Of a DNA stretch of 64,000 nt, positions 1 through 64,000 are shown piece after piece. The notes below the pieces were generated by a model. The model had not been told where the DNA came from. It saw only the letters and a list, made by a program, of their open reading frames with translations, and made no database searches. Position numbers and translations under genes: made by a program. The number at the start of each line of letters is the position of its first letter. Position 1 is the first letter of the stretch. The DNA comes from Octopus vulgaris. Lineage: Eukaryota. Location: contig OX597826.1 of NCBI GenBank assembly GCA_951406725.2, positions 11,780,001 through 11,844,000 on the forward strand. Reading direction: 5' to 3'.

Positions 1-196
1 TTGGTCTGGAATGGCATTGGTTTGTTATAATTTTAGTTTCTGTTAATCTTAGTAATTATGCTGCCATTGGTTCTTACAATATTTTACCTTAATTGCACTC
101 ATCACATTGGCATGTAATCACATTGATAATTATTCATCATGTAATTAATGAATGAATTTTGTAAGTTTTTATATTTTATTATTTCTTCCCAAACAG

Positions 197-272
197 TTGG
201 CATCAATGGGTTTGAACATAGTTTTAATAAGTAGAACTCCAGAAAAACTAGCTGCTGTTGCCAAAGAAATTG
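197..272 (+). CDS. HSD17B12: HSD17B12-like 3-oxoacyl-CoA reductase, internal exon (LASMGLNIVLISRTPEKLAAVAKEI)
   Basis: cag| acceptor and |gt donor. Translation matches the Rossmann-fold segment LxxxGxNxVLISR of SDR/KAR enzymes. Earlier exons lie upstream of the window. Confidence 0.9.
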
Positions 273-1650
273 GTAAATATATCTTTTTAAATGTTATTTA
301 AAGAGCATTTTGTAAGTAATATACAAAATTAATGTTGCTATCTGAACTAAGTAAAAACTAATATCTTTATGTTCCTTCTGTTTTTAATCTTGGTTATCAT
401 TATTATTAACTATGTCAACAGTATTTGTTGTAGCTTTTGCAAATTGATCGAGGAAGATAAAATAGTAATTAGTAAACTTAGTTGGTCCAAAGCCTACCAA
501 GAAATTGGTTTCTATGGTCGGATGCCCTTCCTAACACCAACCACTTCACAATGTGTGCTGGGTGCTTTTAACGTGAAACCAGCACGAGCACTTCTACACG
601 GCACTGGCACAACTGCTTTTTATGTGACACCAGTGCAGGGGTCTTGCAGGCCAATCCTTTTCGTCAGGGGAAGTGGCCCTAACACTTCTGTAATTTGTGT
701 AAAATTTTCCTACAAGTGGCTACGAAGTATCAGTCTTACTAGCTGTTTTGGTGCATGTCATTCTGGTCATTCTTGTGTTACAATATGTTTTGTGACATCT
801 ACCACCATGTCTCAAAAATAAATTCTTTAAATGTTGCCGGTCATATGAATTACCATGCTGTTATCTTCTTCTTCCAATCAGAACTCACACCATTAGCCAC
901 AAAAAATAATCTCTCATTCGAGCCTACTCTAAGCTACTAAGAATACATATGGCAACTTGAAGATCCACCCACCACAAGCAATAGACTGGTGGTTGCACGG
1001 GCGCGAAAGCTACGTTGTTATCCTCATTCTGTAAACATGGGCTTTTTAACGGGTGGAGAGCTGAACCATCCTGGGGTACAGAGGATTCGCAATCTAGACT
1101 AGGGTCTGAAAGTTTACCACGTCATAGTGGGTTACACCATGGTTCCTCTGCTTTGTGGCAGAAGTAGGATGTAAGAGTGAGAGAAAGTTGTGGTGAAAGA
1201 GTACAGCGAGGTCCCCACCCCCCGCCGGAGCCTCGAGGAGCTTAGGTGTTTTTGCTCAGTAAACACTCACAATGCCCTGTCTGGGAATCGAAACCACGTT
1301 CTTACGACCACGAGTTCACTGTCCTAACCACTGGGCCATTGCACTTCCACTCCATGCTGTTGTTGTGTAACCTCTGGCCAAGCATGGTTGAACAACCTGT
1401 GCGTAAATGTGATCCAGCCATGACCATCTCACCAGTTTAAGGATGTCTAAGCACTTCATTATCTTTTGTATCTTTTTCCTATTTATGACATGATTTCTGA
1501 TAGATCTGGCTGCTATTTCTAGTTATTCAAGTGACCACTTAGAAACCCGTTGCATTGACTGTGGATTGCTATTATATTGTATTAAACAAATTTTTCCGTA
1601 TTTCTTTTATTTCTATACTTCATTGTATTTTCATTTTTTATATATTTCAG

Positions 1651-1761
1651 AGACGACTTATAAAGTTGAAACCAAAACAATTACTATGGATTTTTCTGAT
1701 AGAAAATTAAATTATGGTGAAATAAAATCAGTATTAAAGGATATGAAAATCTCTACTTTGG
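1651..1761 (+). CDS. HSD17B12: HSD17B12-like exon (ETTYKVETKTITMDFSDRKLNYGEIKSVLKDMKISTL)
   Basis: ttcag|...|gtaat, phase 1-1, continues the previous exon in frame; KVETKTIxxDF motif. Confidence 0.9.
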
Positions 1762-1820
1762 GTAATATTATCACTTTTTTTATCTTTCATTACTCTCACT
1801 AGAACAGTCTTTTGACTCTT

Positions 1821-2047
1821 TACTCTCTTTTACTCTTTTACTTGTTTCAGTCATTTGACTGTGGCCATGCTGGAGCACCGCCTTTAGTCGACCAAATTGA
1901 TTTATTCTTTATATAAGGCTAGTACTTATTCTATCAGTCCCTTTTGCCTAACCACTAAGTTATGGGGACGTAAACACACCAGCATCGGTTGTCAAGCGAT
2001 GTTTTGGGGACAAACACAGACACACACACACACATATATATATATGT

Positions 2048-2092
<45 letters not shown>

Positions 2093-2254
2093 GACGGACT
2101 TCTTTCAGTTTCCGTCTACCAAATCCGCTCACAAGGCTTTGGTCGGCCCGAGGCTATAGTAGTAGACACTTGCCCGAGGTGCCACGCAGTGGGACTGAAC
2201 CCGGAACCATGTGGTTGGTAAGCAAGCTACTTACCACACATCCACTCCTGCGCC
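1821..2254 (-). mobile_element. tRNA-derived SINE family A with a central (TA)/(CA) microsatellite (also ~6856, 14688, 23192, 35411, 56925, 63170)
   Basis: Head ggcgcaggagtgg.tgtgtggtaag...gggttcagtccc (A/B boxes), CORE-like cc.tgggcaagtgtctt, tail ...gactgaaacaagtaaaagagtaaaagag. Confidence 0.85.
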
Positions 2255-3577
2255 TGTCTACTATTAAAGTGGTTGGATGTTTGTTTGAGACTTGAGTTCA
2301 GGCCAAATAATTAGGATTCTTTTGTAATCATGAGGACTTTTACAAATCAAAAGCCTTTCTAGTGTTGATGGTGTGATAAAATGCACCCAGCTCATAGGGC
2401 AAAGTGTTTAGTGATAGGGAGAGCATCCAGGTGCAGGAGTGGCTGTATGGTAAGAAGCTTGCCTCCCAGCCACATGGTTCTGGGTTCAGTCCCACTGCGT
2501 AGCACTTTGGCCAAGTGTCTTCTACTATAGCCTCAGGCCGACTGAAGCCTTGGATTTCATAGACAGAAACTGAAAGAAGCCTGTCCTGTGTGTGTGTACT
2601 GGGCACATTTTATGATGACACCAATTATATTTCATGCTATAAGAATATTGGTTGACTTGTGATTTACTTTATGCAGTTCTGTTGTTCATAAGATACAGTG
2701 ACTGTTTTGGTTATACTTCAACAGAAGTGAAAGATCCTTGTATTATGAGAATGTTTATAGTCTGTAAGAATTCTGTTTTCATTTTTCTTTTTTCTTAAGA
2801 TAAAAGAACTTTATTTTATTCGAACATGTATATTGGGCCTTATGAAGGCAAAGTGGTTGAGTTCCTTTCTAGTGTTGGGCCTCACAGAGGCAATGACCAA
2901 GACCTTTGACATTATGTTGTGCTTGAGAGAAAGACCCATCAAACCGAGCAAAATCAGTTGTGGCAGATACCGGTGTCACACAAATGGCACCTGTGCCGGT
3001 GGCATGTAAGAGCACCTGTTACACTCTCGGAGTGGTTGGCATTAGGAAGGGCATCCAGGCCTAGAAAACCATGCCAAACCATACTGGCGCCTGGTGCAGC
3101 CTTCCAGTGTGCCAGCCCAGTCAAACCGTCCAACTCATGCCAGCATGGACAAGGGATATTAAATAATGATGATAAAGAATTATATAAATAACAAACCCTG
3201 TCTAAATAAATAAATAAATAATTTTATTTTATGTATATATTGTTTTTGTACATGTTAATTTTTCTCTCCTTATAGTAAAGAAATTTTAAGACTTAATAAA
3301 AGAACAGTCGCAGAACATTTACTGGTAGAAGTCTCAGGATTAAAAACAGAGTAAAAACTTATTATAAAATTAGTTTTGATTGTGATGTCAAGTTTTACTT
3401 AATTAACTTGATTGAATAAGCTATTGAGCAAATATTTCAAGTTAAAATTTATTTTATAATTAATTTTTTGTGCAAGCTTTTATACTTTTTTCCAGTGGAT
3501 TTTTTACACTCTTTTTTTCTCAGTTCTACATTAGGTTGTTTGGTTGTACAAAGTTGCATACTTTACATTAATTGCTA

Positions 3578-3892
3578 CGGCACGTAAAAAGCACCATCCG
3601 AATCGTGGCTGAAGCCAGTGCCGCCTCGACTGGCTTCCGTGCAGGTGGCACGTAAAATGCACCAATCCGACCGTGGCCGTTGCCAGCCTCGCCTGGCACC
3701 TGTGCGGGTGGTACGTAAAAAGCACCCACTACACTCACGGAGTGGTTGGCGTTAGGAAGGGCATCCAGCTGTAGAAACATTGCTAGATAAGACTGGAGCC
3801 TGGTGCAGCCTTCTGGCTTCCCAGATCCCCGGTCGAACCGTCCAACCCATGCTAGCATGGAGAACGGACGTTAAACGATGATGATGATGATG
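3578..3892 (+). mobile_element. RTE 3'-UTR fragment (other copies at ~2960, 4866, 7255, 11088, 15609(-), 16330)
   Basis: Near-identical to 20780-21087, including the ggcacgtaaaaagcacc repeats and the (GAT)n tail. Confidence 0.85.
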
Positions 3893-4157
3893 TTCTGTGC
3901 TGCTGAATGATAATGGTATGGCATCAGTGTATTTTAGGTTTAGTTAGGATGAAGTTGGAATGAATTAGTTTGTCTTTGACTTTGAATCTGTGATCTTTGG
4001 GTCAGTAATACAACACCATAACTACCCTTTAGCATTTCCCAAAATTCCATTAAGATGCTTTCTTCTATGATTAATTTTTTTGAAATTCAATCCTTCGCCT
4101 CCTGACATGTTGTGACGATCTCTAATTGAATTTATTTTATTTGTTTTTCTCCCATAG

Positions 4158-4222
4158 TGAACAATGTGGGAATTTCTTACCAATACCCTGAATATCTTCT
4201 AGACATTCCAGACAGAGAAAAG
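4158..4222 (+). CDS. HSD17B12: HSD17B12-like exon (VNNVGISYQYPEYLLDIPDREK)
   Basis: catag|...|gttat; carries the NNVG motif and the YPEY signature of the 17beta-HSD3/12 group. Confidence 0.93.
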
Positions 4223-5106
4223 GTTATCATTTTTATTGTTATTATTGTTATTATTCATGTTCTTATTGTTAGTGAGAGCAGTGGGCTAGAAATTCAGTTT
4301 TTTCTTCATTCTTATTTGTAATCATTTCATTTCCCTTCAGTCATTGATCTTTGTTTGGTAAAGGCCAAACTGTTTAAACACCCATTTTTCACTGAAGGGG
4401 AATAAAAGCCTTCTTGCCCACATTAAGAAATATTCTGGCAGAATCATTAATGCTGCAGTCAAATTGCTCAGCGGCATCTGTTCCAGCTTTTTTAAGGTTT
4501 CAAGTTCAAATACTGTTCGGGTCACCTTTGCTTTTATTTTGGGCTTGATTAAATAAAATACTTGTCCAGTATTGGAGTTGATGCAATTGAACTTGTCCTT
4601 TGAGTGTGGGGGGAGCTTGTCCCAGAATTTGAAACCATAATTATTAAGGTGGTGAGCTGACAGAATTGTTAGCATGCTGGGCAAAATGCTTAGTGGTATT
4701 TTGTCTGTCTTTACGTTCTGAGTTCAAATTCCGCCAAGGTTGACTTTGCCTTTCATCCTTTCGGGGTCAATAAAAACAAGTACCTGTTGGACTCTGGGAT
4801 CGATGTAATTGACTTGTCTCCTCCTCCAAATTTCAGGCCTTGTGCTTATACTAGAAAGGATTATTCACGTAAAAAGAACCATCCGTCCGTGGCCATTTGC
4901 CAGCTCCGTCTGGCACCTGTGCGGGTGGCACGTAAAAAGCACCCACTACACTCTCGGAGTGGTTGGCGTTAGGAAGGGCATCCAGCCGTAGAAATACTGC
5001 CAAATCAGACTGGGCCTGATGCAGCCTTCTGGCTTCACAGACCCCAGTTGAACCGTCCAACCCATGCTAGCATGGAAAGAGACGCTAAATGATGATGATG
5101 ATGATG

Positions 5107-5153
<47 letters not shown>

Positions 5154-5754
5154 TAAGGCAGTGAGCTGGCAGAATCGTTAGCATGCTGAATGAAATGCTT
5201 GACGGTATTTCACCTGTCACTACATTCTGAGTTGAAATTCCGCCAAGTTTGAATTTCCTTTCATCTTTTGTGAGGTCGATAAAATAAGTACCAGTTGTGT
5301 ACTGGAGTTGATGTAATCGAATCATCCCCTCCCCCAAATTTCAGGACTTGTGCCTATAGTAGAAAGGATTATTATTGTTGTTATCATGAAAAGCTGTGGT
5401 TTTAGCAGACTCCTTAAAGCATTGGAAAAAAAGGGCTTTGTAGTACATTTTGCAGGCTCTTTGTTTTGGTTTCAAATCCTTTGCCTTTTGTCCCTCTGGT
5501 GGGGGTCAATCAAATAAAGTACCAGCCACTTATTGGGGTTGATGGTATCGAACCCAACCTTCCCTCAAAATTACTGGCCAGCTGTCTTTATCAGAATCCA
5601 TAATTATTATCATGTTTATTATTATTATTATTATACACTGATATATTGACAGTAATGACAAAGATAAAAAAAACAGTCTTGAATATCTGTCTATAAGTAT
5701 GTATGTGTGTATTAATTATATTTTTTAACATACTTTCTTTTCTTTTTTTTTTAG

Positions 5755-5799
5755 GCTCTTCTTGATTTAATTTGGATCAATATAATCTCCATGACAATG
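5755..5799 (+). CDS. HSD17B12: HSD17B12-like exon (ALLDLIWINIISMTM)
   Basis: Polypyrimidine tract + ttag|, |gtgagt donor, 45 bp, phase 0-0; contains the conserved helix Asn. Confidence 0.85.
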
Positions 5800-5904
5800 G
5801 TGAGTTCCTATTGTAATATCTATTATACAAAATAGACCTGTGTGTATGTGTATTCGCTTTTCACGTGAAAACGGCTGTGCAAATTAGTTCCATTCTTGCA
5901 TGAA

Positions 5905-6385
5905 TAATTTGACCTCAGATACATAATAGGGTCTTAATTTTAGATTTTTATCAAAAATAAATTATATTGCTTTATAGATATGATTCACTTCTTTAGAAAG
6001 ATTTCTTAATGTCAACTTCCGATATTGACATAGCTCCTACCTAAACAATATTACTGTATTTTAATGTGTATATGAACCCCCTAATTTTTGGGGCTTAAAA
6101 TTTGGGAAAAAGTTTTTGTAAAGGAATATGATACTATCCATGTATAAGAAACTCCCCTATTTTTTTAATCTAATTTTTGACCTCAGATACATAATAGGGT
6201 CTTCATTTTAGATTTTTATCAACAATAAATAATATTGCTTTATAGATATGATTCACTTCTTTAGAAAGGTTTCTTAATGTCAACTTCCGATATTGACATA
6301 GCTACTACCTAAACAATATTACTGTATTTTAATAGGAACCCTACCTAATTTTTTGGGCTTAAAATTTGGGAAAAAGGTTTTGTAA
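5905..6385. repeat. Local direct duplication, period ~268 bp
   Basis: gacctcagatacataatagggtctt starts at 5911 and again at 6179, followed by ~200 bp of near identity. Confidence 0.85.
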
Positions 6386-7779
6386 GTGGTTAAGAGTGCG
6401 GGCTACTAACCCCAAGATTCTGAGTTCGATTCCAAGCAGTGACTTGAATAAAAATAATAACAACAACATCGAAAAATACCTTATGAATGAGAACCCAAGT
6501 TCGAAATTTCCCCTAGACACCTGATGATGGCTGGAGGGTATATCAGCTGAAACGTTGAGTTAACAGCAAACAAGATGAGGACAAATATCCGTCAAATGTA
6601 AATAATGTACGTAATTTCTCATCTCTTAAATATAGAACTGAAATTCTTTGAGGCAAATTTTCTGTAGCTAGGTGCTCTTCTTGTCTCCAACCCGCATCTC
6701 TTTCCATGTAGAGTAATATTTCCTCAAGTTCTTGAACAAGAACAGTGCTTTTTTTTTTAATGATTGTACCCTTTGTTTACAATTAGTGTATGATGTCAAG
6801 ATAAGGATTCAATAACACACCCACACATACTGGTGTGTGTGCATGTGTGTATATATTCTTTTATTCTTTTACTTGTTTCAGTCATTTAACTGCAGCCCTG
6901 GAGCACTGCCTTGAAGAGTTTTAGTCGAACAAATCGACCCCAGGACTTATTTTTTAAGCCTAGTACTTATTCTATCAGTCTCTCTTGCTGAACTACTAAG
7001 TTATGGGTCCATAAACACATCAACACTGGTTTTCAAGCTGTGATGGAGGACAAACACAGACACACACACGATGGGCTTCTTTCAGTTTCAATCTACCTAA
7101 TTCACTCACAAGGCTTTGTTGGGCCCAAGGCTATGGTAGAAGACACTTGCTCATGGTGCCACACGGTGGAACTGAACCCGGAACCATGTGGTTGGGAAGC
7201 AGACTTCTTATCACACAGCCATGCCTACATATTTTTGTTTTTACTTATTTTACTCTGCTTGCGAAGACCTGTTGGGGCAAGTGAAATCGGAATCGAAATT
7301 GAACCAATCCTATGACTGGCACCCAACAGTTGCCAGTGCCGCTGGACTGACTCCTGTGCAGGTGGTAAGTAAAGAAACACCATTTCGACCCTGTGCTTGA
7401 GAAAACCTATTGAGTCAAGTACATCAACATCAATGGAAATTGTAGTTGTGATCCCTGTGCTGGTGGCACGTAAAAAGCACCATCTGAATGTGGCCGATTC
7501 CAACACCGCCTTGACTGACTTCTGTGCCGGTGGCATGTAAAAAGCACCCACTACATTCTCAGAGTGATTGGCATTAGGAAGGTCATCCAGCTGTAGAAAC
7601 ACTGCCGGATCAGACTGGAGCCTGGTGCAGCCATCTGGTTCGCCAGTCCTCAGTCAAACCGTCCAACCCATGCTAACATGGAAAGCGGACGTTAAACGAT
7701 GATGATGATGATGAAGCTTTATATTTGGAAGATTAATGTGAATACCAAAGAGTTAAACACCTTATCTCATTATTTTCAG

Positions 7780-7896
7780 ATGACAAGTATTGTGTTGCCT
7801 AATATGGTTGAAAAAGGTGGTGGTGTGATCATCAATGTAGGATCTGCTTCTGGGGATATGACCTGTCCCCTTTTAACAGCTTATTCTGCTTGCAAG
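7780..7896 (+). CDS. HSD17B12: HSD17B12-like exon with catalytic Ser and YxxxK (MTSIVLPNMVEKGGGVIINVGSASGDMTCPLLTAYSACK)
   Basis: ttcag|...|gttggt; SDR catalytic motif YSACK. Confidence 0.95.
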
Positions 7897-8399
7897 GTTG
7901 GTAAGCTTTTTGTATTTAAATAAACACACAACCTAAGAACTTGGTTTGCTGTTTGTAGAAGTTTCATTAATCATTTCATTTCTTTGTTCTTTAAAGCAAT
8001 AATGTTCATTGAAGACATTTCAAACGTTCCTTTTCATTGCATTTTGATCCTCTGATGCTCCTAATTATCCTGATCAGGCAGACCTCTGATCAAAGGTGGT
8101 TCAGCCATAACTGTATCTTTTAATTTTTATGGTTTTTTTCAGGAGTCTCTAGGACTACACCCTGTGAATCCTTTTAAAAGCGGGGCATGTGATCTGATAG
8201 AAATTCAGTTGCAAATTCTATCAGTTTGCATAGCCGTATTAAAGTTCTCCTTTTGGCTGTTCCATTATTTACACAGAAACCTAGAACATGCTGTCGAATT
8301 TACTCCAAACCCACACTTGCCATTTTTGTTCAAAAATAATTATTGCTTTTATCCTAGTGATTAGATATTGTTTTTCTAGTTTCCTTATTTTTTTTTTAA

Positions 8400-9000
8400 T
8401 TGGTGTATACTCAAGGAGCGGGCTGCAACCATGGCTTTCATAGATTGGTGTCTTCAACATTTTCACTTGCATAGTATCAAATTGATGCAGAGAAAAGATA
8501 CGTGGAGTTAAGAAATTCCAGAAGACCAAAGTTCTAAATGGGTAGCTGGTTGTAGGGGCCAGTTTAGAGCCAGACATGATTAGGCACACTGTATGTAATG
8601 AGAGGAGAAGCGTGAGCCAGGAGTTGCTGACCAACCAACTCTGGGGAGCATAGGCCATTATGCTAATGGTAGAAAAGGCAGACAGAGCTGAGAATATGTC
8701 TGTGGGCTCCGGTTTGCAGTAGGTTGGTGAGCAACTTCGTGCTTTTATTTTGATATGCTGTAGAATATGAGTGTGACTATAGCCACAGTGCTATTAGGTT
8801 TCAGCTGAGCTGATAGCTGCTAAGTGCTGCAAGAATGTTTATTATTGAAGATTAATGCCAATCTTTGAGGCACAGTATTTGCTTCGTTGAGGCTTGGTGC
8901 ATGCCCTTAAGGTAATTGCACAGTTAAGTAAGCTTCAGTATTCATATGTGCTGGCTTAAGTTATTGTATTCCATATTTGGCACCCTACTTGCAGACTTAA
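8400..9000 (-). mobile_element. Old CR1/Jockey-group LINE 3' remnant
   Basis: Broken frames read RVPNMEY, CLFYH.HNGLCSPEL and PFRTLVFWNFL, resembling RT C-terminal motifs (RPxLEY, LFYRY..G.CS.EL, FPRT...WNSLP). Confidence 0.55.
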
Positions 9001-9013
9001 ACTACTGTGGTTA

Positions 9014-9383
9014 TCTCTCTATATATAAACGGTAAAATATCTGTGTGTGTGTGTATCCTTTATACAAATCCACAATTTTTCAGTTAGAGGGCTCACACTT
9101 TCTGTGGTCATTCAAAACCGTCCAAGGGTGGTCGTGCACATCTTTACATTTCCCCAGTCACCCCGTAAAGCCATTAAAAAATCAATAGAAGTGACGTGTT
9201 TTTGTGAATTTTCTATCCAAAACTCAATCAAAATGCCCGAAACTTGATACGCCAATTGAATGCCATCTAGCTGTATGTGATTGGTCAGAGATTTGGACAG
9301 TACTCGCGTGTATGTGTGCACGCATGCAGCTGTATATGCATGCAGTAGCACTATGACTCGGCAACGCTGGGTCATAGTGCTAG
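9014..9383 (+). mobile_element. Non-autonomous Helitron
   Basis: A|TC 5' end, subterminal hairpin tatgactcggc-aac-gctgggtcata, then a CTAG|T 3' end; no TSD. Confidence 0.8.
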
Positions 9384-9565
9384 TCTTCTGTTATATTATT
9401 TTATTGTGTGGATGTCTAACTAAAGAAGTAGATTCTAACGTATTCAGATTCTCTGTTAGGTTAATACTGGTCTTAGAAGGTTCTTTTTTTTGTTTGTTGT
9501 TTGTTATTCTGAAACTCCTATTCTGTGTTGCTTATTTTTATTCTTGTTTTTTTTTTGTTTTTAAG

Positions 9566-9631
9566 GCTTATGTGAAATATTTCTCTGAAGGTCTCAATTC
9601 AGAATATAGTGACAAAGGTGTTGTCACTCAG
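9566..9631 (+). CDS. HSD17B12: HSD17B12-like exon (AYVKYFSEGLNSEYSDKGVVTQ)
   Basis: ttaag|...|gtaac, 66 bp, phase 0-0; FSxxLxxEYxxKG motif. Confidence 0.92.
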
Positions 9632-9722
9632 GTAACAATCCAAGTTTTTTTCTTCTCTAATGATTATTTTTAGCAACTCACCTTTGTACCTTAATAGTTT
9701 CAACGATTAGTCTAGAATTGTG

Positions 9723-10149
9723 GGATCTTTTCGGTTTGAATGGCAGTTTTTAACATAATTTCTAGGTAACTAAACACTTTTAAACTTCGTATACTGGTAG
9801 AATGTGTTTATTAAACATCTTTTTCTCTTGGCTTTATTGAGAAAATTCTATAGTTTGTAAGATATTTGCTGTTTTTTTCCTTCAATTTCTGCAATTTCAA
9901 CCATTCACTGACGTCTATTGAGGTAAAAAACATTCTGTGCCGTATGAATCTGTCCCTCGTTTAAGAAACAGATTGGGTTTATTTATATTTATGAAGAAAA
10001 AAAGATACCCTTCCCCCCACCCCTAACCCTAACTAACCCTAACCTTAAAATAGATTGAAATGCAATAGATCGATACTAGGGTCATAATTATGGCTGACAA
10101 TTTCATATGACACCGCTAGAAAAAACTGCCGTTCAAACCGAAAAGATCC
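9723..10149. mobile_element. MITE with ~29-bp TIRs (GGATCTTTTCGGTTTGAAYGGCAGTTTTT) and 8-bp TSD gaattgtg
   Basis: TIRs and TSD read directly. GG-starting TIR plus 8-bp TSD is compatible with Merlin or hAT. Confidence 0.88.
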
Positions 10150-11051
10150 GAATTGTGGGTGACGTCAATGTTTGTGTAAAAGGTTCTGCTAATTTGTATT
10201 TAGTTTAAGGCAGTGAGCTGGCAGAATCATTAGCACACCAGGCAAAAATGCTTAGAGGCATTTTATCTGTCCTTACATTTTTGAGTTCAAATTTCGCCAG
10301 GGTCATCTTTGTCTTCCATCCTTTCAGGGTCGATAAAATAAGCACCAGTCGAGCACTGGGATCGATGTATTCGACTTACCCCCCACCCCGCCCCTAAAAT
10401 TGCTGGCTTTGTGCCAAAATTCGAAACCCGTATTAAATACTTTCTCCTCATTTCTCTCCCCCTCCTCCTCCCCACCCCGCACACATTTCCATTCCCATAT
10501 TTTCAGTAACTGAACTTATTGTTCTTATTTTCCTTGAATCATCAGATTAGTATAAATAAAAATGTATCGAAGTATTCTAACAATTTAAAACTAATTAAAA
10601 CTAATCAATAGTTGACCTTTAACTCTTCAGCATTTAAACCAGCCATAATATTGTTTCCAAATTTTGGCACAGGGCTAGCGATTTTTTTTGGGGGAGAGGA
10701 GGTAAGGGATCAGCAGCCATAGTTGTCGTAGATGTAAGGGACATAACTGCTTTTATAGCTAATGAGATTATAATATTTTCCCCATTTATAAGAATTTTCG
10801 TTACAATAATTATGTTGAAATACGTCGTGTTTTATTAGTTGATTTTGAAAACAATGATGAACTTTTAAAAGTAATTTTGTCTCTGTTGAAATGGAATTTG
10901 GAACTTTTAACCTGGAATTTTGATAGGTTTTTATTTAGTTGACATTAAACAGAAAATTTGTATCGTAGAATGAAAAATGGTGTCAGGTGGGTTAGCATCA
11001 AACAGGTTAATAAATGATTACTACTGCTCTCTCTCTCTCTCTCTCTCTCTA

Positions 11052-11087
<36 letters not shown>

Positions 11088-11612
11088 GCTTCTGTGCTGG
11101 TGGCACGTAAAAAGCACCATCTGAACGTGGCCGATGCCAGCGCCGCCTTGACTGGCTTCTGTGCCGGTGGCATGTGGAAAGCACCAACCGATTGTGGCCG
11201 CTGCCAGACTCCCCTGGCACCTGTGCCGGTGGCATGTAAAAAGCACCCACTACACTCACGGAGTGGTTGGCGTTAGGAAGGGCATCCAGCTGTACAAACA
11301 CTGCCAGATCAGACTGGAGCCTGGTGCAGCCTTCTGGCTTCCCAGATCCCCAGTCGAACCGTCCAACCCGTGCTAGCACGGAAAATGGACGTTAAACGAT
11401 GATGATATATATATATATATATGTATATATTCATCAAGTATTAAAGATTGTCGTATGGGCAGATTTTCGAAATCCAATGAATCTTTGTACATTTATACAG
11501 TTAGAAAATTTTACAAATATACTTTTTCAAGGAGATATGATAAACCCATCATAATGGGTAATACTACATGTATTTTTTAAAGTGTGATGTAACTCTTTGG
11601 ACTAACAACGTT

Positions 11613-11705
11613 TGCGGCTGATGAGAGCTTTAAGCCATCTTTTATATCAATAATACACTGATGTAATAATGGATTGTTTATAAAGCTTGAAACACGTGTA
11701 CCGTG
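11613..11705 (+). ncRNA. Type-I hammerhead ribozyme motif with extended stem II
   Basis: tgcgg-CTGATGA-gagcttta...taaagctt-GAAA-cacgtg-TA-ccgtg. Confidence 0.72.
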
Positions 11706-11738
11706 ATATCCTTTGTGTTCTGTTTTTAATTTTATTTG

Positions 11739-11777
<39 letters not shown>

Positions 11778-11852
11778 TACAAATCATGCATTTCATTGTT
11801 TAATGATTATATCAAAATACTAAACCTATGTTTTTGAAGTTATTGAATTTAA

Positions 11853-12928
11853 CCCTTTCGTTACTATATTTCTGACCAAAATATGTGTTTCAATTAATTT
11901 CTAACGTAATCATAAATTTAGTCTGGTTTCATTAAACAACTATAACTTTTTTATTTATCAATCTATTAATCTGATTTTTGGAAGATAATTTAATGAAATA
12001 TTCTCAACCAATTCTATACTATAATTTTTGTCACAAAGTGACTCTAATTGCAGGTAGATACAGGTAAATTCAACAAAATATAAAATTATAAAAATTTTGT
12101 TCAAACATCGCTATAGAAAATGGGTTATTAGCTAATATTCAATTGGGTATACAAGAAAATTTTACGATAGAATTTGTTATTCTGGGTAACTTTCTGATAC
12201 AGATAATAATATTTATGGCAAAATAGTCTTAATTTCATTTAAGGTTATGGGAAACCACAAAGTATCCTTTCTTTCGTTTTGTTTACGTTTAGCGTAACGG
12301 TTCGTTTCCGCCGTAATGATTTCAAATAGGCTCATTCGAAAAAGTAAATAGAAATAGTCTAAGGCTTTACCCTTCTGGGAAAGTCTGTGGCTTGGTCCAG
12401 TTTCTTCAGAAAAATCACCGAAAGAAACAGTTTTTAAATTTTCACTCCATTCAGGTGCCAATTCATTTTCTTTATCGCCGTCAGAGATCTCAGATTCACT
12501 GTTTTCACTTTCGGAAAATGAAACATCAGATTCATTATCAAATACCACGTGCTTTTTTTTTCAGTCATAGAGTTAGATTTATGAAGGTCTTCAGTAGAAA
12601 ATCCTTCGAATTCTGACTCGCTGCTTGATATAATGAAATTCGTTTGCATTTTTTGTCAGAATTACAAATTTTGAAAACACAATAGGAACAAATTTCGGAA
12701 AAAAATCTCCCAAAATTCACGGAATTAAAATTACACTTCGATTATTGTACAAAACTGTAGTTGAACTGTTTACGAAGTATAATACGTGTTTTCACAAATG
12801 TACTAAAGAGATTTGCTCTGATATTCTCATTTAAATATGAATAGGTAAATTCGGGCGGCTTTGGGCGGTTTGGTCACATTAACCAAAATTTTTTTCGGGC
12901 GGCTTTGGGCGGTTTGGTAACGAAAGGG
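11853..12928 (-). mobile_element. Internally deleted piggyBac element
   Basis: TTAA|CCCTTTCGTTAC...GTAACGAAAGGG|TTAA. Residual transposase N-terminus (LDYFYLLF...IITAETNRYA...W.P.T..EIK) in ORF 12213-12548. Subterminal direct repeat ttcgggcggctttgggcggtttggt occurs twice. Confidence 0.9.
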
Positions 12929-13352
12929 TTAAATGCCCAACCAGGTTGCAAATTCTCCAAAAAAACACAGACTGATTCAAACATTTTGGAAAGCAGTTTT
13001 CATATTGGGCCTAAGCACTTTTGCTCTGTTTCAAACACACATTGTGAGGTATAGGAATTACCCCATGCTGTGTGCTTGAAAAACTTAACAGTGAAAGCAT
13101 TGACATACAGTAACAAAATAAAAATATTTTTATTCAAAAGTTACGTGTTCTCCTGTTCTCTTAATATTTCTAAAATAATTAATAATTTCCTCAAATGTTA
13201 TGATTGTAACAAGAATTGTTTAGAAAAACTTCTGTCTAAATTATGCTTGAATTTAACAATGCATTATCATTTAAATACATCCTTCCTTTTCGAACACCTG
13301 ATAATATTAATTTCCTATTGATTATAAGATTGAATATTTCTTAATGTTTCAG

Positions 13353-13502
13353 TGTGTGATGCCGTTCTATGTATCTACCAAAATGAGCAAAATCCGCAAA
13401 TCCAGCTTGATGGTTCCTGGCCCTAAGACCTATGTGAAAAGTGCTCTGAATTCTTTAGGAATGTCATCCAGCACATATGGTTACTTCGCTCATAATTTAT
13501 TT
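13353..13502 (+). CDS. HSD17B12: HSD17B12-like exon (CVMPFYVSTKMSKIRKSSLMVPGPKTYVKSALNSLGMSSSTYGYFAHNLF)
   Basis: ttcag|...|gtgagt, 150 bp; PxxVxTKM and T.GY..H motifs. Confidence 0.93.
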
Positions 13503-14076
13503 GTGAGTATAAATGTCTAATTTTCCTTTTTTTTTTTTAAAGATAATAGGAAACTGCATATAGAACAATTTTGCTTATTCTTTAAGTCTGCTATTTATTC
13601 AATCAGTCTTTTATGCTGAACCCCTAAGTTATGGGGAGGAACAAACACAGACATGCACACACATACATGCATACGCATACATATGATGGGGTTCTACCGA
13701 GTTTTTGTCTGCCAAATTCACTCACAAGTTATAGGTTGGTCCTAGACTGTAATAGAAGACACTTACCCAAGGTGCTGTGTAGTAGAACTGAACCTGAGAC
13801 TGCATGATTGCAAAGCAAGCTTCTTGACCATTCAGCTATGCCTGTCCTTTTCGTAGAAAAGTTATAGAAAAATACGTTTCAACAACTCATGGCATTTTGT
13901 GATTTTAGCTGTGAGTCCAGACTTAGCAAGTGCCAGCTGGTTTGTCTTTGGTTAGACATGTAATGTTCTGTTTGTTCTTATTTTACTTGGCTGTAAACAT
14001 TCATAAGTCTTTTGTTTTTAGATTTGGTTTGCAAGATTCTTTATATGAGTTCGTATGTTGAAGCATATTCTGTTGT

Positions 14077-14339
14077 GTCTGGGGAGTGTCATTTTCTTTT
14101 TGTGCTTTATAATATAACACACTCACCGGTAAAATTTCCACTTTTTTCTTATTTTTATTGTCCTACAATTTTCGTTGCGTCTTGCAACCTTTTCGATAGT
14201 TTTGACTCAAAACTACTGAAAAGGTTGCAAGACACAACGAAAATTTTAGGAAAAATAAAAATAAGAAAAAAAAGGTGGAAATTTTACCGGTGAGTGTGTT
14301 ATATTATAAAGCGCAAAAAGAAAATGACACTCCTCAGAC
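14077..14339. repeat. ~260-bp imperfect palindrome (fold-back)
   Basis: Arms gtctggggagtgtcattttc...tagttttga / tcaaaacta...gaaaatgacactcctcagac. Confidence 0.9.
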
Positions 14340-14854
14340 CCAATATTCATAAGTCTAATCACAGAGGTTTGACAGGAAGACTAGTATTTATTTGTGGAGT
14401 CTGTGTTTGTTCCCCCACCACTGCTTGACAACCGGTGTTTGTGTGTTAATGTCCCTGTAACTTAGCAGTTCAACAAAAGGGACCCAAAATGAATAAGTAC
14501 TGGGGTCAGTTTGTTCTACTAAAGGTTCAAGGTGGTGCTCCTGCATGTTCTACTAAAAATTCGAGGTGGTGCCCCTGCATAGCCACAGTCTAATGACTGA
14601 AACATGTAAAAGATAAAACATTACAACTATCAAAGGGTTTCAACTTGTATTGTGTTGCATGTTAAGAAGTATGATATATTCTGTATAGGTGCGGGTGTGG
14701 CTGTGTGGTAAGAAGCTTGCTTCCCATTCACATGGTTCTGGGTTCAGTTTCACTACCTTGCACTTTGGGCAAGTGTCTTCTATGATAGCCTCAAGCCGAC
14801 TAAAGCCTTCAGTGGACTTGGTAGATGGAAACTGAAAGAAGCTCATTATATGTA

Positions 14855-14890
<36 letters not shown>

Positions 14891-17800
14891 TTGAGTCTGT
14901 GTTTGTCCTCATTCCCACCACTGCTTCAGAACTCGTGTTAGTGTTCTTAGATCTTAGAAACCTAGCAATTTGGCAAAAGAGACTGATAAAATAAGTATCA
15001 GTCTTAAAAAAAAATAAGTACTAGGGTTGATTCATTTGACTAAAAATTCTTCAAGGTGGTGCCCCAGTATGGCCAAAGTCTAATGACTGAAACAAATAAA
15101 AGATACTTAACGCAGGAAGTGTTAGGCACGAATAGACCATTGATTTTAATTACCAGTGACACCTGTGAGGTGTAATGATTGTAAAATCAAAGTATCATTT
15201 TCATTTTCCTGATGTCCTCTTTCTCATACTTACATCTGTTGGATTGAATATGTTGAATTAGATTTTTCTGTGGCTTGTTTCAAAATTAGATAATGCTGCC
15301 CCATGGCCAGACATGTGTTTCACGGAAGACTGGAAACAAAGGCTTGAAAAGTGCAGCAAAAAATAAGTCATATGAATTTGTTGAAATGTATTTTTCTATA
15401 AATAACTTTTCTAAAAAACAAAAGAAAACACCAATATGGCTGGATGGTTAAGAAGCTCCCTTTGCAACCACACAGTCTCAGGTTCAGTCCCACTATGCAG
15501 TGCCTTAAGTGCCTTCTACTGCAACTTGTGCATGCACACACGCACCACCACCACGCATGCACACACACGTATACAGACACACACGCAAAATGGGCTTCGT
15601 TCAGTTTCATCAGCATCATCGTTTAACGTCCACTTTCCATGCTAGCATGGGTTGGACGGATGACTGAGGGCTGGCGAACCAGATGGTTGCATCAGTCTCC
15701 AATCTTGATCTGGCAGAGTTTCTACAGCTGGATGCCCTTCCTAACGCCAACCACTCCAAGAGTGTAGTGGGTGCTTTTACGTGCCAGTCAGGTGGTACTG
15801 GCAATGACCTAGCTTGAATCTTTTACACATGCCACCGGCACAGGTGCCAGTAAGGCGATGCTGGTAACGCTCGAATGGTGTCTTTTACGTGCCACCGGCA
15901 TGGAGGCCAGCAACAATCACGCTTGGATGGTGCTCTTTAAGGCGACGCTGGTAACGATCATGCTTGAATGGTGCCTTTTAAGTGCCACTGGCATGGAAGC
16001 TGGTTAGCTGCTCTGTCAATGGTCACACTCGTATGGTGCTCTTTGCAACCTGCTAGCACGGACGCCAGTCATTGAATTTGATTTTGATTTGATTTCACTT
16101 GCCTCAACAAGTCTTTGCAAGCAGAGTTTTAGTGTCCAAAGAAGGAACAAGGCTTTGGTTGGCCTGGGGCAGAAAGACAATTGCTCATACTGTGCCACTG
16201 AGCCTGAAATGATGAGGTTGGGAAGCAAATGTCTTAGAAAGTACTTGATTATTGATAACACTGTCTTGGCTTCAAATGTTTCTACCACCCATAACTACAA
16301 TCAGAACTCAGCTTATCTCTGCACATCTCTGCTTGTGAAGACCTGTTGGGGCAAGTGAAATGGAAATTGAACCAAATTCTATGACTGGCACCCAGCCGTT
16401 GCCAGTGCTGCTGGACTGACTCCTGTGCAGGTGGCAAGTAAAGAAACACCGTTTCGACCCTGTGCTTGAGGAGACCTATTGAGTCAAGTGCATCAACATC
16501 AAAAATCAATGGAAATTGTAGTTGTGATCCCTGTGCACATAAAAAGCACCATCCGAACGTGGCCGATGCCAGCACCGCCTTGACTGGCTTCCTTGCCGGT
16601 GGCACGTAAAAAGCACCTACCAATCGTGGCCGTTACCAACCTCACCTGGCACCTGTGCTGGTGGCACGTAAAAAGCACCCACTACACTCTCAGAGTGGTT
16701 GGCATTAGGAAGGGCATCCAGCTGTAGATCAGACTGGAGCCTGGTGCAGCTTTCTGGCTTCCCAGGCCCCGATCGAACCATCCAACCAATGATGATGATC
16801 TTACTGAAAAACTGTGCTAAACCTCTTCTATGTTTAGCTGTTGAGAAGGCATCCAGCTGTAAAAAAAATCCATAGAATTTCTGAACAGAACCCTTCTCGT
16901 ATAGAACAGATGTTAAAACACTAAAGTAAAGCTGATAGGTGTTTATCTACTTAGTTAGATTTATTTCTTGTCTTTTTAGTGTTATCAAATTCAGAATTAA
17001 TTCCTTTCTCCAAGAGCCACTCCCACGATACATCTCACACAAAGATTTATTGGTTGTTAACTCTGTTTGCCTGCTCCCCCCCTCTCTCTCTCACTCACTC
17101 ACACACACACACACACACACATATATTTACTTTCTTGAATTCAATATCTGTGTCTCTCTCTCATTCTCATAATCTTTGGTATTTTCCTTCTCTTAGAATA
17201 GTTTTGTGCTTGTGAATCTGTGTATCTATGTGCTTACTTGTGTGTGTGTGTGTGCACTGTTTAATGTTCAGTTGGGAGAAAGAGTATTCTGTTCCATAGT
17301 TGAGATAAATTCTTGCCTGTTTTGTTTAAAGTCATCTGGCATGTTATGACTATTTATAACTTGCACTGAGCAGAGAATGTGTAGGGTTTTGCGATCCCTC
17401 CATTCAGTCTCTCTGGTGTTGGTGCTACAAAATAACGCCCCCTATACAATCTGTAAAATAGTTGGTAGCAGGAAGGGCATCACGCCATAGAAACCAAGCC
17501 AAATGATTCGTGAAGACACCAGTCTGTGGAAGCAGCAGCTTCCCAGTAAGGAATTACTTTGACCGTGATGACCCGACCAATCCATTCAAGCATGAAAAGC
17601 TAACACGAAAGTGAAGATCTCTTGTCTTTTATCTTTTACTTGCTTCAGTGATGCGGCCATGCTGGGGCAATGCCTTCAAGAATTTTTAGTCAAATGTATC
17701 GACTCCAGTACATTTAGTTTTTCTTTTCTTCAAGCCAGTTAATCATTCCATCGGATCTCTTTTGCCGAACTGCTAAGTTATGGAGATGTAAATACACTAG

Positions 17801-20119
17801 TACTGGTTGTCAAGAGGTGATGGTGGGACACACACACACATACACAATAGGCTTCTTTCAGTTTTTGTCTACCACATCCACTCACAAGGATTTAGTTGGC
17901 CTAAGGTTATAATAGAAGATACTTGTGTGTCTGTGTTTGTCCCCCCAACATCGCTTGACAACCGATGCTGGTGTGTTTACGTCCCTGTAACTTAGCAGTT
18001 CGGTGAAAGAGGCAGATAGAATAAGTCCTGCGGTCGATTTGCTCGACTAAGGCCGCAGTCAAATGACTGAAACAAGTAAAAGAGTAAATATATTGTTGTA
18101 TTATCATGATGAAAGAAAGAGATACACACCCATGCACATACTTGCTTACCTGCTAAATGAGGTTTCAAACCACCTAGATGTAGACATTTCTCCAGAGTGA
18201 ATTTTTTTTTTTACTAGGCCTTAAAAAAATAATGATGAAATAAAGGTTACAGCGAAGAGAGCAAAATTTAACCATCAGGTTTCGATATTTGGAATTAGCC
18301 TACAAATATTTAGGAATAAAATAACGAGATACAACTTGCCTGAATGAAAGAACATCAGATGGAAATATGGACTTGGGATTGAGCTAAATGTGTTGAGTAA
18401 ATATTTCGTTTTTGGATTTGGTTTGCAAGATTCTTGCACACACAAGGAGACAGAGGTGCATACATATACAAGCGCTTGCTCATACATAGAAAATACACAA
18501 ACATGGACATGCAAGCACATAAATATGCAGGATATGTACATACAGATGCACACACATACATACATATATACATATGCATATACACACATATATACATACA
18601 CATGCAAACACACATACATACATATGTACATACATGCATGTATAAGCACACACACACTGACCCACACACATGCGCACAAACAAACAAAAGGGAACGCAGT
18701 GTAAATAAGGGACAGAGTCAAGACTATTGAAAAGGTTGCAAGACGCAACGAAAATTTAAGGGCAATAAAAATAAGAAATAAGTGGAAATTTTACCTGTGA
18801 GTGTGTTAGATTATAAGTCACAAAAAGAAAATGACTCTCCCCAGACACAATTGTTGAGTAAATTTATAACTTTTAATGCATTGGCCATACCAGTAATACG
18901 CTATAGTTTTAATGCAATAGGGTGAAAGATTAATTTAGAAGGCTTGGAGACAGAAAAACCAGAATATTAATATCTATTATCTTGTTTCAGTTATTAGATT
19001 GTAGCAATGCTTGGGTTACGGCCTTGGAGGGTTTAGTTGGACAAATCCACTCCGGTACCTTTTTTTTATATATATATATATGACTGGTGCTTGTTTATCA
19101 ATCCCTTTTGCTGAATTGTTAGGTTACATGGTAGTAAACAAAGCAACACTGGTTATTAGACTTTAGTTAAGGGACAGATACAGAAATACACACATGTACA
19201 TACATATACACATACATGCATAGTGGGCTTCAATACAGTTTCTGTCTACCAAATTAACTCATAAGGTATTGGTTGACCCGTGACTTTAGAGAAGACACTT
19301 GCCCAAGGTTCCAAATAGTGGGATTGAACCCAAAACCACATGACTGCCAAGCAAGTTTCTTAGCTATGCTTGCACCTACAATTACTAAAATTACATGTTG
19401 GTGTCTGGTTTTGGTTAGTGTTTGTTAAATATTCTGAAGCCAGACTAGGACCGTAAAGTGGATATATGTGTTTGCTAGAAACCGTAATAACAATAGGTGT
19501 AGAAAAAGAAAACAGGTGGCGCAAAGATACAACTTAGATTCTGAACTTGGCAGAGTGACAATACTTTGGGAGTAAATTTGCACAGACTGACAAGGAAATA
19601 ACATAGAAGTATCCAGATATATTGTATTATCATGATGAGAGAAACACACACACACACACACTCACACGAACACTTACTTGTCTGTCTGCTAAATGAAGTT
19701 TCAATCCACTTAGATGTAAACATTTATTCAGAGATAATTTTTTTTCTGCTAAGCCTTAAAAAAAACTTGATAAAATGATCATGGTGTCGGAATTCAGGAA
19801 GCATCATAACATACAGAAAACATATGTGAACTGTGTTAGGAACGGTTCACTGATTCCACCATGCATGACGTTATAGTAAAATCACAAAGCAACACATGAT
19901 TCACTACATAACTGTGTCCCATGAAGGCTAACTTCTTATTGTGGATAAGTACAAGTTAATGAGGCAGAATAATTTTTTTACTGGATCATAGTAGATTTAA
20001 TTATCATCTGATTTATTGAAGCAAGATGTCTTCATAACAGGCAATAAAAATTAAATTTTTATGAAAATATATTCAAATTAGAATTAAGGTTTTATGATAT
20101 TAAAGCTGAATAAAACTTT

Positions 20120-21087
20120 TGGCTACCAGAGAGTGTTACCACTAGAATAAGAACAGCCGGGGCAAAGTTTAGAAAGCGACAAAGGGTCTCTCACTCAGAG
20201 TGAAAGGTAGATTGTACGACGCATGTGTGCAAACTGCCATGCTTCATGGCAGTGAAACATGGGCTGTGACTGCGGAGGACATGCATAGGCTCGAAAGAAA
20301 TGGCGCTAGCATGATCCGCTGGATGTGTAATGTCAGTGTGCACACACGACAGAGTGTAAGTGCCTTGAGAGAAATGTTGGACATAAGCAGTATCAGATGC
20401 AACGGGCAAGAGAGACGTTTGCGTTGGTATGGTCATGTACTATGGATGGATGAGGAGAGATGTGTGAAGAAGTGCCACTCCGAAACTGTTGAAGGTATCC
20501 AGGGTAGAGGTAGATCCAGGAAGACATGGGATGAGGTGGTCAAGCATGACCTTCGTATGTTGGGTCTTCGTATGGCTTGCAGAACGGCCTGCTATGCTTA
20601 ACTTGGATCGTAGAGTGACCCGCTGTTCTTGAGGAGACTTATTGAGTGAATTATGTCAACACCAACATCAAAATAAAAATCAAATGGAAATTGTAGTTAA
20701 GACACCTGTGCTGGTGACACGTAAAAAGCACCAACCGATTGTGGCTGTTTGCCAGCCTCCTCTGGCCCCTGTGCTGGTGGAACGTAAAAAGCACTGTCCA
20801 AACGTGGCAGATGCCAGCGCCACCTGACTGGCGTCCGTGTCGGTGACACGTAAAAGCACCAGCCGATCGTGGCTGTTTGCCAGCCTCCCCTGGCCCCTGT
20901 GCTGGTAGTACGTAAAAAGCACCCACTACACTCACGGTGTGGTTGGCGTTAGGAAGGGCATCCAGCTGTAGAAATACTGCCAGATCAGACTGGAGCCTGG
21001 TGCAGCCTTCTGGCTTCCCAGACCCCGGTCGAACCGTCCAACCCATGCTAGCATGGAAAACGGACGTTAAATGATGATGATGATGAT
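20120..21087 (+). mobile_element. 5'-truncated RTE-clade LINE: ORF C-terminus, repeat-containing 3' UTR and (GAT)n tail
   Basis: KGRLYDACVQTAMLHGSETW...RRLRWYGHV...RGRSRKTW is the RTE RT C-terminal signature; the element ends in gttaaatgatgatgatgat. Confidence 0.88.
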
Positions 21088-21255
21088 ACAAGACAAAGCT
21101 TCTTGCTCTATTATAATTAGCTAATAATACTAAAAATAACTGATTACTTACATTAGCATAAAACCATAAATTGTTTGAGAAGGGGCAAAGTGAATAGAGT
21201 ATTTATTTTGTTTGTTTCCTCCAAAATAATTTTTATCTTTTATTTTTAATTTCAG

Positions 21256-21367
21256 GGTTGGATTCTCAAAAAACTCCCCTCTTCATTGGTCACATGGCAG
21301 GTGAAAAATAAGCACCTTGGTATCCGAGCACGTCTCTATGCCAAAAAAAAAAGCAAAAGCAGAATAG
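21256..21367 (+). CDS. HSD17B12: HSD17B12-like terminal coding exon (GWILKKLPSSLVTWQVKNKHLGIRARLYAKKK...)
   Basis: ttcag| acceptor in phase 0, basic C-terminus. The stop is TAG 21365-21367 if the A10 run carries a 1-bp error; as written, the frame stops at TGA 21442-21444. Confidence 0.75.
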
Positions 21368-21559
21368 CGAGTGGTGAGATATGTTTGTCTTTTTTCTCTC
21401 TTTTCTTGTCCTTTTATTTATTCATTTTTAAAAATTTAATTTGACATAGTTGTGTTGTTAGGAAATATCAGAAATATCAGAAAAGACTTTAATTCTAGTT
21501 ATAAATTATGCAATTTTTAAAACTTTTCCGTATAAAATATTTGTTGATTGACCCACTAA

Positions 21560-21790
21560 TCTATTATATAAAATCCGTGTTCTGTCTGTCTGTCTGTGTG
21601 TGTCTTCTAGGATCTCGGGCATCCTCCATCCGATTGCGCTCAAATTTAATATGTAGATACCGACGGTATCAGGGCGTGTATAAGTCTTGAAAAAATTACA
21701 AAAGTCGATTCCAGGTGAGAATGCGATCGATAAAGCCATGGGAATGTGCATTTGTACATGCAAGTACATCGGCTGTTGCGTACTATTTAA
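21560..21790 (+). mobile_element. Helitron-like 5' fragment
   Basis: a|tctattatataaaa start followed by (ctgt)n and ccgatt...ctcaaattt; no clear 3' end. Confidence 0.5.
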
Positions 21791-23390
21791 ACCATGTTTG
21801 TGTTCTCCCAGTCAACAGCCTTATCATTACTGGTACTTTAAAATCTTCGGTTGCATATTTGTGTGAATAAAATCATTTTTCTTTGGAATAGAAAAAAAGT
21901 CTATCTTTATTTCTTCTTTTGCTGGTGTCTCAAATTTAGGTTAAGTCAGTGTTTCTCAAAGGGGTGGCCTTTGTTTGACAACTCAGCACCATCCATTGGA
22001 TGGTGGGAGTTTTGCTCATATAATATAGAATACTATCAATCTTTAGATTGTGCATGTGGTTAGCTACTGAGGTAGACTTAGTGTGTTTAAAAGAAGTAAA
22101 TGAACTAAGGTGAGCTAAATATCAATGCTTTATGTTAACAGTGGCATTGATGTATATTTCTGTGGAGTTCTAAACCTCTATTTAGACCTTAATAAATCTG
22201 CCTCCCTTCGTCTATGTTCACTTCTTTATTTCTGTGCCTGTATATATTCTTTTCTTCATCGTGTCTCAATCCATTATCTCGCTGAAGAAAGAATAGGTTG
22301 CCACAAGAATATTCGATGAAGACTACATGCTGAAAACTGCACCAATTCTACAACTATTCTCGAAACAGCTGTAAAGGAAAAATTTGCACATCTTTTGTCT
22401 TTTTTTTCTCAATTACAAGTTTTATGTGTGATAACTGTCATCTGGCTGCCAAACTATGTCATATCAATACGACAGACTTAACTTCTGACTCTTCCTATTC
22501 ACGTTGCAGTTAAGAACTTTCAGTGACCTCCTGCAGTTTTACTAATTTTTGCATTTGTTTTTCTCAATGTCGTATAAATATCTCATAAGCTGACCTGATG
22601 CCTGGCTAAGCGAGCAGGCCAACAGAAGAAAGAGTGAGAGAAAGTTGTGGCGAAAGAGCACAGCAGGGACCGCCACCATCCCCTGCTGGAGCCTCATGGA
22701 GCTTTAGGTGTTTTCGCTCAATAAACACTCACAACGCCCGGTCTGGGAATCGAAACCGCGATCCTATGACTGCGAGTCCACTGCCCTAACCACTGGGCCA
22801 TTGCACCTCCACGTATATATATATATATATATATATGTATATGTATATATCAAAAGGATAAGTTATAATACTATTCCACATATACAAAAACAGCCATACC
22901 AACAATCCAACATACCTCCATCATCAGCTGCCCCATGGATATCATTATGATTTCGACACCTGGCCAGTACCATTCAATCTGGCTGTGCCAACAGCACTAA
23001 AATAAGTGTTGTTTGAGAACAAACTTATCAAAGCAACCGCAACTTTCAAACACATTTACCTGTGTGTGTGTACATGTTTGTTTATATGTATCTATGGCTG
23101 TTTGTGCATGTGTATATGTATCTCTCTCTTTCTATCTATCTATCTATCCATCTATCTTTCTTTCTTCACGTTTCTGTATGTGTGTGTTGCTCTCTTTTAC
23201 TCTTTTACTTGTTTCAGTCATTTGACTGCGGCCATGCTGGAGCACCGCCTTTTAGTCGAGCAAATCAACCCCGGGACTTATTCTTTGTAACCCCAGTACT
23301 TATTCTATTGGTCTTTTTTGCCGAACCGCTAAGTGACGGGGACGTAAACACACCAGCATCGGTTGTCAAACAATGCTAGGGGGACAAACA

Positions 23391-23442
<52 letters not shown>

Positions 23443-26400
23443 CATATATACGATGGGCTTCTTTCAGTTTCTGTCTACCAAATCCACTCACAAAGCATTG
23501 GTCGGGCCGGGGCTATAGCAGAAGACACTAGCCCAAGATGCCATGCAGTGGGACTGAACCTGGAACTATGTGGTTGGTTAGCAAGCTACTTACCACACAG
23601 CCACTCCTGCGCCTATATATATATATAGGCATGCGTATGTATGTATGCATCTGTATTAATGATATTTTGATATATAGATATGACAATAAGTTTATGTGAG
23701 TTCCATAGTGTTGAAAACATCAGGATTTCTGTTGTGTAAGTCTTGTTCTTCATCTCTTATCTTTGGTGGATTTACTTCTTGTGTGTGTGTATGTGTGTGT
23801 GTCTGATGTTTGGTGTCTGTGTGATGAGCTTCACACCTTATATATCTTTGGTGGTCTCTCAGACATCTCCACTTGTAATGCTTTATCTAAACTTGTGTTG
23901 CATTATAATTGGGCGGTGCTGCTGTGCTAACAGATATCCATCATTTTAACCCTTGCCATAGCTATGTTTATAGTCAATAATACATAGTTACAAGGCAGTG
24001 AGCTGGCAGAAACATTAGCACGCCGGGCGAAATGCTTAGCAGTATTTCATCTGCCGTTAGGTTCTGAGTTCAAATTCCACCGAGGTCGAATTTGTCTTTC
24101 ATCCTTTCAGGGTCGAGAAATTAAGTACCAGTCATGTTCTAGGGTCGATGTAATCGTCTTAATCCCTTTGTCCTTGTTTGTCCCCTCTACGTTTAGCTCC
24201 TTGTGGGCAATAAAGAAATAAGAAACAGTAGCACGCCGGGCAAAAGGCTTAGCAGTATTTCATTTGTCTTTACGTTCTGAGGTCGACTTTGCCTTTCATC
24301 CTTTCAGGGTTGATAAATTAAGTACTAGTTGCGTACTGGGGTCAATCTAATCGACTGGTCCCCTCCCCGAAAATGTCAGGCCTTGTGCCTTGAGTAGAAA
24401 AGAATAATACATGGTTACACACACACACACACATACACAACTGTACACAGATGCAACTTTTATCTTTTAGTTCTTTCAGCCATTAGACTGAGGCCATGCT
24501 GGAGCACTTCTCGACTCCAGTACTTATTTCTTTGTAAAGCCAGGCACTTATTCTATCTCTTATTCAGTCTCTTTTGCCAAGCCACTATGTTACAGGGACA
24601 TAATCACACCAATACCAGTTGTCAAACAGTGGTGGGGGACAAACACACACACACACACACACATATCTATCATCATTATTGTTTAATGTCCATTTTCCAT
24701 GCTGGCATGGGTTGGACAGTTTGACAGGAGCTGGCTAGCGGAGAGCTGTACAGACTGCAACTGTCTATTGTGGCATGGTTGGATGCCCTTCCTAATGCCA
24801 ACTGCTCAACAGATTGTAAACAATGCACTTAAGTGTGGGTGTGTGTGTACATATATATATATATACACACAAATACATACATACATATGCATATACAAGA
24901 TGGGCTTCTTTCAGTTTCCATCAACCAAACCCACTTTGGCTAGCCTGGGGCTATTGTAGTAGACCCAAGGTGCCACACAGTGGAACTGAACCTGGAACCA
25001 TACAGTTGGGAAGCAAACTTCTTACCACACAGCCGTGCCTGCACCATGTGCGCACTTTCAGCTGTGCATTCACACTCAAGTTCTTCCTTGGCCTTGAGGA
25101 GTTGTGTAGAATGTCTTCAGACTGCTACCAAAACAATAACAACAACAGTGGAAGCAACAGGAAGAGAAAACAAACTGTTCTTGTGATAAATGCATTGAGT
25201 GTTAGGGTAAAAAGCCGTTCTTATCAGTAGTTTCCTCCCTTCTGTGATAAGCAATAACTTTCGTGAGCCGTTGCAATTGGTAATTGATATACAGTTTTAG
25301 ATTGTTGATGTGCACTTAGTGAACAATGAAAATATGTGGTACACTTCTTGTGTGTCTGTGGGCCTCTTGTGAGAGTAATTATCTTGCTGAATGTTATTCT
25401 TGGTTTTTGAATTACGAGACGTGTTAGTGTATTGGAAAAAATGCCTTTACAGCATTTGTTTCACTCCTCCTAATGTTCTGAGTTCAAAACCAGCTGAGGC
25501 CTGGCTTTGCCTTGTAGCCTTTCGGAGTTTGTAAAAATGAAATCCCAATTAAATACTTGAGTTTGGGGTATTTAATCACCCCTCAGCTTCATTCCCACTG
25601 CTCAGAGATGCAACACTTTTCTCAACTCATGAGCTGTGTCCTAGCTTTGCTCTCTTTAAACTGGCCCTAAGGGCACCAATTACAATAGGTACCCATGCAA
25701 ATACATATTATGCATGAGCTGTGTCTTAGTTTTGAACTGGCTCCAAGGGCACAAATCACAAAAGGCATACACACACACACACACACACATTATACATGAT
25801 GGGTTTCCACAGAGTTTCTGTCTACCATATTTACTGATAAAGCATTGGTTGTCCCAGAGCTTTTCTAGAAAACACTTGCCCAAAGTACTGTGCTGTAGGA
25901 TTGACCCTGAGACCTCATGATAGAAAAGTGAGCTCCTTAACCACACAGCCATGCTTGCATCTATGTTAGAAATCATCGTCTTTTATATCAAGCTACTTTG
26001 CTTGGCTGCTAATGGTTTACAAATAAATTTCCTTTTTAAATGGCTTTAATCTTTGGCTTTCTTCTCTCTTATCATTTCCATTCTCTTCACTTGTCTGTTG
26101 TTGTTGTTGTTGTTGCTTCCTGCTTTGGTGAATTATCTTTTTTGTTTACTTTTTTTTTTTTTTTTACTTGTTTCTTTTTGGTATTGTTTCCACCTCTTTT
26201 ATAGTTTATTGCCAACACAGAAACTAGCAGAAACATGCAAGGGGACGGATAGAGAAAAGTAACAGAACAAACCACCACCACCACTACCACCACCACCACC
26301 AACCACCGCTGCCACCACCATGACCACCACAAGGAAAGCGAAACTGAAAAGCCAGTGGAAAGAATACATGATGTATTGCTTATTTGGTTTTAAGAAGCAT

Positions 26401-27009
26401 TGAGAAGTGAAGTGTGTATGGGTGTATGTATATATATATATATATGTATATATATACACACATTTTATATATATATAAATATAAGTTTATGCATAGGTAG
26501 GTGGGGGGTAAAGGTTATCTACTGTCTGCTATTTCACTTAAAAGACCAACTCACACAAAATGGTTTCTTCATATCTCTCATTTTCACTTTGAAATGCAAT
26601 AATTTATTTTGGCCAGAAAAGTTACCTTTTTTGTATATTTTAAATAATAATAATAATAGTAATATTATTAACACTGAAGTTAATTATTTAGGGAAACCAT
26701 AAAGTTAGTGTCAATGCCTTCAGTGTAATGAACAGCAAAAATTTTAATTAGAAATACTAATTATAAACGCAGTTAAGAATCGACAAACATTCAGCATGGG
26801 AGACAACTCTGGTTGTGTTTTAGTTTTAGGCTTCCTCCTCAGCAAAGCAGAAGGCGTTCTTACCAAAGTACTGATGAAGCAATTACTAAGTAGATGTAAT
26901 ATATTGTAGATGTCTAAGTTTGAGAAATTAGATGCTTATGTAATTATTAAGTCTGAAGTGAGAGAAAGTTATTGAGCAAGACTCTTATAGCATATGTACT
27001 CGATATATT

Positions 27010-27440
27010 GGATGTTATCGGTTTGAATGGCAGTTTTTTCTAGCAGTGTCATATGAAATTGTCACCTATAATTATGACCCTAGTATCGATCTATTGCATT
27101 TCAATCTATTCTAGGGTCAGGGTTAGAGTTAGGGGTGGGGGGAAGGGTATCTTTTTTTCTTCAGAAATGTAAATAAACCCAATCTGTTTCTTAAACGAGG
27201 GACATATTCATACGGTACAGAATGTTTTTGTTTTTTTTACCTCAATAGACGCCATTGATTGGTTGAAATTGCAGAAATTGAAGAAAAAAAGCAACAAATA
27301 TCTCACAAATTATAGAATTTTCTCAATAAAGCCAAGAGAACAAAATGTTCTATAAATACATTCTACCAGTATACAAAGTTTAAAATTTTTTAGTTACCTA
27401 GAAATTTTGTTAAAAACTGCCGTTCAAACCGAAAAGATCC
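27010..27440. mobile_element. Second copy of the same MITE, inverted, with 8-bp TSD gatatatt
   Basis: Reverse-complement match to 9723-10149; TSD at 27002-27009 and 27441-27448. Confidence 0.88.
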
Positions 27441-28649
27441 GATATATTCTCTTCAAATTTCTAACACAAGAACAAGGGTAAAACCTCATTATTAGAGTGG
27501 TGCTTGACTTGTTTTCCCCCAACTAGGTTGTTGGAAGACAACATCAATCTGATTGGAGATAAGATTTGAAGTCCGAATGTAAATGTTGAAATCTCACTGG
27601 AGTAGACTTTGCTCTTTATCCATCTGAGGTCCATGAGAACGATAATGGTGTCTTGAATAATAAGAGAGCAACGCGATAATCATATTCAAATCCAATCTCT
27701 TTCTCCTGTATACTTGAGTAAATTTATTATGATTAATTAAATGAAATGAATATTGATGATGTAAGTATTAGAAGAATCTTAAAAGTAATGCAATTGAGAA
27801 AGTTTTCCTTTAGTTTAAGCCTTTAGCATTCAAACTGGCCATATTCTGGTCCAAATATTTTACCTGTTTTATGTTAAAACTGGCCAGATCCAACCTATCA
27901 CACCTACCCTACCATGTCATTCTAAAAGTAAACAATAACATCACTGAAACTCTGAAGCCATTAGGTAATACATGATTAATTCGAAACAGCATGGATAATT
28001 AAAGCATCATATTTGACCATAATCTGAATGCACAATAAATTTTTCTTATCTTAACAACAGGAAAGAGGTGGGTTTGATGCACTATACATAGTTCTGTTGT
28101 ATACGATATACATGATAAATATGATAAATTTTCCAACTTTCTCAATTTGATTAAAATTCAGATGTCCTTGTAAGTGAAATGAAAGAAGAAATATATATAT
28201 ATATATATGCACAAACACAAACAGCTATCAAATACTAAAATTTCAGAAACTTGACAATAAATCATACGTAAAATGAAGAAATGGTTGGGTTTTTGTTTTT
28301 TTTTCTCTAAAATACTATGAACCTATACACAAATTAATGGTATTTTCCTATTATTGTTTTGGAATATAAGATGCATTTGGAAGTATTACTTATACTTAAG
28401 CTGGAATTTTAGTAAAGTTCTCTAACAAAATTTTGTGCTTTCAATAGTTAAACATTTTCTAATATTCAAATTTTTGCAACTGTTACTTTTGAATTTTTTG
28501 ATGTTTTTTTTGTTTGTTTTATCTTGTCTTATATTTTTTTATAATTGCTTGTGTGTTTTACTTTGAGAAATAAAATTAAACATTTTCATATTCATAAAGC
28601 TGATCTTTATATGTATGTTTGATATATATATATATATGTGTGTATATAA

Positions 28650-28840
28650 CAGGGTGAACCAAAAGTCACACACCAAAACATTTAATTTATATTGTTATCA
28701 TTATTATTTGTTTTGTTCATCACATGCAAGTACATGTGTATTCATCTTTTATTTTATATAATTTTAGAAAAATTGAAGCATGACTGACCATTCTGGAGCA
28801 TATTTGAGCTTATTTTGTGTGAGACTTTTGGCCCACCCTG
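28650..28840. mobile_element. Tc1/mariner-type MITE
   Basis: TIRs cagggtg..ccaaaagtc.cac / gtg.gacttttgg..caccctg in a TA-rich flank. Confidence 0.7.
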
Positions 28841-30189
28841 TATATTATTTATCATATATATATATATATATTTATGTATGATTCTGCTCCTTAGTCCTTG
28901 GTGCTATGGAAGCAGAGAAGATCCACCCTCCTATAAATTCATTTCTATTTTATTCTATCTCCATGTCAGTTTTGTCCAATATTCAGTTTGACATACACAA
29001 TAATGTCAGTGTCTACAGATGTGTATGTTCATAAGAATGTATGTCTTAATTTTTAAAATTTCCTCCTCTATTGTTTAAATCTGTACAATTTTGCAAAATC
29101 TTAATCTCCGAGAACCCCTAAATTTTATGGTTTGAAATAGAAAATTTTCAAAAACAAATAATAGATATTCCAATCCATTTTATTTTTTGCACATACAATA
29201 TAAATATGAATTTTGTGGATTTACCAAAGGAATTTCAACACCTTTGTTACTTTACACCTGTCACAATCTCATACCTTTATCTTAATGCTAGCACCACACA
29301 ACCCTTTCTTCAAACCTGAACAATAATCCGTAACTCTAAACCATCATTAATCATAATCTTGAACCCTAAATTAACTCCTTACCCATTTCTGATTAATCTT
29401 CTAACCCATAATATCTAACAAAATGCAATGAATTTTATTGAATATTTTTGCTAAATGAATCAAATCTATTATTTGTTTTGAATAAAATATTGAAAGCTAC
29501 AGGGTGAAGTGCTTTCAAAATTCTGGCTTATGTTGTGTTTGAATTATTTTGAGCTTGAATTATTTTTATGCATCCTTGATATAAAATTACTTGAGTGTGT
29601 TGTATATAATATAGCACTGACTGCAAATGTTCTTCACATGTTTAAACTTATTATTACTTAATCATTTTGACCATTATTAATATCAATAAAGCAGCAAACT
29701 GCAGAATTATTGGCGCATTAGATAAAATGCTTATCGACATTTCTTCTGGCTCTGTTTTAAGTTCAAATTCTGCCCAAGTTGATTTTGCCTTTCTTCGTTT
29801 CAAGGTTCATAAAATGAATTATCAACTGAGACATTTCCCTCTAAAACTGCTGGCTTTGTGCCTAAAGCTGCAACTAATATTATTATTGATATCAATAAGG
29901 GGGTGAGCCGACAGAATTGTTAGCAGGCTGAGTGAAATGCTTAGTGACCTTTTGTCTGTCTTTACATTCTGAGTTCAAATTCCATGTAGATTGACTTTGC
30001 TTTTCATCCTTTTGGGTTACTAAAATACCAATTGTAGCACTGGGGTCAATGAAATTGACGTACTCCTTTCCTCTAAAATTGCTGGCCTTGTGCCTAAAGT
30101 TGAAACCAATATTATTGATATCAATAAGTAATTCCAATTGCAGCCAAATATCCTTGTAATATCATATTCCTATACTAAGCAAAACAGAA

Positions 30190-30850
30190 TCATCATCATC
30201 ATCGTTTAATGTCCATTTTCCATGCTAGCATGGGTTGGACGGTTCGACTGGGGTCTGGGAAGCCAGGGGCTGCACCAGGCTCCAGTCTGATCTGGCAGTG
30301 TTTCTACAGCTGGATGCCCTTCCTAACGCCAACCACTCCTCGAGTGTAGTGGGTGCTTTTTACGTACCACCTGCACAGGTGCCAGGGGAGTCTGGCATCG
30401 GCCACGATCGGTTGGTGCTTTTAATGTGCCACCGGCACGGAAGCCAGCCAGGGTGGCGCTGGCATCGGCCACGTTCGTATGGTGCTTTTTATGTGCCACC
30501 GGCACAGAAGCCAGTCGAGGCGGTGCTGGCATTGGCCACGTTCGGATGGTGTTTTTTATGTGCCACCAGCACAGAAGCCAGTCGAGGCGGTGCTGGCATC
30601 GGCCACGTTCGTATGGTGTTTTTTATGTGCCACCAGCACAGAAGCCAGTCGAGGCGGTGCTGGCATCGGCCACGTTCGTATGGTGTTTTTTATGTGCCAC
30701 CAGCACAGAAGCCAGTCGAGGCGGTGCTGGCATCGGCCACGTTCGTATGGTGTTTTTTATGTGCCACCGGCACAGAAGCCAGTCGAGGCGGCGCTGGCAA
30801 CAGCCACGTTCGGATACTTCTTTTTATGTTCCACCAGCACAGGTATCACA
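30190..30850 (-). mobile_element. RTE 3'-UTR fragment with an internal 67-bp tandem expansion
   Basis: (CAT)n tail at 30190; ccagtcgagg recurs at 30511, 30578, 30645, 30712 and 30779. Confidence 0.88.
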
Positions 30851-30878
30851 ACTATATAAGATTTTTATTATTTTAGAA

Positions 30879-31001
30879 GTTCTCCTGGGGCCACAAGTTA
30901 CAGTAACATCCACCCTTAGTGGTTAGCCATATTTAGATGACAAATATACTTCACATCGTCGTGCAGTTACTGTCTATACCTCGTCAAGAGATTTATTATA
31001 G

Positions 31002-31044
<43 letters not shown>

Positions 31045-31475
31045 TCTCCTGGGGCCACAAGTTACAGTAACATCCACCCTTAGTGGTTAACCATATTCAG
31101 ATGACAAATATACTTCACGATGTGGTGCAGTTAATGTCTATACCTCGTCAAGAGATTTATTATAGCTTGTTTACACTTTTTCAAGATCAGTGACAAAAAG
31201 TCATCGGAAAAAGGATAAATGTATTTGCATTGGGACCCCTTTCATCGAAAACCAGTGATTGTCGTACGCTGATGACGGGTCAATACCCAGAAACTCGAGT
31301 CCGTGCGTATCACGTAGGTTAACGATGGGAAGGATAGCTTCCCTTTGCAAATACCGAGAGGGCACAGAAAGTGTGTCAATAGCCAGCTGGAGAAGATGTT
31401 CTCCTGGGGCCACAAGCTACAGTGACATCCACCCTTAGTGGTTAGCCATATTTAGATGGCAAATATACGTTACAA
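30879..31475 (+). mobile_element. Penelope-like remnant with partial-tandem direct repeats
   Basis: gttctcctggggccacaag... starts at ~30879, ~31042 and ~31398; a hammerhead motif lies between copies 2 and 3. Confidence 0.6.
31263..31307 (+). ncRNA. Minimal type-I hammerhead ribozyme motif
   Basis: cgtacg-CTGATGA-c.gggt(caat)accc.a-GAAA-ctcgag-TC-cgtgcg: stems I and II, intact core, palindromic stem III, GUC site. Confidence 0.75.
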
Positions 31476-32309
31476 TGTTTTAGATCTTTGTGATAAATTC
31501 ACACCTTCCCCTATTTAACAATAACACAAAAATAAATTGTAATTACTTGTAAAAACTACTACATATGACTAACATCAACATAAGAAACCAACAGCATAGG
31601 TGCAGGCGTGGCTGTGTGGTAAGAAGCTTGCTTTCCAACCATATGGTTGCAGGTTCAGTTTCACTGCATGACACTTTGGGCAAATGTCTTCTACAAATAG
31701 CATTGGGCCGATCAAAGCCTTGTGAGTGGATTTGATAGATGGAAACTGAAAGAAGCCCATCGTGTGTGTGTTTATATATATTACAGTGATCACCGTGACC
31801 GACCAGGCTATCAGATGTTGCTACACATCGCTGGTCACAATGCGCTTCGCATTGTTTTAGCCTTCAAATGATGCCACCCCGCTGGCTAAGCGAGCAGGCC
31901 AACAGAAGAAAGAGTGAGAGAAAGTTGTGGCGAAAGAGTACAGCAGGGATCGCCACCACCCCCTGCCGGAGCCTCGTGGAGCTTTAGGTGTTTTCGCTCA
32001 ACAAACACTCACAACACCCGGTCTGGGAATCGAAACCTTCGACCGCGAGTCCGCTGCCCTAACCACTGCGCCTCCACGCATATATATATATATATATATA
32101 TATAATTTGCTCAATTACTCATTTGTTTCTGTATGCTTCCACACCCTTGTTTATGCAATTACCGACTTTTTTCTTTACTTGATAATCTGTACCATTAATA
32201 CATGTGTGTGTGGATTCATCCAATACATTTGAATAAATAGACATTCTGGAATGTTTACCAGCTGCTGTCTGTCGACTTTATATCCTCCCCACTTTCTTAT
32301 TTGCCGTAT

Positions 32310-32369
<60 letters not shown>

Positions 32370-32493
32370 GTACATATAATATTCCTTTCTACTATAGGCA
32401 CAAGGCCTGAAATTTTTGGGGAAGGAGGCTAGTAGATTACATCGAACCCCAGTGTTCGACTCATACGACCTTATGCTTAGGGTATTGGGTTCG

Positions 32494-32905
32494 CGGCGAG
32501 CTGGCAGAAACGTTAGCACGCCGGGCGAAATGCTTAGCGGTATTTCGTCTGCCGTTACGTTGTAAGTTCAAATTCCGCCGAGGTCGACTTTGCCTTTCAT
32601 CCTTTCGGGGTCGATAAATTAAGTACCAGTTACGCACTGGGTTCGATGTAATCGACTTAATACCTATGTCTGTCCTTGTTTGTCCCCTCTATGTTCAGCC
32701 CCTTGTGGGTAATAAAGAAATAGGTATTTCGTCTGCCACTACGTTCTGAGTTCAAATTCCGCCGAGGTCGACCTTGCCTTTCATCCTTTCGGGGTCGATA
32801 AATTAAGTACCAGTTATGCACTGGGGTCGATATAATCGACTTAATCCGTTTGTCTGTCCTTGTTTGTCCCGTCTGTGTTTAGCCCCTTGTGGGTAGTAAA
32901 GAAAT
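32494..32905 (+). mobile_element. tRNA-derived SINE family B with a duplicated body (also ~5157, 23993, 41121, 54772, 55560, 62466(-))
   Basis: Head gcggcgagctggcagaaacgttagc...gagttcaaattcc; body gcctttcatcctttcggggtcgataaattaagtacc. Confidence 0.85.
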
Positions 32906-33519
32906 ATATAATATTCCTTTCTACTATAGGCACAAGGCCTGAAATTTTGGGGGAAGGAGGCTAGTAGATTACATCGAACCCCAGTGTTCGACTCATACGA
33001 CCGTATGCTTAGGGTATTGGGTTCACGAATATAAACTCGTAGGTTCGATTCCTGGACCGGTTGGCAAGTTGCCTCGAATAGCAATGTTATCAAATTTTCG
33101 GTTGTGGACTGAAAGAAGATTGGGCTTGAAGAAGTTTTCCCTCGTTGTCTCTAAAATTCATTACATTGTGTACAATGTTTTAATTCTTTAAAACTTTGTT
33201 CAACCTTTGCCTTTCATCTTTCCATGGTCAATAAATTAAACATCAATCTAGCAAATGGCAGCCTCGCTTACAACTGTTTCATTCATTACTGATCGACGTG
33301 AACCCGGTACACAATTGCGAACCATCTTACGATGTCAGATTGTTCTGTGATGACAAGATTATACTTCTATCGCAAAAACGTACCCTAGACATCACTCACA
33401 ATGCTCAGGTACCCAGAATGAATTGATTCTCGGTTGTACTTACACGTCCGTGCTGGGTGGCTGTGTTTTATGCGTATTGACGTACGTACTCGTCCCCATC
33501 AAGGGACCAGTGAACAGAT

Positions 33520-33670
33520 TACATAGGAAGGCATTTTATTCTAATAAAGTGTATTCTCTGCAGGAAACGGTTGAGATGATCAAGGAAATACGTGACGGTG
33601 GAAGCTTCGATACTGTGGGTCGCGAGTTTTGTGTCAAAGGGTCTGTCATTGGTTCCATTTATAAAGTGTG
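33520..33670 (+). pseudogene. Degenerate pogo/Tigger (CENP-B-type HTH) transposase fragment
   Basis: YSLQETVEMIKEIRDGGSFDTVGREFCVKGSVIGSIYK resembles the N-terminal psq-type HTH; no downstream DDE frame seen. Confidence 0.45.
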
Positions 33671-35573
33671 TGATGATTCATTTATCACTTCTTTTTAAAG
33701 CTAAACCCGTGTGATAAACGAGGATAGATGCACTGGGGTAATCATAATTAACTATGCTCTTCTCTCAAGCGCTTGACCTTCTACATATGTTAGAAACCAA
33801 TTTGGAGAAACAAGATTTGTGTAGGAGATCAAACGCAGAAGATAACAGAAAGTGAAAGACAAAGGAACGAAACAGCTGGGTTGACAATAAGTGGTAAGTG
33901 AAGCAATATTTGAATTGTGGGAGGCAGCAAAGAAATTAAGAAGTTGCTGCTGTTGGTGTGATTGAGTGTGTTACGCTTTAGTTTCAAAGGAAACAGCAAG
34001 ACTCTTCTGTTGAACAATGGTTTGTATAGCCATTCTGTTAACGATGAAGGAAGTCACCATTGAGTTGTTGCTTATCAGAGTGTCAATCTGCAAAGAGATA
34101 ACTTAGTATCTCCTTGCTTGCTGCTGTCAGCATTATGTCTTTTGTTCGAAAAATTGACCAGGGTGTAATATAAGGCAGGATACAGGAAACTGTAAGTGTT
34201 ACAATATAATTTAGTTTTCCTTCTGAGAGAATAAGGTATTTAAACCTCCTAATAGACTAATTTCCGTTGTGGCATTTTATTGTGTCTACGATCAAGACAA
34301 TTAATTTCAAAATTTAACAACCTTCGAGAGAAAGCACCTGAACTGCCAGTGGCATCTGTTATAGAGTTCGGGGGGGGGGGGGGGATTTGTATTCTTTCCT
34401 TCTTAATGGGTTAATCAGAGGAAGAAGGGCAAGGCCCATTTCTATTTTCAGGCCTTCGACGTTGGTAGAGGGAAAGGGTAAAGCTATCAGAGACCTGGTT
34501 CGATTGTCTTGAACAGAGTGAATTCCTCTAAAGACACCCAGGGACCAGCTGATGGTAATAAATATGGCAACGGATTAAGTTTGTCGCCCATGAAAAGCTT
34601 CCACACTCAAAAATGTTTTGGTCGATCCGAGGTTATGGTAGAAGACACATGCCCAAGGTTCCGTACCGTGGAATTGAGCCCGAAATCATGTAGTTACAAA
34701 GCTAATATCTTAAACCCAGTCATATCTAATCTGTTTTAGCTAGCTGTAGGGTAGAACATTTATCAAATCTTTCTACTTTAAAGGAGGAAATTGGTTCAGC
34801 GTTCTGTAATTTCTACCACTACGCTACTTTCAGTCGCTAAGTAAATAACAATTTCTTCTAGGGAAAACAAGATCACAGATTTATAATGGAAGTGGACTCC
34901 ACTTCCTTTGGTATATCGATGGTGCTTATTTTATTGATATTCGTTAAAACCGTTCTTATACTCTGTACCGCCCTTTTCATTAACGGAAGAATCTCTGCAC
35001 GATCGTTTAACCTGCTTGTAACAAAAGCTAAATAACCCTCAGGTCTAATCTTATTGTCTTTATAAAAGTAACCAGTGATACAGTCCTAGCTATACTGTGT
35101 ACAGATAAAGAAAAGAAGAGATAAGTGAAGGTCATGAACAAGTCATCTTTGATCATTGATCTGTTCAATCAGGGCTGACCAGAGACTAAACAAGTTAAGT
35201 ATTAAGATCGTTAATAATAATTCTCTAAGACGAAAAGAGTGTGAAAGTGAAAGGAAAACGAAGCGCATCTTAAATCAACTCAATAAAACAATCGGCTGTC
35301 GTTTTTTAACCCTGAGTAAGCTCTGAATGAACAAAACTGTGATCAACGAAGTTCCATCCTTAGCCATTGTATCTGTTCTTTCATTAAAAAAAAAAAAAAA
35401 ATTCAGACATAGGCGCTAGTGCGGCTGTGTGGTGCGAAGCTTGCTTCTCAGCGATATGGTTCTGAGTTCAGTCCCACTGCATGGCATCTTCGGCAAGTGT
35501 CTTCTACTATAGGTCCGAGCCGACCAAAGGCATGTAAGTGGATTTGATAGACAGAAACTTAAAGAAGCCCGTC

Positions 35574-35621
<48 letters not shown>

Positions 35622-35635
35622 AATTAATATATATA

Positions 35636-35675
<40 letters not shown>

Positions 35676-35695
35676 GTATACATATATATATCTAA

Positions 35696-35737
<42 letters not shown>

Positions 35738-35755
35738 GTATACATATATATCTAA

Positions 35756-35786
<31 letters not shown>

Positions 35787-35833
35787 ATATATGTACATAT
35801 ATGTATATATATATATATATATATACTCTCATA

Positions 35834-35891
<58 letters not shown>

Positions 35892-36799
35892 GTATGTATA
35901 TGTGTGTGTGTGTTTGTGTCTGTCCCCCCCTTGACAATCGGTGTTGGTCCGTTTACGTTCCCTGGCAAAAAGAGACTGATAGAATAAGTACTAAGCTAAA
36001 AGAAAGACAAATACTGGGGTCGATACATTCCACTAAAAGTTCTTCAAGTTGGTGCCCCAGCATGGCTGTAGTCAAACGAGTGAAACAGGCAAAAGATAAA
36101 AGATAAAACATGTTTCTAGAAAACATTATCTACGAGCTCGATCTGAAGTTCTTGTTTGTTATTCCTTTGCTCCTAGCGAGGTCTGCATGAGAAGAGCTAT
36201 GATCAACAGAACTCCAGCTATGACCATCACATCCTACTTTCAGGCATTGTGGGTAGAACTGCATTGTTCATGTTTTCGTTTAAAGACAGCAGTTTGAGCA
36301 GGCTCGACAAAAGCCAACTGATATCCCGGGCCTATATGAGCAACCTTTTCCGAGAAGCGGGCCGCATACAGACATGACTCATTATCAGATGGGCTGCATT
36401 AATAAAACAATTTCAAGAAAATTTTTCGTTTGTTGTGCCATTTAGAAAGTCTTGCGGGCTGCAGGTTGCTCATGGCTGACCTTACCCAGCAATGGTACTC
36501 CCTCGACCCTTCCATTGTCAAACTGATAAGGCATCAAGATTCTTCAAATACTGAATGTCAAATAATAGATTAAAAAATTCAGTTTTTTCTCCAGGCTAAA
36601 CTCAAGTATGTTACACAATCACTATAATAATAAAAGAGAAATTCTGTTTGTCCGTCTGAGCCCCCTTCATCTCAGTCTACATTTGCTCTACATAGATCCT
36701 TTTGGAATCAAGATGATCTCGCGATTGAAAATCTGCCCTTCATTTGGTTCTTGAACATCCAGCATTTGGATGTGATTTAAAAGCATTTGGGTTGCTGTT

Positions 36800-39700
36800 T
36801 CTTATTTCTTTACTGCCCAGAAGGGGCTAAACACAGAGGGGACAAACAAGGACACACAAAGGGATTAAATCGATTATATCGACCTCAGTGCATAACTAGT
36901 ACTTATTTAATCGACCCCGAAAGGATGAAAAGCAAAGTCGACCTCGGCGGAATTTTAACTCAGAACGTAACGGCAGACGAAATACCTATTTCTGTACTAC
37001 CCACAAGGGGCTAAACACAGAGAGGATAAACAAGGACAGACAAACGGATTAAGTCGATTAACTGGTACTTAATTTATCGACCCCGAAAGGATGAAAAGCA
37101 AAGTCGACCTCGGCGGAATTTTAACTCAGAACGTAACGGCGGACGAAATACCTATTTCTGTACTACCCACAAGGGGCTAAACACAGAGAGGATAAACAAG
37201 GACAGACAAACGGATTAAGTCGATTAACTGGTACTTAATTTATCGACCCCGAAAGGATGAAAGGCAAAGTCGACCTCGGCGGAATTTTAACTCAGAACGT
37301 AACGGCGGACGAAATACCTATTTCTGTACTACCCACAAGGGGCTAAACACAGAGAGGATAAACAAGGACAGACAAACGGATTAAGTCGATTAACTGGTAC
37401 TTAATTTATCGACCCCGAAAGGATGAAAAGCAAAGTCGACCTCGGCGGAATTTTAACTCAGAACGTAACGGCAGACGAAATACCTATTTCTGTACTACCC
37501 ACAAGGGGCTAAACACAGAGAGGATAAACAAGGACAGACAAACGGATTAAGTCGATTAACTGGTACTTAATTTATCGACCCCGAAAGGATGAAAGGCAAA
37601 GTCGACCTCGGCGGAATTTTAACTCAGAACGTAACGGCAGACGAAATACCTATTTCTGTACTACCCACAAGGGGCTAAACACAGAGAGGATAAACAAGGA
37701 CAGACAAACGGATTAAGTCGATTAACTGGTACTTAATTTATCGACCCCGAAAGGATGAAAAGCAAAGTCGACCTCGGCGGAATTTTAACTCAGAACGTAA
37801 CGGCAGACGAAATACCTATTTCTGTACTACCCACAAGGGCTAAACACAGAGAGGATAAACAAGGACAGACAAACGGATTAAGTCGATTAACTGGTACTTA
37901 ATTTATCGACCCCGAAAGGATGAAAAGCAAAGTCGACTTCGGCGGAATTTTAACTCAGAACGTAACGGCAGACGAAATACCTATTTCTGTACTACCCACA
38001 AGGGGCTAAACACAGAGAGGATAAACAAGGACAGACAAACGGATTAAGTCGATTAACTGGTACTTAATTTATCGACCCCGAAAGGATGAAAAGCAAAGTC
38101 GACCTCGGCGGAATTTTAACTCAGAACGTAACGGCAGACGAAATACCTATTTCTGTACTACCCACAAGGGGCTAAACACAGAGAGGATAAACAAGGACAG
38201 ACAAACGGATTAAGTCGATTAACTGGTACTTAATTTATCGACCCCGAAAGGATGAAAGGCAAAGTCGACCTCGGCGGAATTTTAACTCAGAACGTAACGG
38301 CAGACGAAATACCTATTTCTGTACTACCCACAAGGGGCTAAACACAGAAGGGACAAACAAGGACAGACAAACGGATTAAGTCGATTAACTGGTACTTAAT
38401 TTATCGACCCCGAAAGGATGAAAAGCAAAGTCGACCTCGGCGGAATTTTAACTCAGAACGTAACGGCAGACGAAATACCTATTTCTGTACTACCCACAAG
38501 GGGCTAAACACAGAGAGGATAAACAAGGACAGACAAACGGATTAAGTCGATTAACTGGTACTTAATTTATCGACCCCGAAAGGATGAAAAGCAAAGTCGA
38601 CCTCGGCGGAATTTTAACTCAGAACGTAACGGCGGACGAAATACCTATTTCTGTACTACCCACAAGGGGCTAAACACAGAGAGGATAAACAAGGACAGAC
38701 AAACGGATTAAGTCGATTAACTGGTACTTAATTTATCGACCCCGAAAGGATGAAAGGCAAAGTCGACCTCGGCGGAATTTTAACTCAGAACGTAACGGCA
38801 GACGAAATACCTATTTCTGTACTACCCACAAGGGGCTAAACACAGAGAGGATAAACAAGGACAGACAAACGGATTAAGTCGATTAACTGGTACTTAATTT
38901 ATCGACCCCGAAAGGATGAAAAGCAAAGTCGACCTCGGCGGAATTTTAACTCAGAACGTAACGGCAGACGAAATACCTATTTCTGTACTACCCACAAGGG
39001 GCTAAACACAGAGAGGATAAACAAGGACAGACAAACGGATTAAGTCGATTAACTGGTACTTAATTTATCGACCCGAAAGGATGAAAGGCAAAGTCGACCT
39101 CGGCGGAATTTTAACTCAGAACGTAACGGCAGACGAAATACCTATTTCTGTACTACCCACAAGGGGCTAAACACAGAAGGGACAAACAAGGACAGACAAA
39201 CGGATTAAGTCGATTAACTGGTACTTAATTTATCGACCCCGAAAGGATGAAAAGCAAAGTCGACCTCGGCGGAATTTTAACTCAGAACGTAACGGCAGAC
39301 GAAATACCTATTTCTGTACTACCCACAAGGGGCTAAACACAGAGAGGATAAACAAGGACAGACAAACGGATTAAGTCGATTAACTGGTACTTAATTTATC
39401 GACCCCGAAAGGATGAAAAGCAAAGTCGACCTCGGCGGAATTTTAACTCAGAACGTAACGGCAGACGAAATACCTATTTCTGTACTACCCACAAGGGGCT
39501 AAACACAGAGAGGATAAACAAGGACAGACAAACGGATTAAGTCGATTAACTGGTACTTAATTTATCGACCCCGAAAGGATGAAAGGCAAAGTCGACCTCG
39601 GCGGAATTTTAACTCAGAACGTAACGGCAGACGAAATACCTATTTCTGTACTACCCACAAGGGGCTAAACACAGAAGGGACAAACAAGGACAGACAAACG

Positions 39701-40378
39701 GATTAAGTCGATTAACTGGTACTTAATTTATCGACCCCGAAAGGATGAAAAGCAAAGTCGACCTCGGCGGAATTTTAACTCAGAACGTAACGGCAGACGA
39801 AATACCTATTTCTGTACTACCCACAAGGGGCTAAACACAGAAGGGACAAACAAGGACAGACAAACGGATTAAGTCGATTAACTGGTACTTAATTTATCGA
39901 CCCCGAAAGGATGAAAAGCAAAGTCGACCTCGGCGGAATTTTAACTCAGAACGTAACGGCAGACGAAATACCTATTTCTGTACTACCCACAAGGGGCTAA
40001 ACACAGAAGGGACAAACAAGGACAGACAAACGGATTAAGTCGATTACATCAACTCCAGTGCAGAACTGGTACTTAATTTATCGACCCCGAAAGGATGAAA
40101 AGCAAAGTCGACCTCGGCGGAATTTGAACTCAGAACGTAACGGCAGACGAAAAACCTATTTGTTTACTACCCACAAGGGGCTAAACACAGAGAGGACAGA
40201 CAAACGGATTAAGTCGATTATATCGACTCCAGTGCGTAACTGGTACTTAATTTATCGACCCCGAAAGGATGAAGGGCAAAGTCAGCTTCGGTGGAATTTG
40301 AACTCAGAACGTAGCGGCAGACGAAATACTGCTAAGCATTTTGCCCGGCGTGCTAACGGTTCTGCCAGCTCGTCACCT
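36800..40378 (-). repeat. Satellite-like tandem array of a 166-bp SINE-derived unit, about 20 copies
   Basis: actggtactt recurs at 37061, 37227, 37393, etc. The unit matches the dispersed SINE at 32494, 54772 and 62466. The tRNA-like head is at the 40378 end. Confidence 0.95.
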
Positions 40379-40529
40379 TATTTAGGTTACTATTTCTAGC
40401 AAGTAAAGTCTCCCTCGTTGATTGGTGGTAGTAGGTGGAACTGACTAAACATGATCGTAATACAACTATACAAGCACAACATATTGGTCATTGTGATATA
40501 ATATTGTAATATTACAATATTACAATATT

Positions 40530-40580
<51 letters not shown>

Positions 40581-40656
40581 AAATATTAGGGAATAAATCC
40601 AAACTTACAGGGAAAAATCAGATTTAGGATTGAATCCAATTTTATAGTAAAATATT

Positions 40657-40918
40657 ATATTATATTAAGTTAGAGACAAAACCACTATTAGGCAAATCAT
40701 ACAATGAAAAACTTAAGCCAATTAATTTATATTATTTTAAATATATATCAAATATTTTAAATATATATCAAAATTATTAGTGTTATACTAATTATCTTTT
40801 TTTAATAATTTTGATATATAGTTAAATTAATATAAATTAATTAATCTTATGTATTGGCTTAAGTTTTTCATTGTATGATTTACCTAATAGTGGTTTTGTC
40901 TCTAATTTAATATAATAT
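40657..40918. repeat. AT-rich inverted repeat
   Basis: ttagagacaaaaccactattagg...aacttaagccaat is mirrored by attggcttaagtt...cctaatagtggttttgtctctaa. Confidence 0.85.
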
Positions 40919-41565
40919 GTTGACCTAAGACGTATGATATTTACCACGTGAACTACGACGAAAAATATGAGAAAGATATGATATATATTTTTTCTTTATG
41001 CAGGGGTCTCTTGAGACATGTAATTTATTTTAAGGGTTACGCAAGGGTAAACAGGTTGAGAAACACTGGTTTATACAATGGAATTTGTGTCTTTTACTCA
41101 TTTAATATGACAGGAAATTAAGGCGGCGAACTGGCCGAATCGTTAGCACGCCGGGCAAAACGCTTAGCGGCATTTCGTCCGTCTTAACGTTCTGAGTTCA
41201 AATTTCGCCGAGATTGACTTTGCCTTTCATTCTTTCGGAGTCAGTACATTAAGTACCAGTTGGGGACAGGAGGTCGATGTAACTGACTTACCCAGCCCCT
41301 GAATTTGCTGGCCTTGTGCCAAAATTTAAAACCAATATGGCAAGAGATAGGGAAAGCGGCAGAAATATAACTGATCTGGAACAGAGAATAAAATGTGTGA
41401 TAATATTGGTGAAACTTTATGAATTGGTTGGAAAAGAAAGTAAGACTTTGTTATTTTAGATTAGATACAGATGTAAATGACTTTTGAGCGGGTTGTTGTA
41501 TGGAAAAGAAGCTGCAGGTAATTTCTGTTCTAATGAATTAATAGAGAACATTTACTAGAAATATA

Positions 41566-41576
41566 TTTATTTTATT
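41566..41576 (-). terminator. Candidate polyadenylation signals (two overlapping AATAAA) of the DSL-mucin gene
   Basis: tttatt at 41566 and 41571 on +, ~500 bp past the stop codon. Weak evidence in AT-rich DNA. Confidence 0.35.
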
Positions 41577-41751
41577 AATACAAACAGATTTACTGACATT
41601 TCTTTCGATGATGGTGATACAATTAACCTCAGCTCCGATGCTTATTTGTTGAGAATTTATTTCTTGTCTAGGTCTCCCTCGTTTATAGTAGCTTCTGCAT
41701 GTTTGACAATAAACTTCTCATTTGTGTGTGTGTGTGTGTGTGTCTGTGTGT

Positions 41752-41798
<47 letters not shown>

Positions 41799-42076
41799 CG
41801 TGTGTGTGTATCTCTTCGATTTTCTTCTCTCTGTTCATATATCTCTTCGACCTTTTTCACTCTTGAATAAGACATTTAACTATTTTTGTGCCACTGTTAA
41901 ATCTTGGTAATAGAATATCTGCGGAAAGCTAAATCTTTAAATTATTGAGAGTTCCAAGGTATAAATATTCTGACTCCAATCCGAAGCTATATAAATACAC
42001 TAGCATAGGTGCTTCACCAAAAGTGAGGAAAACTGGTCCAATGCCGACTTTGTCAAGATGGTGGGTTGTTTGTAAG

Positions 42077-45000
42077 CTATGTGACATATCGGTTCCAATA
42101 GTTTCGTAGATTTTTAGTGTAATAATCGTAATTATTCTTGAAATATTGTGCTGTATTTTGTACCTGCGTGATATAACTATTATAATAATTGCGGTATGAG
42201 TTATAATATTGACGGAAATTAGTTGCTGTTGTAGACTTTGCTTGATCAAACATTGAGGAAAATCTAAGTACCACTCTCGTGTAAGTTTTTCTAAGAAGCA
42301 ATTGGGACTTTTTGTAAGCTTTTTGCGCTCCTAACCAAGCATTGTTCCACAACCTACGTATGCCTTGTTTTCTGTTTGTTGCAGGTTGGTACAATCTATT
42401 TGTTATTTGATTTACTCCCCTCCACAAGTTAGAAAGCCTAGTCAAAGTTCTCTGAAATATGCGCTGGTTCTTTCGATAAATTTTCACGATAACATTCTTT
42501 CCGTAATGATAATAGGGTTTTGCCGTAGACACGACTTTGACGGTTATCGCGGGATTTCCAGGGTGTATAATCTTCTTATCCACATGTGTTTTGTTTTCGT
42601 ACTTGAAAGTGGTTAAGGAACTTTTTGTTGTAGTTAATCTGGTGGATGTGGTTGTTGGTAACTGCTTCGCTGGTCGACATACCTTAAGTTTTAATGTTTC
42701 CAGTTGCTTATGGCCAACAGAACCGGAATTTGGATTTGGTTGCTGCGCAGCGGCTTTCCCAACAGTCGCAGGTTTTATAACCAATACAATACACGTGGAT
42801 TTAAACTGGTGAACACTTAACCAATTAAAATTGAAAAACAGTCTTAATCTTCGTTGTACCCAATTAACAATCATCTTCGTGATGAAGAATGTATACTTGT
42901 GCTTGGGTGGAATTATTGCAGTCATAGACTTCGACAACCAAGATATGGAAGAAGCAATATCTGTCGCCACTAACTTTTTAGATGACTGATCTGGAAATTT
43001 GAACATTGATAATTTGTTTACTATCCAGCACAATCGTTTTGATAACTTCTGAGGATTTCTAATTTTATTGGCATTTGCAACCGTTTTCGGAATTTTAATT
43101 CTGACAGAAATACAAACTTTGATGGATGGTTTCATAGTCGTTTTTATTTTGCTGGGTCGAGTTGAAATTGTCGAAGATGGGAGAGTTGTTAGCATCTTTG
43201 TTGTCGCTGTTGTAATTTCTTTTTCAGGAAGTTTTGTTGTTTCATTGGAAATACTGTAGGACAATGATGTGGCCCTTGTTCTGTCAGAAGCAATGGGACC
43301 TATTTTTGCTGTGGCATTTTGAATTGAAATCGTTGCTGCACTGGAGATATATTGGTTAGCCAAAGTCACGCTAGGCGTCGTATCGTGAATAGCGAATTGG
43401 GTTGTGCGGAAATCAGAATCAGCTTCTATAGTTTTCGGTCTGTAAGTTGTAATATTAATAATCTCCGACATTAGTGTTGTGGTAATATGATCTGAACTAT
43501 ATGTAGTAGCATTGGTATTACTGATTATTGATTCAGTTAAGTTATAAATATTGCTCTTATCAATAAACTCTGCAGTCCTGGAGACTTCATCGGTTATATT
43601 TGCTTTAGAACTGGATGAAGCACTACTTTCGGTTGTATAGCTTAATTTATCAGTCGTGTACTCTCTAGAGAAATCTGTGATATTCTCTGATTTCGACGGG
43701 CCTTTTTCTGTTGTTGTATTGAATTGATCGATGAAATCTTCAGTAAATAGAAAATGATCTGTCGGCTGCCTCGGTGATGAATATGACATTGTTGCTTCTG
43801 GTGTTTGGGAAGATATATCTGTTCGGTTAATCTCAGTCGATGTAGTTATATCTTCAGATACATAATAATCTGAAACGTTTGCGACAGTAGACAGAGTTGA
43901 TGAAGTGATATCTGATTCTACTGGTGCAACGCTGCTTATATTGGTTGTTAAATGATCAGATGTTGAAATTTTGTAACCGAACACTAATGTTACATTTTCT
44001 GTTTCTGTTTCATTGATTCCGAATGAGGTCTTCTCCATTAATTTGGTTACATCGCCTTCTGTTCCAAGACGAGTGTGTTGTATAGTCTGTGATGTTGAGT
44101 CTGATCTTACCGTTTCACCTGTTGTTACACTGTCAGTACTATCTTTAATTGGTGTAAATGATATTGTAGTATTTGCCGGTATATGTGTAGAGTATTCGTC
44201 TTGTGTTATATTAGTTGTAAGAAAGAGAGAGGTTGTTGTTGGTTGAACAGACGATACATTGGTATCTGTTTCGTTTTCTCCAACAATAGTAACACTGCTG
44301 GTTACAGTTTCTGTAATATTGTCAAGGTAAGGTACGAACCGACTTACCTCTAATGATGATTGAGTCGATATGTTTGTTGATTCCGTTGTAAATAAAACTT
44401 CGGTTTTAAGTTCTTTTCCTTCCTCTGTTGACATTTTACTTGTATTGTAGTCAGTTGCACTGTATCCAGTGTAATTGCTCACGCTACTTACAGATTGTGT
44501 TTCCAATAGTTTAGTGAAATCTGTGCTGGTTTCTTGAGATGTCTGAATTGTAACGTTTTCAACCCAACTGTCTGGCGTTTCAATACGAGTGCTCGTTGGT
44601 TCTGTAGCAGGATATATAGTTTTCCCCTCCTGAATCGAAGAAAAAGTTTTTGAAGACTGTGTAATGGCTGGAACGGAACTGGTATCACGAGACGATTCAG
44701 ATGGTAATGAGATTGCTTCGACTGTTTTCGTATCAGTATAGAATATTTCGTCGTCTTTGCTTATTGTGCTGGTCTGTAATGTAGTAGAACTTTCAACGGT
44801 TTGGTTTAATTTATCAGTCGTGTACTCTCTAGAGAAATCTGTGATATTCTCTGATTTCGACGGGCCTTTTTCTGTTGTTGTATTGAATTGATCGATGAAA
44901 TCTTCAGTAAATAGAAAACGATCTGTCGGCTGTTTCGGTGATGAATGTGACATTGTTGTTTCTGATGTTTGGGAAGATATATCTGTTCGGTTAATCTCAG

Positions 45001-48000
45001 TCGATGTAGTTATATCTTCAGATACATAATAACCTGAAACTTTTGCGACAGTAGACAGAATTGATGAAGTGATATCTGATTCTACTGGTGCAACGCTGCT
45101 TATATTGGTTGTTAAATGATCAGATGTCGAAATTTTGTAACCGAACACTAATGTTACATTCTCTATTTCTGTTTCATTGATTCCGAATGAAGTCTTCTCC
45201 ATTAATTTGGTCGCATTGTCTTCTGTTTCATGACTAGTCTGTCGTGTTACACTATCAGTAAAATCTTTAATAGGAGTGAATGACACCGTGCCATTCGGAG
45301 CTGTATGTGTAGAGTATTCTTCCTTTGTTTCAGCAGTTTCAGGAAAGAGAGAAGATGTGGATGTTGATTGAGTTGGTGACACACTAAAATATGTTTCATT
45401 TACTCCTGTAGTAATTACGCTACTGGTCATAGTTTCTTCGCCACCTTCTTTGCTTGATGTCTTACCCTGAAAAGCCGATGTAACATTATCAGGGTAAGAT
45501 ACGAACCGAGTTAGCTCAGATGACGATTTAATCGAGGTGTTTGCTACATCTATAGTAAATAAAACTTCGGTTTTAAGTTCTTTTCCTTCCTCTGTTGACA
45601 TTTTACTCGTGTCGTAGTCTGTTGCACTGTATCCAGTGTAATTGCTCACGCTACTTACAGATTGTGTTTCCAATATTTTAGTGAAATCTGTGCTGGTTTC
45701 TTGTGATGTCTGAATTGTAACGTTTTCAACCCAACTGTCTGGTGTTTCAATACGAGTGCTCGTTGGTTCTGTAGCAGGATATATAGTTTTCCCCTCCTGA
45801 ATCGAAGAAAAAGTTTTTGAAGACTGTGTAATGGCTGGAACGGAACTGGTATTACGAGACGATTCAGATGGTAATGAGATTGCTTCGACTGTTTTCGTAT
45901 CAGTATAGAATATTTCGTCGTCTTTGCTTATTGTGCTGGTCTGTAATGTAGTAGAACTTTCAACGGTTTGGTTTAATTTATCCGTGGTGTACTCTCTAGA
46001 GAAATCTGTGATATTCTCTGATTTCGACGGGCCTTTTTCTGTTGTTGTATTGAACTGATCGATGAAATCTTCAGTAAATAGAAAACGATCTGTCGGCTGC
46101 CTCGGTGATGAATGTGACATTGTTGTTTCTGATGTTTGGGAAGATATATCTGTTCGGTTAATCTCAGTCGATGTAGTTATATCTTCAGATACATGGTAAT
46201 CTGAAACTTTTGCGTCAGTAGACAGAGTTGATGAAGTGATATCTGATTCTACTGGTGCAACGCTGCTAATATTGGTTGCTAAATGATCAGATGTCGAAAT
46301 TTTGTAACCGAACACTAATGTTACATTCTCTATTTCTGTTTCATTGATTCCGTATGAAGTCTTCTCCATTAATTTGGTCGCATTGTCTTCTGTTTCATGA
46401 CTAGTCTGTCGTGTTACACTATCAGTAAAATCTTTAATAGGAGTGAATGACACCGTGCCATTCGGAGCTGTATGTGTAGAGTATTCTTCCTTTGTTTCAG
46501 CAGTTTCAGGAAAGAGAGAAGATGTGGATGTTGATTGAGTTGGTGACACACTAAAATATGTTTCATTTACTCCTGTAGTAATTACGCTACTGGTCATAGT
46601 TTCTTCGCCACCTTCTTTGCTTGATGTTTTACCCTGAAAAGCCGATGTAACATTATCAGGGTAAGATACGAACCGAGTTAGCTCAGATGACGATTTAATC
46701 GAGGTGTTTGCTACATCTATAGTAAATAAAACTTCGGTTTTAAGTTCTTTTCCTTCCTCTGTTGACATTTTACTCGTGTCGTAGTCTGTTGCACTGTATC
46801 CAGTGTAATTGCTCACGCTACTTACAGATTGTGTTTCCAATATTTTAGTGAAATCTGTGCTGGTTTCTTGTGATGTCTGAATTGTAACGTTTTCAACCCA
46901 ACTGTCTGGCGTTTCAATACGAGTGCTCGTTGGTTCTGTAGCAGGATATATAGTTTTCCCCTCCTGAATCGAAGAAAAAGTTTTTGAAGATTGCGGAATG
47001 GCTGGAACGGAACTGGTATCACGAGACGATTCAGATGGTAATGAGATTGCTTCGACTGTTTTCGTATCAGTATAGAATATTTCGTCGTCTTTGCTTATTG
47101 TCCTGGTCTGTAATGTAGTAGAACTTTCAACGGTTTGGTTTAATTTATCAGTCGTGTACTCTCTAGAGAAATCTGTGATATTCTCTGATTTCGACGGGCC
47201 TTTTTCTGTTGTTGTATTGAATTGATCGATGAAATCTTCAGTAAATAGAAAACGATCTGTCGGCTGTTTCGGTGATGAATGTGACATTGTTGTTTCTGAT
47301 GTTTGGGAAGATATATCTGTTCGGTTAATCTCAGTCGATGTAGTTATATCTTCAGATACATAATAATCTGAAACGTTTGCGACAGTAGACAGAGTTGATG
47401 AAGTGATATCTGATTCTACTGGTGCAACACTGCTTATATTGGTTGTTAAATGATCAGATGTTGAAATTTTGTAACCGAACACTAATGTTACATTTTCTGT
47501 TTCTGTTTCATTGATTCCGAATGAGGTCTTCTCCATTAATTTGGTTACATCGCCTTCTGTTCCAAGACGAGTGTGTTGTATAGTCTGTGATGTTGAGTCT
47601 GATCTTACCGTTTCACCTGTTGTTACACTGTCAGTACTATCTTTAATTTGTGTGAATGATATTGTAGTATTTGCCGGTATATCTGTAGAGTATTCTTCTT
47701 GTGTTATACTAGTTGTGATAAAGAGAGATGTTGTCGTTGGTTGAACAGACGACACATTGAAATCTGTTTCGTTTTCCCTAGCAGTAATAGTTTTGTCTAA
47801 AACACGGGTTGTAGATATATTTGTTCTGCTAATTTCAGTCAATTCAGTAACTTCCTCAGATACATAATGGTCTGGAAGTCTTGTGTCTGTAGCCTTAGAT
47901 GGGATGGTTGTGTCAGAGGTTGTATCTGCGTGAAATTCTTTTGTGACTGGTGGAGACTTTGATGTCTTCGCGGCTGTAACATTTAATTTTACTTTCAGTG

Positions 48001-48186
48001 TAGAATCTGACGTGAATGTACTTGCTTCAGAAAGATGTCGAGATGTTGTCGTAGCTGTTGTGACATGTGATACGCTTTTCTGAGAGTCTTCATCGTGAGA
48101 GACACTTGTCGACTTCGTCTGATATGTGCTCGCTGTTTGGATAAGTCTTGCGGTGGTTTTATATAGCAATATGTCACAAGTTGTTC
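42077..48186 (-). CDS. 6.1-kb terminal exon: last EGF Cys (GTTCD), Ser/Thr-rich mucin-like repeat region, basic C-terminal region
   Basis: Uninterrupted ~2036-codon frame. A strong polypyrimidine acceptor (ttctttttgttaatag|GA) in phase 1 supplies the sixth Cys of the preceding EGF. Confidence 0.88.
43640..47780 (-). repeat. Coding tandem repeat, period 1167/1167/1164 bp (~389 aa), about 3.5 units
   Basis: The marker ttgattccg (GINET on the - strand) recurs at 44013, 45177, 46344 and 47511. Confidence 0.92.
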
Positions 48187-48323
48187 CTATTAACAAAAAG
48201 AAGAAAAAAAAAGATATAAACGCATGTTTATTATCATAGACATAAAGCTTTAGACAAATATATTTGAAAATATTGATGAAGAAAATTAACCTAAAAATGT
48301 GATGCTTGGGAGATTGAGATCTT

Positions 48324-48539
48324 CGAGGGGTTCTGAAAAGTTACTGGCTTTGGGTAAAAGAAAATACAGGAGGATCAGTTGATTATGATTTTATTCAACA
48401 TAGTCCCCCTCTCAGATTCACACACTTATTGCAGCAGTTCTTCAGTTTTCTAACTCCTGTAAGAGATCTCGGAAGGTTAGGCCTCCAACCAGGCCTTTCG
48501 CAAAATCCTTAAAGCCAGGAAGTTTTCAGCACCCTCTCG
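48324..48539. mobile_element. mariner-type MITE (second, inverted copy at 56022-56241)
   Basis: TIRs cgagggg..ctgaaaagtt.ctggcttt / aaagccaggaa.ttttcagcaccc..cg|ta; two homologous copies in the window. Confidence 0.75.
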
Positions 48540-48575
48540 TAGTAGCTCAATCCTTCATCACTGGTTCCCTTAGAC

Positions 48576-48925
48576 CAGGGTTTCTCAACGATTTTTAAAA
48601 TCTGTGAACCCCTTTGATTACTATTTTATTCTGATGGACCATGCAACCATTCGATGATTATAAATTAGTTTTATGGAAACTTCCTCTATAATTCCTATTT
48701 TGTATTTCACCCATTCACTTGTATTTGTCGAATAATGTAAAATGTTAGAGAAAGAAACCTGGCTGTTTCTTGCAATATACATCAATACATACATCTAAAG
48801 CAAAATATTTTTAGGGACCATTAAAATACTATTGTAGGCCCCCAATTTACTATTTTGTTGCGCGGATCCCCAAGAATCTTATGTGGACCCTCAGAAGCCA
48901 TATGGACCCCGGATAAGAACCAATG
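48576..48925. mobile_element. hAT/Charlie-like MITE
   Basis: cagggtttctcaac ... ataagaaccaatg termini; degenerate 8-bp TSD ccttagac/atttagac. Confidence 0.6.
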
Positions 48926-49927
48926 ATTTAGACGATACACTTAAATGAATTAAAGTCGATTGTTCAGTGGAGAGTTTACAACTGTGATGGTGGACAAGAG
49001 CCTACTAAGTGACAATGTAATTGAGTGGTAACCTCACATGGTCAACTAATAATCAGTGTAACAGAGCCATTGAAGGTTTAAACGGTGAGAAGTATTGTTG
49101 CTATTTTTTCAGTCTCAGACAATCTGTTTAGATTTCTGGAATGTCTTTTATCAAGAGGTTGCTCGATCAGAGCTGACATGGAGCTGAACTACTATAATTA
49201 TCTTTCCCCCCTGTTTAAGCCTTATCAGTTCAGACTCTCTGTTAAGTAGTTAAGCTAATTGTGGCCCTGATAAATTGTTTCCTTGTCGTTCCTGAATCAT
49301 TAATGTTACCCATTAGGTTATTTGGCCCTTTCTGGAATCTTTCTGTATTTACTCTATCTCATAGAAATACCATGTTCACCTTCATGTGTAACTCAATGTT
49401 CTAGCTTGAAAGTATTTGTGTAAGGGGTTTAGTTCCAGATTAACACAGATCAAGCACATCTCTAACCAAAGGCATTCCACCCGTGACCTTTTCATTTTTG
49501 GGGACATAGCTTATTTTCGATTGCATCAGCTAATTTCTCCTTCATTGCTTTAAAAATCAGAAATGGGTATTAGTTTAAGATATATTTTGTTGCAGTTTTT
49601 GAAAGTCGAGTAATCATATAGCAGTTCTCTTTTTTTTGCTCAGAGCGTTTAAGTGGTAACTGCTGCGGAGTTCAAACATATCTGTAAACAACTATCGGCT
49701 AAACAAGAAATTATTTGTGTTTACCAATGTTTAGACAGTACAGGAAAAGGAAGCTTTCGGTAGAATTACAATAACCTCACGGAATATGAGAATTACAATG
49801 TGCTTACAGTTTCTGCAACTGCAGACACAAGCAATCTTAAAAAACAAAAACAATGAAAAAACATGCGAAACAACTTAATGAACTATAACAGAAACAGCAT
49901 TTGCAACAAAAAAAAGATGATAAAAAT

Positions 49928-49978
<51 letters not shown>

Positions 49979-50056
49979 ACACACAGTAGTAGCAACATTA
50001 ATAACCGCATTAGCTTCGAACAGTGCACTGGCATGCACAGCAACAATAACAAGTAT

Positions 50057-50449
50057 TTTTTTTGGAAGCACTCCGTCGGTTACGACGACGAGGGTTCCGG
50101 TTGATCCGAATCAACGGAACAGCCTGCTCGTGAAATTAACGTGCAAGTGGCTGAGCACTCCACAGACACGTGTACCCTTAGCGTAGTTCTCGGGGATATT
50201 CAGCGTGACACAGAGAGTGACAAGCCCGGCCCTTTGAAATACAGGTACAACAGAAACAGGAAGTAAGAGTGAGAGAAAGTTGTGGTGAAAGAGTACAGCA
50301 GGGATCACCACCATCCCCTGCCGGAGCCTCGTGGAGCTTTTAGGTGTTTTCGCTCAATAAACACTCACAACGCCCGGTCTGGGAATCGAAACCGCGATCC
50401 TATGACCGCGAGTCCGCTGCCCTAACCACTGGGCCATTGCGCCTCCACT
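50057..50449 (-). mobile_element. tRNA-derived SINE family C, full-length and young, with 12-bp TSD aataacaagtat
   Basis: Head gtggaggcgcaatggcccagtggttagggc...ggtttcgattcc, short poly-A tail, TSD at 50045-50056 and 50450-50461. A homologue lies at ~61070-61433. Confidence 0.9.
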
Positions 50450-51311
50450 AATAACAAGTATAGAATAGAGACAGCCGTCCTGTGCAGATCGAGTTTTTCT
50501 TGCCCGCATCCCTCAGAATATAAAACCCCAGGAACAGAATAAAGATTAACGAGAGTCTAACATGTCTAATCTGTTACACTAACTCACATAAAATTAACCA
50601 CGGAATGTCAGAATGGCCAATATGCTTCCCTTCTAAACTGAGGTATATTCAGACGTTTCGTGAACAGTCTATAAGAAATGCATAAACTAAGTCAGAACTA
50701 ATCTGGTGCTACAAAGCAATAACAGGCATAGAACAATAATAGATAAGAGCTCTAGATGAAATGGGATTGTGTTAGTTAAGCATATTTGCTGGAGGCAAAA
50801 ATGCAGTGCTGGGGACATAGTGTGAACCTACCAGCGTGCGTTTGGTGACAGGATATGGACTTCTGAGCATGCTTTATGATCGAACATCAGCCACTGCCGA
50901 GCGTGTGTTTTGTGCTAGGATTTGAACCTTCCAATGTGCGATTGGTGATTATGACATTAAGCGCCGAACATATTTGTAGGTTGGCCAGCCATTTACCAAC
51001 TCGATCCAATACTTATCTATTTAAATATAAAACAGGAAGAGAAAGAAAAAGGAAAAGAAATAAAAGCCTGAAATAGCATATCTCTCTCTTGATACATATG
51101 TACCATACGTACGTACATACATACATACATACATACATACATACATACATACATACATACATACATACATACATACATACATACATACATACATACATAC
51201 ATACATACATACATGTACTAGACCGAAATCCTTTGCACAGTGTAGAGAATATACCTCCAACATTGCCCAAGCGACCTTAGCACCAAGTCTGCAATTCAGT
51301 TTACATGTGAA

Positions 51312-51645
51312 GTCGCATAGCTCAGTGGTAAAAGCGTCGGGCTCACAATCATGAGTTAGTGAGTTCGATTCCCGGACCGGGTAGTGTATTGTGTTCTTGA
51401 GTAAGACACTTTATTTCATGTTGCTCCAGTTCACTCAGCTATAGAAATAAGTTGCGACATCGCTGGCGCCAAGCTGTATCGAATTTTGCCTTTCTCTTGG
51501 ATAACATAGGTAGCGTGGAGAGGAGAGGCTTGTATGCACAGGCGACTGCTGGTCTTCGATAAACAACCAGACTTGTGCCTCAGAGGGAAACTTTCTAGGC
51601 GCAATCTCATGGTCAGTCACGACCGCAGCGAGTGTTTACCGTTTA
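51312..51645 (+). mobile_element. tRNA-derived CORE-like SINE family D (also 59110-59380 on -)
   Basis: tagctcagtggt A box, gagttcgattcc B box, body gtgttcttgag.aagacactttatttca. Confidence 0.75.
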
Positions 51646-52095
51646 CAATTCATCCAAGGTTGGGTCCTTGTGTCATACACCTCTTACAAAAAATCAGGCA
51701 CACAATACATAACCATAGTGCAATACAATTTCTTTCTCTCGACGGGCCTGCTCTCTTTTTTTATATTATCGCAAAACAAATCAAAGAAAAAAAATATCCT
51801 ATAACCTTCAAACGATATCCGAACAAGTTTCTTCAAGGGACACAACTCAGTGGACAATAATTACTGAATAGGATGAAATACCACAGATCTTGACTTAAGC
51901 ATGATTTAAAAGATTATATATCACATGAGACCATTAAGTTAGACATGGCCTGGACTAATTTTGACCGAAGCATATCTAAGTAATGAAAAGATAAATATTT
52001 TATTCAGGACGGTCCAATGGGCTCTTACTCTGAGTTTTTACTGTGTTCCACGACTTCTTGTCTAGCCAAGCCAGCTTTCTCCCATACATACATAT

Positions 52096-52170
<75 letters not shown>

Positions 52171-52587
52171 TGTATATAGCCATATATATATATACATTCA
52201 CGTGGTAATTTTGGAGGGAGATACGAATTCGCCTGTCTATATAAATGTGGAGATGCTAGCGGACCGTTATATGGTTCGATGTCGCCTGGTCGAGCTGGTG
52301 TAATGGGTGAGTTTTTTTCCTAGCATTTCTAGATTTATAGGAAATATTATATTGACAAGGAAATGAACTTTCGGTTCTAATCCAGAAACGGATTCATCTA
52401 TAATTAATCCAATAGGCTGGGATTTCATTGTCTTCTTTCTCTTTACCATATACGGGTTACAAATTCTGTTTGTTTGTGGAGACTTTTTTACTAGTAGTAG
52501 AAATAGTGATCTATTTGGCTGCTATTTCTAATATTTTCGGTATGTGGTTTTGAGCAACTTGTTGCAATTAACCCTTTATTATAAATA

Positions 52588-52649
<62 letters not shown>

Positions 52650-52785
52650 TGTCACAATGAGGATATTTAGACCTATCATAGGGATATTTTTATCCAAGAT
52701 ACACTGGTTTCCTATATTATACTTTGAAGAGATATTTCTTCAATGAATATATTATGTAAAATACTATAAAATATCAAATATTATA

Positions 52786-53244
52786 ATTAAGTTTGAAAAC
52801 GGAGAGATCTAATGGATATAAACTGATTCATTAATTAATTAACATCTTCACCTACAATTGTTTCATTTCACAAGCAAAATTAAAACTACAAAACATATAT
52901 AAATGTATAATCTTGCATTTTATAATACCTTGGATGGAAAATCATCAGGGTGTACAAAGGACAATACAAGGGTTATATTATAATCGTTTGGAATACTCAG
53001 AATATATAATCATGTTTATTTGAGTCTGTATTTCGGGTATTCAACGCATCATAATGTAACCCTTCTATTGTCCTTTATGTACCCTGATGATTTTCTACCC
53101 AAGGTATTTTAAAATGCAAGATTTTATATTTATATGTTTTGTAGTTTTAATTTTGTTTGAGAAATGAAACAATTGTAGTTGAAGATGTTAATTAATTAAT
53201 AAATTGATTCATATCTATTGGATCTCTCCGTTTTCAAACTTAAT
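52786..53244. repeat. ~460-bp imperfect palindrome with a hammerhead-like motif in each arm
   Basis: Arms aagtttgaaaacggagagatc... / ...gatctctccgttttcaaactt. Confidence 0.9.
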
Positions 53245-53574
53245 AAAAAATTAGAGAAAGGATGAGGAAAAAACGAAAGGGGAGGAGAGATAAAAAGAAT
53301 TAGAGAGAACAAAAGAGTAAACGAAAGAGTGATAGAATAATAGAATAATAGAAGAGAAATCTGTGTGGTATCTGTGTTTGTCCCTCCCATCCCCACTTGA
53401 CAGCCGGTGTGGGTGTGTTTACGTGCACGTAACTTAACGGTTCAGCAATAGAGACCGAGAGAATAAGTACTAGGCTTTAAAAAATAAGCACTGGGGTGGC
53501 TTCATTCGACTAAAAATTCAAGGCGGAGCCCCAGCATGGCTGCAATCTAATGACTGAAACAGATAAAAGATAAA

Positions 53575-53642
<68 letters not shown>

Positions 53643-54052
53643 TTTGATACTTTGATAGGTTTCGGCCATTATTGGCCCAGGCCATGTCTAACTTAATAGC
53701 ACCACGATATATAAATATCGTGTACATTAAAACACATTAAGAGGCTTCCAAATAGGAAACCCTTGTGCTAGAAAGAGCAGTAGAAAACTCGAACCACTAA
53801 TTAGGTATAAATTCTCGAAAGGAATGATTCTTTCGAGTATATATGTATATATATATATGTATGTAAACGCACACATACATATATATATATATATATAAAT
53901 GTATGTATGTATGTATACATACATACATATATGAAAATATATGTATACATACATACATACATATATTTATATATATGTATTTGTGTATGCATGGTTATAT
54001 ATATAAATGTATATATATATATTTATATACACACATATATATATATACACGT

Positions 54053-54093
<41 letters not shown>

Positions 54094-54178
54094 AGTGTAT
54101 ACATACATACATATATATAAATGTATGTATACATACATATATATGTATCTGTGTATGCATGGTTATGTATATATATAT

Positions 54179-54241
<63 letters not shown>

Positions 54242-55395
54242 TATATACATACATACACGGATACGGATACACAGAAAACCACAGGAGCACATATAACTCA
54301 AATGAACTCAGATGATAATAATAAAATACCTTAACGTGAAAGCAATAAGAAAACTATCAGCTTTCCAATGTTATCTCATTGGAAAAAAGTAAAAGAAAAA
54401 AAAATTATAAAACCACCAACATCCAACTGTTACAATAGCATCAATAATAAGAACAAAACCAATCCGTCTGACTTCTAATATTAGTTCTCTTGGAACGGGT
54501 ACAAATGGTCTATATTTTTAGGATATGGCAAGTGGACAGCAGTAATGCCCGTGTTGTTTTAATAGCATTAACAGCTGTCGTAACTGAAAGGAAACTAGCT
54601 ACAAACGAACAGTGAAATCGGAAGCAGGTAGCCAGAAGTATATTTTTTTGATTTGGTATTATATATGGGATTGTGATACGTACGCATACCATGTGCAAAC
54701 GTACGTATATAAACGTACATACACGCGTGCACGCACAAACACACATGCAACAATTGATATGCTTATATGTGGTGGCGAGCTGGCAGAAACGTTAGCACGC
54801 TGGGCGAAATGCGTAGCCGTATTTCGTCTGCCGTTACGTTCTGAGTTCAAATTCCGCCGAGGTCGACTTTGCCTTTCATCCTTTCGGGGTCGATAAATTA
54901 AGTACCGGTAACGCACTGGGGTCGATGTAATCGACTTAATTCGTTTGTCTGTCCTTGTTTGTCCCCTCTGTGTATAGCCCCTTGTGGGTAAAAAAGAAAC
55001 ATATATGTGGTGTGTGTATGTGTGTGTTTGTGTGTGTGTGTTACTGAGTGTTAGATTTCATTCGTCATCCGATTTAACACCCCCATATGGTCCACGTGTA
55101 TGTTTAGCGGAGATCATTCCGGCCAGGATAACGTACTCTCTTCGTTCACGCAGTCTCGGAGGTGTGTTGGCTAAAATATATTCGTGTATCGTCACATTTA
55201 ACACATTCGGTTGTATTAGGGCGTGATAAGCCCTTTCGCTGCGGAAATAGTTGTGAGATATCAGTGCATGGGTGAAACTGTTGCCGTTAATATTCTGTAT
55301 AAACTATTCGTAGTCAACATCTTCAGGGCAAGAGAAGAACAGAGTAGAACGTTGTGAGTGTTCTCTAAGGACGCGTCTCACGTTGCTGGGTAGCG

Positions 55396-55435
<40 letters not shown>

Positions 55436-55901
55436 AGAGAGAGAGAAAGAGAGAGTCAAACCATTTCTTGGGTAGAACGGGGAAAAACGAAGTTGTCCTC
55501 TGCTGTAAAGTATAATCAGAAGATATTTATTGTAAGGTACTACTCCGAAATTGTGATGGTACTGGCAGAATCGTTAGCACGCTGGACGGAATGTTTAGCG
55601 GTATTTCGTCTGCCGCTACGTTCTGAGTTCAAATTCCGCCGAGATCGACTTTGCCTTTCATCCTTTCGGGGTCGATTAAATAAGTACCAGTTACGCACTG
55701 GGGTCGATATAACCAACTTAATGCGTTTGTCCCCTCTGTGTTTAGCCCCTTGTGGGTAGTAAAGAAATAGGTAATGGGTCGACGATTAATGTGTTTGTGT
55801 TTATTTCTTTCTTTCGCTCTTCTTGAAGAATATTTTTGTTATCTCTCACTGCGACAATTCCATTACATATATATGTGCATGAATGTATAGCATATAAGTG
55901 A

Positions 55902-55978
<77 letters not shown>

Positions 55979-56240
55979 GTGTGTGTGTGTGTGTGCGTTT
56001 GTGTACGTATTTATGTATATACGAAGGGGTGATGAAAACTTTCTAACTTTAAGGGTATCGCGAAAGGACTGATTATAGGCCCAACCTTCCCAGTTCTTTT
56101 ACAGCGCTTAGAAAATCAGAAGGACCGCTGCAATAAGTGTGTGAATCCGAGGAAGCGGAATATGTTGAATAAAATCATAATTAATTGATTCTTCTGTATT
56201 TTCTTTTACTCAAAGCCAGGAACTTTTCAGCACCTACCAC

Positions 56241-56305
<65 letters not shown>

Positions 56306-56510
56306 TATATAGGGAGAGTTTACGAAAAAAAAAAAGACGAAGACAAGTGGTGTAGAAAACAAACAGATGTATTAGTATAACGCTCAGGAATTGGAAAAGT
56401 CTTTTACGTTTCGAGCCTACGCTCTTCTACAGAAAGGAACACAGAAAGAAACAAGGAGAGAAAAACAATGTGTGTAGTGGCTACCGATCATATATATATA
56501 TATTTATATA

Positions 56511-56562
<52 letters not shown>

Positions 56563-56574
56563 AACATGCACACA

Positions 56575-56619
<45 letters not shown>

Positions 56620-56684
56620 GTAACGACTATTTGCTTTTTGCAGCGTTAATTATAGAAATTTGCTTTCGTCTTTGCATGAGTTAC

Positions 56685-56807
56685 CTGTTCGTTCTGGTGG
56701 ACATAAACATGTATAATAATTAACACCATCTATGCAGGTAGCAGAACTGTGACATCTACTGCTCGAGCAATCATCTTGATTCACGTGACAATTCTCTCCT
56801 GTCCAAC
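56685..56807 (-). CDS. End of DSL + calcium-binding-type EGF repeat exon (GWTGENCHVNQDDCSSSRCHSSATCIDGVNYYTCLCPPERTG)
   Basis: Polypyrimidine tract + tag|, |gtaac, phase 1-1. Completes the DSL (GWxGxxC). EGF Cys spacing with the C-x-D-x4-Y-x-C-x-C hydroxylation consensus. Confidence 0.9.
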
Positions 56808-57575
56808 CTAGATAGAAAGAGAAAGAAGAAAAAAAACAAAACAGAAAGCGGAGAGACAAAAAGAAGAAGAAAAAAGAAGCAAACCGAAAAATATCTACAA
56901 GAAAAAGTTAAGAGTTCGAATATATACTCTTTACTCTTTTACTCTTTTACTTGTTTCAGTCATTTGACTGTGGCCATGCTGGAGCACCGCCTTTAGTCGA
57001 GCAAATCGACCCCGGGACTTATTCTTTGTAAGCCTAGTACTTATTCTATCTGTCTCTTTTGCCGAACCGCTAAGTGACGGGGACGTAAACACACCAGCAT
57101 CGGTTGTCAAGCAATGATAGGGGTACAAACACAGACACACATACACATACATATACATATATATACGACAGGCTTCTTTCAGTTTCCGTCTACCAAATCC
57201 ACTCACAAGGCATTGGTCGGCCCGGGGCTATAGCAGAAGACACTTGCCCAAGATGCCCACGCAGTGGGACTGAACCCGGAACCATGTGGTTGGTTAGCAA
57301 GCTACTTACCACACAGCCACTCCTGCGCCTATATGATACAGTTAACAATGTGAAATAATTTAAAATTCGTATCACGAGACAACTAATGATACTTCGGTTT
57401 CTTTGCGTTTTTCTTTTTTGTTATTGTCTTATGTTGGTGTTATTTTCGTAAAATTTTACGTCTGAACATTTTATGATGTAGGGCATTCGAAACCATTAAA
57501 AAATGCTCACACATAACGAATGATTTTTACACATGCATTTATATATGTATGTAGGTATTTCTGTGTATTTGCAGG

Positions 57576-57631
<56 letters not shown>

Positions 57632-57871
57632 CATACATAGATGTATGTATTTGCGTGTATTCTTGCGTGTGTGTGTGTGTGTGAGAGAGTGAGTGCATTT
57701 GAACATTTGACTATTGAAGAAAAGCGTGATAATCAGTGATATGTAGGTTATTCATCGTTTCTATGCGTTTCGTGAGTGTCGCTAAAACGTGACAATAAAA
57801 CTTGCAAAAACAAAAAAGAAAAGATTCAGAGAATAACCTCCTTACTATAATAAGTATATATACATACATAC

Positions 57872-57978
<107 letters not shown>

Positions 57979-58292
57979 CGTGTGGAGGCGCAAGCAATAT
58001 CCCAGTGGTTAGGGCAGCGGACTCACGGTCGTAGGATCGCGGTTTCGATTCCCAGACCGGGCGTTGTGAGTGTTTATTGAGCGAAAACACCATAAGCTCC
58101 AAGAGGCTCCGGCAGGGGGTGGTGGCGATCCCTGCTGTACTCTTTCGTCACAACTTTCTCTCACTCTTCTGTTGGCCTGCTCGCTTAGCCAGTGGGGTGG
58201 CGTCATTTGGAGGCTAAAACAATGCGAAGCGCATTGTGACCAGCGATGTGTAGCAACATCTGATAGCCTGGTCGGTCACGGGGATCACGGTG

Positions 58293-58324
<32 letters not shown>

Positions 58325-58549
58325 GGGGCGTAAGAGTGGCCGTGTGGTAAGTTGCTTGCTTACGAACCACATGGTTCCGGGTTCAGTGTCTTCTACTATA
58401 GCCCCGGGCCAACCAAAGCCTTATGAGTAGACTTGGTAGGCGGAAACTGAAAGAAACCTGTCATATATATGTATGTATGTGTGTGCGTGCGTAAAAGAGT
58501 AAAATTGTATATATACGTGCGCATACAAACACAAACACACGCACATGCA

Positions 58550-58620
<71 letters not shown>

Positions 58621-58667
58621 ATATATATATATATATAATTTTTCTAAATTTAATTATTTAATCGTTA

Positions 58668-58705
58668 CAGTTGAAAAGGTCTCAAAACGACCGAAACCGG
58701 TACTG
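58668..58705 (+). ncRNA. Minimal hammerhead motif, U3-A8 core variant
   Basis: cag-TTGAAAA-ggtc(tcaaaac)gacc-GAAA-ccgg-TA-ctg. Confidence 0.65.
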
Positions 58706-58796
58706 AAAGATTCACTATAAAATTATTTTAGCATTTTCTATTTTTGACTTGTTTTTTCATATATATCAACTCGTGTGTTCCTTTCCACCCTTATAC

Positions 58797-58873
<77 letters not shown>

Positions 58874-59982
58874 CATGTGCGCGCACATACCTATGGAATA
58901 TAAAAAGAAAAACAATCAGAGCAAAGTACTAACTATAAGGGAAGAAACAATTGTTTAAAAGATATACTCCGATTCTGTATCATAAGATGCAGCCCGACGA
59001 ACTAGCCAACTTTTTTCGACACTAAACTGGCCAAATTGATGTTAGTCTTGCCAGATGCACCCAAGCACCAGTTGGTGTCGGTAAATCAAGAGATGATTTT
59101 TCACCTCTTTTACAAGTCCGGGCAAGGCTGTTTATGGAAGGCCAGCAGACACCCATGTATACCGGCCTCCCTTCTCCACACCACTGATGTTATCCGAGGG
59201 AAAGGCCGATACGGCTTGGCACCAGTGACGTCGCAACTCATTTCTACAGCTGAGTGAACTGGAGCAACGTGAAATAAAGTGTCTTGCTCAAGAACCCAAC
59301 ACGCAGCCCGCACCGGGATTCGAACTCACAACCTCACGATCGTAAGCTCGACGCTCTGACCACTGAGCCATGCGCCTTCACGGTACGACAAACAGGCATC
59401 AGTAAAATAGGTGCTGGGATCGATGCAATGAAGTATATCGCTGATGGCAGTGTTCCAGCATGGTCGCAGTTCAGCGAATGAAGCCAGCAAATGACTAAGA
59501 AAACGTAGGAGACAAAATTTGTTTTCATATGCATTACTAACCATTATAGGCACTAAATCTGAAAGAGAACGCATTGTTCTGCGGCTTTGTGTGGCGATGG
59601 GCTTTCGTGGCTTTCAGTTTTTCGTTCGACTGCTTATGAGTTATTGTATAATCGATATATTTATATGTATTACTGTAGAGTATACAAAATGCAGCACAAA
59701 AACTTTCGCTTTTAGTAAATTCGGTAGCTCCTTGAAAATATAACATAACTTGCTAAAGACAGAACATTTCTTTCTATTTTGCTTATCAATCAATCATGTA
59801 TAAAAAAATTCGGACTTCGTAACTTATGATTTACAAGAGAAGAATTCTCATGCATTCAACCAAGCAATCAAACAGTATAAAAACAGGGGCGGTTTTTTTT
59901 TTTTTTTGAATAGATGTATATTTTAGACGGGTGGGGATAATGATGGTGGTTGTGCACAGAAACTGTGTATAATATTATTTAC

Positions 59983-60119
59983 CAGTATAGCATTTTTTGC
60001 GGCCGGTATTTTTGTCACATTTATAATGGCCCTTCTCAGAATTTGTCGGAATACAATATGTTTTACAAGTGCTCCCATAATAGTTCTGATTGCAATACAT
60101 CTTTAGCTGAAGAAACATA
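59983..60119 (-). CDS. DSL (Delta/Serrate/LAG-2) domain exon (MFLQLKMYCNQNYYGSTCKTYCIPTNSEKGHYKCDKNTGRKKCYTG)
   Basis: ttttgcag| acceptor, |gtaaat donor. Pattern C-x3-YYG-x2-C-x3-C-x-P...GHY-x-C...G-x3-C-x2-G is diagnostic of the DSL domain. Confidence 0.88.
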
Positions 60120-60171
60120 CTGCAAAATAAAAAAATATATATATACATATATATATGTGTGCGTGTGTGTA

Positions 60172-60204
<33 letters not shown>

Positions 60205-60307
60205 GTATATGTATATATATATGTACATGTATATATATATATGTATGCATGTATGTATGTATGTATGTATGTATGTATGTATGTATGTATGTATGTATGT
60301 ATGTATG

Positions 60308-60389
<82 letters not shown>

Positions 60390-60390
60390 C

Positions 60391-60428
<38 letters not shown>

Positions 60429-61519
60429 AATCAGGAGGTAAAAAACAAGCATTCACTGCAATTTTATTACGCATATTTTTTTTTTACTCCATTGTACATC
60501 CATACAAAAATTTCTTAATTATCCTAGATTTTTTTTTTCACTCGTCAAAAGCTAAATCAATTACGAACATCTAACACACAAAAATAAAGACTATAAAAGT
60601 ATAACAATATAAAAATAAATTCCCTTTATTTTTCTCTTCTTTTCTTTGAACACTTAAGAAAGTGTCACTGCAGCGTTTCGAACTCACCCACAATTCCCCT
60701 CGAATCAGATTCTTGTCACTTAAGTAGAATCATAGAAAACAAAAAAATATAATACGTTGGCTCCATAATTTCAAGTGCTGCTTAGCTCCTTAATACCATT
60801 TTGACTCGCAAAGTGTTAAAGCTAAATTGTGTGTCAACATTCACAGGTTGCCCAATTAACAATAAGCTCCAATAATGGTTAGAGAAAACCAGTGATATCT
60901 GAATCGCGTTCTATATCTTCACACACTTCCATTTTCTTTTTCGTTTTCAACATCACACTCTTTCACTCCTTGTTATTTCACAACCGCTTTCCCACTCGCA
61001 CATGCTTTTACTTCTTCATCCCCTGCCAATCCTTTACAATTCAAAAACAAATCATCAATTGAAGTACACCGTAGTAATGGCCCAGTGGTCATAGGATCGC
61101 GGTTTCGATTCCCAGACCGGGCGTTGTGAGTGTTTATTGAGCGAAAACACCTAAAAAGCTCCACGAGGCTCCGGCAGGGGGTGGTGGTGATCCCTGCTGT
61201 ACTCTTTCACCACAATTTTCTCTCACTCTTACTTCCTGTTTCTGTTGTACCTGTATTTCAAGGGGCCGGCCTTGTCACTCTCTATGTCACGCTGAATATC
61301 CCCGAGAACTACGTTAAGGGTACACGTGTTTGTGGAGTGCTCAGCCACTTACACGTTAATTTCACGAGCAGGCTGTTCCGTTGATTCGGATCAACCAGAA
61401 CCCTCATCGTCGTAACCGACGGAGTGCTTCCAGTCCCAGTAACAAAATATATTCTAACTCACCCTATCAAAGTTATAAAGCCATTAAAATCTATTTTCTG
61501 TTATGTCAGACAAATGACA

Positions 61520-61678
61520 TTCATTTTTTATGTTACGGTTGATCATGGTCAGAGGATAAGACTTATAAAAGTTTTAAATGCTAATAAGAGGAATGAGAAT
61601 TTATTATTACTTTTACATATTATTCCTTTATTGATATTTATTTTAAATGTTGGGTATATTAGGGGAATTGATTTTTAA
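61520..61678 (+). pseudogene. ND4: NUMT: 3' end of mitochondrial nad4
   Basis: In the invertebrate mitochondrial code it reads FYVTVDHGQSMSLMKVLNANKSNENLLLLLHIIPLLMFILNVGYISGIDF*, with the ND4 C-terminal HG and E-x-LL-x2-LH-x2-P motifs. Confidence 0.8.
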
Positions 61679-61684
61679 TTATTT

Positions 61685-61748
61685 GTAAAATTAGTCTATA
61701 GAAAAATACTAGGTTGTGGGCTTAGAGAAAAAGTTAATTTATTTTACT
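61685..61748 (+). tRNA. trnH: NUMT: mitochondrial tRNA-His(GTG) copy, presumably a pseudogene
   Basis: Acceptor stem gtaaaat/attttac, anticodon arm ctagg-ttGTGgg-cttag; lies between nad4 and nad5. Confidence 0.82.
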
Positions 61749-61910
61749 ATGGGTAAATTAAAATTAGAATTTTTTTTTAGTATTATGTTAATGTCAGTTT
61801 CTTTTGTTTTTATAATGATATTTATATATTTGATTTTAAATAAATATTGTTGTATTATTTCACAGGAAATTTTTAATGTTATAAGGTTATTTGTTGAATT
61901 AGATATTGTT
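61749..61910 (+). pseudogene. ND5: NUMT: 5' end of mitochondrial nad5
   Basis: ATG immediately follows trnH; hydrophobic N-terminus MGKLKLEFFFSIMLMSVSFVF...; nad4-trnH-nad5 is the common invertebrate gene order. Confidence 0.72.
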
Positions 61911-61929
61911 GAATCTAATACATTTTATT

Positions 61930-64000
<2,071 letters not shown>

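Follow-up and report, generated by a model that had tools for sequence, protein, structure and literature searches.

A Notch-ligand-like gene of Octopus vulgaris with a giant Ser/Thr-rich stalk, a predicted amphipathic C-terminal helix and no transmembrane-like segment

Notch ligands are normally anchored in the membrane of the signalling cell through a transmembrane helix, and endocytosis of the ligand drives activation. Gel-forming mucins such as MUC5AC are characterized by VWD-C8-TIL assemblies, CysD domains and a cystine knot. Canonical Delta consists of a signal peptide, MNNL/C2, DSL, at least nine EGF repeats of which the first two are DOS-type, a transmembrane helix and an intracellular domain (PMC5356439). 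Mollusc Delta2 is described as a Delta duplicate with MNNL, DSL and EGF that has lost the transmembrane helix and is shorter than Delta1 through early termination (PMC8166818). DSL-1 of C. elegans is a soluble protein with DSL and one EGF, lacking DOS and a transmembrane helix, which helps to activate Notch (PMC3415683, PMC2504490). A preliminary description of the locus reported here had named nematodes as the group from which soluble DOS-less DSL proteins are best known; a mollusc Delta2 lacking the transmembrane helix is also described (PMC8166818), and such ligands are not a nematode theme alone. In perilipins and alpha-synuclein, amphipathic helices with an 11-residue repeat bind lipid (PMC4807253, PMC3135411), and in cephalopods retinal neurogenesis is under Notch control (PMC10970066).

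The gene is found on the minus strand of a 64,000-nucleotide stretch of the O. vulgaris genome, called the window below. The features are, in window coordinates:

59983..60119, minus strand: coding exon, last C2 strand and most of the DSL domain (Pfam DSL; contig junction)
56685..56807, minus strand: coding exon, remainder of the DSL domain plus five of the six cysteines of one full-length EGF repeat (Pfam EGF; X1 contig)
42077..48186, minus strand: giant terminal coding exon, 6,110 nt up to the stop, with the sixth EGF cysteine, stalk, domain A and domain B (open frame of 2,035 codons)
43133..48175, minus strand: Ser/Thr-rich, acidic, Pro-poor stalk, ~1,685 aa, predicted to be heavily O- and N-glycosylated (composition, sequons)
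43642..47789, minus strand: tandem array inside the stalk, ~3.5 units of 1,164-1,167 nt (388-389 aa) (self-BLAST)
42668..43132, minus strand: domain A, an unnamed ~155-aa module with four cysteines and a predicted compact alpha/beta fold (AlphaFold2 pLDDT 75.6, pTM 0.71)
42080..42613, minus strand: domain B, an N-x-T sequon, predicted short strands, then a cationic aromatic amphipathic helix (family alignment)
42080-42520, minus strand: the domain B helix, ~147 aa, the last ~99 aa with a 3.65-residue period (hydrophobic moment, periodicity, 11-mer wheel)
41571..41661, minus strand: two candidate AATAAA polyadenylation signals, ~415 and ~500 nt past the stop (motif scan in AT-rich DNA)

The three exons (60119-59983, 56807-56685 and 48186-42077) are bounded by canonical ag/gt dinucleotides, and their phases are compatible. 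The joined frame is 2,122 amino acids long with a single stop at the end, while the other two frames contain 167 and 103 stops. The product is an exact suffix, the C-terminal part, of the O. vulgaris protein CAI9731589.1, labelled 'mucin-5AC-like'. The sixth EGF cysteine, which had been assigned to the first codons of the giant exon, is its third full codon. The DSL-EGF junction (59983>56807) was seen in contigs of two of the four sequencing runs (X1 and X3), which break off at the edges of the EGF exon, the loose ends corresponding to the end of the DSL exon at window 59984-60013, and the junction of the EGF exon with the giant exon (56685>48186) in X1 only, with a loose end corresponding to the start of the giant exon at 48156-48185. 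In X1 the contig extends over 56684-56808, its loose ends belonging to the exons on either side, and all three exons are spanned by one contig of 1,010 nt. No contig was obtained from X2 or X6, which does not imply absence. Part of the giant exon was contained in 20 of the 24 rows of the sequencing-run search, none of them recorded as RNA; matches without an assembled contig were left out of the evidence. Splice ends, open frame and the presence of both junctions in contigs thus bear out the proposal of a single three-exon gene. An Rfam search gave no matches.

It is very improbable that the form without a transmembrane helix is a minor isoform or annotation product, with a transmembrane ligand made via downstream exons as the main product, or that the protein is intracellular for want of a signal peptide. 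The 3' partner of the EGF exon is tested by a single contig, in which no exon skipping was seen, and contigs drop rare isoforms; the octopus gene models begin at an internal methionine with the 5' end not seen, and sixteen hydrophobic frames, listed only, are found downstream on the minus strand. Against this, the whole 64-kb window holds no other EGF or DSL exon, and the terminal exon and its stop are conserved in four octopods and in the Sepia cluster. Moreover, the relative P0009, which belongs to a cluster of 16, has one continuous signal-to-stop frame without a transmembrane helix on a Logan contig of 4,901 nt.

The absence of a transmembrane helix, as first described, is supported by a hydropathy scan: over the full model the 19-residue Kyte-Doolittle mean does not rise above 1.06, and no transmembrane-like segment was found in the 16 family proteins scanned (KD19 at most 1.5 beyond the N-terminus). 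An octopus ink peptide labelled 'mucin-5AC-like' was rejected as a product of this gene, the peptide being a transmembrane-like segment of which there is none here. Secretion, which had been proposed, agrees with the hydrophobic, signal-peptide-like N-terminus (KD19 1.6-2.2) of four relatives with a true start (P0007, P0028, P0009 and P0027, representing two lineages), but no signal peptide was seen in the octopus gene's own models: those of O. vulgaris and O. sinensis have as first residue a methionine inside C2.

The first exon matches Pfam DSL (PF01414; 37.8 bits, cut-off 24.2, E 2.3e-9) and the second Pfam EGF (PF00008; 22.9 bits, cut-off 21.5). The DSL cysteine pattern and GHY motif are kept, the DOS pair is absent and the single full-length EGF is spliced straight to the stalk, in agreement with the DSL and single EGF without DOS reported before. 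On visual inspection the EGF exon presumably carries consensus motifs for calcium binding and O-fucose. The N-terminus had been placed outside what could be identified. The annotated N-terminus was indeed not found in the window (tblastn, best E 1.0), but the annotated upstream exons, located outside it, encode the C-terminal half of a C2/MNNL domain, which scores 38.5 bits against a C2 profile built from paralogues, compared with no more than 10.4 for any of 500 shuffles. The N-terminal half was not seen for the octopus gene. The paralogue P0007 matches MNNL (PF07657) at E 4e-17, and the full C2-DSL-EGF head is found in P0007, P0028, P0009 and P0027. The annotated N-terminus of O. bimaculoides was rejected as genuine; its match in the window, at 62320-62075, is a retroelement-like remnant, and its score against C2 is -1.4 bits.

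The head is the best-conserved part of the protein. Identity to O. vulgaris in DSL-EGF is 95% for O. bimaculoides and 73% for Argonauta, compared with 71% and 39% for the stalk unit and 83% and 57-59% for the tail domains. The Notch-contact residues F199/R201/R203/D205/F207 of Jagged1 align to Y/I/T/S/K, none of the five being identical, while P0009 retains two of them. The suggestion of a long-range Notch-binding head is thereby weakened: the DSL head is real, but its Notch-contact face is replaced, which also fits a head partner unrelated to Notch. A soluble long-range activating ligand resembling DSL-1 of C. elegans, in which attachment to matrix or lipid would give the resistance to pull Notch, would agree with the conserved head, with DSL and one EGF without DOS as in DSL-1 (PMC3415683, PMC2504490), and with the presence of C2, a domain through which Notch ligands bind phospholipid and which contributes to activation (PMC3888931). 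Such an activator is nevertheless improbable, as the residues needed for cis/trans interaction in Jagged1/Serrate are replaced and the intracellular domain is absent.

The giant Ser/Thr stalk, estimated before at ~1700 aa, comprises 1,685 aa with 36% Ser+Thr, 14% Asp+Glu, 3.6% Pro, no cysteine and 64 N-glycosylation sequons; its tandem repeat structure is a new point. The units are 84-98% identical (units 1 and 2 98.5%, unit 3 84-85%). The stalk anchor motif has four copies in O. vulgaris and O. sinensis and two in O. bimaculoides and Argonauta. An assembly artefact was rejected as the source of the repeat, the same units being present in other species. The two units with 98.5% identity could still be miscounted.

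Stalk length ranges from 131 to 1,685 aa across the family. This range is consistent with a structural mucin, glue or coat without a Notch role, in which the cationic tail binds polyanions (the protein's own acidic stalk, sulfated glycans or microbial surfaces) and the head was co-opted for assembly or another partner. The lack of any identical Notch-contact residue points the same way, as do the gastropod domain-B proteins, which are Ser/Thr-rich and have no DSL in the four available models (4/4, models probably partial). The paralogues, however, keep the full C2-DSL-multi-EGF ligand layout, P0009 with its two contact residues among them, and the head, as the most conserved region, is not decaying. 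A purely structural role is considered unlikely.

The tail had been reported as ~350 basic residues. Length (350 aa) and charge (net +56) agree, but the tail is made up of two conserved modules rather than just basic sequence. Domain A shows 83% identity to O. bimaculoides, 57% to Argonauta and 32% to the Sepia-cluster protein. Between long- and short-stalk paralogues hhalign gives a weak match, with E 0.0027 and a probability of 11%; the top HMM match falls on the corresponding region in all nine proteins and exceeds all 200 shuffles in only five of them. Domain A was not found in three of four gastropod-type proteins, and only a 29-residue trace was found in P0029. Foldseek gave no match for domain A alone and none for the whole tail at E<=0.001. 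The best structure alignment of domain A among 48,161 chains (Z 4.5, rmsd 5.1, 83 aligned) is evidence for neither a new fold nor a known one. As to the SEA domain of transmembrane mucins, Pfam gave no match in the gene, and the structural searches with domain A pointed clearly neither towards such a domain nor away from it. The phasin 5ip0_A (VIA-align Z 10.4, rmsd 5.1, 103 aligned) was rejected as a match to the tail, tying with unrelated generic long helices. In the ESM Atlas both domains had low recognition, with hypothetical or unrelated clusters, and these were disregarded.

The domain B family includes orthologues in four octopods and the tail of a cuttlefish protein, together with a paralogue that has a short stalk and several EGFs, and mucin-like proteins of gastropods. 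The N-x-T sequon at the start of the domain is found in eight of nine aligned rows, which fits an extracellular tail, and the aromatic positions are conserved. The helix is modelled with low to moderate confidence (pLDDT 53-74). Its mean hydrophobic moment is 0.37-0.46 compared with ~0.21 in shuffled sequences, a value reached by none of 300 shuffles for any of the nine sequences. All nine have a spectral peak at 98.1-99.0 degrees, a near-11-residue period of 3.64-3.67. A heptad coiled coil was rejected, since the moment is 0.36-0.45 at 98.2 degrees and only 0.05-0.14 at the heptad angle of 102.9. On an 11-mer wheel drawn from seven of the nine rows, the two with gaps being omitted, bulky hydrophobes make up 52-81% of four neighbouring sectors and charged residues no more than 2%, with Lys/Arg flanking this face and Asp/Glu on the far side. 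A PDB sequence search gave a best E of 0.11, and Pfam gave weak rows only (ApoO best E 0.32, 4/9; Apo-CII E 0.025, 1/9) among many unrelated ones. From this pattern alone, the helix is predicted to bind lipid and may stand in for a membrane anchor.

An 11-residue periodicity is also compatible with hendecad coiled coils, and C-terminal oligomerisation domains are common among secreted stalked proteins. Domain B could thus oligomerise without lipid into a multivalent, bouquet-like component of matrix or mucus, with domain A as an assembly module; the continuous aromatic face over ~100 residues and its conservation through the family agree with this. The net charge of +14 to +27 with few acids would, however, cause repulsion in a homo-oligomer, and the basic residues flank the hydrophobic face as they do in lipid-binding helices. 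This alternative is given a probability of roughly one in four.

The reading preferred here, with a probability of about 0.45, is a secreted Delta derivative in which a helix on a lipid surface replaces the membrane anchor and the head, instead of activating Notch, serves as a decoy or adhesive. A signal peptide would be encoded upstream, as in the paralogues, and glycosylation would extend the stalk into a long spacer. In mucus or matrix, the cationic aromatic helix would bind to vesicles, lipid particles or anionic membranes, and the head may still bind an extracellular partner, possibly Notch weakly. Notch activation is thought to need ligand endocytosis (PMC3415683); with no intracellular tail there would be no endocytic pull, and the head would block, buffer or tether instead of activating. 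DSL-1 helps to activate Notch although it is soluble, and the missing transmembrane helix therefore does not exclude activation (PMC2504490, PMC3415683). A more far-reaching and rather doubtful version is that in coleoids a Delta head became joined with a mucin-like module that is older in molluscs, so that an apolipoprotein-like helix replaces the transmembrane helix and the ligand rides vesicles, lipid particles or membranes on a length-tunable stalk (131 to 1,685 aa), modulating Notch beyond cell-cell contact.

Four octopod genomes already carry an annotation of this gene, which belongs to a wider mollusc family; a description of the DSL-EGF-stalk-helix architecture was not found in the searchable literature, which leaves out most subscription papers, nor was any of six accessions mentioned in the literature searched. 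The 138 DSL genes of PMC8166818 may include it. None of the observations that the preliminary description named as telling against it, namely exon skipping (at a junction covered by one contig), a transmembrane helix or an already described family, was made. The family keeps a ligand head under strong conservation, yet has no transmembrane helix and ends in an unnamed amphipathic module common to gastropod mucin-like proteins. If domain B binds lipid, a Notch-type ligand would here be anchored or transported by different means. Even without a Notch partner, two unnamed mollusc domains are defined, as is a gene family whose present labels are 'mucin-5AC-like' or 'notch homolog 2', and both can be tested with short recombinant fragments.

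Among the closest known relatives are the LOC115218507 paralogue (XP_029644226.1, CAI9731592.1, GAB1601704.1) and P0008, P0009 and P0010. These share the C2-DSL-EGF head without DOS, a Ser/Thr linker, a probable domain A, domain B and the lack of a transmembrane helix, but differ in having several EGFs (4-8 Pfam stretches in full-length rows), a stalk of 131-172 aa and a visible signal-peptide-like N-terminus. As in the canonical ligands (Jagged2 5MW5, Jagged1 4CBZ, Delta 7ALK), C2/MNNL, here its C-terminal half, is followed by DSL and EGF. Unlike Delta, Serrate and Jagged, the octopus protein has one full-length EGF instead of at least nine with a DOS pair, no transmembrane helix and no intracellular domain; the Notch-contact face is replaced, and a giant stalk and two extra domains are added. 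With DSL-1 the head shares DSL and one EGF, without DOS or a transmembrane helix, whereas DSL-1 is not described as having a stalk or C-terminal modules (PMC3415683, PMC2504490), and nothing in the present analysis suggests orthology. The 11-mer helices of perilipins, alpha-synuclein and exchangeable apolipoproteins have in common with domain B the 3.64-3.67 period, the continuous apolar face and the basic interface (PMC4807253, PMC3135411). Domain B is far more aromatic and cationic, has no homology to them at Pfam cut-offs and terminates a Notch-ligand-like protein, and the analogy is functional only. The likeness to MUC5AC is the long Ser/Thr-rich tandem-repeat region, and the 'mucin-5AC-like' label is due to composition only. 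The protein is mucin-like in the broad sense of long Ser/Thr-rich, though Pro-poor, tandem repeats with predicted glycosylation; it differs from transmembrane mucins in that no transmembrane helix follows the stalk, and from MUC5AC in that the stalk is Cys-free, with little Pro and many N-sequons. No VWD, CysD or cystine-knot Pfam match was found in P0002-P0005. The loss of the transmembrane helix is shared with the mollusc Delta2, which is shorter than Delta1, while the octopus protein exceeds 2,200 aa and has conserved C-terminal domains (PMC8166818). The O. bimaculoides Delta accessions XP_014769856.1 and XP_014771450.1 (PMC8166818 Table S2) are different from that of the O. bimaculoides protein of this family, XP_014785705.1. 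The octopus protein is thus neither a canonical Delta nor a MUC5AC, and it does not match the mollusc Delta2 as described.

The gene is real, spliced and conserved. Its three exons lie where the preliminary description had placed them. Their splice sites are canonical and their phases compatible, and together they encode 2,122 amino acids in a single open frame.

60119-59983, minus strand: exon 1, DSL domain
56807-56685, minus strand: exon 2, EGF repeat
48186-42077, minus strand: giant terminal exon
42668-43132, minus strand: domain A, the first of two tail domains (A and B); four Cys, predicted compact alpha/beta fold (pLDDT 75.6, pTM 0.71)

The DSL domain and the EGF repeat both score above the Pfam cut-offs, and the giant exon does donate the sixth EGF Cys, as had been claimed. 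The EGF exon and its flanks were aligned with 4 of 24 listed sequencing runs (X1, X2, X3 and X6), tentatively presumed to be RNA. In X1 a single contig of 1,010 nt aligns at 56684-56808, and its two loose ends match the DSL exon's end and the giant exon's start. The proposed junction 59983>56807 (DSL-EGF) is present in contigs of X1 and X3 (two of the four runs aligned) and 56685>48186 (EGF-giant exon) in the X1 contig (one of four), connecting the exons across introns of 3.2 kb and 8.5 kb, respectively. X2 and X6, the remaining two of the four, gave no contig over the EGF exon and its flanks. The 3' partner is tested by one contig only, and rare isoforms may exist at the 3' side of the EGF exon. 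At 56737, within this exon, the X1 contig has G>A (plus strand), apparently a third-position change and either an allele or a species difference.

No further EGF or DSL exons were found in the 64-kb window. The absence of a transmembrane helix, suggested earlier, is borne out by a hydropathy scan, in which the maximum 19-residue KD window is 1.06 and no TM-like segment appears. A transmembrane isoform or a non-secreted protein is highly improbable.

The gene is already in the databases under misleading names. The protein modelled from the window is identical to the C-terminal part of O. vulgaris CAI9731589.1 (2,208 aa, 'mucin-5AC-like'), and models from O. sinensis, O. bimaculoides and Argonauta hians have the same layout. 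When 1.84 billion representatives were searched with the tail, 9 matched at E<=0.001, and a domain B profile gave 8 matches among 5,522 candidates, three of them new. The relatives comprise a Sepia pharaonis cluster, a short-stalk multi-EGF paralogue in three octopods, unnamed ENA and Logan proteins, and gastropod proteins from Batillaria and Gigantopelta. Gene and paralogue lie on contigs of equal size in all three octopods and have adjacent or near-adjacent accessions in two of the three, which suggests a tandem pair.

Full-length paralogues have, in order, a hydrophobic N-terminus, C2/MNNL, DSL, several EGFs, a short Ser/Thr linker, probable domain A, a linker, domain B and a stop. DSL is absent from the available models of the gastropod-type proteins, which are probably partial; one of these proteins has three EGFs within the stalk. 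In a tree of 13 domain B rows (midpoint root, for drawing only) the Sepia-cluster protein and four long-stalk octopod proteins form one group (95/99); the multi-EGF paralogues (93/99) and the gastropods stand outside it. This grouping suggests that the long-stalk/multi-EGF duplication may predate the octopod-cuttlefish split.

The N-terminus, which the preliminary description could not identify, lies outside the window, with 86 annotated upstream residues missing from it. These residues align with the C-terminal half of C2 in the paralogues at 38.5 bits, the best of 500 shuffles reaching 10.4. The Met of the annotated start corresponds to an internal residue of the paralogues; the gene models are therefore probably 5'-truncated, and a signal peptide would be expected upstream of the C2 half. 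Beyond the DSL exon the X3 contig continues upstream for ~337 nt, which by computation takes it about 80 nt further than the annotated start. The N-terminus of O. bimaculoides XP_014785705.1 was rejected, its first exon starting in a retroelement-like remnant, which the window also contains at 62320-62075, most likely through an annotation error. The counterpart of that exon is a retroelement-like open frame at 62072-62476 (minus strand) in the intron that precedes the DSL exon, which we take to be a LINE endonuclease and which has no Pfam match at cut-off.

Elsewhere in the window, 1.7 kb downstream of the stop, a tandem array at 36893-40329 holds 20.6 copies of a 166-bp unit (96% matches). 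Since the same element is dispersed at 62470-62884 and 32493-32906, the array appears to be a satellite that arose by expansion of a dispersed repeat. At 30392-30842 there are 6.7 copies of a 67-bp unit, with long open frames on the plus strand. A weak DDE transposase match (PF13843, E 0.0016, below cut-off) at 12216-12560 (minus strand) is probably a transposon remnant, and a short signal-peptide-like frame at 36161-36229 (minus strand), which ends at a stop and lacks an obvious splice donor, is probably due to chance.

The DSL-EGF part is the best-conserved region, with 95% identity in O. bimaculoides and 73% in Argonauta; the corresponding values are 83% and 57-59% for the tail domains and 71% and 39% for the stalk unit. 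The head is therefore not a decaying relic. The Notch-binding face of Jagged1 consists of F199, R201, R203, D205 and F207 (PMC3415683), which align to Y, I, T, S and K in the gene's DSL; an unnamed short-stalk Logan relative (P0009) retains two of the five. In the Argonauta DSL (GAB1601705.1) about five residues are missing, among them G-H of the GHY motif, which points to additional drift away from canonical ligands. A structural mucin unconnected with Notch is rather unlikely. The DOS pair is absent, as first described, and so is an intracellular domain. That the protein is a soluble activator in the manner of C. elegans DSL-1 (PMC2504490) is quite unlikely.

The Ser/Thr-rich stalk, first estimated at ~1700 aa, measures 1,685 aa with 36% Ser+Thr, 14% acidic residues, 3.6% Pro, no Cys and 64 sequons. 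It consists largely of ~3.5 tandem units of 388-389 aa, whose DNA identity is 84-98%. The tail of 350 aa is indeed basic, with a net charge of +56. Domain A probably occurs also in the paralogues, a statistically weak match. In the O. sinensis model XP_036364437.1 the initial 47 aa of domain A are missing, together with some of the preceding sequence, which may reflect a gap in the assembly or annotation. The stalks of two gastropod-type mucin-like proteins (P0029 at 1522, P0031 at 552) share a short helix motif, W-L-x-D-x-x-S, whose resemblance to the first of the long helices of domain A is statistically marginal.

Domain B starts with an N-x-T sequon in eight of nine aligned rows, followed by a predicted helix of ~147 aa (model pLDDT 53-74). 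In all nine rows its hydrophobic moment exceeds that of 300/300 shuffles, and its net charge is +14 to +27. The last ~100 aa have a periodicity peak at 98.1-99.0 degrees, away from the heptad angle. On an 11-mer wheel (seven of nine rows) four adjacent sectors are nearly charge-free and rich in Phe/Trp/Tyr; Lys/Arg border these apolar sectors and acids lie on the opposite side. An 11-residue layout also fits a hendecad coiled coil, and a coiled coil that forms oligomers in matrix or mucus is a possible, distinctly less probable reading than the preferred one. The layout is like that of the 11-mer helices with which perilipins and alpha-synuclein bind lipid (PMC4807253, PMC3135411). In the preferred reading, with a probability of about 0.45, the protein would be secreted, the cationic amphipathic helix of domain B would sit on a lipid surface, the presumably glycosylated stalk would serve as a long spacer, and the head would bind an extracellular partner as a decoy or tether rather than an activator. 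That the helix anchors a modulator of Notch to lipid is doubtful.

A description of this architecture was not found in the searchable literature, which leaves out most subscription papers, and the gene may be among those listed in the supplements to PMC8166818. The label 'mucin-5AC-like' reflects composition only and not a relation to MUC5AC. Delta and Delta-like proteins are defined in PMC5356439 as having a TM, a definition that the gene's protein fails; it would belong to the unstudied 'DSL-like' class of that paper. Mollusc Delta2, according to PMC8166818, is likewise TM-less but shortened by early termination, and its O. bimaculoides accessions there differ from the gene's orthologue. The protein is a TM-less Delta derivative with two unnamed modules.
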